A DNA stretch of 64,000 bases from a virus (Duplodnaviria; Caudoviricetes), in the IMG/VR virus record IMGVR_UViG_2636415832_000004, positions 3,796 through 67,795 of that record. One strand, given 5' to 3'. The stretch's first letter is position 1. Every line of letters starts with the position of its first letter. Below, piece after piece: positions 1 to 64,000 of this stretch. Both the position numbers and the translations under genes were made by a program. Under the pieces are notes generated by a model, which saw only the letters and a program-made list of their open reading frames with translations, was not told the origin of the DNA and did not search any database.

Positions 1-706
1 GTGATTGAGATTCTTGAGGCGTAGAGCCTGCACTCGGTTGCCCGTGATCGCTGCCCCACGATTCTTTAGTAATTGCTGCTTGAAGGTCTTTTGTATTTCG
101 CTCTAAAGCCATGAATTGAGCAGAAATTGCCCCAAGAGCTTTAGTCGTTTCTTGCTCTAGCTCACGATAGGCCTTGTCTGCGTCCGTTAAAAGCTCTTTT
201 TCCGCCGCTTGTTGTAAACCACTTAAGAAGCTACGGTAATTTCGCATATTCATAGCATGTTGGCTTTGAGCGTTATCGCTATCATTAGCAGACGGCTTCC
301 CTTCCATTGCAAGCTCTGTAAATTCGTGAAGGTTATCCATGAAAGCTTGAAGCATTTGAGTATCGCCCGAAGCTAAAATCTCACCTTTTAGATTTTCCAA
401 AGCTGCACTATTGCCCTTTGCTTGTGAAATACGGCTCTTTAAAATGTTCGCCTTGTACGTTAATACTGCAACCTCTTCCGCCGAAATAGTACGGTTTTTC
501 TTTGGTTTAGCTGCTGCAAGCTTTTCTTGAAGAGCCTTAATTTCTGCTTGTTGCTCCTCCTGCCAATACTTTAATTGAGCGTTTACGTGCTCCGAAGCCT
601 CTTGCATTTTCTTATAAGCTTCTCCTGGCTTGTACACCTCTTTATATTTGACGATAGCTCCTTTAACACTGTCTAAATAAGCATTGCCTTCTCGATATGA
701 ACGCAT
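1..706 (-). CDS. Satellite coiled-coil protein of unknown function, runs off window edge
   Basis: Read manually: AAGGAGAG RBS, ATG at 706 (MRSYREGNAYLDSVKG...), open to base 1. Confidence 0.75.
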   Translation of the reverse strand, partial: MRSYREGNAYLDSVKGAIVKYKEVYKPGEAYKKMQEASEHVNAQLKYWQEEQQAEIKALQEKLAAAKPKKNRTISAEEVAVLTYKANILKSRISQAKGNSAALENLKGEILASGDTQMLQAFMDNLHEFTELAMEGKPSANDSDNAQSQHAMNMRNYRSFLSGLQQAAEKELLTDADKAYRELEQETTKALGAISAQFMALERNTKDLQAAITKESWGSDHGQPSAGSTPQESQS

Positions 707-719
707 TTCGCTCTCTCCT

Positions 720-1034
720 TTATGAATGAATTTTTACTTTTTTTAATGGTAGGCCGAGTAAATGTGAAGCTGCTTCGGCTTTTGGTCCGATAATAATGAA
801 ACCGTCCTCCAAAAGCTCCCACTCGCCTTTAAGGAAACGGATCGCTACACCTTTGTGGTAAGCGGTCAATATTAAATCGTCGCCTTCGATACGTTGCCCG
901 TGCACAACTTTTGAAAAGAAGCCGTGCTTTCTAGCGTTTTGGTTGCCGTATTTTGGGTGAGTGTTTCCTTTATTTCCGATTGACTCTGTATTACCTGGTA
1001 AAAAACGACCTCGCCCGTCCCGTTGTGCCTTCAT
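720..1034 (-). CDS. Terminase small subunit-like protein
   Basis: RDGRGRFLPGN...GNKGN...GNQNARKHG motif typical of TerS proteins; GAGGTG upstream of ATG 1034. Confidence 0.55.
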   Translation of the reverse strand: MKAQRDGRGRFLPGNTESIGNKGNTHPKYGNQNARKHGFFSKVVHGQRIEGDDLILTAYHKGVAIRFLKGEWELLEDGFIIIGPKAEAASHLLGLPLKKVKIHS

Positions 1035-1206
1035 AATGCCCGAGCACCTCTTTCCGAGTTGGTTTTGTAGCGTTGCGTCGAATGTTAGGGTATGCAAGGG
1101 TGCTTGCGTTGCACAATAGCTTATACCTCAAGGGCTCTCACGCTTTAAAGCATGGGACAAAATGAAGTTTTCTACTATGCAACGCAACGCCCATTTAATG
1201 CAACGC

Positions 1207-1542
1207 TTAAGCGTCCCGACGTCCCCTAATTTGTACATCAAGCAAACCGATATTTAAGTGAACGAGATATTTAAGTTGATACAAACATTTTTCCAAATAA
1301 AGCTTCTCTGTTAATTCGGTTAACTGCTTTTTCGAATATGTGCTTGCAAATTCAGCTTTTAAAGGCTTCCCTAGCTTGTGTAAATCATCAAAAATTTGCT
1401 TCTGCCAAAGGTTTTTAGAGTAGTCCAATTGGTCAATTGCACGGCGTAAATCTTTTTCCTTTGGGTGCTTCGGAAGCATATTTAAAACATGGTTAATAAA
1501 ATTTTCAGCATCTTTATAATGCGTGTCCACAAACATAATCAA
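1207..1542 (-). CDS. Hypothetical protein
   Basis: 111-aa ORF coupled in operon. Confidence 0.6.
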   Translation of the reverse strand: MIMFVDTHYKDAENFINHVLNMLPKHPKEKDLRRAIDQLDYSKNLWQKQIFDDLHKLGKPLKAEFASTYSKKQLTELTEKLYLEKCLYQLKYLVHLNIGLLDVQIRGRRDA

Positions 1543-1772
1543 CGCCCCTTTTCTTTAAACCATTTTTTGATTGATTGAAGTCGACTCTTTTTAGGAGGCA
1601 CACCTTTTAATCGCTCAAGCTCCTGCTTTACAACTTCTCGAGGCTTTCCTACAAGGTCCTTAACGCCGTCATAGCAACTAACACATAACAGTAATTGCTT
1701 TGTTTCACCTATCATTTTACGGGTGTTATGATCCGTTAGATAAAGACCACACGCTTCACATTTTTTACTCAA
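1539..1772 (-). CDS. Small zinc-finger protein
   Basis: CEAC...CVSC. Confidence 0.6.
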   Translation of the reverse strand: MSKKCEACGLYLTDHNTRKMIGETKQLLLCVSCYDGVKDLVGKPREVVKQELERLKGVPPKKSRLQSIKKWFKEKGR

Positions 1773-2741
1773 TTAGCTCACCACTTTCAATTTAAGGTCC
1801 ATTGTGTGAACGCCGCCGTCCCAATCATGCGTACACTCCTCTACTAAAAAAGCTTCACGAACGCCGATTTTCTCAATAACAACGTAAATCATATTGCCGG
1901 CTTTAACGCCCCAATGCCCTAAACATTTAATTGAAAGGTCCTTCGTAGCTTGATTTTTTACCGCAAGCAGGGCTTCAAGTGACGCTTTAATTTGAGCGTC
2001 CGTCATGTTCTCGTCAACTTTTTTGAAGTATTGGAGCTGCCCCCACTTTGCGATATTGCTAGAATCTTGAGCTATATAGACCTTACGTTTCGAAGTTTCC
2101 TCGTCGTCTTTAACGAGCTTAATTCGGTTATAGGTGTCCTTATCAATGGACTCCGTAAACTCAAAGCCATACATGAGGCTCTCTTCGCCTAAATACCAAG
2201 CGGACGGATCAATCAAAAGTTGGTCAATCCGTTTCAAAATTAAGCTGCCAAATTCATCACGGAGAACGAAGAGTCTATTATTCGCAATTAAAGTTGCGTC
2301 TAAATATTGGCACACCACGTCAAAAGCGTTTTTATCGTCCTCCACTTTAGCCGGTACAACATAGCCGGTATCTTCAAAAGCTCCTATTTTAGCTCCTGCA
2401 AGTCCGGCTATATACTTTATCGCTGCCGTCGCCGTCATGGCTTTCAAAACAAAAGTGTCTTTATACATCAAGTAACGAAGTTCGTCGTAAGCCTTCACTT
2501 TCAACTCGGAGCTCTCGTTAATAACTGATTCAAACACGTAGCCGTAAAAAATACCCGTTGAGCCGTGCTTTACTCGAATAACTGCCCCTTTTTTAATTGG
2601 GTACTTCAACGGCTCCTCTATGATAAAGACGGCTTCAAGAACACTAGCTTTTGCTATCCTTGAAGTTTTAAAATTCACGCTGCTAACAGGCATTTCTAAA
2701 ACATTTCCGTCCCGGTTATCTAGTAAAATCTCTAAACTCAT
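1773..2741 (-). CDS. XkdQ/YqbQ-like baseplate hub protein (satellite copy)
   Basis: Similar along its length to prophage 20233-21195 (IFYG.VF, YD.LRY...KDT, TYN.IKL, YIAQD.S.I..WG.LQ). Confidence 0.85.
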   Translation of the reverse strand: MSLEILLDNRDGNVLEMPVSSVNFKTSRIAKASVLEAVFIIEEPLKYPIKKGAVIRVKHGSTGIFYGYVFESVINESSELKVKAYDELRYLMYKDTFVLKAMTATAAIKYIAGLAGAKIGAFEDTGYVVPAKVEDDKNAFDVVCQYLDATLIANNRLFVLRDEFGSLILKRIDQLLIDPSAWYLGEESLMYGFEFTESIDKDTYNRIKLVKDDEETSKRKVYIAQDSSNIAKWGQLQYFKKVDENMTDAQIKASLEALLAVKNQATKDLSIKCLGHWGVKAGNMIYVVIEKIGVREAFLVEECTHDWDGGVHTMDLKLKVVS

Positions 2742-5419
2742 TGTGAATACACTCCTTGAGCCGAACGTGCTACCTCTTCACTGATTGAATTTTCAATTTT
2801 AGCGATAACATCATGTACGTCCACATCATTATTAATCGTAGTGCCTTCAAGTCTAACCGTAGGATTCAAGGTAACCTGCACTTGACGAATAGCTTCTCTC
2901 GTAGCCATTTCTTTAAATAGCTCAAGGTCCTCGTCTGCAATGTTAATCTCGTCCTCGATTTTTCCGATTTTATCAAGCTTACCGCCCGTTGGATTGCTCG
3001 AGCCTTTCCCTCCTGCACCTTTAGAGGCACCGTCCAAGCCGTCCGCATTAAATGCCGGTACATTTCCTAGAAGGCTCTCCATATCAAGCCCCGGTGAAGC
3101 TCCTGGCTGCTCTTGTCCGTTCTTTTTCGGAATAAGCCCTTGCACTTTATCAACCAAGCCATTAAGTGAGTCGCTCACGGCCATAGTGCCCGAGTAAGCC
3201 CAATCCATAGCACTATTGACGTTATCCATGTAATTGCCTAGCTCCATTCGAGGTAGGCTTACAACGCCTCTATCGCTTGTTGGGGCTTCGAGGCTAGACG
3301 CCATATTCGCAATTTTATTGCCGACGCTTGAGCCACTCATGGAAAGCTTTCCGACCTTTCCTAAATCGATTCCAGGAATTTGATTAAGGGCGTCCACAAT
3401 CCAATTGATTGCTCCAATTGCCATATTGGCACCGGAAACAAAGGCATTTCCGATTGCATTAGCTACCGAGTCAATTTGCATACCCATAGCAGCCATATTG
3501 TTCATAACCATTTGAGCCATATCGTAGAAAAGCTTTTTAATGGCGTAAACCGGATCAATGAAAAGATTGATTAAAAACTCGGCAAACGAAAGGAAGAAAT
3601 TCGCTACGTTCGCTACATTGTTATAAATGTAAGTGAATAGAGCCGCAAAGAGCCCCACAATAAAGCTAATAACCGTTGCCGTTTGCTCTCCCCAAATAAT
3701 GAGAGCCGTGATAACCGCCACAATCGCAATAATGAAAGCCGCTAAAATCCAAGTACCTGGGAAAGCCCAAATAGCTGCATTAAGTCCCCATTGAGCCGCC
3801 GTTTGTGCAAAAGTAGCTCCCGTTGCAAACATCATGTAAGCCCCGGTAATCGCTAAAGCTGCTGCACGAATACCCTCAATAGCAACCGTTGCCATGGCGA
3901 TACCTCGATAAACTGCTAGTACGGTCATGTATGCCGTTAATGCAGCTGCTGCCGTTAAGAAAATCGGTCCAAGTATGCCCCATGTATCGGCAATAAATTG
4001 AGCTCCGCTTGAAACCATGCCGTAGCCCCACTCAACTACATCAAATAACATGGTTAAGCCTGCAATACCTACGTTTACGCCTGCCATAATGTTATTGGAC
4101 ATAACGGTGAAGGCGTCCGAGTTCACAAAGTCATTGAATCGACCGAATAGAGGCTCTAAAGCTCGAAGCCCTTTATCCTTCATAATTTGCATTTGCTGCC
4201 CAAACGTCATAGGCATTTCAGCGAATTTACGGTTTGTTTCTTCTGCTGCTGCAAACATGGAATTTTTAATAATGTCCGCCGTAATTTGCCCCTCGGAAGC
4301 GAGCTTCTTAATGGAGCCAACGGGTACACCCATATAGTCCGCAATGTTCTGTACAATCGGTTGGGCGTTGTCTAAAATGGCGTTCAACTCTTCACCTTGG
4401 AGCTTACCTGCTGCCATTGCTTGCGTTAATTGAAGCATGGCCGACTCAACGCCGATAACGCTTGTCCCTGCAATGGAGAAGGTTTTATTCAACTGTTCCG
4501 TAAAGGCTATAATCTCGTCATTGGAGCTAAACGCTGCCCCGGCTTGAGCCGCTAATTTTCCGACGGCGTCTGCCGTAGCCGTATAAGAGCCTCCCGTTGC
4601 CTGGGCGGAAGCGAAAATTCTTTCTTGAAGCTCTGCCGTCGTTTGCATACCGTCATTAATGAGGTTAAGACGAGCCTCAATATTGGTTGCGTTGTCAGCT
4701 GCTGCAATAAAACTTTTCATACCATTCGTTAAAGCTTGAATGGAAAGATAGGCTCCGGCTGCTGCTGCAAACATCTTGAAGAAGCTTGAAACTTTCCCTC
4801 CGGCTTGTTGGCTTGCGTTCCCTACCTGCTCAATTTCTTCGCCCAAGTCGTCAACGTCGCCCTCTGCATTGTTAGCGGATCGCTCTAAACGGTCGACCTC
4901 TCCCGTTAAATCTCGGATAAGCTGCTCCGTTCGTTCGATTGAAGCCGTATCAAACTCCATATCGAATTGAGCTCTTGCGTCCAATGCAGAAAGGCGATAC
5001 TCGGCTTGTTGCATTAGGTCTTGCATACGCTCGAGGTCTTGCGTGTTAACGTCCACGTCAATCATGGTAGAGAGCTCTCGAAGTCTGCTTAAATTCTGAT
5101 TGATAACATTTTGAGCCGATTGTAAAGCTCTCGTATTCAATGTTGCGTCGACTTCGAGCTGCATATCCGTATTAGTCCGGAGTCGACTCAAATCATTCAT
5201 GAGCTCTTGGACATTTGCACCGGCACTATTGACGGCCGTGTCGTTTACTCGAATATGGCTTTGAGTGCTAGTCATAGTTCGCATAGTACTTTCTACATTA
5301 CTGCTTGCATTGTGAAGTTGCTCCATTACTCGAATGGTGTTATTCATGGAATTGATAACATTCATCAAAGGACCGGTAACGCCGTCGTGCATGGAGAGCC
5401 TTGTATCTACTTCTGACAT
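2738..5419 (-). CDS. Tape measure protein (satellite copy)
   Basis: AMLQLTQAMAAGKLQGEELNAILDNAQ tape-measure domain, hydrophobic middle, C-terminus EDLELFKEMATREAI similar to prophage TMP EDLKYLRDIAEREAI. Confidence 0.9.
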   Translation of the reverse strand: MSEVDTRLSMHDGVTGPLMNVINSMNNTIRVMEQLHNASSNVESTMRTMTSTQSHIRVNDTAVNSAGANVQELMNDLSRLRTNTDMQLEVDATLNTRALQSAQNVINQNLSRLRELSTMIDVDVNTQDLERMQDLMQQAEYRLSALDARAQFDMEFDTASIERTEQLIRDLTGEVDRLERSANNAEGDVDDLGEEIEQVGNASQQAGGKVSSFFKMFAAAAGAYLSIQALTNGMKSFIAAADNATNIEARLNLINDGMQTTAELQERIFASAQATGGSYTATADAVGKLAAQAGAAFSSNDEIIAFTEQLNKTFSIAGTSVIGVESAMLQLTQAMAAGKLQGEELNAILDNAQPIVQNIADYMGVPVGSIKKLASEGQITADIIKNSMFAAAEETNRKFAEMPMTFGQQMQIMKDKGLRALEPLFGRFNDFVNSDAFTVMSNNIMAGVNVGIAGLTMLFDVVEWGYGMVSSGAQFIADTWGILGPIFLTAAAALTAYMTVLAVYRGIAMATVAIEGIRAAALAITGAYMMFATGATFAQTAAQWGLNAAIWAFPGTWILAAFIIAIVAVITALIIWGEQTATVISFIVGLFAALFTYIYNNVANVANFFLSFAEFLINLFIDPVYAIKKLFYDMAQMVMNNMAAMGMQIDSVANAIGNAFVSGANMAIGAINWIVDALNQIPGIDLGKVGKLSMSGSSVGNKIANMASSLEAPTSDRGVVSLPRMELGNYMDNVNSAMDWAYSGTMAVSDSLNGLVDKVQGLIPKKNGQEQPGASPGLDMESLLGNVPAFNADGLDGASKGAGGKGSSNPTGGKLDKIGKIEDEINIADEDLELFKEMATREAIRQVQVTLNPTVRLEGTTINNDVDVHDVIAKIENSISEEVARSAQGVYSQ

Positions 5420-5493
5420 ATTCTCACCTTCCTTAAATTAAAATTCGAAGCTATTTAATGGCTGCAATCGCTGCGTTCATGAGTAGCTTTAAT

Positions 5494-5802
5494 TTAAGCC
5501 GATTTCTTTCGCATTTTCGTTATGAACTTTTCAGCTTTAGCACGGTTGAAAAGTAAAGGGAAAAGTAGGTCATTTTGCTGAAGCATAACGAATACCGGCT
5601 CTTTACAGTGAGCGCAATCCTTAACGCCGTTGATCGCCTTACTGCCTACTCGTAAACTATTTAAAGTTCGGCAGCAAGGACATGTAAAGTTAAGGTGGAA
5701 CTCTCCTTGTTCTATTGAAAGATGGCTTATTGTTTTATGTTTGAATGTTTTTTTCATAGTTTTCGCTCCTTTTATAGGGCGAGGCGTCACCGGCGTTTGC
5801 AA
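5494..5802 (-). CDS. Zinc-ribbon protein
   Basis: CPCC...CAHC; true start probably MKKTF. Confidence 0.6.
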   Translation of the reverse strand: MQTPVTPRPIKGAKTMKKTFKHKTISHLSIEQGEFHLNFTCPCCRTLNSLRVGSKAINGVKDCAHCKEPVFVMLQQNDLLFPLLFNRAKAEKFITKMRKKSA

Positions 5803-5837
5803 TTTCCCAAGTACAAATTTTTCTAGTCTTTTTAAGG

Positions 5838-6088
5838 TGGGAACTTATAACCCTTTCAAAACTTTATTTATACGATTTAGGCGGTATAGGTAGCGTATAT
5901 CTTGCCTAATCTTAATAAATATAAATTTATAAGTTTATAAGTTCCCATGTTCCCAATACACTGTGAATCGTTGATATTACTGTATTCAAAGGTGGGAACT
6001 TATACGGGAACTTATAATTTTTACGTGTTCCCGTGTTCCCAATTTTCTAAGAGCGGGAACTTATTTCTAGTGCGAGTAAGTTCCCACC
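5838..6088. repeat. Satellite replication origin with GGGAAC(TTAT) iterons
   Basis: About nine GGGAAC/GTTCCC copies in both orientations around an AT-rich core, directly downstream of the primase-helicase as in SaPI origins. Confidence 0.75.
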
Positions 6089-6105
6089 TAATTCAGTGCA
6101 GTTTT

Positions 6106-8697
6106 TTAATGCGTAGGGCGTGAGAATATTTTCACTTGTCCATATGCTTTCGTTCGTTTTTTGGCTTGAGAGCTCTCCTGAATCCATCCCGTTTGGCGAA
6201 TTAATTTTGTGATTTCACGGGCTTCATAAGGACTGATTCGAGATTTCGAGTCTAATCCAAGTGCTTCAAACATAATTTCTTGAGAGCTTATACGAGTCGG
6301 AATAACTAATTCTTTAAAATCTTCAAATTCGGAATAAGGCACATAATCATGATTATTTTTGTACCATTCATAACGCTCCTCACTCGAAAGATCATTATAG
6401 TTACCCTCTGCACTGCCATTTATGTGATTTATCCACGCAATACGCTTTTCTTTAGTCCAAAATGCGTTAGAATCAAAATCTATTGGTCTTGGTTTATTGA
6501 GATAGAAGAGTACATCTGTGAGGCGTGAATCCGTCATAGTATGCTGGCGTTGCTGCTCTTCTGCTAACTCTTTCAATTCCTTACTCATAAAGTGAGGCTT
6601 CAATAGATTAGACTTTAACCAATTTTCATAGACTTCCGCCCAAACTTGTTGAACATCATCTATTGTTAAATCACCAGGGTGCTTTATCCGTTTACTTTCA
6701 TCACAGACTATGGGTATGAAACGTCGATTTCCCGTCCCATCTGACAAAAACTCACTTTCATTAGTAGTTCCGATAAATCCACAACTACGAGGTACGTCTT
6801 TTGCTTTACGTGAATAAGCCCCTCTGTAACTATCAACTTGCGAGGTAATGAAGCGTTTTACTTCTTCAATTTCTGATTTTCGTAAAGCTGCAAGTTCCCC
6901 TAGCTCAATTATCCATTTGGACTCAAGAATCTCGGCTGCTTTTTTAGTATCAAATGATGTCAGACTATCTGTATGCCATTTGTCTTTTATTGCAAGCTTA
7001 GAAGCAATTAAAGACTTTCCTGCACCTTGTTTCCCTACGAGAATCAAAGCCTCGTCGAATTTACAACCTGGCTCCCATAACCTCTTCAATAAACCAGTTA
7101 AAAAATGTTTTGTTGCTAATCGCACGTATTGGCAGTCTTCTGCACCCATATAATGAATGAACAAGCTCTCCGCCCTCTGTATGCCGTCCCAAGGTTTACT
7201 TAAAATAATGTCTTTTATAGGATGAAATGTTTGTTCTTGAATTAACTTATCTATTACAAGAAGCCCCTTCGAGAACGGCAGACTAATATCAAAAAGCTTT
7301 TCAATCTCTAATAGTAAAAAATTCGAATCCTCATCAGTCCACTGAACAAATTGGTTGGATTGTAACTGTTGATTTTGTCGCCAGGGGACATTTGCCACCC
7401 TTATAGCTCGATTACTAAATTCATCAAATCTAAAAGCGTGACTGTACAAAGTTTTAATAATTCGTTCTATGTTCGAAGTTGTAGGTTCGACTTGCCCTTT
7501 TTTGTTACAACTTAAATCATTGAGCAGCTTATCCATACTAGACAAAGCGTCATCATCATTTGGTAAATCTTCAAAATCGTCAAAAGCCGACGTATTTAGA
7601 TTGGATTTCTTAAGTTCTAACCTTACCTTTTGACATCGTTCTTCTTTACAAGAATTCAACCATTCAATGAACGCCACTTGAGAAGGTTTTCGATTGACCG
7701 GCGTCCCTTCCTTCGAGTCCTCGTCTAGCTCATGGAATAAGTGCAAGCGTACAAGGTCGAAACTATTCACAAGTTGACCGCTTACCGGGTCCGTCCCATG
7801 ATGTGAATAAGCGAAAAGCCCGTCCTCGTAAAGAATAAGTCCGCCCGTTGTTGAGCCGTGAACGTATGTATAACGTCCTGCCCCTGCCGTCTCGTACTTA
7901 TCCGATAAGAAAGTTTCGATTGCTTCTTCAATTGTGTAAGTACGGCAAAATGCTCCAACCATTCCCGGCTTCTCTAAAGGGTTTCCTTGCTTGTCTGCCA
8001 TTTTCTTACGGCTTTCTTGCTGCCTGCTTGACTCCGGCCATTCGTGCGGATCACGCCAATCATTATATAAAGAAAGAATGTCGTCCGGATTTAACCATTC
8101 TGCGTCCTGGTACTCGAAGAAGTATTCACCGTCGGCACTTGTTGAAGGCCAATACATTAAACGGTGCGGTTGATAAGTTGTATCGTCAAAGAAGTCAATT
8201 CCGAACTGCTCCGCAACTTTTTTACTTACTGCAACGTACTCCTCCGGCGAAACCGGTCGAGCTAAAGGAATGATTAATCGTAAACGAGGAGTCGAGCTTG
8301 AATGCTTATGCGTCGAATAAACTAAACAAGAGTTGTCGAATACAAGTGAAACGCCGTCCCAAAAGTCGCCTTTAATGAAGTCTGCGTCAAGCGTAAGAGC
8401 TTGCCTCCAAGCCACCGAGTCCGCCTTTCGTTTTCCGCCTTTCAAGCTCCCAAAAACGAATCCGCCAACGTCTTTGATCTCGTCTTGAGTTGCCTTCGTT
8501 AAAGCTTTATATTCCGCAACCGTTTCCGGCGTACGAGTTGTTTGACTAACTTTTTTGGCGAAGTCCGACCAAAGCATTTCAGTGTTTTTCCAAGTTGTCG
8601 CCTTCCTGCTTTGGGCAGTAGCTACGTGAAGCGTACCGTCGTATTTAAAGTTCTTGAATGAACTATTTTCCTTTGGTATACTATTGTTATTAATCAA
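6106..8697 (-). CDS. Primase-helicase, VirE/VapE family
   Basis: N-terminal primase-like region (LTLDAD, YSTHKH, RLRLIIPL); Walker A GKQGAGKS, IELGEL, GTTN, TGNRRF. Confidence 0.9.
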   Translation of the reverse strand: MINNNSIPKENSSFKNFKYDGTLHVATAQSRKATTWKNTEMLWSDFAKKVSQTTRTPETVAEYKALTKATQDEIKDVGGFVFGSLKGGKRKADSVAWRQALTLDADFIKGDFWDGVSLVFDNSCLVYSTHKHSSSTPRLRLIIPLARPVSPEEYVAVSKKVAEQFGIDFFDDTTYQPHRLMYWPSTSADGEYFFEYQDAEWLNPDDILSLYNDWRDPHEWPESSRQQESRKKMADKQGNPLEKPGMVGAFCRTYTIEEAIETFLSDKYETAGAGRYTYVHGSTTGGLILYEDGLFAYSHHGTDPVSGQLVNSFDLVRLHLFHELDEDSKEGTPVNRKPSQVAFIEWLNSCKEERCQKVRLELKKSNLNTSAFDDFEDLPNDDDALSSMDKLLNDLSCNKKGQVEPTTSNIERIIKTLYSHAFRFDEFSNRAIRVANVPWRQNQQLQSNQFVQWTDEDSNFLLLEIEKLFDISLPFSKGLLVIDKLIQEQTFHPIKDIILSKPWDGIQRAESLFIHYMGAEDCQYVRLATKHFLTGLLKRLWEPGCKFDEALILVGKQGAGKSLIASKLAIKDKWHTDSLTSFDTKKAAEILESKWIIELGELAALRKSEIEEVKRFITSQVDSYRGAYSRKAKDVPRSCGFIGTTNESEFLSDGTGNRRFIPIVCDESKRIKHPGDLTIDDVQQVWAEVYENWLKSNLLKPHFMSKELKELAEEQQRQHTMTDSRLTDVLFYLNKPRPIDFDSNAFWTKEKRIAWINHINGSAEGNYNDLSSEERYEWYKNNHDYVPYSEFEDFKELVIPTRISSQEIMFEALGLDSKSRISPYEAREITKLIRQTGWIQESSQAKKRTKAYGQVKIFSRPTH

Positions 8698-8788
8698 GGT
8701 TTTATCCTCCTTTCAATAAACTGCAAAACATATATCTGCAATCCTTGTACACGCCGCCAAGCCGTGTATTTTTTTTGTCCTTTTTGGG

Positions 8789-9094
8789 CTACCATTCTCT
8801 AGTAATCTCGTCTATTACATTTAAAGCGTCGGAAGCCTTGTAGAATCGCTTACGGCTTTTTTTACGTTCAATTGCTTTCATGTAAGGATGATTTAGTATG
8901 TTCTCCTCCAAAAAACGCTTCGACATTCCCGTTAATAAACTCAAACGCTCGACGTCGCAAAACCAAATTTGAGCTGCTAAAGTATCCTCAATTTTTTGCT
9001 CAAACTTTTCTTGAATGGCTTTTTCATCAATTTGAATTTCAATTTTTGACGCGATCACTCCTAAACACCTCCGTTCTGTTCGCCACGAGTCCAT
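8789..9094 (-). CDS. Putative DNA-binding protein, similar to prophage 56989-57294
   Basis: Shared LS.LTG...FL...L..P.MK..ER pattern and terminal EW; start uncertain. Confidence 0.6.
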   Translation of the reverse strand: MDSWRTERRCLGVIASKIEIQIDEKAIQEKFEQKIEDTLAAQIWFCDVERLSLLTGMSKRFLEENILNHPYMKAIERKKSRKRFYKASDALNVIDEITREW

Positions 9095-9264
9095 GCCTCA
9101 ATAACATCACGGTTAAATAAGATTTTTCCACGTACTTTAAAGTGCGGCACCTCGCCATCACGAACCATTTTATAAATCGTTGCCGTTGATACTCCTAGCA
9201 AACTTGAAACCTCTGCAACAGTTAAAGTAATGACTTTTTGGGTTGTTACGGTTACGCTTGTCAA
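9061..9264 (-). CDS. Excisionase-type HTH protein
   Basis: LTVAEVSSLLGVSTATIYKMVRDGEVP. Confidence 0.85.
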   Translation of the reverse strand: MTSVTVTTQKVITLTVAEVSSLLGVSTATIYKMVRDGEVPHFKVRGKILFNRDVIEAWTRGEQNGGV

Positions 9265-9279
9265 ATTAATTCCTCCTTT

Positions 9280-9420
9280 ACTTATAACTGATAGTTAGCA
9301 ATAAAATATAATTTCTTACTAACTGTTAGTGAATTATAAAACAATTCTTACTAAAAACAATGTATTGTAAACTAAAATATTTAAAACTGTACTAATTGTT
9401 AGTAAAGTAGTACAATTATC
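9280..9420. promoter_or_regulatory. Divergent promoter region with palindromic operators
   Basis: CTAACTGTTAG, CTAATTGTTAG, TAACTGATAGTTA between divergent HTH genes. Confidence 0.55.
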
Positions 9421-9448
9421 AAAAATAATAGTAAAAGGGAGAAACTTT

Positions 9449-9931
9449 ATGAACGATGCGAAAAATTTTGGCGTTTTCCTAAAGAATGCTAGGGAAGAGA
9501 TTGGTCTCACCTTGTCTCAATTAGGAGATTTAATAGGCTATTCAAATCCTTACTTATCTCAAATCGAAACGGGTAAACGAAAAAACCCACCTTCCCCGGA
9601 GCTACTGAAAAAGTTATCCGAGGCAATGGGAAACGTTACTTATGCAGGTTTGCTTGACGCAGCAGGCTATCACGAATTAGCTAAAAATGAGAGTATGAAA
9701 CAACTTTATGAAGATTTCGGAGGAGATAATGAATTAAGCGTAATTGAATTACGGAAAAAGGTAGAGGATTTACAAAAAACTTCGGATTTAAAAAAATTAC
9801 TCAGTGAAGAAACTTTATGGAATGAAAAAATAGCACCAAGGTATAACGGTCACAAATTAACCGAGCAAGACCGTAAAAGGATTCTCAAAATGTTAGAGAT
9901 ACTTTTCCCGGAGTATCAAGATAAAAAGTAA
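9449..9931 (+). CDS. XRE-family master repressor of satellite
   Basis: LTLSQLGDLIGYSNPYLSQIETG HTH; upstream of integrase. Confidence 0.85.
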   Translation: MNDAKNFGVFLKNAREEIGLTLSQLGDLIGYSNPYLSQIETGKRKNPPSPELLKKLSEAMGNVTYAGLLDAAGYHELAKNESMKQLYEDFGGDNELSVIELRKKVEDLQKTSDLKKLLSEETLWNEKIAPRYNGHKLTEQDRKRILKMLEILFPEYQDKK

Positions 9932-9991
9932 ATGCGTTCCAACCTTATCTGACCTTGTACACGCCGCCAAGCATGAAGGGACGATACAATA

Positions 9992-11212
9992 ATGGAACTG
10001 CATAAAACTAAAGAGCAGCACATTTATTATTATTTTAATGCTGCTAAAGAAAAGTGCTTTATGTACCGTTATCGCTATACGGATGAAATAACGGGCAAGC
10101 AAAAAGAAAAGAAAAAAATTGGCTTTAAAACAGAAAAAGCAGCACTGAAAGCCCTTTTAGAATTAAAGGCTACAATGCTGCGTGGTGAAACAAAACTTAT
10201 TGAAAATGATAACTTAACTATATCACAATGGCTAGATACTTGGTACGAAACAAATGCTCATAAATGGAAAGCAACTACACGGAAACAACGGGAAATGGCT
10301 ATTCGATTAAATATGAAGCCATTACTAGGTCATTATAAGCTCCAAAAGCTAGATCGGTTAACTTATCAGAAAGTATATATTCGAGAATTAGAAAAAACAT
10401 ACAAGTCGAGCACAGTAAAATTACTTCATAACTTATTTAAAATAGCGATTAATGCAGCAGTTGAAGAAGAGATTTTACAACGGAATCGTTTTACGAAAGT
10501 ATCTTTCACAACGAATGAAGAGCATGAGGTTGAAGAAATTGAAAACTACCTTACGCCTGCCGAGCTTAAGCTTATGCTTGAAACTGCGAAACAGACCGAG
10601 CACATCACGAATTATAGCTTCCTTCTTACAATTGCTTATACAGGTATGCGTAGAGGAGAGGCTTGTGGACTCCAATGGAAAAACATTGACTTCAAAAATA
10701 ATACGATTACTGTTGAGCGAACTCGTGACAATAAGGGAGCAAGACCACCAAAGACTAAAAACAGTTACCGCACTATTTTAGTTGACGAGCTTGTTATGGC
10801 TCAACTAAAAAAATATCAAACATGGTGTAAACAGATCATGCTCGCTTTTGGTATACGTTATTCTGAAAATTCTTTCGTGTTTATTTCTTACCAAACTGCG
10901 GAGCCGATTACTGACAGTGGTTTGCTATACATGCTACGACGTGTACTTGAAGCAGCAGGGCTAGTTAATATTGTTGAAGAGAACGGCAAGGAAAAAGTTA
11001 TTCCGAAATGTACGCTCCACGGTTTACGTCACACACACGCTACTATCCTTTTAAATAATGGTCAAAATGTTAAGGTTATTGCCGAGCGATTGGGTAACAC
11101 GCCTGCTATGATTTATGAAATTTATGGTCATGTTTTAAAGGAATTAGAGCAGGAATCAGTAGCGGTATTTAGTAACAGTTTAGATGCCAATAGGGCAACT
11201 TCTAGGGCATAA
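9992..11212 (+). CDS. int: Tyrosine integrase
   Basis: TGMRRGE, K, HGLRHTH, LGN, Y catalytic motifs; N-terminal arm-binding region. Confidence 0.95.
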   Translation: MELHKTKEQHIYYYFNAAKEKCFMYRYRYTDEITGKQKEKKKIGFKTEKAALKALLELKATMLRGETKLIENDNLTISQWLDTWYETNAHKWKATTRKQREMAIRLNMKPLLGHYKLQKLDRLTYQKVYIRELEKTYKSSTVKLLHNLFKIAINAAVEEEILQRNRFTKVSFTTNEEHEVEEIENYLTPAELKLMLETAKQTEHITNYSFLLTIAYTGMRRGEACGLQWKNIDFKNNTITVERTRDNKGARPPKTKNSYRTILVDELVMAQLKKYQTWCKQIMLAFGIRYSENSFVFISYQTAEPITDSGLLYMLRRVLEAAGLVNIVEENGKEKVIPKCTLHGLRHTHATILLNNGQNVKVIAERLGNTPAMIYEIYGHVLKELEQESVAVFSNSLDANRATSRA

Positions 11213-11527
11213 AGCTATAAGGGCACTACTCAAACACTTGATACAACTACATTTCAAAGGCTTGTAGAGTACTACTCTCGTTAATTTTTTTGGTCTGTTA
11301 ATCAACGATTTTATAAAACCTCGAAACAAGGAAAACCCTTTAGTTTCGGGGTTTTTTCATGTTTTAAGTAAATCTCTAGCTATAACAATTAATGATTATT
11401 TCTAATTTAAATTGGGGGCTTGGTGGGGGCACTTAAAATGATATAATTTATTTCGGGCAGATGTATGTCCCTTTTACAATACAACTAAAAGGCCACTCAT
11501 TGTCGATATGATGAGTGACCTTTATAC

Positions 11528-11800
11528 TTAACCCTCTACTAAGGATACATTCAAAATATCAAGGAAATGTATCTTGTGAACATTCATAAATTTATCTTTA
11601 ATATGAATCAATTTAGTGTTCGCATCCATTTTTATAACCATACCGCTCAATGGTTCATCATGTTTATAAACGGAAAAGGTTTTATATACTTCCTCCTCCA
11701 TTGCTTCTGTTAATGTGGCGGCAAGTTCTTCTAGCTCAAACTCATCACGAGATGGATGTTTAGGTTCCTTTTTCTTTGATGCAATTTCTTTTTTAGCCAT
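11528..11800 (-). CDS. YolD-like protein
   Basis: HPSRDEFELEEL...IHFLDILNV; prophage-end position; SOS boxes upstream. Confidence 0.75.
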   Translation of the reverse strand: MAKKEIASKKKEPKHPSRDEFELEELAATLTEAMEEEVYKTFSVYKHDEPLSGMVIKMDANTKLIHIKDKFMNVHKIHFLDILNVSLVEG

Positions 11801-11823
11801 CTTGATCTTCCTTTCTTTAAAAA

Positions 11824-11871
11824 GAACGTTTGTTTGTATATATTATAGAACTAACGTTCTCTATCTTTCAA
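11824..11871 (-). promoter_or_regulatory. SigA promoter overlapped by two LexA/DinR boxes
   Basis: GAAC-GTTT-GTTT 11824-11835, GAAC-TAAC-GTTC 11848-11859; TTGAAA-N18-TATAAT on minus strand. Confidence 0.75.
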
Positions 11872-11998
11872 GATATTATTTATTCTCCTTTTTACCTTTT
11901 TCGATAATTTTTACTAAACTGAACAATTTATTATCATACTATTTGTATAGTTTTTGGGATATAATTTCATAGAAACTAAATATTACCGGAGGTTTACT

Positions 11999-13063
11999 AT
12001 GAATACTTTGAAGTCATTAATTTTTCCTCAAGACCTGAATAGATTAAGTAAAAGTATTTTAAAGGACATATGTAATGATCTGACGTTAGAATCAACAGGA
12101 AATGTCAATGAATTAACAAATAGAGTATGGTCATCATTTGGACAAATCGAAGGAAGTACACTTGAAAAAATTTACAAAAATATCTTTGCAGGGGCAATTT
12201 CTTTAGCATGGTATCGTACTACAAACGAGGAGGGTTTAGTTGGGCTTAAACAAAATATTATCCAAAACATGCCGTTTAATCCATTTGAAGAGGTAATTAC
12301 TCCAAACAGTACAGAAATTCCTAATGAACCATCTATAATTGCTGCTACCGAAATTGATGGACCTTCTAAATATCTTCTTCGATTCATTCATAGAACAGGT
12401 GTAAGCGTTGACTATTATTTAGCTGACAGAAGAGAATACATTAAACACGAAATTACTACAGTTTATATTGATGAAGTTAAGGGAATAATCGAAGTAAGAG
12501 CAAGTTCTACATCAGCAAAAAAAGTTATTTCTGGATTAGCTGCAATTTTGAACGAAACATATGACTTTAAACAGTTTGATTTTTTAGAAAGCTACAATGG
12601 TGACTTAGAATTATTAGCTGACGCATTACAAGGCCAATTAATTGATGCTATAGGGAGACCAGAAGGTTTGGTAGAAAGTTTTGAAGAAACTCAAGGCCAA
12701 TCAATTGTGAGCATACTATCTGCCATTGACGAATATTATAATAATGGCGAATTAACCCTACTAGAAGAAAATTTAAATAGTGAAGATATTACCGGTATTT
12801 AAACTACTCCATTCACTTTACTACTTTTAAGTGGTCTTGAAACGATAGGTTTAGGAAGTATTCGAGAACTTAGAGGACTACCTTTATACGATTATTTAGA
12901 GCCTTATCTTGCAAAGCAAAAAGGTTCTATATTGTTTGAGCATGCTGAAAGTGGCGTTGTGCAAGTTTATTCGATTCGAATTGGTGTAAAATCAAAAACA
13001 TTTAAATTCAACGTATTTGCGTCTGAACACGTATTAGATTATATTAGAGAAAAAATCTTTTAA
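11999..13063 (+). pseudogene. Accessory gene with SAP-like N-terminus, interrupted by in-frame TAA at 12800-12802
   Basis: Same frame stays open for 86 more codons after the stop, up to 13063. Confidence 0.65.
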
Positions 13064-13079
13064 TTAACTAACTGAGAGG

Positions 13080-13475
13080 GTGAAATTTATGCGTGATATT
13101 AAACCATGGGAAGTAAATAAAATTTTTAATGAAGCACTTGAAACAATTGCGGTTAGTCAAGTGAAGAAATTTTACCCAAGTTATATTGCGAAAATGACTG
13201 AATTACCTCTCGGTGTAGTTATAAATAAACTGGAAGAATTAGAAGAACAAGAAGCCCTAAAAATTAAACATGAATTTCTTTGTGAAGAATGTTGTAGAAG
13301 CATTTTAACAGTTAATAAGAATGATTTTTTCGATCCTGAAGTTACTTGTTTGTATTGCGGTACTGAAAATAACTTTGATCCTTTGGATGCAATACCAATA
13401 ATTGAATTAGATGACGGTTATAGAGAGAGCTTTTCAAAAAAAAAGCCTTTAAAAAGAGAACTAATGTTAGTTTAG
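13080..13475 (+). CDS. Putative wHTH plus zinc-ribbon protein
   Basis: CEEC...CLYC; ends just after an A9 tract. Confidence 0.65.
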   Translation: MKFMRDIKPWEVNKIFNEALETIAVSQVKKFYPSYIAKMTELPLGVVINKLEELEEQEALKIKHEFLCEECCRSILTVNKNDFFDPEVTCLYCGTENNFDPLDAIPIIELDDGYRESFSKKKPLKRELMLV

Positions 13476-13597
13476 AAGCTTATAATAAACCTTTAAGTTT
13501 AAAAGAAATAATACCTATATTAAAGAGAGAAGGTTTATTAGAAGAAGTATCGAAGGTTGGGAATGTAAACATTATAATAAATACAGGAGATGCTTAT

Positions 13598-13930
13598 ATG
13601 AACGAATCTAGTAAATACAGCGGTTTTACTTTTGGAAATAACAATGGTAACTTTAACCTTGAGAATAATGGTACTTTAAACCAAGGGGTTGCTAAAACTG
13701 ATGAGGATATAGCAACTGCACTGAAGCAAATCAATGAAGAAATTAAAAAACTTTCGGAAGATAAAAGAGAAATAGCTGAACCACATTTTGACCTTCTTCA
13801 AACTCATTTAAAAAGTGGAGATAAAGAGAAAGCTAAGAAACCACTAGAAAAATTAAACACTTTATTAGGTTCTGTGGGTTCTATTCTGACTATTGCTTCA
13901 TTTTTAGGATTTGGACTCCCTTTAAAATAG
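13598..13930 (+). CDS. Hypothetical protein with hydrophobic C-terminus; possible -1 frameshift partner of the upstream gene
   Basis: Frame open from 13442 to 13930. Confidence 0.6.
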   Translation: MNESSKYSGFTFGNNNGNFNLENNGTLNQGVAKTDEDIATALKQINEEIKKLSEDKREIAEPHFDLLQTHLKSGDKEKAKKPLEKLNTLLGSVGSILTIASFLGFGLPLK

Positions 13931-13945
13931 AATTCTTTATTATCT

Positions 13946-13990
13946 AAAAAAGCCCAGGCTCATAATTAATTGAGTACCTGGGCTTTGTTG
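13946..13990. terminator. Bidirectional terminator
   Basis: AAAGCCCAGG...CCTGGGCTTT between convergent genes. Confidence 0.7.
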
Positions 13991-13992
13991 TG

Positions 13993-14688
13993 TCATTTTA
14001 CTGTATACAATTTTGTGGTTTTGCTCTCGTTGTTATATACAATCTTTAACCCTAAAAGGTCAGCTAACTCACGGACTTGTACATATGTTCTACCATCTTT
14101 AATAATAGCAGGAACTGATTTACTATCATTGAGCATAACTTTCGCTTCTGTAGTTGATGCCACTTTTACTTCCTCCTTTGATTTCATAGTTTCCTCTATG
14201 CGCTTCAAGAAGCTTTCCCAACGCCCTTCACTCAAAATACGATGTGGACAGTATTTGCCGTTCCAATCTTGGTGTTTTCTAATTCTTTCAATCCCCCAAC
14301 CAAATTGCTTTAATAGTTTAGCAATGTATTGTACAGCATTCGCCTCTGCTGCTAGGTATCGTGACCCACCACTTTTACTGTAGCAAATCTCTACTCCGAT
14401 AGAAATGCGATTACCTTTCTTTAGTGCATTCGGATCACTACTACCTCCGCCATCTCCACAATGCCAAGCATTGCGTGTGAATGGGATGGCTTGGATAACC
14501 TCTTTATCGTCTACAGCAACATGATACGATACCTGGTTGTTATTACTGAGCATATACTTAATCTCGTTTACTGCCGGAGCATCGTTAGCCGTATTGTGTA
14601 CTGTGATATATTGTGGTGTCATTGCGTACGGTGCTTTAATTGAATATTTGCTTGAAGGCAACAAATTTTGTTTGAATGTGTAAACCAT
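13993..14688 (-). CDS. Endolysin, N-acetylmuramoyl-L-alanine amidase (XlyA/CwlA-like)
   Basis: ITVHNTAN, NAWHCGDG, HQDWNGKYCPH. Confidence 0.92.
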   Translation of the reverse strand: MVYTFKQNLLPSSKYSIKAPYAMTPQYITVHNTANDAPAVNEIKYMLSNNNQVSYHVAVDDKEVIQAIPFTRNAWHCGDGGGSSDPNALKKGNRISIGVEICYSKSGGSRYLAAEANAVQYIAKLLKQFGWGIERIRKHQDWNGKYCPHRILSEGRWESFLKRIEETMKSKEEVKVASTTEAKVMLNDSKSVPAIIKDGRTYVQVRELADLLGLKIVYNNESKTTKLYTVK

Positions 14689-14945
14689 TACTCATCATCC
14701 TTTGGTTTGTCATATTTTAATGCCTGAGAGCTATCATTAGTACCATTGGTTGTAGGGTCAACCACTACCCCAATGAGCACTAAAAAAGCGAGCACAGTGT
14801 TAAATAACTCTGTTACTCGCTTGTTATAAATTGTTGTGTCATATCCAAATAGTGCTGATACTTGTTGTACTAATAATAGTAGTAATGCAAAGGTAGCCAC
14901 TAAAAATGGCTTATGTTTCAAACGTACTTTCCAATTAATCTTCAT
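14688..14945 (-). CDS. Holin (phi LC3 family)
   Basis: INWKVRLK, two TM segments, VVDPTT. Confidence 0.9.
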   Translation of the reverse strand: MKINWKVRLKHKPFLVATFALLLLLVQQVSALFGYDTTIYNKRVTELFNTVLAFLVLIGVVVDPTTNGTNDSSQALKYDKPKDDE

Positions 14946-14958
14946 CTGTATTTTCCTC

Positions 14959-15237
14959 CTATTGATTAATAAAGATCAAGCTTAATACAGCCGTGACAAT
15001 TGCTAGAATAAGCGTACTGCCAATTGCATACATCCACTTATCAATTTTGTCGATACGCTTGTGAGCACTACTTGCCATGTCACGTGCTTTAACTGCTGTA
15101 TCTTTGACAGCATCGATTTTTTCGGTAGTTTGTGTAATCGTGTCAACCTTAGTTTCTACCCGTACTACACGCTCTCTAATTTCTGCTAAGATTTCATTTT
15201 GATTTTCCATGCGACACATCCTTTTCCCAATTCCCAA
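14959..15237 (-). CDS. XhlA-like lysis protein
   Basis: Coiled coil, SAHKRID, C-terminal TM. Confidence 0.75.
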   Translation of the reverse strand: MGIGKRMCRMENQNEILAEIRERVVRVETKVDTITQTTEKIDAVKDTAVKARDMASSAHKRIDKIDKWMYAIGSTLILAIVTAVLSLIFINQ

Positions 15238-15275
15238 GCGCTTGGGATTATAAAAAGCACCCTCAACTGAGAGTG

Positions 15276-15755
15276 CTATAGTGTATCTAAACTTTTTATA
15301 ACTTTAAGTAGTATATCTTCATTTTTTTCAAAAAATGATTTTGATACTTCTGCATTTATATTATAAATAACATCATTGTCGATAAAGACTAATTCATAAT
15401 GTACCTTTTCATCTAAATTTCCTAGTATAAGATCTGCACTCTTACCATTATCCAAAGTTATTCTTTGAATATCGAATCCATAATTTTTAGCACTTTCATA
15501 AGGGTCAGATATCTCCTCCATATAGTGTGCTGCGTAGGTGAGAATACGTACATCTGGATTTCCAACATACAAATTAATACCATCTTCATTATCTGACTCT
15601 TCTCCAATATGCCAGTCAGGCGGATAGTTCACTGAAAAACCATATTTTGAATTAAGGTATGTTTCCCACTCAGCACTTTTAATTTTGATTTCATCGTCGT
15701 TACATGCAACAAGAAAGGTAATGATAAAAATAAAAGACAAAAATTTCTTAAGCAT
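15276..15755 (-). CDS. Lipoprotein moron (PsbP-like)
   Basis: LVAC lipobox; YGFSVNYPPDW. Confidence 0.7.
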   Translation of the reverse strand: MLKKFLSFIFIITFLVACNDDEIKIKSAEWETYLNSKYGFSVNYPPDWHIGEESDNEDGINLYVGNPDVRILTYAAHYMEEISDPYESAKNYGFDIQRITLDNGKSADLILGNLDEKVHYELVFIDNDVIYNINAEVSKSFFEKNEDILLKVIKSLDTL

Positions 15756-15961
15756 TTTTACTCTCCATTTTTTATTGTTTTCATTTATTTATTCTACAGA
15801 AAACAGCGTAAACCTTCTAAATATGACAATAAAAATAACGCTAAGCTTCTGCTTGCGTTTTAAAGTAGATGCTTAATAGTAAGCCGTTAAAAACTCCAAT
15901 GAAAAACCTATTTTCCACCTTCCCCACTCCTTACTTACAGGATTGGTAGAAAGATTATTTA

Positions 15962-16120
15962 TTATACACCTTCAGTAGCTGTTAAGATGTAATCCTCGAC
16001 TGCTTGACGATAAACTTCATTTGTGATGTCGTCTAAGACATATGTTTGTCCAGTTTTGGGATTAAGCCCACCTGCTAAAATACGCTCCGCTGCAATACGT
16101 ACTACTACTTGATTGACCAT
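15962..16120 (-). CDS. Small tail-module protein (52 aa)
   Basis: Read manually: MVNQVVVRIAAERILAGGLNPKTG..., coupled to upstream stop. Confidence 0.65.
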   Translation of the reverse strand: MVNQVVVRIAAERILAGGLNPKTGQTYVLDDITNEVYRQAVEDYILTATEGV

Positions 16121-16497
16121 TATAAAATCCCTCCATTTAGTTTATCCACTACTAACAACAATGCATTTTCTAATTCCTCTACTCGCTTTTCTAACGGTAG
16201 TTTCAATGCAGATTCACTCTCATTCCGAAAAGCAAATTGTACATTTTTGTTGATTGGATTTACTTGATAGTACACACAGTTAGTAAATTCTTCATGATAC
16301 TGACCATATTCGAGGTCAATGAAATCAATATCATTTTTGCTGTGTTCATTTAATACAAAAATATTTTCATAGTCTGAATCAAAGGACTGTTCAATTTCAA
16401 CAGTTCCTTCCCCTTCGCCAGAATCGTAAATAACTTGACCGTTTTGCTTCAAGAAATATATACGTCTGCCATTTTTATACCAATTGATAACTTCCAC
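16120..16497 (-). CDS. Tail fibre-associated protein
   Basis: Position after fibre; LEKRVEELENALL. Confidence 0.6.
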   Translation of the reverse strand: MEVINWYKNGRRIYFLKQNGQVIYDSGEGEGTVEIEQSFDSDYENIFVLNEHSKNDIDFIDLEYGQYHEEFTNCVYYQVNPINKNVQFAFRNESESALKLPLEKRVEELENALLLVVDKLNGGIL

Positions 16498-17838
16498 TTA
16501 CATCACCCCCCATGCTTGTACCAAAATGCTTAGTGTTTGTGCTGATATATCAGTGTTACTATAAAAAGTTAATCTTATACGAAGATAATTGCCATCAATA
16601 ACTGTGCCAAAATTCGGGTTGCTATGAAAATAGGGACTTACATCACACAAAACAAAACCATTACTGGTCGACCCACCTGCTCTGGTGTAACTTGATGAAT
16701 TTGGCATAAACCCCAAAGTTACACCAGAGTTTGCTGTACTATTATTAAAAAAAATAATTGGACAAAAAATAACAGCATTCTTTATCGGGAACCCAGCATC
16801 GAATAAAAATTCTACTTCGTGACGAAGAGCTGAGCCAACGCTACGTGTAAAATTTTGTTCACGGTATTTGAATGTTTGGATGGCGCTAATATTTGCCGCC
16901 ATCGTCGCAAACTCTGCATTGGTGGCTGTTGGCACACCTTTACCAGTAATGGCGTTTGCGACTTGGGCTTTACCATTACTTACAGATGTAAAAAGCAGAT
17001 CATATACTTCATCGGCTCTTGATTTTTGGATTGGTATATTTGCAATTATTTGTCCAGTTTTTTGAAGTACCACATTATTGACAATATTGTATGCACCTCC
17101 TTGCGTCGAATTAATTTTTAGACGTACGTTAAGAGGGTTTTTCCCAGTTGCTCGCTTTGTTATAGGGATATAAAACCTATTTGGTGATGTTTCCCTTACC
17201 GCATCCCCGACGTGGAATTGATAAGCAAAAGCACTAGATATACTAACGATTGTTTTTTCATTTACATACTGTGTGCCATCAGCCGCTCCTAAATGGTAAA
17301 TTACATGTGCTCCTCCACCAGCATTACTTTGAGAATAAACCGATGTTAAAACTAACTCAATTGACCCCCAAAAATGTTCAGTAGGTATTTGTATCACCAA
17401 TGTCTCTACACTCGCAACATCTTGCCATTCGTACCAAAAAGGCCACACTTTTTCTACTGTTGTTGATGATAAATTTGTAATATCCGCATCATTATAAACA
17501 CCTTTTTGCCACGCACCATCAATCTTAGCAACATCCCCAGCACGCATATGCTTACTGGCGTCGTTGATATGCGTTATTACACTCTGCCGTACCTCATTGA
17601 TAGCAGCCACTAAATTAGTTTTTTGTGTGGTTTCGAGATTATTCAAGTTGCCGACTTTTGTTTCGAGATTATTCAAACGTACGAGAATGTTATCTCCTGC
17701 TTCGCCACTGCCAATCGCATCACTGATGCGCTTTAGTTCAGCGTCGATAATATCCACGTTACTATTAAAATCTTCTACATTATAAAAATCTGTTTGATCA
17801 GGTTTAATCATATTGTAATTTGGTGTTCTTGTTACCAA
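16498..17838 (-). CDS. Tail fibre / receptor-binding protein
   Basis: TPNYNMIKP...DFNSN.D.ID anchor, NLVAAINEV, FTSVSNGK..VA.AITGKGV. Confidence 0.8.
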   Translation of the reverse strand: MVTRTPNYNMIKPDQTDFYNVEDFNSNVDIIDAELKRISDAIGSGEAGDNILVRLNNLETKVGNLNNLETTQKTNLVAAINEVRQSVITHINDASKHMRAGDVAKIDGAWQKGVYNDADITNLSSTTVEKVWPFWYEWQDVASVETLVIQIPTEHFWGSIELVLTSVYSQSNAGGGAHVIYHLGAADGTQYVNEKTIVSISSAFAYQFHVGDAVRETSPNRFYIPITKRATGKNPLNVRLKINSTQGGAYNIVNNVVLQKTGQIIANIPIQKSRADEVYDLLFTSVSNGKAQVANAITGKGVPTATNAEFATMAANISAIQTFKYREQNFTRSVGSALRHEVEFLFDAGFPIKNAVIFCPIIFFNNSTANSGVTLGFMPNSSSYTRAGGSTSNGFVLCDVSPYFHSNPNFGTVIDGNYLRIRLTFYSNTDISAQTLSILVQAWGVM

Positions 17839-18384
17839 TTACATCACCCCGTTTCTTATTTCATCATGTGTGAATGGTCGTAAATCTATATGTCGATAAT
17901 CATGTAATACACTGTGTTGGATATAACGTAGCCTCACGGTCAGTTCCATATTTTGCGGCACAATACGCTCGAGTAAATCCCTGGCTGCATTGAATTGATT
18001 TCGTACAGTTAATTCTAATTTTATATCTAATGTTTTATCGGCTTTATTAATCGTCAGCTCGTAGGAATCATCACCTAGCAGACTGTTTAACAAACGAATT
18101 AAAACCTCTTCTGTGAAAGGCGGTTGCTCCTGGTAACGCGTTAAGATCCGGAAGCGGCGTGTTTCAATTGTGTCGTTATCGGCAGGATGTAGATGTAACA
18201 TTTGTTCATATCTAGTGGCTCCATCCTTTGATGTTGTGATAACAAATTGATCATCCAGCGTCCTTTCAATTAAATCCCACAAAGCTGATAGTACAGGATT
18301 TTCGGCTTTTGCTATGGCAAGCATTTCTTTAATGTCATACAATACTGGTGGCCAATATTGAACAATATCTACCTCTTTAGCCAC
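17839..18384 (-). CDS. Baseplate protein (XkdU/DUF2313-like)
   Basis: Position after J-like gene; ETRRFRIL, ERIVPQN. Confidence 0.75.
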   Translation of the reverse strand: MAKEVDIVQYWPPVLYDIKEMLAIAKAENPVLSALWDLIERTLDDQFVITTSKDGATRYEQMLHLHPADNDTIETRRFRILTRYQEQPPFTEEVLIRLLNSLLGDDSYELTINKADKTLDIKLELTVRNQFNAARDLLERIVPQNMELTVRLRYIQHSVLHDYRHIDLRPFTHDEIRNGVM

Positions 18385-19450
18385 TCATATCACCTAATTT
18401 CGGGATATTTTCTCTTGCTACTATCAAATTGGATTGTGCGCCATTTAACCGAGTATCTTTAATATCAAGCACACCTGCCACGCCTAGCAGCCTTGTCTCA
18501 ATTTGTGAGATACGTACAACCAGCCCCGCATTATCATCATCACTATGTGCCCATTCTGCTGCCAATTCGCGAAAATAATCTGTTACAACTGTTCGAGCTG
18601 TATTCTCAATAGCAGCCCAATCCCAACCCGTTTGATAAGTGATGTCCGTAGCTACATGGACCACTGACTCATTTACACCAAAAACGGTAACTTCATGGTC
18701 AATGGGGGCTGTACCAATTCCCTCACCTGTCTGATCTAACGGGTCTACCGCTTCTTGCACATCATCTACTAACGTTTGGGTAGGTTTCTCATACAAAGAA
18801 TTGATAATGACAAGTTTTACTGTACCACCACCATTCCATGCCCTGTATACTCGGACACCACCGACACCAGGCAGAGAACCAACCTTTTCCTTATAGTCAG
18901 CACGGTTTCCTCCAAATGCCTGCGAATCAAATGAATCAAAGTAGCGCTTACGAAAAGCTTCTGTACTTTCTTCATCATCCCCTGGAATTAAAACATCTGT
19001 TAAAAAAGCCGTTTGCAAGCCATTGATATAATCAATCGGTATCAACTGGCCAGAAAATAAATTGCCAACATTACCTGCCGTTTCACATTGCAATATAAAT
19101 TGACCAAACGAAATACGTTCAATGACTTCATAATTTAACTCATCTAAACTGAAGCGGCTGCCGATTGGTATATCCATATTAAATAACCCTTTACGTTTTG
19201 CAAAAGTTGCTGGCCGTGGCTTTAATCCTCGTTCTGCAGCACGGCGAATTAGGTATTCTCTTGGAGCTGTATCCGCGAACACAAGATCTATAAAATGCTT
19301 CAAAGTCATGAGCATCTGTACAGTTTCTACACTATTGGCAGCCGTCGCATTAAAAATCATGGAAGTCCCCTCGCGTTTATCTAAAGAATTATCCACGCCA
19401 GCAAGCTTTTGAGCCATTAAATCTTCATAGGTTGTATCTAAATTAAGCAT
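18377..19450 (-). CDS. Baseplate J-like protein (XkdT)
   Basis: DKREG, GGNRADY, WNGGGTVK, GTAPIDH. Confidence 0.9.
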   Translation of the reverse strand: MLNLDTTYEDLMAQKLAGVDNSLDKREGTSMIFNATAANSVETVQMLMTLKHFIDLVFADTAPREYLIRRAAERGLKPRPATFAKRKGLFNMDIPIGSRFSLDELNYEVIERISFGQFILQCETAGNVGNLFSGQLIPIDYINGLQTAFLTDVLIPGDDEESTEAFRKRYFDSFDSQAFGGNRADYKEKVGSLPGVGGVRVYRAWNGGGTVKLVIINSLYEKPTQTLVDDVQEAVDPLDQTGEGIGTAPIDHEVTVFGVNESVVHVATDITYQTGWDWAAIENTARTVVTDYFRELAAEWAHSDDDNAGLVVRISQIETRLLGVAGVLDIKDTRLNGAQSNLIVARENIPKLGDMSG

Positions 19451-19854
19451 CAGTAGTCCACCTCCTTCGATGCTGTAATATCACCGTATATCGTGTGCGC
19501 TGTGTACTCAACATGTACTTTACTTTTGCGTGTAGTGACCACAAATGAATCCACTTCATTGATGCGATCATCTTGTAACAAGGCATCCCGTATGCGCCGC
19601 TTCACCTCGCTTGCTACATACGAAACAGGCTTGCCGAACAAGTCCTTAAACTCAGCGCCAAAATTCCATGAATAAATAATATGGTCATACCGCTCAACGG
19701 AAAGCATTAAAAAAATCGCTTGTTTCATGGCTTCTAGTTCGTCAATATAGCCAACACAGCGATCTTTTGCATAGATTAATTTGTAATTCTTCGTTGGCTC
19801 AATAACTTCCTCAAAATCCAGCATCAGCTCATCGTTTTCGATTTGCGGAATCAT
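19450..19854 (-). CDS. XkdS/DUF2634 baseplate protein
   Basis: EAMKQAI, ERY..IYSWNFG.E, ALLQDDRI. Confidence 0.85.
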   Translation of the reverse strand: MIPQIENDELMLDFEEVIEPTKNYKLIYAKDRCVGYIDELEAMKQAIFLMLSVERYDHIIYSWNFGAEFKDLFGKPVSYVASEVKRRIRDALLQDDRINEVDSFVVTTRKSKVHVEYTAHTIYGDITASKEVDY

Positions 19855-20255
19855 TCAACCACCTCTTTGTCGATAATAATATACTGTTGCCCTCCATGTG
19901 TGCGAATCATTGTAACCTTATCCCCAACAATTAGAGCGTTATGGATTAGAAATTTCTTTCTCCCTTTGTAATCATGATTATGGGAAGCAAAAGCATCGTC
20001 CCCAGATCCGCCAGCACGATTTTCTGTTACATGCTCGACTGTCATTTCCACTTCATAATCCATCACAGCACGGGTTAACTTCAATTGTTCCTCCTTTAAA
20101 GTCAACTTTTGGTCAAGTTGAATCTCTAATGGGCTAATGCTTATGACAGTGCCATAGACGACTGTAGAAAGCTTTTGAGCATTAATGACCCCTAACACTA
20201 TTCGCTGGAACTCTGTTAATATATCCTCCATGCTACGCAATGAAATCACCACCAA
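19851..20255 (-). CDS. XkdR/DUF2577 spike-like protein
   Basis: GTV....PL.I..DQKL, SHNH, GGQQY. Confidence 0.8.
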   Translation of the reverse strand: MVVISLRSMEDILTEFQRIVLGVINAQKLSTVVYGTVISISPLEIQLDQKLTLKEEQLKLTRAVMDYEVEMTVEHVTENRAGGSGDDAFASHNHDYKGRKKFLIHNALIVGDKVTMIRTHGGQQYIIIDKEVVE

Positions 20256-21195
20256 TTAGCTTCAAATCCATCCTGTGATCGCTCTCTTTAAAAATGTGTT
20301 TTACCGTTTCCACCATCATGAAATTTGCTACAGAAAGATCACCAACATACAATTGTACGGCCACTTGGCTCCCACCACGGACAATGGGATTACCAAAAAC
20401 ATTTTTAATATGAAGTTTTCTGGATTTACGGTTATAAAGCTTTAACATACCGTCCGCTTTAGCTTTACCATTGTCTTTTTCACCTAATTTTTCAGTAAGC
20501 TGCAAGACACCCCACTCATTGATTTTGCTACCATCTTGAGCAATATAAATTTCACGTTTACCTTTCTTTTTATCTTCACGTATCAGTTTAATTTTGTTAT
20601 ACGTATTTTCATCAATGGACGTTGTGTATTCAAAGGATTCACCTGACTCCGCATCAATTAACAAATCTGTTTTAAGCGTTCTGGCTTCTCGCAAATTTAA
20701 AGCGCCAAAGTCATCATAGAGCACAAATAAACTCTTCGTATGCAAAGTCGTTTCTGCCAAAGCATTGTCCATAATCGTGAACAGTTCTTGATCATCCTCC
20801 ACCCTTGATGGCATGACATGTTTTGTATTATCTACGGTCCCTGTCTTTAACCTGAAATCTTTTGCGATCATTTGAAGCACCTGAGTAGCCGTTTTATTGG
20901 CATAAACATAGGTGTCTTTATTTTTAAAGTAGCGGAGCTGGTCATAACAAGTAACTGTAATGATGCGGTTATTTGTACGCTTCTTGGTAAAGACAAACCC
21001 ATAAAAAATCTTATGACCATCATATTCAAAACGAACTGCAGCACCTTCGTGGAAGTTCAACACTTCGTCTTTTATCACACTAAATGTTAGCTTACCTGGT
21101 GTGCCTTTACGGTGAACTTCCCACTCTATACCTTCCTCCACTGCACATTCATACATTTGTCCACGGCTCATAATATATAGCTTTGATTTAACCAA
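20233..21195 (-). CDS. XkdQ baseplate hub protein
   Basis: RKGTPGKLTF, YDQLRYFKNKDT; follows LysM gene. Confidence 0.85.
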   Translation of the reverse strand: MVKSKLYIMSRGQMYECAVEEGIEWEVHRKGTPGKLTFSVIKDEVLNFHEGAAVRFEYDGHKIFYGFVFTKKRTNNRIITVTCYDQLRYFKNKDTYVYANKTATQVLQMIAKDFRLKTGTVDNTKHVMPSRVEDDQELFTIMDNALAETTLHTKSLFVLYDDFGALNLREARTLKTDLLIDAESGESFEYTTSIDENTYNKIKLIREDKKKGKREIYIAQDGSKINEWGVLQLTEKLGEKDNGKAKADGMLKLYNRKSRKLHIKNVFGNPIVRGGSQVAVQLYVGDLSVANFMMVETVKHIFKESDHRMDLKLIGGDFIA

Positions 21196-21865
21196 GTTTA
21201 ATCACCTGCCCCGCTTTTATGATATTGGGATTGCTAATGTTATTAAGCTTGGCAAGCTCTGTATATTTAGAGCCATCACCTAAATACTTTTTAGCAATTG
21301 CCCAGAGTGTTTCGCCTGATTGCACTGTATGCGTTTTAGGCGTTTCTTTCCCTGTTGTTGGTCGCTTCTGTTCTACCACTGCTTTAGATGCAGTCTTTGT
21401 TGCATTGGCTGCACTAGTTGTAGATGCTTTTAAATTAATTTTTTTATTACCATACGGCCGATATTGTTTCAATGTAATTCGTACATTAACGTCAAAACCA
21501 TTGTCTGCAGACTCCAAAATTTCATAATCTTCTATCGTCACCGTCATATTGGTGTCAAAAAGAAGATTTCCGTTCGGCATCATACGATTCACAATGAATT
21601 GAAATGGCTTGTCATCAATCTTTAACTTCTCTAGTTTTTCAAGATAATAAGTAGCTGGCTGAAATCCATTCGGGTAAACAGAAAACGGATAGTTGACGTT
21701 TGGGAGCAATACCTCAAACTCAATATCCGTTAGTCCTGGTTTCTTAATAATGTTGACTTCGCCTTCGTTCATCAAAACGATGGTGTCATTTCTTCCATTG
21801 ATGCGTGTACTTAACTCAGCAGGCGCAACAGGAAGCTGTACACCATCGACAAAAAAGTTATACAT
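21188..21865 (-). CDS. XkdP LysM-domain tail protein
   Basis: HTVQSGETLWAIAKKYLGDG LysM. Confidence 0.9.
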   Translation of the reverse strand: MYNFFVDGVQLPVAPAELSTRINGRNDTIVLMNEGEVNIIKKPGLTDIEFEVLLPNVNYPFSVYPNGFQPATYYLEKLEKLKIDDKPFQFIVNRMMPNGNLLFDTNMTVTIEDYEILESADNGFDVNVRITLKQYRPYGNKKINLKASTTSAANATKTASKAVVEQKRPTTGKETPKTHTVQSGETLWAIAKKYLGDGSKYTELAKLNNISNPNIIKAGQVIKLG

Positions 21866-24071
21866 GTTCTGTTGGCCCCCCTTCTGCTAACATTTCGGCT
21901 GCTGCTTCCGCTTTTTCAGCAAAGCGATCGATAATGCCATCAATGTCCATTTCATTATTGATATGGTTTTCACTACGAGCATCGATGTTAATTTCAGCCG
22001 TTGTATAACGATTAATAGCTTCTCGCTCTGCGATGTCGCGTAGGTATTTTAAATCCTCATTCAGCATCTTGATTCCGTCTGCTGCCTTTTTGGTGTTTCC
22101 AGCAGTTTTCTTGCCATCATCATTGCCCGTGTCAAGCTTGTCACTAATACCATCACCCATTGCGAGTGCGTCGTTAATGGATTTCATTAGGGCGTCTGTG
22201 TTACCTGTATTTGCTTTTGGCACCGAAAAATCAGTTACTCTTTCTCCCCAATCGTATCCTTTGCCGTATGCCTCCACAATATCAAACGTTTTAAGTTGCC
22301 AATCTTCTGCTACCATTCGTTCAACTTTATGCTTATTTATCCCTAACTTTTCATCTGTCCATGCTTGTAAGTTTTCACGCCATTGCCCCCACGAATCTGC
22401 CATGTTAGTACCTAATACAAAATCCATAGCTTTAGCGATGCTTTGTAAAATACTTAAAGCGTTATCACCTAGTTGCGCAAACATACGACCAATAGCGCTT
22501 AAATCACCGCTAAATATATTAATCAAACCTTCTGCTACCGTTGCGGATACGTTATAAATATTCGTAAATACTTCGACTGCTATATTCCAGATATAAATAA
22601 ACGCATTAGCTACGGTAGCACCTAAAGCTAAAAACACACCCGCGACTACACCTGTTGCACTAATGGATTTGTTGGCAAAAAGGTTAATTGCTCCAACCGC
22701 TACATACAGTATCGTTATCAATGCCACAATCCCCATTACAACTAAAAAAACGGGATTGGCAGCTAATGCTGCATTTAGTCCCCATGCGGCGGCAACCATT
22801 GACCAAGTTGTACCTGTACCTAAACCCGTCACCATAGCGTACCCCCACAAAGCCGTTGTAGTAATTGCAGCCCATGCCGATACCGCCATTTTAGCAACCA
22901 CAACAGCTCCTAGAGCACCAACATATCCCATTACAGCAGTAGTTGCTGCTCCAACAATCGGCGCTATGGCTGACCAATTATCGTAAATTAGCGAACCTAA
23001 ATTAATTATCATTACTAGAGTTTGTTCTACTGCACCTGCTACTACATAAAGCGCTTGCGTTGCACTCGTTGCAAACTGTTTAAATCGGTCACTGTTAGCA
23101 ATATCATTGATTTTTTGTAGTACAGGTCCAAATGCATGTAATGCTTCATTTTGGAAAACAATCCACATCTGCCCCCATGTTACAGGCATGCTGTCAAATT
23201 TAGCATTAATTTCATCTGTTGCCGCAAACATTGCATTTTTAACTATTTCTGCGGTAATTGCTCCATCTGAAGCCAACTCGCGAATTGCGCCAATCGGCTC
23301 CCCCATATAATCTGCGATTGTCGCAATTAAATTTGGCGCTTGCTCAAAAATCGAATTAAGCTCATCACCGCGCAAAACCCCACTTGCCAATGCTTGTGAC
23401 AATTGGAGAGTTGCATTACTAGCCTCAGTCGCATTTGCTCCTGCAATGCCGAACTGCTTTTGTACGAGTTCCGTAAATGCTACTACCTCCCCCATACTCC
23501 CAAATGCATCACGTGCATTTGTACCAATACGGGCTACCATATTTGCGGTATCCTTATACGATGAAAAAGACCGTTGAGCAGCATCATGAATCATCTGTTG
23601 AGCAAGGTCTATTTCACTCATGTCCCCTAGCCCAAAATCCACTTCAGAGACTTGGTCTGGCAGAACTGGCATATCATCTACCAGCAATTGCACACGTGCT
23701 TTCAAATCGGTCATTTCATCTGACAACTGTATAACCTTGCCTAAACCTTGCAACGACAGATATGCACCAATTAAAGTCATTACTTTGCCAATTAATCCAT
23801 CCATAGCACTTGTACCATCACGTATCCTATTATTAAATCGTTCTTGCTCATTTTCAGCATCCCTAATTTCGCTTTCGATTCGATTAAACATTTCGTCGAC
23901 TCTAGCCAACTCTCGTTGCGCTTGTTGCAACCTGGAAATATCCACGACTTCACCACTTGCGTTTTGAAGATTTTCAAATCCACTAATTGTTAATTGCAAT
24001 GCGCTGTTAATCGAGCGGAAAATAGGGCTTAAATTGTCTGTCATATTAATAGCTGTACGTATTGTTGCCAT
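21858..24071 (-). CDS. Tape measure protein
   Basis: LQLSQALASGVLRGDELNSIFEQAP; GAGGTGAAG RBS before MATIR. Confidence 0.92.
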   Translation of the reverse strand: MATIRTAINMTDNLSPIFRSINSALQLTISGFENLQNASGEVVDISRLQQAQRELARVDEMFNRIESEIRDAENEQERFNNRIRDGTSAMDGLIGKVMTLIGAYLSLQGLGKVIQLSDEMTDLKARVQLLVDDMPVLPDQVSEVDFGLGDMSEIDLAQQMIHDAAQRSFSSYKDTANMVARIGTNARDAFGSMGEVVAFTELVQKQFGIAGANATEASNATLQLSQALASGVLRGDELNSIFEQAPNLIATIADYMGEPIGAIRELASDGAITAEIVKNAMFAATDEINAKFDSMPVTWGQMWIVFQNEALHAFGPVLQKINDIANSDRFKQFATSATQALYVVAGAVEQTLVMIINLGSLIYDNWSAIAPIVGAATTAVMGYVGALGAVVVAKMAVSAWAAITTTALWGYAMVTGLGTGTTWSMVAAAWGLNAALAANPVFLVVMGIVALITILYVAVGAINLFANKSISATGVVAGVFLALGATVANAFIYIWNIAVEVFTNIYNVSATVAEGLINIFSGDLSAIGRMFAQLGDNALSILQSIAKAMDFVLGTNMADSWGQWRENLQAWTDEKLGINKHKVERMVAEDWQLKTFDIVEAYGKGYDWGERVTDFSVPKANTGNTDALMKSINDALAMGDGISDKLDTGNDDGKKTAGNTKKAADGIKMLNEDLKYLRDIAEREAINRYTTAEINIDARSENHINNEMDIDGIIDRFAEKAEAAAEMLAEGGPTEHV

Positions 24072-24134
24072 TTCTTCACCTCTTTTTTCCCTAATAAAAA
24101 GCACCCAAATATGGATGCTTAATATAATGAATAT

Positions 24135-24740
24135 TTATCTAATTATTTGTTCATACATTTTCCCTTTTACAGTAATTATAGCTTTCAATGGTTTACCATC
24201 TTGCTCGACTTGTTCTGGTACAGAAGCTAAAAAATGTAGTGTGCCAATTTTCAGAGGCTCGATTGATGTGATATTTGTATAAGTAAAATCTGCTCCACCC
24301 TGATCTTCTATTGTGGAGAAAGTTTGATATTCGTATTTTTCATCATAGATAATTTTTACATCTACAAATTCATCAGATGATTGGCCCGATGTTAGTAAAC
24401 TTTTGATGGCGATAATGGTATCTAAGTAAACTTCCCCCGCCTCTTCATTTTTGTAATATGTATACATAGAACTCGGATTTGGTGGTGTAATTTGTTTACC
24501 GAAAACATTGTTGTTAATTGTGATTTCTGCGTAATCATCAATTACTAATGCCTCGCCTTTAACAATTGTCAGAACCTCCTTTACCTCAGGCTCAGTTTCT
24601 TTTTCAGTTGACTTAACTTCTTCTTCTGCACCTTCTCCAACAGATTCTTTTGGAGAGCTATTTGAATTGTTGCTCTTATCACTTTGACCACAAGCAACCA
24701 AAAAAATAGACACCAATAATAATAATCCTAGCTTTTTCAT
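24135..24740 (-). CDS. Lipoprotein moron
   Basis: MKKLGLLLL...LVAC lipobox. Confidence 0.75.
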   Translation of the reverse strand: MKKLGLLLLVSIFLVACGQSDKSNNSNSSPKESVGEGAEEEVKSTEKETEPEVKEVLTIVKGEALVIDDYAEITINNNVFGKQITPPNPSSMYTYYKNEEAGEVYLDTIIAIKSLLTSGQSSDEFVDVKIIYDEKYEYQTFSTIEDQGGADFTYTNITSIEPLKIGTLHFLASVPEQVEQDGKPLKAIITVKGKMYEQIIR

Positions 24741-24753
24741 GGAAATCCTCCTT

Positions 24754-25371
24754 TTAATTGCCTTCATTTAGATCATCTGGATAAACAACTGTATCTATTA
24801 CTTCTCCATTTGTTTCATCTTTAAAAAATACTGTAATTTTAAGTTGTTCAGAGTCTACTCCATTAAACATTTGATAATACATACCTACAATTGCAATTCC
24901 CATAGATGCCATAGTATCAAAACTATTTTCGAACTTTTCCTTATCTACAGCTAGTGTGAACTCCGTAAAAGATTTATTGTAAGTTACATCTTTTATAGAA
25001 GCAAAATCTTCACTCTTTTTAATATTTTCTACCGCTTCTAAAATACCATTTTCCATTTCTTTCAGCATTTCTTTATGAACAGATTTAGGCATTTTATATG
25101 TTATAGATCCATCATCATTCTTGATGGCTTCCTTGATTCCTTCTTTTTTCGCTTCAGTAATCACTGTATCAATGTCCTGACCTTCAAAAAACGAAGCAGG
25201 TAGTGTAACTTCTACATTTAAAAGTCCTTTATCAACTTTTACATCTGGAGATGATTCCTCTGTCGTGTCTTTAGTATTATCTGTTTCCTTGCCACCATCA
25301 TTTTCTTGATTACATGCTATTAAGAAAATGCTTAGTAGCAATATTGATGGTATAAAAAATATTTTCTTCAT
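24754..25371 (-). CDS. Lipoprotein moron
   Basis: LIAC lipobox. Confidence 0.75.
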   Translation of the reverse strand: MKKIFFIPSILLLSIFLIACNQENDGGKETDNTKDTTEESSPDVKVDKGLLNVEVTLPASFFEGQDIDTVITEAKKEGIKEAIKNDDGSITYKMPKSVHKEMLKEMENGILEAVENIKKSEDFASIKDVTYNKSFTEFTLAVDKEKFENSFDTMASMGIAIVGMYYQMFNGVDSEQLKITVFFKDETNGEVIDTVVYPDDLNEGN

Positions 25372-25498
25372 TATTGAATCTCCTCCTCTCCTTAAATATA
25401 CATGGATAATAGAGGAAATTCTATTATTATTTTCACATTTCTACATTTTTCTCACCCCTTTCAATGAAAAAACACCCTCCTAAGAGAGTGTTTCCTCA

Positions 25499-25985
25499 AT
25501 TTACATTCCACATAGTTAATTGAAAACTGATCATCCACTAGGGCGCGCTGATCGCTCTCCTCATTTACATTCCACATAGTTAATTGAAAACAGAAGGAAA
25601 AGTTTACGACATAAATTGTGCTCGCGAATTTACATTCCACATAGTTAATTGAAAACGACCAATTATCATAAATAAATGCTCCCACTATCATAAATTTACA
25701 TTCCACATAGTTAATAGAAAACCTCTTGCAAACTAAAATGCTCCTCGTAATATACTTTATTTACATTCCACATAGTTAATAGAAAACTGTGTGCCAAATG
25801 TATAGAGGACACCATAATCGCCTGTATTTACATTCTACATAGTTAATAGAAAACACAGGCTATGATTGGGGTAATAACTTATTTAATCCAGAATTTACAT
25901 TCCACATAGTTAATAGAAAACCGGAGTCGTTTTTCATTAAAATTTTTAAATTTATTATTTACATTCCACATAGTTAATAGAAAAC
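25499..25985 (-). CRISPR. CRISPR array 1, type I-B-like repeat, 8 repeats / 7 spacers
   Basis: 29-bp repeat GTTTTC(T/A)ATTAACTATGTGGAATGTAAAT (minus strand), spacers 35-38 bp, terminator-like hairpin at 25467-25495, leader to the right; no cas genes in window. Confidence 0.97.
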
Positions 25986-26195
25986 CCACCTCCATCATAA
26001 CTAAAAAAGTCTGTTCTCTCAAGGTTTGACGGAGGGGTATGATTCTATTATTTCGTGATTTTGCAGTCAACCTTCTATATAAAAAAATAGAGTTGTACTA
26101 AAAAGTAGGCTTATCCCTTATGGCACAAGTCTTTAGCACATTTGCTCCATAAAATGATCCACTGCATCTTTATGTTCGCTGGTGGTTCGCACTTA

Positions 26196-26457
26196 TTAAT
26201 TACAAGTGACTGTATCTAATTCCAATTTGCGTTTTTCTAACTCGTAAAACATTATAGAGACCAATGTACTGTTACCCAAATTATTAACTAGCGCTCCTTT
26301 CAAAGCTAAATAAAAGAAATGTATATCTTTTTCTTTCATCTCACCAACAGCATTTTGCCACCAAGTTGCAATATCGTTAGACACAGGAGAGCTTATATTG
26401 CAAGATTTCGAAAATGTAATCATTGCTTGCATACGTCGTGCATCAGCTACTAACATG
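26196..26457 (-). CDS. Hypothetical protein next to CRISPR leader
   Basis: GGGGG RBS before MLVADARR. Confidence 0.5.
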
Positions 26458-26622
26458 GTTAATCCCCCTATTGGGAGTAACATCCACTTCAAATTGTAAC
26501 AAATTTATGCTATAATACATTTTGATAATTGACTTGAGTGGATGTCACTCAAATTTGTATCACGATCTAAGTTGGCGCTTAGATTGTGATTTTTTTATTT
26601 ACTCGAAACATTTATGACACCC

Positions 26623-27351
26623 TCATTTAACAAGTTTTAATTGTGCCTGGCGATTATACTGCTCTATTTCTAACTGCATTGATGTCGATGGTTGCCACAT
26701 AGAGATAAATTTCAGAGCTTCCTCGTAATTAATTTTCGGTAACTCGCTATAACGTGGAATGCAAAAATATCTTTTAAACTCGCTCCATAGAGCACTAAAC
26801 ACTTTGCGACTAATTTTTTCATAAGCAGGTGATTCTTTTCCGCCTAAAGCTTGTATTACTCTATAAGTACCCTGTTGCTGAATATTTTGCTGCTCTACCC
26901 CATCAATTCGCATTTGACTAACCACTTTATCTAACTTACTTTCAATCTTATCAACACGTTCACTAGTTTCGATTGATAATTTCAAATGTTCACGTCTTTG
27001 CTGTTCAACAGTTAAGATTGGTTGTGGCTCAATAATCTTGTAATACTCGTCCACTAGCATTTCGTAAGCATCCCAAGCTTTGTCTGTATTAAGTGATTTA
27101 GCGTGTAACCATGCCCCTTTTTCAGTCCAAAGATAGAGAGCGCTGATGTTTGATGGCAATTCGTAAATTTTACGAAACGTTCTAAGTTCTTCACCTTTCA
27201 AACAAAAATAATGCTTTTCTGCTACATAGCGCTCTTTATTATTAGTAAAATTTTTTGAAATAGATTTTGAATCTGTTCCATAACTTTCAGCAATTTGTGC
27301 CGTTCTTAATACTCGGTTATTTCTATACGTAATTACTTGTAATTGATTCAT
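26623..27351 (-). CDS. Antirepressor-like protein (ORF6N + ORF6C domains)
   Basis: RVL.T.QIAE.YG, YLWTEKGA..HAKSLNTD.AW; C-terminus similar to 57313-58017. Confidence 0.85.
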   Translation of the reverse strand: MNQLQVITYRNNRVLRTAQIAESYGTDSKSISKNFTNNKERYVAEKHYFCLKGEELRTFRKIYELPSNISALYLWTEKGAWLHAKSLNTDKAWDAYEMLVDEYYKIIEPQPILTVEQQRREHLKLSIETSERVDKIESKLDKVVSQMRIDGVEQQNIQQQGTYRVIQALGGKESPAYEKISRKVFSALWSEFKRYFCIPRYSELPKINYEEALKFISMWQPSTSMQLEIEQYNRQAQLKLVK

Positions 27352-27370
27352 TTACACTACCTCCTTAATA

Positions 27371-27583
27371 TTAGAAAATTTCTTCAACTATTGTTCCGTA
27401 ATAACTAGCGATTCTCTTGGCTAACTTTAAAGATGGCGTTCTATCCCCTCTTTCAATTGCTCCTAGCATTTGAGGTGTAATATTTAAGTCAGTAGCTACT
27501 TCTGATCTCGCTTTATCACCTCTGAGATTTATCAAAACCTTCCTTTCCTTCAAAACTACATTCAAGTTACTACCTCCCTTCAA
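27371..27583 (-). CDS. Cro-like XRE HTH
   Basis: IERGDRTPSLKLA. Confidence 0.8.
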   Translation of the reverse strand: MKGGSNLNVVLKERKVLINLRGDKARSEVATDLNITPQMLGAIERGDRTPSLKLAKRIASYYGTIVEEIF

Positions 27584-27693
27584 GAAACATTAAGTTTCTA
27601 TAAATTAATATTAATAGAAACATTATGTTTCTGTCAATGGTTTTGGAAACTTTTTGTTTCCATCTGGGTTTTTAATAGAAACAATAGGTTGCA
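27583..27693. promoter_or_regulatory. Four GAAAC-N5-GTT(T/G)C operators
   Basis: Palindromes at 27583, 27616, 27645, 27677 between divergent HTH genes. Confidence 0.75.
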
Positions 27694-27726
27694 ACTTATA
27701 TAATTATTTGTAAGAGGTGAAACCAA

Positions 27727-28086
27727 ATGTTTGCACAAAATTTAGCTAAACTACGAAAAGAAAGAAATCTTAGTCAGTATACACTGGCTGAATTAATGAA
27801 TTTATCACGGGGTCAAATAGCCAATTATGAGCAGGGATCACGCGAACCCGACTTCGATACATTAGAAAAATTTGCTGATTTCTTTGGAGTCAGTACCGAT
27901 TACCTGCTTGGCCGTACAGAAAAACAAAATCTTACAATCGAAGAACAAGATGAAGCAGCTTTTCAAGCATTTGCAAACAATCCTACCTTGCAAAAATGGT
28001 ACAAAGAATTGCCTGAATCGAAAGAAGAAGATTTAGAGAAACTGCGGAAGATGTGGGAAATTTTAAAGAATACTGGTGAACTATGA
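27727..28086 (+). CDS. XRE repressor (second switch)
   Basis: HTH_3 pattern; C-terminus nearly identical to CI 60591-60986. Confidence 0.88.
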   Translation: MFAQNLAKLRKERNLSQYTLAELMNLSRGQIANYEQGSREPDFDTLEKFADFFGVSTDYLLGRTEKQNLTIEEQDEAAFQAFANNPTLQKWYKELPESKEEDLEKLRKMWEILKNTGEL

Positions 28087-28240
28087 TACCTGCCCTCGTT
28101 CAATAATTTCTAATATTATTAAGATTAGCACCATAGGATTGATTTTATATAGGATATTTTTATAATAAACAGTTGTGGGAAATTTATCAAGTTTTTCCAC
28201 CGCTCTTTATAGCTATATTTAGACCCAATTTTATTTCCAA

Positions 28241-28281
28241 TGCAAAAACACTCTCACTTTTGTTATGAGAGTGTTTTTGCA
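28241..28281. terminator. 16-bp perfect inverted repeat
   Basis: TGCAAAAACACTCTCA...TGAGAGTGTTTTTGCA at the distal end of the mini-array. Confidence 0.7.
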
Positions 28282-28368
28282 TTTACATATTCCACTTAGT
28301 TAATAGAAAGAAAAACATATTTATTAAGATTTGAACCATATTTACATTCCACTTTGTTTATAGAAAAC
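28281..28368 (-). CRISPR. Mini-array: two degenerate I-B-like repeats, one 29-nt spacer
   Basis: Repeats 28281-28310 and 28340-28368. Confidence 0.75.
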
Positions 28369-28519
28369 AGGAAACTTAAAACCTTGTTTTACGGGTTCAA
28401 TATTACTGATATTATACATGAGCAATTCCCCTAACCGCAATCTAACTGTCCTAAATTCTTCGAAATCATTCCTACTATTTTTACTACTAATTGTTCTCTA
28501 TCCCACACTACTATGCAAA

Positions 28520-28614
28520 ATTTACATTCCACGTAGTTAATAGAAAACGCGTCTTTTATAAAAAGTTACCGACATACAATCCACAATTTACATTCCACAT
28601 AGTTAATAGAAAAC
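28520..28614 (-). CRISPR. I-B-like repeat-spacer-repeat unit
   Basis: Repeats 28520-28548 and 28586-28614, 37-bp spacer. Confidence 0.9.
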
Positions 28615-28628
28615 CCTCCTTAATCAGG

Positions 28629-29062
28629 ATTTCAATCCACACACCCTATAAAGGAGGTGACGTAACTTTTACTAGGTTTAGTTTATCAATTAGATATTTC
28701 AATCCACACCTCCAATGAAGGAGGTGACTGACAGGTCATATGGCAGATCGTTTCGATGTTGGATTTCAATCCACACCTCCAATGAAGGAGGTGACGTAAT
28801 ATTTCCCCTGACTCCTTTGCTCCGGACGATTTCAATCCACACACCCATACAGGGTGTGACCTGTTGCTCCTTCACGATCTGCTGCAACTCTTCTCATTTC
28901 AATCCACACACCCATACAGGGTGTGACGATTAAAAGGCGTAGGCGTGGATTTAGAGGTATATATTTCAATCCACACACCCATACAGGGTGTGACGATTAA
29001 AAGGCGTAGGCGTGGATTTAGAGGTATATATTTCAATCCACACACCCCAAAAGGGGTGTGAC
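28629..29062 (-). CRISPR. CRISPR array, type I-C-like repeat, 7 repeats / 6 spacers
   Basis: 32-33 bp hairpin repeats GTCAC...GTGTGGATTGAAAT, spacers 33-35 bp. Confidence 0.95.
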
Positions 29063-29445
29063 TACGAAAAATCAACAATTTTAGTTACAAATAATTGATC
29101 TTTACTATTTAAAAAAAGTAGTTACTACCTTTATATCATAACTTCTCACAAATACATATATTTAGTGCCTAAAAAACACCACAAAACCCCGATCACTCGG
29201 TAATCTTGTGGTGCTTCCGCATTTAAGAAGTAATGTAATTACCTCTAAGAATACACCATCAAGTAGATTGACGCAATTGTTTATTAGAATATTTTTTGAA
29301 AATTCAATTTTCTATTTCATATCCCCATCCCTCACCGCTTCCTGCCCTTCTTAGCTTCTCACCAAGCCTCATACACCCTCAAAACATTACTAAAGGCATT
29401 CCCCTTTTTCTGTCGAATATTGACAGTAGAAAGGAGGTGATACAT

Positions 29446-29670
29446 ATGGCTTGGAATGTAGAAATCAAATTAAGAGAATCTCGTGATGTTTTAATACAAG
29501 ATTTAAAAAGCATAAATACTCAAAGTAGTTCTGATAGTTCAATTACTTCACTTACCGATTTCGAAAAATTTCACCTAATTCAAAATCAACGACTATCTTT
29601 CTTGAGTGAAAATCAAATTTTTTCAATTGACTCATCTGATATTCTCTCTGTTTTATTTCGTAAAGTTTAA
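29446..29670 (+). CDS. Small moron, hypothetical
   Basis: AAAGGAGGTG RBS before MAWNVEIK. Confidence 0.6.
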   Translation: MAWNVEIKLRESRDVLIQDLKSINTQSSSDSSITSLTDFEKFHLIQNQRLSFLSENQIFSIDSSDILSVLFRKV

Positions 29671-29885
29671 TTTAGGGTAATATCTACCTCAAACACTCGG
29701 TCACTTCCGCATGTCGGAATTAGTGTCTTGTGAATATTACTGATTTTTTCAAGTACACTTTCTAATTCATTTAAATTTGAAAGATTGAGTGATAATTTGA
29801 TTTTCATTAGATTACCCTGAGAACGCTCTGCCAACAGGTGAACTTGTTGGTGGAGTTCTTCATTCGTTTGTTTTTTAGTCTCCAT
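29667..29885 (-). CDS. Hypothetical protein
   Basis: GGGAGGG RBS, 72 aa. Confidence 0.5.
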   Translation of the reverse strand: METKKQTNEELHQQVHLLAERSQGNLMKIKLSLNLSNLNELESVLEKISNIHKTLIPTCGSDRVFEVDITLN

Positions 29886-29900
29886 CTAGTTCTTCCCTCC

Positions 29901-30529
29901 CTATCGCCTTTTACCTTTCTTACCAGCCCGCTTCGCCTCACGCTCTTGCTTCTTATCTGCTTCAATTTTGATCTGCACGGCTGCGATGATACAGGCTTTA
30001 TCGGCGTCAGATAATGCTATATATTCTGACGGCAAGCGACGCATTTGGTGTACCCACCAGTACATAATGTTTGCGTCACCATCACCGTCCTCGATTAGTT
30101 TTTTACTTCTTCTACGAGGTCATCTAATTCTAAATCGTAGCCATTTACTTCCTGTGCCGCTTTAGCAGCTTCTGTAATTTCACCGATCGTTAACATCTTA
30201 CCAAGTAACTCAGTAGCACCGTATACGCCATAAGAATCTTGCAAGTCCTTATCATTTAAATTTGGAAACACAATTGATTCTACTGCTAACAAGCGTTGAT
30301 ATTTAAAGTGGTCGAAATCAGTGTTGTACTGCCCTTTGCGCTTACCTTGTGTGATTAAAGAACGCTTGGTTGACTCAGTCTTTAACTCTGCATCACGCTC
30401 TGGACTGATTGGCGCAAACTCCCATTCTATTGCATTTCCGTTTTCGTCAATGAAGCTTTTTGAAATAGGCTTTTTAATGTTGTCCTGTTGCTTTTTGTTA
30501 TGTGAGAAAAACGCTTGTAAGTTATTCAT
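29901..30529 (-). CDS. XkdN-like tail assembly chaperone (30095-30529) with programmed -1 frameshift extension to 29901
   Basis: FPNLNDKDLQDSYGV; A AAA AAC slippery site at 30098-30104; -1 frame continues KLIEDGDGDANIMYWW...KRR. Confidence 0.85.
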
Positions 30530-30989
30530 GTGTGATTTCCTCCGTAATTTCAGTTAATTTTTCAGCTATTTTTTCGATTGTTTGCTCTGCGTTAAAGCGG
30601 TTTAGCGTGAGGTTCTTTAATTCAGGTGTTACTTGCAATTTCCCTAAAGTCGCATTAGCTGTCAAACCTTGTTTTTTCAAAATCTCTTTCTGGGAAATAT
30701 CAATCGTTATCACATTGTTAGGATCCATACTGATAAAAATATCCACACCACTCGTTCCCTCAAATACGCTATTCCCTAATCGCTCTGCATTATTGATAAA
30801 ATGTATCCCAATTTGTCTATATATCTCTGCAAAATGTCGCTGTATAGACTCCCCGTTACTAGGGATTGTTCCCATTACATCTTCAACCTTTGGCATATTC
30901 ATCATATCCTTTCTAATATTTAAGTATAAAAAAGAGCCTGCAGCAACAAGCCCCTTATTGCATTTCTGGTAACATAGAGAACTCTTCAA
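30522..30989 (-). CDS. Hypothetical protein inserted between tube and chaperone genes
   Basis: ORF track; true start likely MMNMPK. Confidence 0.5.
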   Translation of the reverse strand: MKSSLCYQKCNKGLVAAGSFLYLNIRKDMMNMPKVEDVMGTIPSNGESIQRHFAEIYRQIGIHFINNAERLGNSVFEGTSGVDIFISMDPNNVITIDISQKEILKKQGLTANATLGKLQVTPELKNLTLNRFNAEQTIEKIAEKLTEITEEITHE

Positions 30990-31431
30990 CTAAATCCCAA
31001 TCCTCAAACGTAAAGTCAAAATCATCTTCCAGATATTCTGCATCAGCGTCCAGTGACGCTACTAGTCCACCGTCTATGTTGCAGTCTTTCAAAATAGTTG
31101 TTTGACGACCCGTACTTTTTGCAGAACTATCTTCATTCGTAACCTGAATATCAAAATAGACATCTTCGCCCGTATCTTTATAACGTTTTAGTAATCTACG
31201 GAATATCGATGTATTATAGTGGAATGTGGCGGAGCCTGTTCCTTCCCAACCAGTTGCTTTATTTCCTTTACCTGTTTTACCCATAATCGGTACTTGTGTT
31301 TTAGTTTTCTCCATACGAGCTTCTAAATTTATAAGTTGCGCAAACTTATAACGATTTCCTTCAATTGTTACCCATGCTACACCCTGTGCACCATGCACAG
31401 CATCACGTGCATGCATTGTTGTTTCTGGCAT
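30955..31431 (-). CDS. Tail tube protein (XkdM)
   Basis: GTGSATFHYNTS, GRQT, FTFED. Confidence 0.9.
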   Translation of the reverse strand: MPETTMHARDAVHGAQGVAWVTIEGNRYKFAQLINLEARMEKTKTQVPIMGKTGKGNKATGWEGTGSATFHYNTSIFRRLLKRYKDTGEDVYFDIQVTNEDSSAKSTGRQTTILKDCNIDGGLVASLDADAEYLEDDFDFTFEDWDLVEEFSMLPEMQ

Positions 31432-31528
31432 ATAAATCCTCCTTTTTTTAATAAGTTATTATTCAATTCAACACATTTTCACAACTCCACGTCTGTTAAA
31501 CTATGGTTATAGATTGGAGGTGATACAT

Positions 31529-31753
31529 ATGCGTAAAATGGAGAGAGCTATTTTAAAAAATGCTTTCGAAACCTACCGCGAAAGAAATACGTTAACTAGC
31601 TACTTTGTTTTTCCTACGAGAATGGAGACTGAAGTAAGAGCCGCTTTAGACAACCTTTACGAAGATGGCTATATTGAATTACCTCGCCCGGCTTTGAGTG
31701 CTAGTTATGTGACACTGACTGACGAAGGTTTCGAGTTGGCATCTAGTATTTAA
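31529..31753 (+). CDS. Small wHTH-like moron
   Basis: GGAGGTG RBS; ALDNLYEDGYI...LTDEG. Confidence 0.6.
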   Translation: MRKMERAILKNAFETYRERNTLTSYFVFPTRMETEVRAALDNLYEDGYIELPRPALSASYVTLTDEGFELASSI

Positions 31754-32006
31754 AATGTCGCCCTAACATACTGATGAACGTTTTTATTTTTGTCGGAATG
31801 TTAGGGCTTCTCCTTGTTAATTCCGCTTTTAATGGCCAGCCACCTTGACTCCCCTTTCCTGTACCAAAAGCAACAATTTTTATGTCACCTAAGATACTCT
31901 CTTTAATCCACAACACGTAATGCTTGCCCTCTTCATCTTTCCAATAGATTTCTTTCAAGCGATAATCAATACCATTCGTAAAGAAACGAGCAATTTTTTT
32001 GAACAC
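31743..32006 (-). CDS. Hypothetical protein
   Basis: GGGAGGG RBS. Confidence 0.5.
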   Translation of the reverse strand: MFKKIARFFTNGIDYRLKEIYWKDEEGKHYVLWIKESILGDIKIVAFGTGKGSQGGWPLKAELTRRSPNIPTKIKTFISMLGRHFKY

Positions 32007-32021
32007 TCTTTTTCCCTCCCC

Positions 32022-33344
32022 TTACGCTACCGTTGTTGTGATATAAAGTTGTGACATCGCTACAGTAGGATTCACAACCTCATTGACAACAACGGACTTT
32101 TTAGAATTTCCTTGTTCTACGGTTAGCTCGTCTTTATTGTAATTTTGAATAGCACGAATACGTTGTAGTTCCATACGATGTGAGCCTAGATCATTCCACA
32201 GTGAAATACGTCCATCCTGATCATTTGGTACTTTCCCTAAATAACGATTATTAAAGATTTGTGCCGTATCAATTGCGATTTGGTCCAGTACACGAATCAC
32301 TTGGTTCATACTAAAATCTTCATTTTTATCAACTGTAAATGAAGTAAAAGTATTTATATCTTCAAGCACTCTTACCTCGTCACCCACACGATGGAATACA
32401 TATTTGCCAGCTTTTAATAGTACCGTAAGCTGTGATTGTGTCTTAGTTTCAGCCATATCTAGCGTGTATTCACCATCGTAGCGTTTATTCGTATTTGAAC
32501 GATTAACTGCCACACCAGCTTGTGCACCTACAGCCCAATAGACCGCTCCAAACACTTCCTCGTCAGTACCGACAGCATTGTTCAACACATCAATAATACC
32601 TTCATGTTCTGTAGTGCCAAGCTTATGCCCTACAAGTTGGAATTTGCCGCCCACTTGGTCACGAATGCGTTTTGTATATTCAACATACAGTGATTTAATT
32701 GTGCTGTCAGATGATAAACAACCCAATGTGTTAAAGCCATATGCCTCTAAAGCATCTAGTGCCTCCTGATGTGCGCCACCAGTAATAACAGAGCCATTCG
32801 AGCCGCCTGCAAGCGGTGTGCCTGCTGTAGCAGCAAGTGTAGCGTTAGTTTTAAACGTCACATAATCATTTGCTACTAAATCAGCAGCACTTGCTATAGC
32901 AATTTGCTCATCAACTGTTACGCCAGCTAACAAAGTTTTAACATCAAATGTTGTAGGCTCATCTACATTGGCTTGGATAACGATTGTAATACCGTTACCA
33001 CGCACGCCTTTGTATTTGGCTGTAGCGAAATCATTTGAAGCGGCTACAGCATCAACAGCAAGCTTGTAAAAATAAACGGTAATTGCATTTTTGAATACAT
33101 CACGAATACCCTTTAACTTTTCATGCGTGTAGTCATAGCCAAATATTTTACGTGAATTTTTTTGTAAATCCTCTTGTGTTACAGCGAATACGTCACCGTC
33201 TACGCCCCAATCAAGCGCAATTGGTAAGCCAACATAGCCACGGTCAGATAAATTTACGAAAGCACGCGCTGCACTAATGAAATTATGATAAGTACCTGGT
33301 AATACTTTATTTTGTGTTAAAAATGTTCCTCCACCTAACGCCAC
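32022..33344 (-). CDS. Tail sheath protein (XkdK)
   Basis: GGGTFLTQNKVLPG.Y.NF, DINTF, NQVIRVLDQIA. Confidence 0.92.
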   Translation of the reverse strand: MALGGGTFLTQNKVLPGTYHNFISAARAFVNLSDRGYVGLPIALDWGVDGDVFAVTQEDLQKNSRKIFGYDYTHEKLKGIRDVFKNAITVYFYKLAVDAVAASNDFATAKYKGVRGNGITIVIQANVDEPTTFDVKTLLAGVTVDEQIAIASAADLVANDYVTFKTNATLAATAGTPLAGGSNGSVITGGAHQEALDALEAYGFNTLGCLSSDSTIKSLYVEYTKRIRDQVGGKFQLVGHKLGTTEHEGIIDVLNNAVGTDEEVFGAVYWAVGAQAGVAVNRSNTNKRYDGEYTLDMAETKTQSQLTVLLKAGKYVFHRVGDEVRVLEDINTFTSFTVDKNEDFSMNQVIRVLDQIAIDTAQIFNNRYLGKVPNDQDGRISLWNDLGSHRMELQRIRAIQNYNKDELTVEQGNSKKSVVVNEVVNPTVAMSQLYITTTVA

Positions 33345-33345
33345 G

Positions 33346-33570
33346 TTATTTACCCCCTTTATCAAATTTATTAAGAATTTCATCTACTTGCTCATAAGAA
33401 TACGCCTTGCCATCTTGTAGCAAAGCGTTCAGTGCATCTTGTCGATGTTCATATTTTTTACTTTTTACGAGTTGTTCTTTTGTAAATGTCGGTATGGTGG
33501 ATGCAATAACCTCTCCAACCATTTCACCTGTCACATTTACTTTCTCTTTAATTGCTTCATTCTTCACCAA
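33346..33570 (-). CDS. Small tail-region protein
   Basis: FTKEQL..SKKY...D.LNALL, position before sheath. Confidence 0.65.
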   Translation of the reverse strand: MVKNEAIKEKVNVTGEMVGEVIASTIPTFTKEQLVKSKKYEHRQDALNALLQDGKAYSYEQVDEILNKFDKGGK

Positions 33571-34000
33571 CTACCATCCACTCCTTACCATTTTCGTAGT
33601 GTTTAAGCGATTCCATAAATACTTTTTGCTCCACTTCTTGTAAGAAGAAATCAAAGCGCATGAAATTATGTCCGATACCATCAACAACCTCGCTGTTAAC
33701 TCCTCTAGCAAGCATAATAGAGCCGTTTAATAGCTCAATAGTTTTTAATGCTTGTTGTATCTTCAGGCTCATATTTGCGCTCTCTGATGCCCCCGCTTGC
33801 GGAAAATACTGCACGTTAAATAGCGGTGTTACCTTCCAACGTTTACCGATTTGCTGTATGTGTTCCAAATTCAAAAACTGAATAAAAAATGAAGGTGTTT
33901 CAAAGTTCTGCGGCACTTGGTCAATGTACTTTTTATAGTCAGCGCCAAATGCTGCTTCTAATTTACGTGAAATAGCAATAATAATATCTTGTATTTCCAC
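33557..34000 (-). CDS. Tail terminator-like protein
   Basis: Position; VPQNFETPSFFI, VQYFP. Confidence 0.7.
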   Translation of the reverse strand: MEIQDIIIAISRKLEAAFGADYKKYIDQVPQNFETPSFFIQFLNLEHIQQIGKRWKVTPLFNVQYFPQAGASESANMSLKIQQALKTIELLNGSIMLARGVNSEVVDGIGHNFMRFDFFLQEVEQKVFMESLKHYENGKEWMVVGEE

Positions 34001-34407
34001 TATCTAAACACCTCCATTAATTTGGCCTTTAACTTACGCTCGATAATTGCTGGTGCTTGTTGTTCTAATTCATCGGCACTAATTGTCATCATGAAGCGGC
34101 CGTTTACCCAGCCTTGGTGATTTGAAGTACGATGGCCATACTCCAAGTAAGGTGCATATTCTACCGAATTTATAACTTCAATCTTGTATTCATCACCAAT
34201 TTTACTTATTTGTCCAATTGTCCAACCTCTACGTAAAACACCAGTATCAACAGGAGTACGTTTGATTACTTTCGCTAACATACGAGCTGCCAACTCTTTC
34301 GCCATCGCCTCACAAAAGGCTTCCATATCCACTTGTGCAAATTTATTAATACGCCTTTGCAATCGCTCCAGTTGCCTATAGTTGACTCTTACTCGTCCTG
34401 CCATCAT
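34000..34407 (-). CDS. HK97 gp10-family protein
   Basis: TPVDTG.LRRGW, YA.Y.EYGH. Confidence 0.85.
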   Translation of the reverse strand: MMAGRVRVNYRQLERLQRRINKFAQVDMEAFCEAMAKELAARMLAKVIKRTPVDTGVLRRGWTIGQISKIGDEYKIEVINSVEYAPYLEYGHRTSNHQGWVNGRFMMTISADELEQQAPAIIERKLKAKLMEVFR

Positions 34408-34766
34408 GTATACCCCTGAAAAGCTTCTAACAGGATGTGTTGATGGTCCATATGCACATCTGGCAAGCCGCTTCGGGTAAATTCATTCGTTACGCCATCT
34501 TGAGTAACAATAATTTTGCTTCCTGGTGGAACATCTAATTCGGGTGCCAATGACAACTTTATAGTTTGTGAGATGGTTGCAGGCCCGCCCGTGTTTGAAG
34601 CGGTGGTTTGCTTTTCATAAGACAGTTTACAAGGCTCATTTTCAAACTTTGTTGTTTCTTTTTGAGTAGTAATTTTCGTAACGGGATCTGTTACACTTCC
34701 CCATGTTTTAACGGTGCAAATGCCACGGTACAAGCTTTGTATGGCTTTTCTACGTGCGCTTACCAT
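34404..34766 (-). CDS. Head closure-like protein
   Basis: PCKLS, GSKI.VTQ; position. Confidence 0.7.
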   Translation of the reverse strand: MVSARRKAIQSLYRGICTVKTWGSVTDPVTKITTQKETTKFENEPCKLSYEKQTTASNTGGPATISQTIKLSLAPELDVPPGSKIIVTQDGVTNEFTRSGLPDVHMDHQHILLEAFQGYT

Positions 34767-35179
34767 ACAAGCACCCTATACTTAGACCAATTGAGATCAC
34801 CATGCTTTAAGTATGCAAGAAAGGCATTAAATTGACCTTCAGGCGTACTTTTTTCACTGACTGCAAACTCCACGTTGGTATCGCCATCCTGCACCTTTTT
34901 GGCAACCATAGTAAAATCGATTGTTTCAATATCCAACAGGCCCATTGCTTTTTTAGTCGCAAGGAGCTCACCTACCACCATATCCACAGCTTGGTTATAT
35001 GCCTCCTGTGGGATGCTTGAAAGGTTGGTTTGATTGTTGATATAGTTTGTTACCTTGTCGATTGCAAAGCCAATTAGATACGTATCAGAGCTGTTAGGGA
35101 CACTTGATACAGTACCCCCTAGTCCTTCGATTCGCTGTTTTACATCCTCAAACTTTATTTTGACTGACATGGTTATCAC
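34760..35179 (-). CDS. Head-tail connector
   Basis: GDTNVEF; position. Confidence 0.7.
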   Translation of the reverse strand: MITMSVKIKFEDVKQRIEGLGGTVSSVPNSSDTYLIGFAIDKVTNYINNQTNLSSIPQEAYNQAVDMVVGELLATKKAMGLLDIETIDFTMVAKKVQDGDTNVEFAVSEKSTPEGQFNAFLAYLKHGDLNWSKYRVLVW

Positions 35180-35376
35180 TCACTTTCAGTCGTTTTCTTG
35201 GTACGGGAAGCGGGCTTTTTCGGTTCTTCCGTTACTGCCAACTGCTCCATGATTGCACCATTAAAATGTTTTTCATCAATCGTCAATTCCTGACCGACTA
35301 AAAAGCGCTCTCCCTTGTACCTCACAGGAAAAGCGCCTTCTTTAATTTTTACTTTTATATTTGCCAATGTCATCAC
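35176..35376 (-). CDS. Small head-associated protein
   Basis: Position after capsid gene. Confidence 0.55.
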   Translation of the reverse strand: MMTLANIKVKIKEGAFPVRYKGERFLVGQELTIDEKHFNGAIMEQLAVTEEPKKPASRTKKTTESE

Positions 35377-35380
35377 CAGC

Positions 35381-36424
35381 CTAATTCACTTGTGCAATAA
35401 AGATATTGTCAATTGTTTCAAAGCTTGGCATTACAATTTCGGAAACGATTGTTTCAACATTAACAGGATGTGGCTCTTTAACTGTTGTAATAGCAACACC
35501 AGTATTTACAATGGAAACTTCGGCATTTGACTGTCCTGTTAATAAATCTGATTCCTCCGGTGTCGTACCATAGTATGTGTTTCCTAGCGTGCCATCTGGA
35601 ATAAGTGTGAAATATTCATCTGGATAGAAGCTGTTTGAAGTACCATTCTCAGCAAGATATTTCTTGTTGTATACAGCTACAGAAATACCTAATTTATCTT
35701 GTAAATACTGTTTTAACATAGCATCTGTAAGAATGATATTTTGTCCACCTAACGGATTCATATCCAAACGAATGCTTGGATGCTTTAATAAATAGCCAAA
35801 CGTTTTACGTGTTAAAATCGCTTTCGTAGGGCGAACGCCTGTATTTTCCTCTACTGTATCCTGCCAACGAATAATGTCCTCGATTGGTGTAGCATCGGCA
35901 GTGCTCCATACAGCGTTTCCTGCCAACGCCTCTTTATGATCACTTTTCATTTTATAGTCATAGTCGAAATCTTGGCGATTTGCCGTGATTTTAATTTTAC
36001 CTGTAGAAAGTAACTGCATAATCATTCGTTCAGGCTGCACATTGGCACCGTTCACTAGATTTGTAATGTCATCATAGATATTTGCGATTAAAGTTCGTGT
36101 CATGCTATCTAAATTAGACGATAACAAACGATTCAATTCTTGCCGGTCTTTCTCCCCTACTCGCATAGCTTCTCGGAAGAACGGCATTTCCGTTTCGATT
36201 TTTTTGAATCCGATACGATCACGTAATGTCGCTTTAGCATCAAATTCAGATGGCATTAAGGCTACTGGTAACCCCTTTGATCCTTTAATCCAACTTAAAT
36301 CTAGGCCAAGTTGTTTTTTGGGAGGAAACAATGTTGCTCCTAAATATGGAATATTATTTGATGGATTGTTCTCGTAATAATCCGCAATCTCTTTTGCATT
36401 TACTAAATCAAAAATTGTTGGCAT
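35381..36424 (-). CDS. Major capsid protein (lambda gpE-like)
   Basis: MPFFRE, E.M.MQ.L.TG, G.T.YGTTPEE. Confidence 0.9.
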   Translation of the reverse strand: MPTIFDLVNAKEIADYYENNPSNNIPYLGATLFPPKKQLGLDLSWIKGSKGLPVALMPSEFDAKATLRDRIGFKKIETEMPFFREAMRVGEKDRQELNRLLSSNLDSMTRTLIANIYDDITNLVNGANVQPERMIMQLLSTGKIKITANRQDFDYDYKMKSDHKEALAGNAVWSTADATPIEDIIRWQDTVEENTGVRPTKAILTRKTFGYLLKHPSIRLDMNPLGGQNIILTDAMLKQYLQDKLGISVAVYNKKYLAENGTSNSFYPDEYFTLIPDGTLGNTYYGTTPEESDLLTGQSNAEVSIVNTGVAITTVKEPHPVNVETIVSEIVMPSFETIDNIFIAQVN

Positions 36425-36440
36425 TAATTTTCATCCTCTC

Positions 36441-36800
36441 TTATTTTAAAAATGTAACTTGACGCAAAGCCTGTATTGCTTCCGGCGTTGGCTGCTGCGG
36501 TAATTTGTCCAATGCAACAAAACCATGAAGCAATGCCGCTCCTGGTGCTGGACCATAGGTGACATCTGTATCATTGAAAAGAACTCCCTCGGCACCTGCA
36601 TCATTTGCTGCTACAGCATTAATAGATTCATCTAACAAGAAACCACCACCAAGGATAGTTCCAGCAGGCACAATCTTTTTCCCTTCCGCATTCGGGCTAA
36701 TCCCTTCATCCGAAACTGTAATGGCCATGTTTACATAATGATCCGGGAATTTTAAAATTTCTTTTTTATTTGTATAAGTCGTTTCTACAAACTTACTCAT
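36441..36800 (-). CDS. Head decoration protein
   Basis: KIVPAGT, GVLFND.DVT.G. Confidence 0.75.
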   Translation of the reverse strand: MSKFVETTYTNKKEILKFPDHYVNMAITVSDEGISPNAEGKKIVPAGTILGGGFLLDESINAVAANDAGAEGVLFNDTDVTYGPAPGAALLHGFVALDKLPQQPTPEAIQALRQVTFLK

Positions 36801-36815
36801 TAAAATTCATCTCCT

Positions 36816-37442
36816 TTATTTGAAATAATTGTCGCGAGCAGTATCTAATTGTTCTGTTCCCTTCGAACGCTCTTCAGCAATTTGTTTACCAAAACTGATT
36901 TCTGTACCGCCCTCTTGTCCTTGCATCCCATTAGCTTGTCCTTGCATCCCATTAGCAGGAACAAACCCTTTAAACTGTGGTGTATTTGGTTTATCTGGCA
37001 CAAACAAAAAGGACTTTGATTCTTGCAGTGTTTTAAGCTGCTCCTCAAGTCCTTTAGCTACGTTTCCGTCCTTATCTAATTCGATTGTTTCGCGATTAAT
37101 TAAGCCCGCTACTAAATCAACATCATGTACCTTATTATTTAGCGCTAGTTTTAACGCTGCGCTCATACGCTCGTTTTTCAATTGCTGCTCATATTCTGTT
37201 TTGGCCGTTTCATTAGCCTGCTGTAGCTCTGTAATTGTTGCTTGAAGTTCCTCACTTCCCTTAGCCGTATCCTGCAATTTCTTTAACTGCGTTTCATGCG
37301 TTTTCACTTGATTTTCAAGTACTTTCTTTGCATTATTCACCTCGTCAAAACGCTCTTTCGGAATCATATTACCGTATTTCTCAACGATGGCAGTTGCCTG
37401 CTCCTCGCTCAATCCCATTGCAATTAAATCTTCTTTTTTCAT
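36816..37442 (-). CDS. Scaffolding protein (Phage GP20 family)
   Basis: IPKERFDEVN, EQLK.L.ESK.FLF. Confidence 0.85.
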   Translation of the reverse strand: MKKEDLIAMGLSEEQATAIVEKYGNMIPKERFDEVNNAKKVLENQVKTHETQLKKLQDTAKGSEELQATITELQQANETAKTEYEQQLKNERMSAALKLALNNKVHDVDLVAGLINRETIELDKDGNVAKGLEEQLKTLQESKSFLFVPDKPNTPQFKGFVPANGMQGQANGMQGQEGGTEISFGKQIAEERSKGTEQLDTARDNYFK

Positions 37443-37624
37443 AATTATTTGCCTCCCATTACGTTTTTTACGTGTTCGACACGCTAGGTAAAACACTTGT
37501 TCTTTAACGTCTGCAAGCGCTAAAAAGACGAGATATACAGACCACCAAGCCTTTCCGCTATATCAGCCGTTTGGCGCTACTTTACGCCATAATTAAAAGC
37601 TGTATCATTACGGCTTTTTAAGCT

Positions 37625-37975
37625 TTAGAGCTTCATACGTTCCCGTTTTTTTAATTTCTTCATTGTAAATTTCTCAGCGATATGAACAGCGGAATGAAAT
37701 AAACTAGGATTATCCTGTAATACTTGATGCAACACAATTGACACTCGATTAATCATATCCTCATCTTGGTCTTTATAGCCCGCTTCTAAAAAGATCGCAT
37801 GTGTTAATTCATGAATCAACGTTTGCCTTTTACGATCCACCCCCAACGAACTATCTATTTGTATTTTGGCATCACGCATTAAAATCTGCCCCCACAGCTC
37901 TTGGTCTGCAATTAAGTGAGGCACTTCTTCCACGGTGTAGTTAACACCACCTACTTTCACGTTGTTTGGTAACAT
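37625..37975 (-). CDS. HExxH metallopeptidase-like protein
   Basis: TLIHELTHA. Confidence 0.65.
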   Translation of the reverse strand: MLPNNVKVGGVNYTVEEVPHLIADQELWGQILMRDAKIQIDSSLGVDRKRQTLIHELTHAIFLEAGYKDQDEDMINRVSIVLHQVLQDNPSLFHSAVHIAEKFTMKKLKKRERMKL

Positions 37976-38036
37976 ATTTATCCACCTTTCGAAGAATGTT
38001 AAAAGCACCCAACCATTCTTGTTTGGTTAGGTGCTT

Positions 38037-38246
38037 TTACTTAATAATTTCTATTGTGCTTACTTCATTTTCGTTAAAATTAACTAACTGATCTTTAAGC
38101 TCGCCATCTATAGGCTTTATAGTTAATTCCTGAATGTCACCATCACTATCATTTGCAGAAGTCCAATGGTCAACTATTCCTATTAGAGTTTGGTCATCAG
38201 TAAAAGTAACTTTAATTTTTTCTCCTGGATTATAGAAGATATCCAT
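38037..38246 (-). CDS. Putative immunity protein for MuF toxin
   Basis: Small acidic ORF immediately after toxin-tipped MuF. Confidence 0.6.
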   Translation of the reverse strand: MDIFYNPGEKIKVTFTDDQTLIGIVDHWTSANDSDGDIQELTIKPIDGELKDQLVNFNENEVSTIEIIK

Positions 38247-38259
38247 GCTTCCACTCCTT

Positions 38260-39795
38260 TCAATCTGGTCTAATCGGCACTAAATGTGTCCGTTTTTTCG
38301 AGTGATGAATCTTTACTTTGTTAGTTTCGTAAGCTCCATTATTAGAGACAGCTACCCCGATAATCCGATCTAAAACAATTACTTCTTTGACTGTTCTATT
38401 TCCGTGACGGTCCCTTTCCACAATTCCTGTACCTGCATATTGATCCAAAATCTTTTGTACATTCTCCGTATCAAAGAAATAACTTTTCCCTTCTGTTCGA
38501 GTTGAATCCATATGTGGAGCTTGTTTTTCTGGATTAACCCTAGTTCCAAAAGTACCATCTCGTAAATTTGATTTTACATAATAATTATCTTGAAGTTTAT
38601 TCCACTCGTTACCTTTACTATACTTAATATCTTTGAATTCTTCAAAAGATTTAGGTGCATTCTGACCAAGCGTCTTTTTATAATTATCGTACTGTTGTTT
38701 GTCTTTACTTTTATTCACCTGTATCTTTTTAGTAATAGCAATTTTATCTGCTCCATACTTCTCTACCTGAGTCTGATACCATTCTTCATACTTCATGTTG
38801 CTTGGTACATAGTACGTCTGTCCGTCCAAATCACGGGCAACACGCTGGCTATAATCATCAACAAAATAAGGGGCTGTTGTGGACCTACAGTGTGGATGAA
38901 ATGGATTGGCAGTTACACCAGGCATGAAATCTTTTTGTTTAAACACTTTGCCATCCATTTCCCGACAAATAGTGCTTGTTTTAAAATCAAGTGTAGCAAT
39001 GATTTCATAGCGCTCTACATCTAAATCGTTATACGCTTCTCGCTGTGCTGCTGCACTAAAAAACGCCGCTTCAGTCATCACTAAACGGCGAATTTGATAT
39101 TTGGTATTGGTAGAGCCTAGTTTTTGGTGCAGCACATTTACAATTGTTTCTGGATGTTTACCAGTAGCAACGGTGCGCGTCAGCTCTTTGTGCAGTGTGT
39201 CGATTAAAATGTTTTTATCTCGCCACAAACGACGCGAGAAGGTCATGCCGTCAGCAGTCCATGGTTTGCTAATCACCTTTTCTAGTAAACGTTCGTCTAA
39301 TTTTTGCATCGTAAAGCCCACATTAAAAGCTGTCTGCACCTCAAAAGCTGTGTGATAATACTGCGCTTGGTATTGATCTTTAATAAAACGCTCAAAGCCC
39401 TCAATTTGGCCACCATACAGTTTTTCGATATGCTGCTGTATCTGCATTTGCAAACTTTCCAAACGACTAATATGGACACGAGAAGATGCATTTTCGAGTT
39501 GTTTCATCCATTGTTGGTTGATCGCATTCTGTTCGCCATATTTGATATATTCCTGCACATTCCACTTAAATTCTTTCAACTCATCACTTTTTAATAACCT
39601 TTTCGCTTCATCCAATGTGATTTCGTTATTCTTAGCGAAGCGGCTATACCACTTAAGAATATCCTTTTCCAAGTCGTCCATGGTATGCGTGTATGCTTTC
39701 ACAAGGTCATCATAATAAAAAATGGAGCGTTCGTGTTGTGCCTGTTCCAACAGTTCGAAACGTTTGCGCCAATAATTACGAGGTTTCATCGTCAT
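38260..39795 (-). CDS. Minor capsid protein MuF with C-terminal toxin-like extension (Ntox50-like)
   Basis: PFHPHCRST MuF motif; tail NPEKQAPHM...GKSY...KIHHSKKRTHLVP. Confidence 0.8.
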   Translation of the reverse strand: MTMKPRNYWRKRFELLEQAQHERSIFYYDDLVKAYTHTMDDLEKDILKWYSRFAKNNEITLDEAKRLLKSDELKEFKWNVQEYIKYGEQNAINQQWMKQLENASSRVHISRLESLQMQIQQHIEKLYGGQIEGFERFIKDQYQAQYYHTAFEVQTAFNVGFTMQKLDERLLEKVISKPWTADGMTFSRRLWRDKNILIDTLHKELTRTVATGKHPETIVNVLHQKLGSTNTKYQIRRLVMTEAAFFSAAAQREAYNDLDVERYEIIATLDFKTSTICREMDGKVFKQKDFMPGVTANPFHPHCRSTTAPYFVDDYSQRVARDLDGQTYYVPSNMKYEEWYQTQVEKYGADKIAITKKIQVNKSKDKQQYDNYKKTLGQNAPKSFEEFKDIKYSKGNEWNKLQDNYYVKSNLRDGTFGTRVNPEKQAPHMDSTRTEGKSYFFDTENVQKILDQYAGTGIVERDRHGNRTVKEVIVLDRIIGVAVSNNGAYETNKVKIHHSKKRTHLVPIRPD

Positions 39796-41278
39796 TTAGT
39801 TCACCTTGTTTTTTCTGGAATGTGGTGTCGTAATTATCAAACATATCCATCTGCTTACGTTGTTCCGCTTCTCTACGCTGTAATTCAAGCTGCACATCTT
39901 TTACATACGGATGCTGTGCAATCTTTGTTTCTTCTGATAAATATGGAGATTTCTCCAATACTTCTACGACTTCTTTTTCATTGATCAGAATGTCACGGTT
40001 AAAAATAATATTAACCTGCTCCCCTTCAAAGTCCCCTTGACCTGTATTAGCTAGGTGAGCATTAATGAACCATAATAATTCTTCAAATGATGCTTGAAAT
40101 TCTGTTTCAATGCCGTTCGCATCTAGCTCAATATCACTATACATTGATTGGATGTTCATTTGATTAGGATTATTTGCCATGCGCTCATCTTTTGCGTCAT
40201 AGCCTCGACCATTTTCAATAAGCGCCTTTTTAAATAATGATAGGATCGCCTTATAATTGTCAGGGTTTACTTCAACAGTTAGTGTCTCTACACCGCCTTG
40301 GTTGTCCTTATTACGAACTACTTTAACAACACCATATTGTGCCAAATTACGCCTAAACTCTCCTAGATTTTGTCCTCCATAGTTGTACAGGACCAAAAGT
40401 GTATTTCGTGCATCTTCCTGCATGTTATTTTCAAAGTCACTTAGCATAACATTGATGCCATCTTGCAAGGATTTTACGCGCTTGATGAGCGGGATTTCTT
40501 TATTATTGAATTTGAACGGAATTAGCGGCGTTCGTTGCCAATTTAGCATGTAAATAGACTCTCCATCTCCTACCGTGATATACGAAGCGGTGTTCTTAGA
40601 GACATCTGAAACTAAACGTCCATTAAACCACTCATAATGTTCAATCCCATTTACACTATAGACTTCTGCTTTTTCTGTGATTACCTCTCTATCCCCTTCA
40701 TAAGCCTTCGTAGTGTATATCCTAATGGCAAAATCAATCATTGTTCGCTCTGAATCTTTCCAAAACGGAATGATTTCATGGGGAGGAAAACGTTTGACAG
40801 CAAACTCACCATTTTCATTGTAATACGGATACAACCAGCCAATGCCGCCATTTAAGGCGTCCTGTCCAACACCTCTTATTGTCCGGTGGAATCGTTTATT
40901 GAAGATGACTTGTAGCCTCTTAAGATACTCTTTATTTTCAGTTTCAATTGTTATAGGCTTACCAAGCTGATAATTTACCTTTTGATCTACAAGCTTCGCA
41001 TACTGATTATCTAGTATCTTGTTATTTGGCAAGTTTTTATTAACTTCCAAACGCCCACCCTCACCGATAACTAAACGCTCTCGCTTTAATATTTCTTGCT
41101 CACCTTCATAGTAAGCTGCACCTGTGAGCATCCACCTACGAATCTCCGACTTTTTAAACTTATTAATCTCGTTTTCTAGCCATTTTAGGTCCGTTATAAC
41201 ATTATGTGAACCTGCCGCTATATTCGCATTAATTACCTCTGTATCCGTTACCGCCCCTTGATATGGAAAATACCCCAC
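39776..41278 (-). CDS. Portal protein (SPP1-like)
   Basis: LVDQKVNY..GKP, PLIPFK.N. Confidence 0.9.
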   Translation of the reverse strand: MGYFPYQGAVTDTEVINANIAAGSHNVITDLKWLENEINKFKKSEIRRWMLTGAAYYEGEQEILKRERLVIGEGGRLEVNKNLPNNKILDNQYAKLVDQKVNYQLGKPITIETENKEYLKRLQVIFNKRFHRTIRGVGQDALNGGIGWLYPYYNENGEFAVKRFPPHEIIPFWKDSERTMIDFAIRIYTTKAYEGDREVITEKAEVYSVNGIEHYEWFNGRLVSDVSKNTASYITVGDGESIYMLNWQRTPLIPFKFNNKEIPLIKRVKSLQDGINVMLSDFENNMQEDARNTLLVLYNYGGQNLGEFRRNLAQYGVVKVVRNKDNQGGVETLTVEVNPDNYKAILSLFKKALIENGRGYDAKDERMANNPNQMNIQSMYSDIELDANGIETEFQASFEELLWFINAHLANTGQGDFEGEQVNIIFNRDILINEKEVVEVLEKSPYLSEETKIAQHPYVKDVQLELQRREAEQRKQMDMFDNYDTTFQKKQGELNDDETS

Positions 41279-41296
41279 TGTTTATTTCACCTCTTT

Positions 41297-42730
41297 CTAA
41301 TCAAAACTGAATGTATCTCCTACACCTACTTTTTCAGCAATCCCCGTAGTTGCATCAGGAGCATCGTCATGAGCATTTTTACCTTCACGTTGATACTCAG
41401 TCATTGCTTTGTAATACTCAGGCCATTTATCTTTCCAATTGATCGGGAAATAAATATGATTCATCACCCACGTTGAATTAGATAAAATACGCGCTATTTT
41501 GTTATTCGATTGATGAAATGGCTCAATGTATGTGTAATTGCTACCATACTCTTCCATTAAGATTTTCTCTACAGAACGCGCAAAACCACGCCCTCCACCG
41601 TTTGATTCGATGTAAGCATGGTTAACTTTGTTAGTGTATAGCATTTTAGCTGTAGCTGGCTCTGTTTCTTCCATAGGCGCTTTCGTAAATAAAACATCCA
41701 GCACGTACGCCTCATTATCAAATGTCTCACCATAGACGATGCCACAAAGGTAGTCATCCCCTGTATCTGCTGTATCTATATAACATTTAATTGCCTTAAA
41801 AGCAGGTAATTCACCATCATATGTCTTAAATGCCTTGTACAAACGCCCTTTAAGGTCTAATGGCCGTTGATAATAGTTAGCATTTAAAATAGCCTCATCC
41901 ATAAAGTCGACCAAGGCATCAAAGTTTTTCCTATTCAGCAATTCAGGACACAGCATATTCCCCTCTTCGTCCATAGCTGGCATCATCAGTACATACCATT
42001 CATCTGCCCTTTTGCTGTCTAAGATTCGACCACATATATCCTTCTTGCTCCACCTTGTCATATTGACAATTTTAATAGAGCGGTCTGTTTGCTCCTGCCG
42101 TGAAAGAAATGTGTCGGTGAACCATTGCCACTGTTTATCCAAAGCATTTTCGTTTTGAGCTTCAGCAGCATTTTTTATTGGGTCATCGACAATTAAAATA
42201 TTGCCACCTTTACCAGTGATAGACCCACCAAGTCCCGCTCCTTTATAACTAAAATGCTGTCCTTCGAGTGCCCATTGGCGATAGGATGAATCACCTTTTT
42301 TCACTTTCACTTTAGGGAATATATCACTGTAGACAATTTCATGCGGGTAAACCTTTTCTTCACTGATACCATCACGAGTATAACGACTAAACACTGTTGC
42401 TAAATCTTCATTGTATGAAGCGGTGATGATGCGATTGTCCTGCCTGTCGCCTAATCCCCACTCACAAAAATGAATAAGTGTACGCGACTTGCCGTGACGC
42501 GGTGGGATATTCATTATTAAATTTTCGTAGGGTACACCTTTACTATTTAATAATCTTCCTTCATACAAAGCTTGCAGGGTTTCACATATTACTTGTAAGT
42601 GATGCCGACCTTCTTTATAAAATTCTGGAGCTCTTGTTTTGCAATATTCCCAAAAGGATTGACGAGAAAGGTATTTTCGTTCCTCAATGAGCGCATCTAA
42701 TAGTTCAACCTCTGCTTGTTCCGCATTCAT
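41297..42730 (-). CDS. terL: Terminase large subunit
   Basis: PPRHGKS, IVDDPIKN, DTAD.G.D, HDDAPDA. Confidence 0.92.
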   Translation of the reverse strand: MNAEQAEVELLDALIEERKYLSRQSFWEYCKTRAPEFYKEGRHHLQVICETLQALYEGRLLNSKGVPYENLIMNIPPRHGKSRTLIHFCEWGLGDRQDNRIITASYNEDLATVFSRYTRDGISEEKVYPHEIVYSDIFPKVKVKKGDSSYRQWALEGQHFSYKGAGLGGSITGKGGNILIVDDPIKNAAEAQNENALDKQWQWFTDTFLSRQEQTDRSIKIVNMTRWSKKDICGRILDSKRADEWYVLMMPAMDEEGNMLCPELLNRKNFDALVDFMDEAILNANYYQRPLDLKGRLYKAFKTYDGELPAFKAIKCYIDTADTGDDYLCGIVYGETFDNEAYVLDVLFTKAPMEETEPATAKMLYTNKVNHAYIESNGGGRGFARSVEKILMEEYGSNYTYIEPFHQSNNKIARILSNSTWVMNHIYFPINWKDKWPEYYKAMTEYQREGKNAHDDAPDATTGIAEKVGVGDTFSFD

Positions 42731-43701
42731 TGTTTCGTCATTCCTTTCAACTTTTCTATCGCTTCTCGACGCTCCTCTGACGTCATATAGGCATATTTAT
42801 TTGTGTCATTTCCTACTGGTTGTTCGCGTTTTTGTTGCTCCATCTCTATTCGGCTAATTTCATTTTTATACTTCAACTGCTCTTCACGTAGTCGCTTTAG
42901 CTGCTTGTCACTTAATAAATCGGTGTACTTTGATAACATCGCAAGCGCGGCCATCTTATCAACAAGCTTAACAGAAACACCATCCTTACCTTTTTTGACT
43001 TCGCTAATAATTGTGCCATCTACTTCATCAGAATTCTTAAGGTGAACGTAAGTACGTTGATACGTCATTTCCTCACCCTGATAATTCAGAAGCGGCTTAC
43101 CTGTTTCATCTTTTACAATTTCCTCAACTGTACCAAAATCTGAATAGTCCGTAATATCGGCGAATGCTATGTCAATGTACTTTTGCAATACATCACGAGC
43201 ATCTAACATCACACTGTCGGCAAGCTGCTGTTTTAGTCGCATGATTTCTTCTTTTATACCTTCATTTACCATCAAACGATAAGCATTTCGATTGGCTGTT
43301 ATATAGTCGCATTGATAGGCTTTTTGGTAAGCCTTTGTAGCATTGAAATATTTAACATAGTACATACAAAAAAGCAACTGCTTATCGTTAAGACCGTCAC
43401 TCTCGATGATCTCAAATTGTACAGTTGCTTGCGATTCCGCTTCTGGCGTTGCTTTGCTCCGTTGCGTTCTTTTGGTTTTCTTTTTTGCGGAACGTTCCGT
43501 ATTTTTCACCTGCTTTGATTGGAACGTTCCATTCGATTCCGCTTCAAGACGATCATCCCACTTATCTTTATTTTTCCAGCCGCGCACGGTGCCTTCGGAT
43601 ACAGCTAGTTGCTCCGCTATATCCTTTAGCTTTATATCACCGTTATGAGCTTTATAAATATCATAGGCTTGGTCACGTCTTGGATCTCTTGCTCTAGCCA
43701 T
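42727..43701 (-). CDS. terS: Terminase small subunit
   Basis: HTH TVRGWKNKDKW, FNATKAY.KAY, DKMAAL. Confidence 0.88.
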   Translation of the reverse strand: MARARDPRRDQAYDIYKAHNGDIKLKDIAEQLAVSEGTVRGWKNKDKWDDRLEAESNGTFQSKQVKNTERSAKKKTKRTQRSKATPEAESQATVQFEIIESDGLNDKQLLFCMYYVKYFNATKAYQKAYQCDYITANRNAYRLMVNEGIKEEIMRLKQQLADSVMLDARDVLQKYIDIAFADITDYSDFGTVEEIVKDETGKPLLNYQGEEMTYQRTYVHLKNSDEVDGTIISEVKKGKDGVSVKLVDKMAALAMLSKYTDLLSDKQLKRLREEQLKYKNEISRIEMEQQKREQPVGNDTNKYAYMTSEERREAIEKLKGMTKQ

Positions 43702-43930
43702 CCTGCATACACCCACCTCCACCATCCCTTTTTAGTATTCGTTAGTTACATATCTTAGAAAGGTGCTGGATTACTAAAGTATCTTGAACATTTTAAAAAT
43801 TTGAAGTATAGATACTGTAAAAACTGATAAGTTAAGAAGTAAAAGTGGAATCTTTAATAATATATTTTTCCCGTTAAAGTTAGAAAGAAGAACAATTTTA
43901 AATACCCCTCTAAAAAAACCATATATAAGT

Positions 43931-45478
43931 GAATCAATTTCATAAATCGATTTTTTCAAGAGCTTAGACTGCTCCTGTGTCTGATTTTTGTTTTTTAAAA
44001 TTTAAGCTGCGTTGTTTTGTAGCTGTAAACGTACATTCATCCGATCGACTGCTAATTTGCAGGCATTATAAATAAACGTCACAAGGTTGAAGTGCAGTTT
44101 AGCTTTTCTACCGGTTTTGTGACGGACGTTGTTTAACTGAAAAAATTGCTTTAAATAAGCATTTACTCGTTCGACAGCTGTGCGTTCCTTGTAAAGTTTC
44201 TTCCATAGCTCGGAGCCACGTGCTGGAAACGTGTATTTGCGGATATCGGTTTCACACTTGATTTTAAACACCTTTTGACAGAGCGAGTCATCACGTAATG
44301 GACAGGTTGCGCAATCTTTTGGACGTGTGAACTTAAGCGTTTGATACTTTTCATCAAAGCTGTCGTAACAGTAGCTATGTTCACGCACACAGGTTGGACG
44401 GAAATGTTCATCAAAACCGATCATTTCGCCCTCACGTCTTTTCACATATGGAATCACAGCTTTCATCTCTTGTATTGAAATCTGGCGGTAAATTGCTTCA
44501 TAGTCATAACCTGCATCGAAAATAGCCGTTGTGAAATGGTTAGGCATGATATGGTTCATCTTTTTTAGTAACGGAATCGCCGCTTTACTATCACTCAGAT
44601 TGCCGGAAGACATTAGACGCGCCACGATATATTGGCTTTTTGTCGAAACAGCTAAATGCCCTTTAAAGCCGTACCAGAATGTGTTTTTACCATCGCTGTT
44701 TTTCTTGATGCCCCACTTTGGTTCAATGGGGATGTCTTGCCATAGAGTCGTCAATGGAATGGTTAATTGTGCTTCCAACTTCTTTTCAAAAGTCGTTTGA
44801 TTCGCTTCAAGTTCTGCTTGTTCAGCGAGCCAGGCAGCACGTTCTTCTTTTGATTTACGACCACGTTTTTTCGGTTGTGTTTCTTTTTTCTCTGCTGGTT
44901 TTGCGGCATCTCTCGCTTCAAAATGTGTTGCATCAAAACTAAGGTGTTCCTCTTCAAGAAAACCTTCTGTAAAGGCAGCTTGAATAAGTTCATCGTGCAT
45001 GCGATCTAAGACATCTGATTGACTAATCACGTCGACCATACGTGAATACGAGGCTTCAGATGGCACCGTGTCCGAAACTAAAAAGCCACAATCTAAGCGA
45101 AAGACGAAATCATGCGTTAATCGATTGACCAAATCTTTAACGGTAGGGATACGCTCGACAATGCGGATCATCAATGATTGAATCATCGCACCGTAGTTTA
45201 ATTCTCGTGGAGCACCACGCATCGTCTTCTTTCGAAATAGTTGAAAGATTGGCTGCACATCGAAAGTGGCTAAAATAGCATCAAAACGACGAGAACTTTC
45301 CATTTTCAATAATTCACGGATGTCAAATAGGCTCATTTGTTTTACAATAGTCATGAGGCATCATTCCTTTTCGGTGGGTTGTTTAGTCGCTACCATTATA
45401 CCGAATTTGGGGAGGTGCCTCATTTTTATTTAATTTTAGCCCTTGATATTAAAGGGATTAGAATTATGAAATTAACTC
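43931..45478 (-). mobile_element. Insertion sequence (IS1182/IS5-like)
   Basis: Imperfect terminal IRs GAATCAATTTCATAA / TTATGAAATTAACTC; 4-bp target duplication AAGT at 43927-43930 and 45479-45482. Confidence 0.88.
44002..45354 (-). CDS. DDE transposase
   Basis: DAT, WYGFKGH, DAGYD, Y..R..VER. Confidence 0.92.
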   Translation of the reverse strand: MTIVKQMSLFDIRELLKMESSRRFDAILATFDVQPIFQLFRKKTMRGAPRELNYGAMIQSLMIRIVERIPTVKDLVNRLTHDFVFRLDCGFLVSDTVPSEASYSRMVDVISQSDVLDRMHDELIQAAFTEGFLEEEHLSFDATHFEARDAAKPAEKKETQPKKRGRKSKEERAAWLAEQAELEANQTTFEKKLEAQLTIPLTTLWQDIPIEPKWGIKKNSDGKNTFWYGFKGHLAVSTKSQYIVARLMSSGNLSDSKAAIPLLKKMNHIMPNHFTTAIFDAGYDYEAIYRQISIQEMKAVIPYVKRREGEMIGFDEHFRPTCVREHSYCYDSFDEKYQTLKFTRPKDCATCPLRDDSLCQKVFKIKCETDIRKYTFPARGSELWKKLYKERTAVERVNAYLKQFFQLNNVRHKTGRKAKLHFNLVTFIYNACKLAVDRMNVRLQLQNNAA

Positions 45479-46021
45479 AAGTAGCAATAATAAAAAAATT
45501 ATTACCCAATTAACAAAACTATTTGAGAAAAAATAATGTAATAATACTACAATGATTCCCAAAAAAAACGCTACTCCCACATCTAATATTGCTGACTTTA
45601 ATGATTCCTTAAAAACCTTTGAAATTTCTAATAAAAAACCTACAATTCCAATGAATCCTAGCACAACACCAATAAGACTGGTAATAAACTCATTACCTAA
45701 AAATGTTGGATTCAAATACAATAATATTGAACAAATGAAGAAAGCCAATGCAAGTGATATTCCTTCTGCAATTTTTATTTTATCCTCCATGCTATATCCT
45801 CCTAACTATTTTTTACTCTTAATACGATAACTCATCTGAAAAGGATTCAAAATAAAGTAAAAAGTACTCCCGAAGGAGGGCACTTATATACTTAATTTTA
45901 TTCTGTTGCGATTTTGAAGATATTGCTGAAATTTAGGATGAAAAGAGACTACCAATTTAGTAGCCTCTGCATGGAGTAACTTAAAACGGCTATTCAAAGT
46001 GAGAGGAAAATTTATTTCTTA

Positions 46022-46537
46022 CTATATAGGCAAACGTACGTCAAGAGAGCTCTCTTCGGAAATATTTATACTTATTTTAATTTCCGCACGCTTCAAATAA
46101 CCTTGAATAGTACTTTTACCAATACCCAATATTTTTGCAGCTTTACTATAAGGCATACGTTCGGCGCGTATCATAATAAAAGCAGCACGTTCATTTTCGG
46201 TAAGCCCATTCAAGGCATTATTAATTTTATTTTTCATATTTGTCATCCTTACAATTTCATTTTCCCATGAATCATCATCACTTTCTTTCTCTTTCATCCA
46301 GTCGGGTACATAGCTCTCAGCATCTGTATATGAAATTAAGTCTTGCATAAGGCGATGGTCCATGACAAACGTATCTTGACGAGTTGCCGCACGGTACTCA
46401 GCTGGATCGTAACCCGTTTCCATCCACTTGATAGCTTCTAGCATGTCACGCTCCATACTTGGGCATCCGCCAGCCGCGCGTAACTCCTTTAATGATTGTT
46501 TATACTCTGCAATTAAATCTGGAAAGTACATGACCAT
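46022..46537 (-). CDS. Sigma70 region 4-type late transcription regulator
   Basis: ALNGLTENER...YSKAA.ILGI.KSTIQ; upstream of packaging genes. Confidence 0.75.
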   Translation of the reverse strand: MVMYFPDLIAEYKQSLKELRAAGGCPSMERDMLEAIKWMETGYDPAEYRAATRQDTFVMDHRLMQDLISYTDAESYVPDWMKEKESDDDSWENEIVRMTNMKNKINNALNGLTENERAAFIMIRAERMPYSKAAKILGIGKSTIQGYLKRAEIKISINISEESSLDVRLPI

Positions 46538-46633
46538 CTTCCTTTCTTGTTATGTAAAAATAAAAAGGACACCAATAGACCTGGCATGCTTGCCAAAATC
46601 TATTAGTGTCCATCGGTTTTTCCGTAAGGACGG

Positions 46634-46804
46634 TTATTTAGTTTGTTTAATGCGAATACGCTCAGCACGCTCGACGTCAAGCACCTGCCCTTTGTGCCAG
46701 ATGATGGTGTCTTGCCCATACTGTTTGGGCTTTAATGGTGTAACAATGCCGTCCTGTACGATATATACGCCGTTCTCTGCTGTATTAATTGTTGCCTTCT
46801 CCAT
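46634..46804 (-). CDS. Small XtrA/DUF3954-like protein
   Basis: Read manually: MEKATINTAENGVYIVQDG...YGQDTIIWHKGQV. Confidence 0.65.
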   Translation of the reverse strand: MEKATINTAENGVYIVQDGIVTPLKPKQYGQDTIIWHKGQVLDVERAERIRIKQTK

Positions 46805-46896
46805 AAGCTGCCCCCCTATGTGTTATAATAAATTTGCATTTGCATAAGGGAACTTATGTTTCACCGTAACAAGCGCCAACTTGCTACGGTGATTTT

Positions 46897-47617
46897 TTAA
46901 TATAGTTCTCCACTATCGACAACTTCACTGCATTGGTAGCAGTACACTATTTCATATGTGTTGGATACTTCGTCAGTTTTATCTACAATCTCCCCGTTCA
47001 TGGCACTTTCCTCATTACAAATGAGTTGTTTAGCTAATAAGGATACTTCGTTATAAAACAAGTGGTCATTTCCACATTTCTCGCACTTATATTTCATTAT
47101 TGTTCACCCTTTCTTTTGACATTGTGGTGTCGGCTCTATATCATTAAGACAACCGTAATAGATGCTGTCTAATGCGTTTTTATTGTTGACTATTTTAACG
47201 TTGCATACCTGATGTAAATATATTCCTATATTTTGATCCATTACTGTAATAAATACTGCTGTCTCACCTTTATTAATCCCACCTGCACAGCCAAAGCATT
47301 CGCGGATCTCATGAGTTGTCACAAGTCGTGCTTGTTCAATTTTTAACATTTGTTGACTCCTCCGTTACCTCCACCCAGTCAAAATGATTCATCATGTGCG
47401 TATAGCCTGCATTACAAATCGCATCTTCACCAAACTTTTCAAAAATAGCTTTCTCCCAATTTCGCATCCAATTTTCAGCGTTTTCTTTGTTGTAGACGAT
47501 ATTCGCTTGACTTAAATCATCTGTAAGCCCCTCATCATCGTCATTGCCTGTATAGTATTGAGGTACGTCTAAATCATTAAATTCATCTTTCAAACGCAAA
47601 ACCCAAGCGTCTTTCAT
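46897..47617 (-). CDS. Three small hypothetical proteins (46897-47097, 47104-47349, 47336-47617), two with Cys pairs
   Basis: Tightly packed ORFs in early operon. Confidence 0.55.
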
Positions 47618-47695
47618 TCAATTCACTCACTCTCTATGGTATAATTTCCGTAAAATACATAATGAGGTAAAACTATGGACATATTTTCATTGTTT

Positions 47696-48502
47696 CTAAA
47701 ACAACGTCTGTTGCCTACATCCATGTTCTGCAGCAACTGGATTAATATAGAGCACTTCTATTCTTGCAGCCCCACCTTCCGCTTTAGCCGACTTACACTC
47801 CTTATGCCAATCTTGCAACATGTCGCTATATAGCTCATTTTCATAGCCCGATAAAATAACCGGACCAGGATGGTTGTTTAACACTGTAAGTAATTCCTCG
47901 TGCTGCTCGTTTGTCATTTCATGTTTATAGCTGGTTGTTGTTCTTGTTGATAAGATGTAAGGCGGATCAGCATAGATTAAAACGTTCTGCCTCGAGTAAC
48001 GTTGGATTAATTCGACTGCAGGCTGGTTTTCAATTTGTACACCGATTAATCTTTCAGCGACGACAGCAATTTTTTCCGGAAAAGCTAGCCATTCTTTGCC
48101 TGGTAATGGGCCATTCATTTCAATCATTGAGCGCCATCCTGTACGGTGGCTTGTTTTACCTCCACGCCCTTGCCACAGACGGACGATTAAGCGTCTAGCT
48201 CGTTCCAGCTCGTCATCCGCAGCCGTATAACTGTTGTAATATTCCTCCCTTGCATGTGGTGTAAATTTAATTTGATGGGCCAATTCGTCTGGCCGCTCTC
48301 GACTAACCTGAAATAGATTAACAATTTCCCCATCTAAGTCATTGACAGTCTCCAGCTGGCTACGATTTTTTGAAAAAAGCACGGCTCCGGATCCAAAGAA
48401 AGGCTCTAAATATGTTTCATGATCTGGGAAGTGGCTGATTATCCAATCTGCTAAAGACCATTTGCTGCCTGGATAATGTAAAATGCGCGGTATGCTGCTC
48501 AT
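47696..48502 (-). CDS. DNA adenine methyltransferase (Dam-like)
   Basis: YPGSK, EPFFGSG, DPPY. Confidence 0.92.
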   Translation of the reverse strand: MSSIPRILHYPGSKWSLADWIISHFPDHETYLEPFFGSGAVLFSKNRSQLETVNDLDGEIVNLFQVSRERPDELAHQIKFTPHAREEYYNSYTAADDELERARRLIVRLWQGRGGKTSHRTGWRSMIEMNGPLPGKEWLAFPEKIAVVAERLIGVQIENQPAVELIQRYSRQNVLIYADPPYILSTRTTTSYKHEMTNEQHEELLTVLNNHPGPVILSGYENELYSDMLQDWHKECKSAKAEGGAARIEVLYINPVAAEHGCRQQTLF

Positions 48503-48948
48503 GGTGCAAGCGCCTCCCCATCCCATTCCCATAGACTAAGTTGCCCTTTTACTGGCACCGGCTCAGATAAAGGCTTTACACTATCAAGTTCCCATGCGTA
48601 GCGACCTTCCGAGTAGTCTCCGAATTTCATTTCTAACCCATTTATTACTCCGTCTACATTTTCCAAAACGGCTGCATCTTCGCAAAAATTTAATACCACT
48701 TTGTGACAATCAATTAACTCGGCTGTTGCAAGCACAACCCCTGTTGGTAATTGCTCATGAGATGTAATGCCATGTTGCTGCAATATGGCATTGATCCAAT
48801 AATCCTTACAAGCATCTTTATCTACTGCCTTTCCAGCATGGATTGCTAATGGCCCACGGTATTTCGTCTGCCAGCTACGTGTCTCAAACCTCTTCTCGCC
48901 CAAAGCAATCAATGAGGCCCACGGCTGTTTTATTGTGATGGCTTTCAT
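48499..48948 (-). CDS. ASCH domain protein
   Basis: QPWASLI..G.K..ETRSW...YRG.L.IHA. Confidence 0.9.
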   Translation of the reverse strand: MKAITIKQPWASLIALGEKRFETRSWQTKYRGPLAIHAGKAVDKDACKDYWINAILQQHGITSHEQLPTGVVLATAELIDCHKVVLNFCEDAAVLENVDGVINGLEMKFGDYSEGRYAWELDSVKPLSEPVPVKGQLSLWEWDGEALAP

Positions 48949-48986
48949 GTTAAGCTCCTTTCTGCTACGTATTTTTGACATTGTGC

Positions 48987-50222
48987 TTAATAAAGCTCTT
49001 TGGCAATGGCCGCTATCACATTGACAGTGACGCTGTTGCCAGCTTGCTTGTACAACTGGCTATCTGAATTGACTTCTGAAGCTCTATCGAATGCCCAATC
49101 AGGAAAACCTTGCAGTCGCCAACATTCGCGTGGAGTTAATTTTCTAATTTCACACCCTTGTATTAAATGATTATTTTGTTCCCAACTATTTTTGGTAAGA
49201 GTAGGAGCAATGTTAAAAGTATTACCTTTGTTAAATCCTCTACTTTCCTGTGCTGTTAGGGTAAACATTGGCTCCCCTGGTTCTTTTATTCTTCTTCCAT
49301 CCTGTCTTTTTTCTAATCGATCAGGAGTTAGGACTGGTTGAACAATTTTCAATCCTTCGCCTTTATTTGTTGTTAAAGTAGGTGATAAACCACCAATACC
49401 ATAAACTTGTCCATTAATACCGTTACCAGAAGGATTAACGTTCCCTGGCACCATTATCTTTGGTTCTTGCATTCCACCCTGCATTGTCGGAAGGGCTGGA
49501 CTTATTCCGTCAATACTATAAACTCTTTTGATGTATTCATCACCCTTTATTTCAAGGTTTCCGATTACATTTATTTCTCCTGTTTTCCCATTCGTTTCAA
49601 TATATGTGCCTTCACGTTGCGACTCTGGGTATCTGGCAGTAAGTGTTCCTGTCGTGATTCTGCTTTCATTAACCGGTCCAGATGCTTTTTTGATAGGAAA
49701 TACTTTTCTGGTACTTGCTCCTCTAAGATGTCCGATAATGAACACCCTTTCTCTGTTTTGAGGTACGTACTCTTTAGAGTTAATACAATCCCATTCTGCA
49801 TCATACCCGACTTCATCCAGCGTTCTGATGATTGTCTCGAACGTATCGCCCCCCTCGTGATTGAGGAGTCCTGTGACATTCTCAAGGAATAAATAGCGTG
49901 GTCTGAGAATAGATGCGAAGCGCATAATTTCAAAGAAGAGAGTTCCCCTAGTATCATTGAAACCTTTTCGCTTACCAGCAACTGAGAAAGCTTGACACGG
50001 AAATCCTCCACAGATAATGTCGATACTTCCGATTCCTCGAATAGCGTCATCTGAAACGTTTGCGATGTCATGAGCCGTCCACTCTCCTTTCGTGTCATGT
50101 ATTACTTCATAGCTTTTTCTTGCAAATTTATCTATTTCAACGTACCCTACGCATTCATGCCCTGCGGCTTCCATTCCTAGACGAAAACCGCCAATTCCCG
50201 CAAATAAATCTAAAAATCTCAT
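48987..50222 (-). CDS. DNA cytosine-5 methyltransferase
   Basis: FAGIGG, GFPCQ, ENV, QNRER, RLQGFP, GNSV. Confidence 0.95.
   Translation of the reverse strand: MRFLDLFAGIGGFRLGMEAAGHECVGYVEIDKFARKSYEVIHDTKGEWTAHDIANVSDDAIRGIGSIDIICGGFPCQAFSVAGKRKGFNDTRGTLFFEIMRFASILRPRYLFLENVTGLLNHEGGDTFETIIRTLDEVGYDAEWDCINSKEYVPQNRERVFIIGHLRGASTRKVFPIKKASGPVNESRITTGTLTARYPESQREGTYIETNGKTGEINVIGNLEIKGDEYIKRVYSIDGISPALPTMQGGMQEPKIMVPGNVNPSGNGINGQVYGIGGLSPTLTTNKGEGLKIVQPVLTPDRLEKRQDGRRIKEPGEPMFTLTAQESRGFNKGNTFNIAPTLTKNSWEQNNHLIQGCEIRKLTPRECWRLQGFPDWAFDRASEVNSDSQLYKQAGNSVTVNVIAAIAKELY
49571..50068 (-). CDS. Overlapping alternative-frame ORF inside the C5 methyltransferase
   Basis: SLSDILEEQVPEKYFLS motif; start uncertain. 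Confidence 0.55.
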   Translation of the reverse strand, partial: TSQTFQMTLFEESEVSTLSVEDFRVKLSQLLVSEKVSMILGELSSLKLCASHLFSDHAIYSLRMSQDSSITRGAIRSRQSSERWMKSGMMQNGIVLTLKSTYLKTEKGCSLSDILEEQVPEKYFLSKKHLDRLMKAESRQEHLLPDTQSRNVKAHILKRMGKQEK

Positions 50223-50302
50223 ATGTTTTCACCTCGCTTGCTACACAAAATTGGCATTGTGCTTAATACCCTAATTCATTTATTAATTCCGTTACTCAAT
50301 CC

Positions 50303-51363
50303 TCAGTATGGAATAATAAAACTAACCGAGTATTCACATATGATTTTTTTATCCTTTCTTATCAAAGAATTTTCCGAAACAATAAGTGATTTCTTTGCAT
50401 CTCTATATGTGTTGGGATATTTTTCTTTATTTACAGCGAGTATATATTCCCATAATTTATAATCTTCTGCTTCACTTTCAGGTTCACTATCACAGCCACT
50501 ATCACACCACTGTCGGTATATTTCCTCTTCTAATTCATCGCTTTCAGTAGTCACATAGTATTCTTCTGAATACTTGTTATAGGCAAAAAATATTTTGTCA
50601 TACCTAGTTATTTCAGAAGATAATCTTTTCACTTCTCTTAAAGCGTCAGTTGCACCATCAAACTTTTTCATAATGTCCTCCTTTCTGTGCTGCACACTTT
50701 GGTTCTTATGCTTAAAATAAACTAAGCTGCTCATATTTTTGTTGTTTGGCGGCCACGTTCACCTTGACCGCTTCTGGTACAGTTCTTGCCCCAACCTCAA
50801 ATGCAGTAGCTGTTCCTGATTCTTCAACCGATATAACACGCTCAAAACAATCCGCACGTTTATACGCCCCAATCGGCGCATCTGGACGGTGCTTGTAATA
50901 CACACTGTAATAACCGTTTGCTTTTGGCTCTGTAATGATGTACTCCTCACCAATCAGATAAAAATGTGAGGGTGGCTTAACTACTCGAGCTAGGTACCTG
51001 ATGGGTGCTTGTGTTGGTGCATCTACAGTTACTAGCTCAAAGCGACTCCTTTGGTAAACCCCGAAATGCGACTCCGCTCGAGGGAAACGACTAGCGTAGT
51101 ATGCTAGGACGCCATGCGGAAATAGGTAGTACACCTCGCCTTTTTTTAGATTAGTTGAAGGCCCTGGATCAACACATCTCCCTAGTAACATCTTCATCTC
51201 CTCCATTTATGGTATCCCGTAGTATGTCAAAGATAGTGAGCTGATTCTTTAAAAACTCCTGTTCAAGATCATCTAAATGTCGTTGCCAGCAAGTAGGTCC
51301 ATATTGCCGTATGATAGATTCGCCGCTTTTTAATGGTCTGTTGCATCGTTTACAATGACTCAT
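50303..51363 (-). CDS. Three hypothetical early proteins (50303-50671, 50712-51206, 51169-51363)
   Basis: ORF track; last has CKRCNRPL...YGPTC zinc motif. Confidence 0.55.
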
Positions 51364-52348
51364 GATTATTCCTCGGTTCTAACTCTTGGAGTAATAATTC
51401 ATCCAATGACTCTTGAATGAGTGTTGCAGTTAAATCTACCGACCTTAATATACTTTTTGTTTTAGCCTTATTTAAGATAATCTCAACGTCTGAGAACGTT
51501 CGGCCAATTAAGTGTGGTAGTATTTCACAGATAAGAAAATGATCGGCTAGATTTTTGCCCAAATAGAAAAACATTTCGTCCTCATTAGGCAGCTCGTAAT
51601 CCATACGATTATGAAAACGGCGCCACACAGCAGGATCTATATCACTATCAAGATTAGTAGCAGCCAGTAAAACTACCTCATCGCTTAGAGCATCTAAGTT
51701 TTGTAATAATGAGTTTACGACTCGTTTCATTTCATTTTCTGGACTGTCACCTTGTAGCCTTTTGCGGTTAGTAGCAATCGCATCAAATTCATCCAAAAAT
51801 AGTACGCAAGGTTGTTCATTGGCCAGATCAAAAATCTTCCTCAAATTGCCCGCTGTGCCTCCAAGGTGACTATCAATTAATGTATCTAATCGCACTAGCA
51901 TAAGTGGTAAATTTAATAGACTTGCCATATAGTGAGCACTAATTGTTTTGCCTGTACCTGGTGGACCAAATAAGAGTGTTTTGTTAGGAAGCGGGATTTC
52001 TGCTTCCCAAAAAACTTCTTTTTTTCTCATAACACTGATAAGTTCAGCGATAGTTGTTTTATTTTTGGACGTTGGTACAAAGTCCCTGGCTTTAACAGCC
52101 GCTTCACTTGGGTAAAAAAACTCACACCCAAGACGCTGCGCCTTTTCCCCCAAAGGGTTATTACTCCTCTTACCTCTTAATTTCTCTATTTGTACTCGTA
52201 TCTTATTTGCTCGCTCCTGCAACCCTTTTTTCTCATACTTTTCAGCAATTTTTTCAGCTTCGTAAGCTATGCTAATTTGGTCACCAGTATAAGCCGTTTT
52301 TAATATTCTTAGCAGTTCGTAAAAAAACTTCGGTTCTGTTGTAGCCAT
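51350..52348 (-). CDS. AAA+ ATPase
   Basis: GPPGTGKT, LFLDEFD, AATN, RRF. Confidence 0.88.
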   Translation of the reverse strand: MATTEPKFFYELLRILKTAYTGDQISIAYEAEKIAEKYEKKGLQERANKIRVQIEKLRGKRSNNPLGEKAQRLGCEFFYPSEAAVKARDFVPTSKNKTTIAELISVMRKKEVFWEAEIPLPNKTLLFGPPGTGKTISAHYMASLLNLPLMLVRLDTLIDSHLGGTAGNLRKIFDLANEQPCVLFLDEFDAIATNRKRLQGDSPENEMKRVVNSLLQNLDALSDEVVLLAATNLDSDIDPAVWRRFHNRMDYELPNEDEMFFYLGKNLADHFLICEILPHLIGRTFSDVEIILNKAKTKSILRSVDLTATLIQESLDELLLQELEPRNNHESL

Positions 52349-52375
52349 AGCCCTTTCCCCTTTCTAAAATGACGG

Positions 52376-52999
52376 TTATCTCTCGTTATTTTCATACTTG
52401 CTACAAGCTCGCCAATTCACTCGTTGATCTGTAGCTGCACCGTTTGTATTTTGTCGTAAACCACATTTGTAATAGGTTCTGGCATATTGCCTAGCGAATA
52501 GATGTTTACAATGCTTACAGCGCTTGTCTTCTGGACCATAACCGTATGTATTCACCATAGGGTTATGGTCTAGTTTGCTCTCATCAATCGGGATGCCTAA
52601 ATCTAACTCTATTTGATTCATAGATTCACCTTCTCTTTTTTTAGAACGGAAGATCCTCATCCATCACTTCTATTGGTGCTTTGCTATTTGCAAATGGGTC
52701 CTCATCCACTCGTGTATAGCTTGGCTGGTTCATAGGTTGTCTAAATACCGTAGCTGCTGCATGGCGTAGTGTGGACATTGGCTGTCGCTTAACCGCTTGT
52801 GGATGTCTTGTAAGACCGGAAGCGGGAACTGATACTCGCTAATCAGTTGATTGATATACTTGGCTACTTCCTCATGTGTCATGGATTGTGTCACTGCTCG
52901 TACCAGTGCTTGATCGGTACCGTTAGTAAAAGTTCCTTTAGCCTGCGCAACCTTTGCAAGATGGTTCCGCATGTTCATGTGCTCCTCATGTCTGCTCAT
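52376..52999 (-). CDS. Two hypothetical proteins (52376-52621, 52730-52999)
   Basis: ORF track. Confidence 0.55.
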
Positions 53000-53003
53000 C
53001 GCA

Positions 53004-54011
53004 CTACCCCTTCCCTAACATTTCCAAGATTTTCTGACGCTCTGCTTCAAAGTCCATGGTTGATGTTGATTCAGGTACATCAACTGGAATAGTGTCATTG
53101 CGGTTCTTAAACCACTCAGGTACAGGTGCTGTTTGCTGTTTTGGTGGATAATATCTTGGCGATTGATTACGTTGTTGTTTGGCTTGGATTTGTTGATTCT
53201 TCCAACGTAAATCCTCAGCTTCCACCGCTTCCAACGTTAAGAGTTTCTTGTTAAACCAATCTTTTAAGATGGTTTCCACATAACCCCAGTTTGTTTTTCC
53301 GTTCAGTACGGCTTTTTCCATCGCATGGATAACTAAAGGCTCTGACAGGTCATTTATCCATTGATCCATTTTGTAAATGATTAAAGAGCCCAGCGCCCCA
53401 AAATGATTTTGCTCGTAGAACGTAAATGCATTTTGTGCTGGAGGAGCGGTTTGCTTTTCTGCTGTTGCTGTGTTAGCAGGTGGCTCCTTATCATCATCAG
53501 TATTATTAATTAATCTTTCAGTACTTAGTAAATCAGTACTTGGTATATTAGTATTTAGTAGTCCTTGATTTTCCACGAATGGTTTTTCCACTCGTGGATT
53601 TTCCATGGATGGTTTTTCGGGGTATGGTTCTACCATAGGCTGATTTTCCATGGATGGTTTTTCAGGTAATGGCTGCTCTGGTTGTTGCTCCAATTCGCCA
53701 TCCCCTTCAACTTGGGGTACTTCATAGACCACTGTGATCCAATCGAATTTACCGTTTTTGCCACGGCGTCTTTCTTTTTTGACATAGCCATACTTTTTCA
53801 ATTCTGTGAGTGCTGTATTAAAAGATGTCTCACCATCCGTTGCCCATTGCATAATTTCGCTATTATGAAATGTCCAATCATCAGGTTTAGAGAGCATAAA
53901 TACATGGATGGCTATTGCTTTCCAACTCAGATTTTTATCATAAAGTGATGTATTATTTATGACTGTATAATCTTTATTTTTGACTACTCTTACGATGTTT
54001 TTATTCTCCAT
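53004..54011 (-). CDS. Replication initiator (HTH + DnaD domain) with internal iteron-like repeats
   Basis: N-terminal LSWKA, DnaD-like YVETILKDW; GAAAA(A)CCATCCATGGAAAATC repeats at ~53565-53665 mark the likely origin. Confidence 0.85.
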   Translation of the reverse strand: MENKNIVRVVKNKDYTVINNTSLYDKNLSWKAIAIHVFMLSKPDDWTFHNSEIMQWATDGETSFNTALTELKKYGYVKKERRRGKNGKFDWITVVYEVPQVEGDGELEQQPEQPLPEKPSMENQPMVEPYPEKPSMENPRVEKPFVENQGLLNTNIPSTDLLSTERLINNTDDDKEPPANTATAEKQTAPPAQNAFTFYEQNHFGALGSLIIYKMDQWINDLSEPLVIHAMEKAVLNGKTNWGYVETILKDWFNKKLLTLEAVEAEDLRWKNQQIQAKQQRNQSPRYYPPKQQTAPVPEWFKNRNDTIPVDVPESTSTMDFEAERQKILEMLGKG

Positions 54012-54023
54012 CCGCTGGTCCTC

Positions 54024-54203
54024 CTATAAAAATTTATCTAGCCTTTCACAAATGGCGAAGCTACCTTCGATTCTGATAATTTTGTAATGTGGGTAGCTTT
54101 GCCACATATAGCGGCGCACTAGGCGATATAGCTCGGTTTCATCGCCTGCTGCTTGGTCAAAAATCCACTGCGGCAACAATACTCGGTGTGGCACGTCATT
54201 CAT
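54024..54203 (-). CDS. Small hypothetical protein
   Basis: Read manually: MNDVPHRVLLPQWIF... Confidence 0.55.
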   Translation of the reverse strand: MNDVPHRVLLPQWIFDQAAGDETELYRLVRRYMWQSYPHYKIIRIEGSFAICERLDKFL

Positions 54204-54910
54204 TCGGTCACCTTAGTAGATAACAAATGATTGATTAACATATTTGCCTCTTTTGCTGTTAACGATTTGGAATGCTTGTCTGGAATCCAACAAGCTTGTA
54301 ATGCACCGTTGTAAACGGTTTGTACATCTGCCCCAAAAGCTTGTGCTACTTTTGCTAATGCTTTTTTCAGTTCTGTATACTGGGCACCTGACATTTTTTC
54401 TTTTTCTGCATCTATTGATTGTTGAGCAGACTCTTGCACTGGCGGTTGATTTTGCGGCGGTGGCTGCTGCTGATAAGCATAATCATTGCCACTCATGCCG
54501 TTCGCATCATCGTCTTTTTCAGTCGCCAGCCCTAACATGGCTGCCAAACTATACCGCTTCATATAAGTGATTTGCCCCCCGAAATCTTGCATGCTATTAG
54601 CTGCTGGGAATTTAAGTGGGAACGACTTAGCATACTCTCCTGATTCGTGCAAAATAATCGTTTCCACACAGGCAAAGATCGTATTCCCCTCCGCTTGCGT
54701 ATAGCTGTTCTGCATAATAGTTAATTTATTTGCAACAAATACAGGCTTTACTGCGTCCAAAATGCCGTTTAAATCGGTATACTCGAATGTGTAAGAGCGC
54801 CCAGTTTTCGTACGCACTTCTACCTTTGTATTGTGCTTAGGCGTTTGAATAACAGCCCATGATTTGGCTAACGCAGCCGCAATATTGGTATTACTCTCTG
54901 AAAAAATCAT
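54200..54910 (-). CDS. ERF-family single-strand annealing protein
   Basis: ET...HESGE, G..ITY.KRYSL.A.LG....DDDAN. Confidence 0.9.
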   Translation of the reverse strand: MIFSESNTNIAAALAKSWAVIQTPKHNTKVEVRTKTGRSYTFEYTDLNGILDAVKPVFVANKLTIMQNSYTQAEGNTIFACVETIILHESGEYAKSFPLKFPAANSMQDFGGQITYMKRYSLAAMLGLATEKDDDANGMSGNDYAYQQQPPPQNQPPVQESAQQSIDAEKEKMSGAQYTELKKALAKVAQAFGADVQTVYNGALQACWIPDKHSKSLTAKEANMLINHLLSTKVTE

Positions 54911-55014
54911 CGTATCCCTCCTAACCTATTGATTTCTTGAAGCCAATGGCGTACAATATTTGTAACTTATTTTTAAAATGGTATTTTTTAAACCACTGCT
55001 GGAACAGTGGTTTT

Positions 55015-56295
55015 TTAATTGTGATAGGAGTAAATTTCTACACCATCGATAAAAACAAAAGTTTTATTATTAAACATGTTCCCTTCATAACTAACTGTCT
55101 TCACACCTTCTAATTCCAAAAGTGTATTTTCGTTATTAATCAAAATTTCGACCTTATCTGTATGAGCGATCACGACATTCAATACATCCTTCTCAAGGTC
55201 ACATTTCTTAATAACATCTATTGCTAACTGTAATTTCTCGCAAATGGACATAATTTCACCTCATTTCTGACGGGCAATCCCATCAAGCAGCCTACAACCT
55301 TGGCAAACCGTCAAGGGGAGGAACGGAGTTGTAGACTGCTTGACGAGAGCGAGATCACACTCGCAAACGTCTAATTTTGTGATATAATTATTCATAACTA
55401 AACTTAGTTTCGCTGTTTAATCGGGCCAACGATTAAGCAGCTTTTTTTATTGCCAGCAAGCAATAATGATCGGGATACCAATGGCAATCATACATAGACC
55501 ACATTTAACACAAAACTCCTTATGTTTTTGATCGCGGTCATCATCTGACATATAAAAATAATTCACTAACCACTTCACCATCTGAACCACCAATTTCCAG
55601 TAGCTGCCAACCGTTGTTGTAACGATAACTTGTCCCATTTTTTACTTCTAAAGATTCTCGTTAGCAAGTTTCTTCACCACCGCCCTGGAGTAGCTCTAGT
55701 ACGTCTAAAATCGTACTCACACGTGCCTGCTGCAACGATACTTGGTGATTACAAAGTTCTAAGAAATCATCTTCGCCAGAAGCATTCTTAGCTTGGTGTA
55801 TCAAAATTTCTAACAATTCTTGTTCTTGCTTAAAACGTTGCTCGATTTTCGCTAACAACTTCTTATTTTCACGCTCAGCAGCTAACCATTTACGATGTAG
55901 GTCCACAAATTGCGCTCTAATGTCCATCACGCTCATGCCGTTATTGCCTGCTAACATTTCTTGTAGATGATCTATTTCCTTGAATGCATCCAACAATTCA
56001 TCCTTTAAAACTTTTAAAGCATCCACTTATTTCCCTCCTACCAGTACTTATTGCGATTTTTATAATAATCATATAAATTTCCTCTTTTTAAGCACTGCAC
56101 TTTAGTGTGAATCGCACGTTCCGTTTTACCGATTGCAAATGCTATCGTTCTTACGTGATCAATCTCATAAAACTTACAGATATATTCAAGTTCCCTTTCC
56201 GTAAAAGGTTTCCCATGTGAGAAATGAAATTTAGGATGATAATTCATTCGTCCTTGCTTGTCATACGTGATTTCAGCGCCTTTAACCTTCACCAC
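55015..56295 (-). CDS. Cluster of small early genes (55015-55251, 55447-55638, 55661-56026, 56038-56295)
   Basis: ORF track. Confidence 0.5.
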
Positions 56296-56556
56296 TGCTA
56301 CTCACCTGCCCTTCAATTGCCATTTAACTTCTTCAACACCCTCTTTTCACAAAAGAAATGTACATATATTAATCTTTACTTTAATGTCATATGTCGCCAC
56401 GCCCTAGGCTTGATCCGCAAGTTTCTTCACCACCTGTGCTTTTTTCCTTGCAAGTTTAACTCAGCCGCAATTGCCCCTTGCAAGCAAGCATCCTGATTTC
56501 TACTGTTAGATCTTCAATCCAAGCTAGTTCTCTATTAATCTGGTGATTCAGTTTTT

Positions 56557-56832
56557 CTAAAGCATCCAATTGAATAATCCTCCTATAAACATGGGTACTG
56601 TTTGTAAAAACTGTACTGCTGCATCTGCACTAAATAACGCTGCTATAACTGCATCCTGAGAATTTGTAATTGCTGCAGCTCGTGCTAGAAATTTAGCCTC
56701 GCAAGCGATGATATTTTGCTCAATACGGCTAATTGTTGACTGCGTAGTATGCATAAGCTCTGCAAATGCCTCCTGTGATAACTTTGCTCGTTTACGGCAT
56801 CTTTTGATGAGTGCTCCAATATCTACATGCAT
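56557..56832 (-). CDS. XRE HTH regulator
   Basis: LSQEAFAE...TQSTISRIE. Confidence 0.8.
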   Translation of the reverse strand: MHVDIGALIKRCRKRAKLSQEAFAELMHTTQSTISRIEQNIIACEAKFLARAAAITNSQDAVIAALFSADAAVQFLQTVPMFIGGLFNWML

Positions 56833-56988
56833 AATGACACCCCCTTCCATGCAGAAAGTGCATATTATGCTTACCACGCATGGTATCGTCAGTAAGTTAG
56901 CTTTATAGTTGAGATAATAAGAGGTTGTTTGCCCCAACTTCTTTGTAAGAATGGGTTGGAATTGTACATCTGCCCGATATATTTATTT

Positions 56989-57294
56989 TTAATCCCATTC
57001 ATTCAAGATTTCTCGGAGTGCTTCAAAGCTACCTTCGTACATCCAAATGCGTAAACCGTTACCGTTATTTCTACGTTCGAATTGTTTCATACGTGGGTCC
57101 TTTAAAACGTGCTTATCAAGGTACTCCTTTTTGATGCCTGTGGACAAAGACATTTGCTCAATCGTCCACGATATAAGGGCAGGCCTTGCATGATCCATAA
57201 GCATTTTGTCTAATACGGCTAATACTTTTTCGCGTGTAATACCAGATAATGCAAAGATACTTTGAATCACTTCGCTTTCTGATTGTGCTAACAT
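56989..57294 (-). CDS. Putative DNA-binding protein
   Basis: Similar to satellite 8789-9094. Confidence 0.6.
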   Translation of the reverse strand: MLAQSESEVIQSIFALSGITREKVLAVLDKMLMDHARPALISWTIEQMSLSTGIKKEYLDKHVLKDPRMKQFERRNNGNGLRIWMYEGSFEALREILNEWD

Positions 57295-57312
57295 CGAAAT
57301 CCTCCTTTAAAC

Positions 57313-58017
57313 TTATTTAACTAATTGAAGTTGTTGTTTGTTATAACTCTCAATTTCGATTTCAAGTGAGGTACTAGGTCGCCATTTGGAAATAAAGTAA
57401 ACTGCATCATCAAACTTTGTTTTAGGTAATTCACTGTAGCGCGGAAGTTGGAAGTGCCTTTTGAAATCACGCCATAATTCAGCAAATGCCTTGCGAGCAA
57501 CAGCGTTATATGCCGCTGAATCATAGCCTCCAAGCACTTCTAGCACTTTCGCTTTTCCTTGTGCATTAAGCGCAAATTCCTGCGCACCATCAATGCGCAT
57601 ATGATCTTTCAAATATTCCACATCGCCTTTTATCATCTTGATTTCCTGATAATTTTTAAGTGATGTTTGTAGTGCTAGTTCAACTGGATCACTTGGCAAT
57701 TGATGTTGGATATGTTGTTCCATTTCGTTAAAACGCTCGATGTATTGAACAGCGAATTGAGTACCCTTTTCACCAGTCATTCGAGTACTGTATAATTCAC
57801 AGCCTTTTTTAGTAAGTAGAACACACTCCCTAAATTCACCTTTTTTATCTTTGTAATCTGATTGAAGGAAGTATTTTTCAACCACCACACTTTTGTGGTC
57901 GTTCCCTTCTGTTAAGTGATTAACAATTGTACGAATATCACGCAATACTTGATCGTGTCTACGACCAACCATTTCTGCAACTTCTAAACTTGAGATATTT
58001 CTTGGTAATTGATTCAT
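57313..58017 (-). CDS. Rha-family regulator with ORF6C domain
   Basis: SSLEVAEMVG.RH..VLRDI, YIERFNEME. Confidence 0.88.
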   Translation of the reverse strand: MNQLPRNISSLEVAEMVGRRHDQVLRDIRTIVNHLTEGNDHKSVVVEKYFLQSDYKDKKGEFRECVLLTKKGCELYSTRMTGEKGTQFAVQYIERFNEMEQHIQHQLPSDPVELALQTSLKNYQEIKMIKGDVEYLKDHMRIDGAQEFALNAQGKAKVLEVLGGYDSAAYNAVARKAFAELWRDFKRHFQLPRYSELPKTKFDDAVYFISKWRPSTSLEIEIESYNKQQLQLVK

Positions 58018-58095
58018 GATAAAACCTCCCGATTTTTATTAAAGGCTTCCATCCTCTTTTGTCGAATATTGACAGATAGAAAGGAGTTGTTAATA

Positions 58096-58713
58096 ATGTC
58101 TTCAAAAAAAATATCTGTTGGACTTACTCAATTTACTGACTTTACTTTTAAAGGCGTTACTGGAAAAACCTCAATGGTTAGGCAAATAAAATATCAAGAT
58201 GAATACAATCCTGCTTTTGATTACTGGAAACCTTTACGAGATGGGATTCGAAAATTTCATGAGAACGAATATAGTAACGATTACTTGCTTTCTCTTGCTA
58301 AAAAGGTGACTCAAGCTAAACAAAAGAATTATCTTGAAGCAGTCAAAGCACATTTGAAATTTATTAAAAATAAAAAAATTGAATGGTTTGAACCCGGCAA
58401 ATCCAATTGGTATAGCGAATATATAACTGTCCGTTCATCACCAGAACTTGGATTAAAAATTGATGGTGTTTCATACTTAATCAAGTTGTATTTCAAAGGG
58501 AAGGACGAACGAATTGATAAAAATAAATGCCGCTCATCTTTGACACTATTAAATCAATCTGATTTCACCATTGAGCATGTTCCTGATGTAAAACCTGCAA
58601 TTTTAAACGTCCAAAAAGGTAAATTAATTTCAGATGAACCCTCCACTGAAGATCACCTAATTGCTCTTGAATCTGAAGCAGCACAATTTATGGTCATCTG
58701 GAATAAAATTTAA
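58096..58713 (+). CDS. Hypothetical moron, opposite strand to early operon
   Basis: AAAGGAG RBS before MSSKK. Confidence 0.7.
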   Translation: MSSKKISVGLTQFTDFTFKGVTGKTSMVRQIKYQDEYNPAFDYWKPLRDGIRKFHENEYSNDYLLSLAKKVTQAKQKNYLEAVKAHLKFIKNKKIEWFEPGKSNWYSEYITVRSSPELGLKIDGVSYLIKLYFKGKDERIDKNKCRSSLTLLNQSDFTIEHVPDVKPAILNVQKGKLISDEPSTEDHLIALESEAAQFMVIWNKI

Positions 58714-59057
58714 TCAAGTTCTAATTCAAACCCCTGTTCACTATTTATTTGTGCACATGTTTCACAAATCCAAAATTCTTCGTAACAATGAAGAACGCCA
58801 AATTTATGTGAACATTGGCTACACTTCCTATTTTTAAGAAAAGCATTAAGTAAAATGAGATAATGGCGCATATTACGAAACATGCTTAACCTCCTAATCT
58901 ATATTAATTAATACTCGTGCAGGACCAGTAAATTCATGTACACGCTGGTCTTGTACAATTTGAAATTTTTCGTAAGGTGGAATAATGATTTCTGTCACAC
59001 CTTCACGATTAGCTAGTTGTTCGTAAAGCTCTTTGGTAGATTGCTGTTCCATGCATC

Positions 59058-59300
59058 TCACTCCTTTCTTAGATCGTCTAAACTTACTTCCAAAGCATCA
59101 GCGATTTTACACATAACACGAAATGTTGGATTTGGATTTTCACTGTTTTCTATCATTTGGAGTGTAGATTCATTTACTCCTGATAGTTTGGCAAGTCGAT
59201 ACCTTGATAACTTGCGGTATTCTCTTAGTTCTTTCACACGAATTTTCAATATATAGGCTCCTTTCTTTTTGAACACCACAATATAATGTGTTATATTCAA
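59058..59300 (-). CDS. XRE HTH protein
   Basis: LSRYRLAKLSGV...NPTF. Confidence 0.75.
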   Translation of the reverse strand: MNITHYIVVFKKKGAYILKIRVKELREYRKLSRYRLAKLSGVNESTLQMIENSENPNPTFRVMCKIADALEVSLDDLRKE

Positions 59301-59342
59301 TTAGTAAGAACATTTATTCTATATTGAAATGAGGTAATACAT

Positions 59343-59876
59343 ATGAATATTGAGCAACTAAAAAAACTCGAAGACCTGAAACAAACCCAGACAACGATAT
59401 CAGAATTACTAACAAAAGCCGAGGAAGTGAAAGTTAATCGTTTAATTCAAGATTCTATTTCTGAGTTTTCATCATTTTTCGAAACAAAAGGATTTGAAGT
59501 TTCAAAGTCAGCTAATTTTACTAAAGCTGTGTACGGAACTTCGGAATTTATATTGCATCACGACATTTCTGACAAAAGATATTTCATCTTCCATTTTATT
59601 TTTGAGCTAGAATGCAAAACATTTGATTCCCAACAATATTCAATCGGAATTAATCCTAAACCATCGAATGATGGAAGTTATGCTCCTAGAACATCTGGCG
59701 ATTCACTACAATGGGAGATAGAAAAAATCGAGAGAAGTATCCACATTTTGAAACAAGAATTAGAAACTGTAGATACAAATCCATGGTGCTTTTCTATTAA
59801 AAATGATACCGAGAAGGAATATTCCAAGACTACATTCGATTCTATGGATGAATTACTTAATGAGCTATTCCAATAA
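59343..59876 (+). CDS. Hypothetical moron
   Basis: GAGGT RBS, 177 aa. Confidence 0.65.
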   Translation: MNIEQLKKLEDLKQTQTTISELLTKAEEVKVNRLIQDSISEFSSFFETKGFEVSKSANFTKAVYGTSEFILHHDISDKRYFIFHFIFELECKTFDSQQYSIGINPKPSNDGSYAPRTSGDSLQWEIEKIERSIHILKQELETVDTNPWCFSIKNDTEKEYSKTTFDSMDELLNELFQ

Positions 59877-60174
59877 TGATTTGTTTATGTCCTAATGCTG
59901 ATTCAATTTGCTTGATAGCATTTAATTCATCTTTTTCTTTTAATTGCTCTAATTGATACTGATAGTACGGATTTTCAAAGCAAATATTTGATAACTTGAC
60001 TCGCACATGTTTCTCTCTTAACTCATCAATAACTAAAGAGTTTTCATCATTACGGGAAGTTACTGTTGTAGCAGCCAACTTCCCTGCTGTTTCGCCTGCA
60101 TGAAAAGCAAGTTCTACTAAATGTTGTTCTAACATAGCTACTCGTTCTTCGAGTTTTTTCAATCGTTGTTCCAT
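59857..60174 (-). CDS. Hypothetical protein
   Basis: AAGGGGTG RBS. Confidence 0.55.
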   Translation of the reverse strand: MEQRLKKLEERVAMLEQHLVELAFHAGETAGKLAATTVTSRNDENSLVIDELREKHVRVKLSNICFENPYYQYQLEQLKEKDELNAIKQIESALGHKQIIIGIAH

Positions 60175-60230
60175 GTTCTCACCCCTTTCTCTTTAGTTGT
60201 TTGAGGAGATTGAATTGTTAGTAGGAAATT

Positions 60231-60476
60231 TTAAACAACACCTTTTTGTAAACCTTGTATAACAAAATCGTCAAAAAAAATATCTTTTGCATCCTTATTT
60301 AAAGCTTGAGCGATCAGTAATGCTAATTTAACACCAGGCTCTTGTCCATGAAGCTCAATATTAGTAATCGTTTGACGTGTTGTACCAGATCTACGAGCAA
60401 GTTCTGAAACTGACATTCCTGTTTGCATCCTAATATCCCTTAACTTGTTAACCAAGAATAACACCTCCTTGTGCAC
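60231..60476 (-). CDS. Cro-like regulator
   Basis: MSVSELARRSGTTRQTI; divergent from CI. Confidence 0.82.
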   Translation of the reverse strand: MHKEVLFLVNKLRDIRMQTGMSVSELARRSGTTRQTITNIELHGQEPGVKLALLIAQALNKDAKDIFFDDFVIQGLQKGVV

Positions 60477-60590
60477 TTAGTGTAATACAAGGTTTACCGA
60501 AATGTCAACAATGATTAACGTTTTTTTTAGTTAAATAAATACATAAATTATTTAAAGTATTGTAAAGTATGTATTACAGGTGGTGATTAC

Positions 60591-60986
60591 ATGAAAACTC
60601 TAGGTGAATTACTGAAAGAATTAAGAGGTAGTGAGTCTTTACGAGATGCCAGTAAACGTATCGGTATTAGTCATACATACTTAGACACTATCGAAAAAGG
60701 ATTTGATAAACGTTCAGGTAAACATGTTAACCCTACCCCTGAAACACTAAAACTTTTATCAAAAGCATACAAATATGACTATAAAGAGTTATTAATTAAA
60801 GCTGGCTACTTAGAATCAGACACCTCAGAAGAAACAAAATCTGAAAAAGACGAAGCGGAATTCCAAGCTTTCGCCAACAACCCCACCTTACAAAAATGGT
60901 ACAAAGAGTTGCCGAAGTCGAAGGAAGAGGATTTAGAAAAGCTGCGGAAGATGTGGGAAATTTTGAAGGATAATGGGGAATTGTAA
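60591..60986 (+). CDS. CI-like XRE repressor
   Basis: SLRDASKRIGISHTYL; TGTAATAC-type operator halves at ~60481 and ~60570. Confidence 0.88.
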   Translation: MKTLGELLKELRGSESLRDASKRIGISHTYLDTIEKGFDKRSGKHVNPTPETLKLLSKAYKYDYKELLIKAGYLESDTSEETKSEKDEAEFQAFANNPTLQKWYKELPKSKEEDLEKLRKMWEILKDNGEL

Positions 60987-60999
60987 TTTATCCAATTAC

Positions 61000-64000: not shown

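Follow-up and report, generated by a model that had tools for sequence, protein, structure and literature searches.

The window, by which we mean the whole stretch of 64,000 nucleotides of DNA that was analysed, carries at its left side the greater part of an island of 15.7 kb, which lies between exact 22-bp direct repeats at the 3' end of rpsD. The right copy of the repeat (attR, 11264-11285, an exact repeat match without strand) is located 52 nt beyond the end of the integrase gene, and it is the one match within the window at up to 3 mismatches (0 expected). The left copy, at window position -4393 in the flanking sequence L001, coincides with the last codons and the stop of rpsD, and the displaced rpsD terminator hairpin was recognized by the terminator-like site scan to the right of attR, at about 11330-11357. 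The island is a bounded, intact element. In the sister species G020 a remnant of 3.8 kb stands at the same rpsD site, whose integrase is truncated (67-81% identical) and whose right flank is that of the island, thus islands at this site decay. A joint in a contig of the sequencing run X3 (629->16822 in L118 coordinates) resembled a possible empty site, and was set aside since it had only 26 letters on one side.

The right end of the island is formed by a tyrosine integrase of 406 aa (9992-11212, plus strand; Pfam PF00589, PF14659, PF14657), which is 52-57% identical to the integrases of islands bearing a tape measure protein (TMP) gene in the genomes G006, G015 and G022. A cI/Stl-like HTH repressor of 160 aa (9449-9931, plus strand; Pfam HTH_3), divergent from the rightward operon and sharing 42-54% identity with repressors from the primase islands of G063, G264, G028 and G138, faces an HTH_17 excisionase/AlpA-like protein of 67 aa (9061-9264, minus strand; PF12728; phrog_66 excisionase). 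This switch is followed on the minus strand by p101 (8789-9094; phrog_14980), homologues of which are found also in the G015, G006 and G022 islands, and by a VirE/VapE primase-helicase of 863 aa (6106-8697; PF05272, E 1.1e-69; phrog_256, E 2.6e-271).

The remaining small genes, all on the minus strand, gave less information. Just upstream of the TMP gene stands p102 (5494-5802), a zinc-ribbon protein with a CxxC...CxxC motif; a role as a tail assembly chaperone found no support, PHROGs gave no match, and the ESM Atlas gave only uninformative zinc-ribbon-like leads. A further zinc-ribbon protein, p77 (1539-1772), recognized from its sequence, is swapped as a block with the adjacent tail gene in the contig comparison described below, and p111 (1207-1542) belongs to no family in Pfam or PHROGs. 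In p125 (720-1097) there is a weak small-terminase-like motif of 40 residues (phrog_1889, E 5.8e-06, residues 26-65 only); the protein has no similarity to the TerS of the neighbouring prophage and was uninformative in the ESM Atlas. The coiled-coil protein p238 (1-706), whose gene ends 10 nt left of the window, has a counterpart of 230 aa in the G015 island, at 29% identity. Left of the window (L001) the island continues with p148, p138, a Rha-like protein of 250 aa, p67 and p69, and further left with a MazF-like/HTH pair, p138b and p96, up to attL at rpsD. The Rha-like protein is 48% identical to a prophage Rha; the identity is confined to the N-terminal domain, and the likeness was not accepted as a sign of cross-talk between island and prophage. 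PADLOC gave no match for 14 of the 15 accessory proteins of the island that were tested and one weak match (PDC-M69A, E 6.6e-4) on the HTH71 protein. Promoter-like sites were as frequent as in shuffled sequences (23 vs 23.0), and terminator-like sites were fewer (5 vs 11.4).

Two tail genes stand in this backbone. The first encodes a TMP of 893 aa (2738-5419, minus strand; TMP_3, PF20155, E 2.3e-46; phrog_1068, E 5e-186), and it matches the tape measure profile phrog_1068 along positions 12-705 of 706, that is, over its full length. The second encodes a YqbQ/XkdQ protein of 322 aa (1773-2741, minus strand; YQBQ, PF24032, E 4.8e-103; phrog_400 tail protein, E 2e-86). The stop of the TMP gene overlaps the start of the second gene (ATGA), and both frames, of 893 and 322 codons, are intact. 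The AF2 model of the 322-aa protein had a pLDDT of 87.9, and Foldseek matched it with the hubs of diffocin and phiCD508, Mu gp44 and T4 gp27 (8v3w_H with a TMq of 0.81, 9g8s_q, 1wru and 1k28_D; E 4.8e-22 to 8e-14). By its predicted fold the protein is therefore a baseplate central hub. A sequence search of the PDB with the TMP found a single TMP chain (9occ_M), and the hub had no match there. Both island proteins are nearest to one phage lineage, represented by Geobacillus phiOH2 (41% identity for the TMP and 59% for the hub) and Psychrobacillus PVJ1 (43% and 55%). A LysM gene is placed between TMP and hub in phiOH2, in PVJ1 and in the prophages of the genus, and it is absent in the island. 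A search of viral contigs with the hub found three loci at 53-56% identity, which served as rows of alignment A1, and a TMP relative at 65% identity is full length (870 aa, on a contig of 14,952 nt). The preliminary description had seen here a PICI-like element with its own TMP and XkdQ, and open reading frames, Pfam and PHROGs all agree with it.

Searches of the tested island ORFs with Pfam and PHROGs detected no capsid, portal, terminase, sheath or tube gene in the 15.7 kb, and likewise no tail chaperone, LysM, fibre or lysis gene; beyond the 40-residue motif of p125 the island has no clear small terminase or other packaging-redirection gene. Judged from this gene content the island is unable to make a virus particle alone. 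The lack of sheath, tube, LysM and fibre genes, described earlier for the part in view, proved true of the whole element including the 4.4 kb left of the window. That left flank had been named as the place where a full structural gene set might be found, and only small regulatory and accessory genes were encountered there before the att site at rpsD; hence the island is not an ordinary prophage.

A complete myovirus prophage is located in the same window, and its genes on the minus strand offer direct counterparts: a TMP of 748 aa starting from GTG (21858-24104), a LysM/XkdP protein (21188-21865) and a YqbQ hub of 320 aa (20233-21195), as well as a tail chaperone (30095-30529), a tube (30955-31431) and a sheath (32022-33383), these last three having no counterpart in the island. 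The hub length given in the preliminary description is thus correct; for the prophage TMP it had estimated about 737 aa. The TMPs of island and prophage are identical at 178/552 positions (32%) and the hubs at 108/315 (34%), consequently the pairs are homologous and diverged, as had been claimed, yet they are not recent copies. The genome contains two YQBQ genes and one sheath gene in total. On this count the neighbouring prophage is the only resident candidate helper, and the low identity of its TMP and hub to those of the island counts against the sole resident myovirus in that role.

A search of the genus for TMP_3 gave 30 matches in 23 of 49 genomes, and 29 of these loci were examined in their context. 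Sheath and tube prophages accounted for 16 of the 29, other phage types or unclear cases for 5, and remnants or an unclassifiable contig for 3, while the remaining 5 loci belong to islands that have an integrase but neither head nor sheath genes, in G000 (the genome of the island under study), G006, G015, G022 and G012. From 301 genomes of the family 20 VirE-primase loci were examined as well; int-cI-primase island heads were present at 4 of them, 3 of which also have a xis gene. One of these four, in the genome G264 of another genus, is a 16.9-kb island at tRNA-Val with the order int-cI-xis-primase-TMP-LysM-TerS, where the TMP is 922 aa long and the TerS is a Terminase_2 protein. The carriage of a TMP is recurrent in such islands; the hub is absent from the TMP-bearing islands of G006, G015, G022 and G012, and also from the contigs of the sequencing runs X2 and X4.

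These islands are neither uniform nor always intact. The TMP of the G015 island is split into two ORFs (737 + 187 aa) and that of the G022 island has a 1-nt frameshift, so the gene can decay in islands. The genome G022 also has a prophage, with whose TMP the island TMP shares 89% DNA identity over 1,243 nt and 95% protein identity over 314 aa; the middle of the island TMP is only 52% identical. No tail chaperone was found in the five other islands by tblastn with the prophage XkdN. Among the 48 other species genomes of the genus there is no near-identical island; a search of the genus with the DNA of the whole island returned mainly integrase matches, with short matches of 65-73% to primase, TMP and hub, and no co-linear island, and related-locus searches of genome contigs with the TMP and with the primase gave no relatives. 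The G000 island is a mosaic having modules in common with two island types. The host belongs to a spore-forming Bacillales lineage, in which a relative, G012, carries spo0A and spoIVB.

Additional relatives were recognized in public sequencing runs, as assembled contigs of three runs read from comparison tables. The X4 contig (14.7 kb) is about 96% identical over TMP codons 1-837 and the X2 contig about 96% over codons 1-844; beyond these points the remaining TMP (in X4 its last 56 residues), the hub and p77 are replaced by 410 other letters in X4 and by 367 in X2. The contig of run X3 is continuous through the hub, with 66 differences in 1,551 nt, and across the other runs the TMP is the best-conserved part. 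The C-terminus of the TMP and the hub thus appear to behave as one matched cassette. When the TMP was looked up among protein clusters, nothing came back but two singletons and, from its own genome, versions with alternative starts, which means that the relatives at about 96% are absent from that protein collection.

On balance we lean towards the island being a PICI-like satellite that builds chimeric tails. The observed anatomy, the identity of the two tail genes and the recurrence of the TMP in similar islands are the facts at hand, and the island together with its relatives suggests, for some of the phage satellites of Bacillales, that the tail of the helper receives core parts of satellite origin. 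Such a satellite would integrate at the 3' end of rpsD and would have its own repressor switch, excisionase-like protein and primase-helicase, and a helper myovirus would supply capsid, packaging motor, sheath, tube, outer baseplate, fibres and lysis. Upon induction the island would express its own TMP and central hub. In contractile tails these two form the inner core from which the tail grows; the island proteins would take the place of their counterparts from the helper, and in this way the DNA of the island would be carried by particles whose tails are chimeric. If the helper were the neighbouring prophage, tail length would increase (TMP of 893 vs 748 aa), and the same substitution may reduce the yield of working tails of the helper. 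The suggestion of a tail-hijacking satellite made in the preliminary description is supported in part, by a backbone of the PICI type, by the fold of the hub and by the recurrent TMP, but it is weakened by the lack of a chaperone and of a clear small terminase and by the broken TMP in two related islands.

The tail genes might also be inert passengers: in a mosaic or decaying remnant, phiOH2/PVJ1-like tail genes would have recombined onto a PICI-like or prophage backbone and would simply not have acquired stop codons yet. We regard this as unlikely, even if the genus offers several examples of decay, such as G016, where TMP, LysM, hub, baseplate and holin survive and head and sheath genes are missing upstream, the TMP fragment beside an amidase in G006, the split TMP and hub of G005, the integrase stub at rpsD in G020 and the split island TMPs of G015 and G022, to which the mosaic nature of the G000 island itself can be added. 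Remnants, however, preserve the phage order TMP-LysM-hub-XkdR-XkdS-J..., whereas the island has only TMP and hub, from between which LysM is cleanly gone, with the ATGA overlap and two uninterrupted frames. Passengers are also difficult to reconcile with the TMPs of different lineages that occur in islands with different backbones and att sites, in five genomes of the genus and one of another genus, with the full length of the 65%-identical relative, and with the conservation of the TMP across the other runs.

It is rather improbable that the island serves as an anti-phage device only, in which a decoy TMP and hub would trap the tube, sheath and baseplate of myoviruses in dead-end tails with no role in the transfer of the island. 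Interference with tail assembly is a familiar theme of phage defence, on PICIs and prophages too (compare PMC11364771 and PMC10884400); the Rta protein of PLE11 acts on the helper TMP (accessible part of PMC12987554), and a packaging gene was not identified in the island. Against a pure decoy speaks that interference and the use of an own TMP occur together in PLEs (same source). Integrase, excisionase-like protein and replication module are kept as is typical of mobilised satellites, the PADLOC result gives the decoy no help, and in G264 the TMP and LysM genes adjoin a bona fide TerS, an arrangement that connects the tail genes with packaging. An element independent of any helper, which would move by other means (a mobilisable integrative element, for instance) and carry the tail genes as cargo with an unrelated cellular role, would agree with the helper not being identified and the terminase gene not being found. 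We consider it highly improbable, since Pfam and PHROGs scans of the island ORFs gave no relaxase, coupling protein or secretion gene, family and fold identify TMP and hub as structural proteins of the tail, and the backbone is phage-like.

To our knowledge, until 2025-26 satellites were thought to use the tails of their helpers unaltered, and the PLEs of Vibrio cholerae overturned that. As far as the accessible part of the report extends (Mathur, Boyd et al., Nature 2026, PMC12987554), the TMP and hub in PLE11 virions are those of the PLE, with the ICP1 versions kept out, identity between these PLE proteins and the corresponding ones of ICP1 is 20-41%, the hub is absent in some PLEs, the tail length of PLE11 is altered by 10 nm, and PLEs encode a tail assembly chaperone. 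Within the same limits, the chimeric-tail satellite proposed here resembles the PLEs in being integrated, lacking sheath, tube and fibres, having its own TMP and hub at a comparable divergence (20-41% for PLE, 32-34% for the island against the neighbouring prophage), and having kin with a TMP and without a hub, as the four islands and two contigs mentioned above. Unlike the PLEs, it lives in a Gram-positive host, its backbone is unrelated, with a VirE primase and with a tyrosine integrase at rpsD, it has no recognisable tail chaperone or Rta-like inhibitor, and its candidate helper is a temperate PBSX/phiOH2-like myovirus instead of the lytic ICP1. The host being of Bacillales and the backbone PICI-like, the analogy to the PLEs is at the level of function only.

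The backbone resembles that of the SaPI-type PICIs of Firmicutes. Like them, the island is small (15.7 kb, against about 10-18 kb for PICI-type satellites) and has neither capsid nor lysis genes; its integrase is terminal, its accessory genes are at the opposite end, and it has a divergent repressor / cro-like-xis switch and a primase-replicase. In classical PICIs it is capsids and packaging that are remodelled, and the tails of the helper are used as they are; the island, in contrast, has two tail genes and no recognisable terS/ppi/cpm set. The genes xkdO-xkdP-xkdQ and yqbO-yqbP-yqbQ belong to the PBSX/skin-type tail modules of B. subtilis. These modules and those of phiOH2 and PVJ1, the closest relatives, contain the same families TMP_3 and YQBQ, but in complete tail operons with LysM between them, while in the island the pair stands alone in a satellite backbone. 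The EPIP satellites of Mycolicibacterium also have a TMP gene, and particles with tails longer than those of the helper were reported (bioRxiv Dec 2025, PMC12822802, accessible part); the same text describes a serine integrase, own capsid, scaffold and head-tail adaptor genes, siphovirus tails and a host of a different phylum. The cf-PICIs, as represented in the accessible sources, are satellites outside Vibrionaceae with predicted tmp genes, but they make their own capsids, and the island has no capsid gene.

A broader reading, which we put forward tentatively and as a whole hold to be somewhat doubtful, is that Bacillales PICI-like satellites form a family with exchangeable inner-tail cassettes, consisting of the TMP alone or with a matching hub or LysM adaptor. 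The cassette would be matched to the kind of tail that the local helper has, and the exchange breakpoint inside the C-terminus of the TMP would mark the TMP-hub interface. A private core would let the tails of the satellite escape whatever acts on the helper TMP, possibly a satellite protein that inhibits the assembly of helper tails or, alternatively, a superinfection exclusion by which neighbouring lysogens block the DNA entry mediated by the TMP; the tails of the helper would be sabotaged at the same time.

In the accessible part of their paper the PLE authors proposed tail manipulation as widespread and left open the reason why satellites carry their own tail core (PMC12987554). If the island is indeed a satellite building chimeric tails, it would be a Gram-positive parallel to the Vibrio PLEs, and tail manipulation would extend to satellites of the PICI type whose helpers are temperate myoviruses and siphoviruses; the host, from a spore-forming lineage of Bacillales, can be studied by ordinary laboratory tests. 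The variants, having TMP alone, TMP with hub, TMP with LysM, or TMP ends copying the resident phage, would represent a natural experiment on which tail interfaces must match, and they may help to explain why satellites carry a tail core of their own.

As the preliminary description had proposed, the two tail genes of the island are real, and they are homologous to those of the neighbouring prophage but diverged from them. In the genome holding the window (G000; window at G000:C8:898825-962824) the tape measure protein (TMP, 893 aa, 2738-5419, minus strand) matches Pfam TMP_3 (E 2.3e-46) and the PHROGs tape measure family phrog_1068, where the alignment takes in positions 12-705 of the 706 in the profile, and the hub protein (322 aa, 1773-2741, minus strand), whose start overlaps the TMP stop, matches Pfam YQBQ (E 4.8e-103) and the PHROGs tail protein phrog_400. 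Identity to the counterparts in the neighbour is 32% over 552 columns for the TMP and 34% over 315 columns for the hub. A PDB sequence search with the hub returned no match; its predicted model, based on an input alignment of 19 rows, has a mean pLDDT of 87.9 and was related by Foldseek to the central hubs of diffocin (8v3w_H, TMq 0.81) and phiCD508 (9g8s_q), and also to Mu gp44 (1wru) and T4 gp27 (1k28_D). The closest isolated phages, Psychrobacillus phage PVJ1 and Geobacillus phage phiOH2, share 43% and 41% identity respectively with the island TMP and 55% and 59% with the hub, and the best relatives within the genus (TMP 33-45%, hub 52-57%) belong to prophages of species G018, G028, G068, G007, G017 and G002 and to a remnant in G016; all those genus relatives have a LysM gene between TMP and hub, which the island lacks. 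The nearest non-self TMPs in the protein collection are full-length proteins of 986 and 870 aa with 64-65% identity; the 870-aa relative, encoded on a contig of 14,952 nt, shares the N-terminal extension of the island TMP.

A full structural gene set to the left of the window, with which the element would have been an ordinary or decayed prophage according to the preliminary description, was not present: in the adjoining 20 kb only small and regulatory genes stand before rpsD. Leftward past the hub come the familyless small genes p77, p111, p125, p238, p148 and p138 (named by length in aa), then a Rha-like regulator followed by p67 and p69, an opposite-strand MazF-like/HTH pair, two further small genes and rpsD. 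The right part of the island consists of integrase, cI-like repressor, HTH_17 protein, p101, VirE primase, p102, TMP and hub. An exact 22-bp repeat spans the 3' end of the rpsD reading frame, its stop codon included (window -4393, that is, left of the window), and has a second copy at 11264, 52 nt beyond the end of the integrase gene, with a terminator hairpin 3' of the right copy; no further copy was found within the window with up to 3 mismatches allowed (0 expected). These positions of the repeats define an island of 15.7 kb. In the sister species G020 the same site contains rpsD, the core with 1 mismatch and then a stretch of about 3.8 kb, in which a truncated integrase has 67-81% identity to that of the island, before the shared right flank begins (L127, G020:C1:4348000-4367999, 15511-19530); this related-island remnant indicates that the site is in repeated use and that islands there can decay.

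Several further features of the region were recorded. The opposite-strand pair lies at 16843-17598 of the left flank L001 (window about -3157 to -2402) and encodes a MazF/MazE-like protein of 173 aa together with an HTH protein; the latter, at the far end of the island, has 80% identity to a counterpart at the end of the G006 island. Between island and prophage there is a 282-aa gene (11954-12802) with a weak phrog_38742 match, which has 73-76% DNA identity in 24 other species of the genus and a homologue near a related prophage in G036 and G022. G000 also contains a second VirE-type primase gene (L112, G000:C10:181700-201699), 41-43% identical to that of the island, and the protein panel gave no match in its surroundings besides the primase.

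The neighbouring prophage, at about 13993-58000, is a complete myovirus, with head genes (TerS, TerL, portal, MuF, scaffold, capsid), tail genes (sheath, tube, XkdN chaperone, 748-aa TMP, LysM, 320-aa YqbQ), XkdR/S/T/U-like baseplate proteins, fibre, holin and amidase. Since G000 has two YQBQ genes and one sheath gene in total, the neighbour is the sole resident contractile-tail phage. It occupies 44 kb or more of the window, and the island is at most about one third of its length, a size ratio that is usual for PICIs. Between its tail chaperone and TMP genes the neighbour carries a 6-kb low-GC (31-35%) insert (24104-30095), in which an ORF6N/ORF6C anti-repressor and several small genes accompany a repressor-like and a cro-like gene in divergent orientation. 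In 7 related prophages where both flanking genes could be located (L052-L057, L060) the same interval measures only about 1.0-1.3 kb, and in G068:C49 it has an insert of 4.2 kb, whose Rha-like gene shares 47% identity with that of the island. The MuF head protein (38260-39795) has a C-terminal Ntox50 toxin domain, and a DDE transposase of an insertion sequence (44002-45354) lies within the prophage, just upstream of the small terminase gene.

TMP_3 gave 30 matches in 23 of the 49 species genomes of the genus, and the contexts of 29 were fetched, the omitted one being a weak match in a 154-aa frame of G070. These contexts were scored by tblastn with a panel made up of 44 proteins from island and prophage, and selected ORFs were then compared with protein families. 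Sixteen of the 29 loci are prophages with sheath and tube upstream, four are other phage types, one had no panel match, and three are remnants or unclassifiable: a TMP fragment next to an amidase in G006, a 2.7-kb contig of G066, and in G016 a TMP-LysM-hub-baseplate-holin block beside chromosomal genes; this block, where no head or sheath genes were found, exemplifies the appearance of a truncated prophage in the genus. The G016 block (L036/L037, G016:C1:1012500-1050000) adjoins genes for an S-layer protein, a Y-family polymerase and YolD. The remaining five loci are islands in which an integrase lies close by and genes for head, sheath or tube are absent. Besides the island of G000, these are found in G006 (intact TMP, 728 aa), G015 (TMP split into ORFs of 737 and 187 aa with a TAATG overlap at the joint), G022 (TMP in two frames, of a different, siphovirus-like lineage) and G012 (907-aa TMP, in an island flanked by spo0A and a second copy of its 3' end). 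The integrases of the G006, G015 and G022 islands are 52-57% identical to that of G000, and p101 together with a p138-like or p238-like gene is common to these four. The G012 island (L049, G012:C1:136100-156099) is about 16 kb long and encodes a XerC-like integrase, a DpnII-type restriction enzyme and a TerS-like HTH protein; no recognisable structural gene besides the TMP was found in it. A primase search of 301 family genomes gave matches in 24, and among 20 primase loci examined four have the int-cI-primase head, three of these with a xis gene as well. G264, of another genus, has a 16.9-kb island with 60-bp repeats at both ends at a tRNA-Val site, the int-cI-primase head, a 922-aa TMP overlapping a LysM/XkdP-like gene, and a Terminase_2 small terminase two genes on.

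Window 1500-9500 is partly present in 16 sequencing runs from 12 studies, one of them possibly the source of G000. Contigs of four runs (X2-X5) were aligned to the island and its flanks (reference L118, window = L118 - 5000). The 14,665-nt X4 contig matches window -966..4, 710..1551 and 2909..5487, its TMP part with 110 differences and 4 gaps over 2,579 nt; 1552-2908, that is nearly all of p77, the entire hub and TMP codons 838-893, is replaced by 410 other letters. The X2 contig (1,338 nt) has an X4-like pattern, with 367 other letters in place of 1569-2887, the X3 contig (3,101 nt) runs unbroken through 1553-3103 across p77, hub and TMP end with 66 differences, and the X5 contig (11,888 nt) matches 2927-5487 only. 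Judged from these alignment coordinates, the TMP body appears to be the best-kept part of the island, and the TMP C-terminus, hub and p77 seem to be gained or lost as a single block. In G022 the start of the island TMP has 89% DNA identity over 1,243 nt (95% over 314 aa) to a prophage TMP on another contig of the same genome, and the last 107 nt are 85% identical, with 52% in the stretch between; such a pattern carries signs of matching to a resident phage. The island gene there falls into two frames because the similar stretch differs in length by 1 nt, which reflects a genuine frameshift or else an error of assembly.

Both its anatomy and the comparisons give good support to the reading of the island as a satellite. 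PMC12987554 describes that a contractile tail begins at the hub, where the TMP C-terminus is seated, and that tube and sheath then extend along the TMP; PLE11 virions contain the TMP and hub of the PLE, a Vibrio satellite, and exclude those of ICP1, and a difference of 95 aa goes with a 10-nm difference in tail length. The paper also notes that the hub is missing from some PLEs and that tmp genes occur in PLE-like elements and some cf-PICIs (Extended Data Fig. 10). As in PLE11, the island would supply only TMP and hub and take the rest from a helper, so that chimeric tails might be built on helper parts; with the neighbour as helper, these would be longer. This mechanism is plausible by analogy. 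It is weakened in that no tail chaperone, clear terminase or capsid-size gene was found in the island and that the related islands of G015 and G022 have a split TMP. Longer tails are also described, in a preprint, for the TMP-bearing EPIP mycobacterial satellites. Literature searches on phage satellites or PICIs with tape measure or chimeric tails, which also turned up work on tail-interference defence, yielded no Bacillales PICI-like island with TMP or hub, and one on Bacillus PICIs with tail or baseplate genes, covering 2022 onwards, brought nothing related. The islands of the genus and that of G264 show that the TMP recurs, alone or with one adjacent inner-baseplate gene, in satellite-type backbones, and these backbones differ in att sites, replication genes and TMP lineages.
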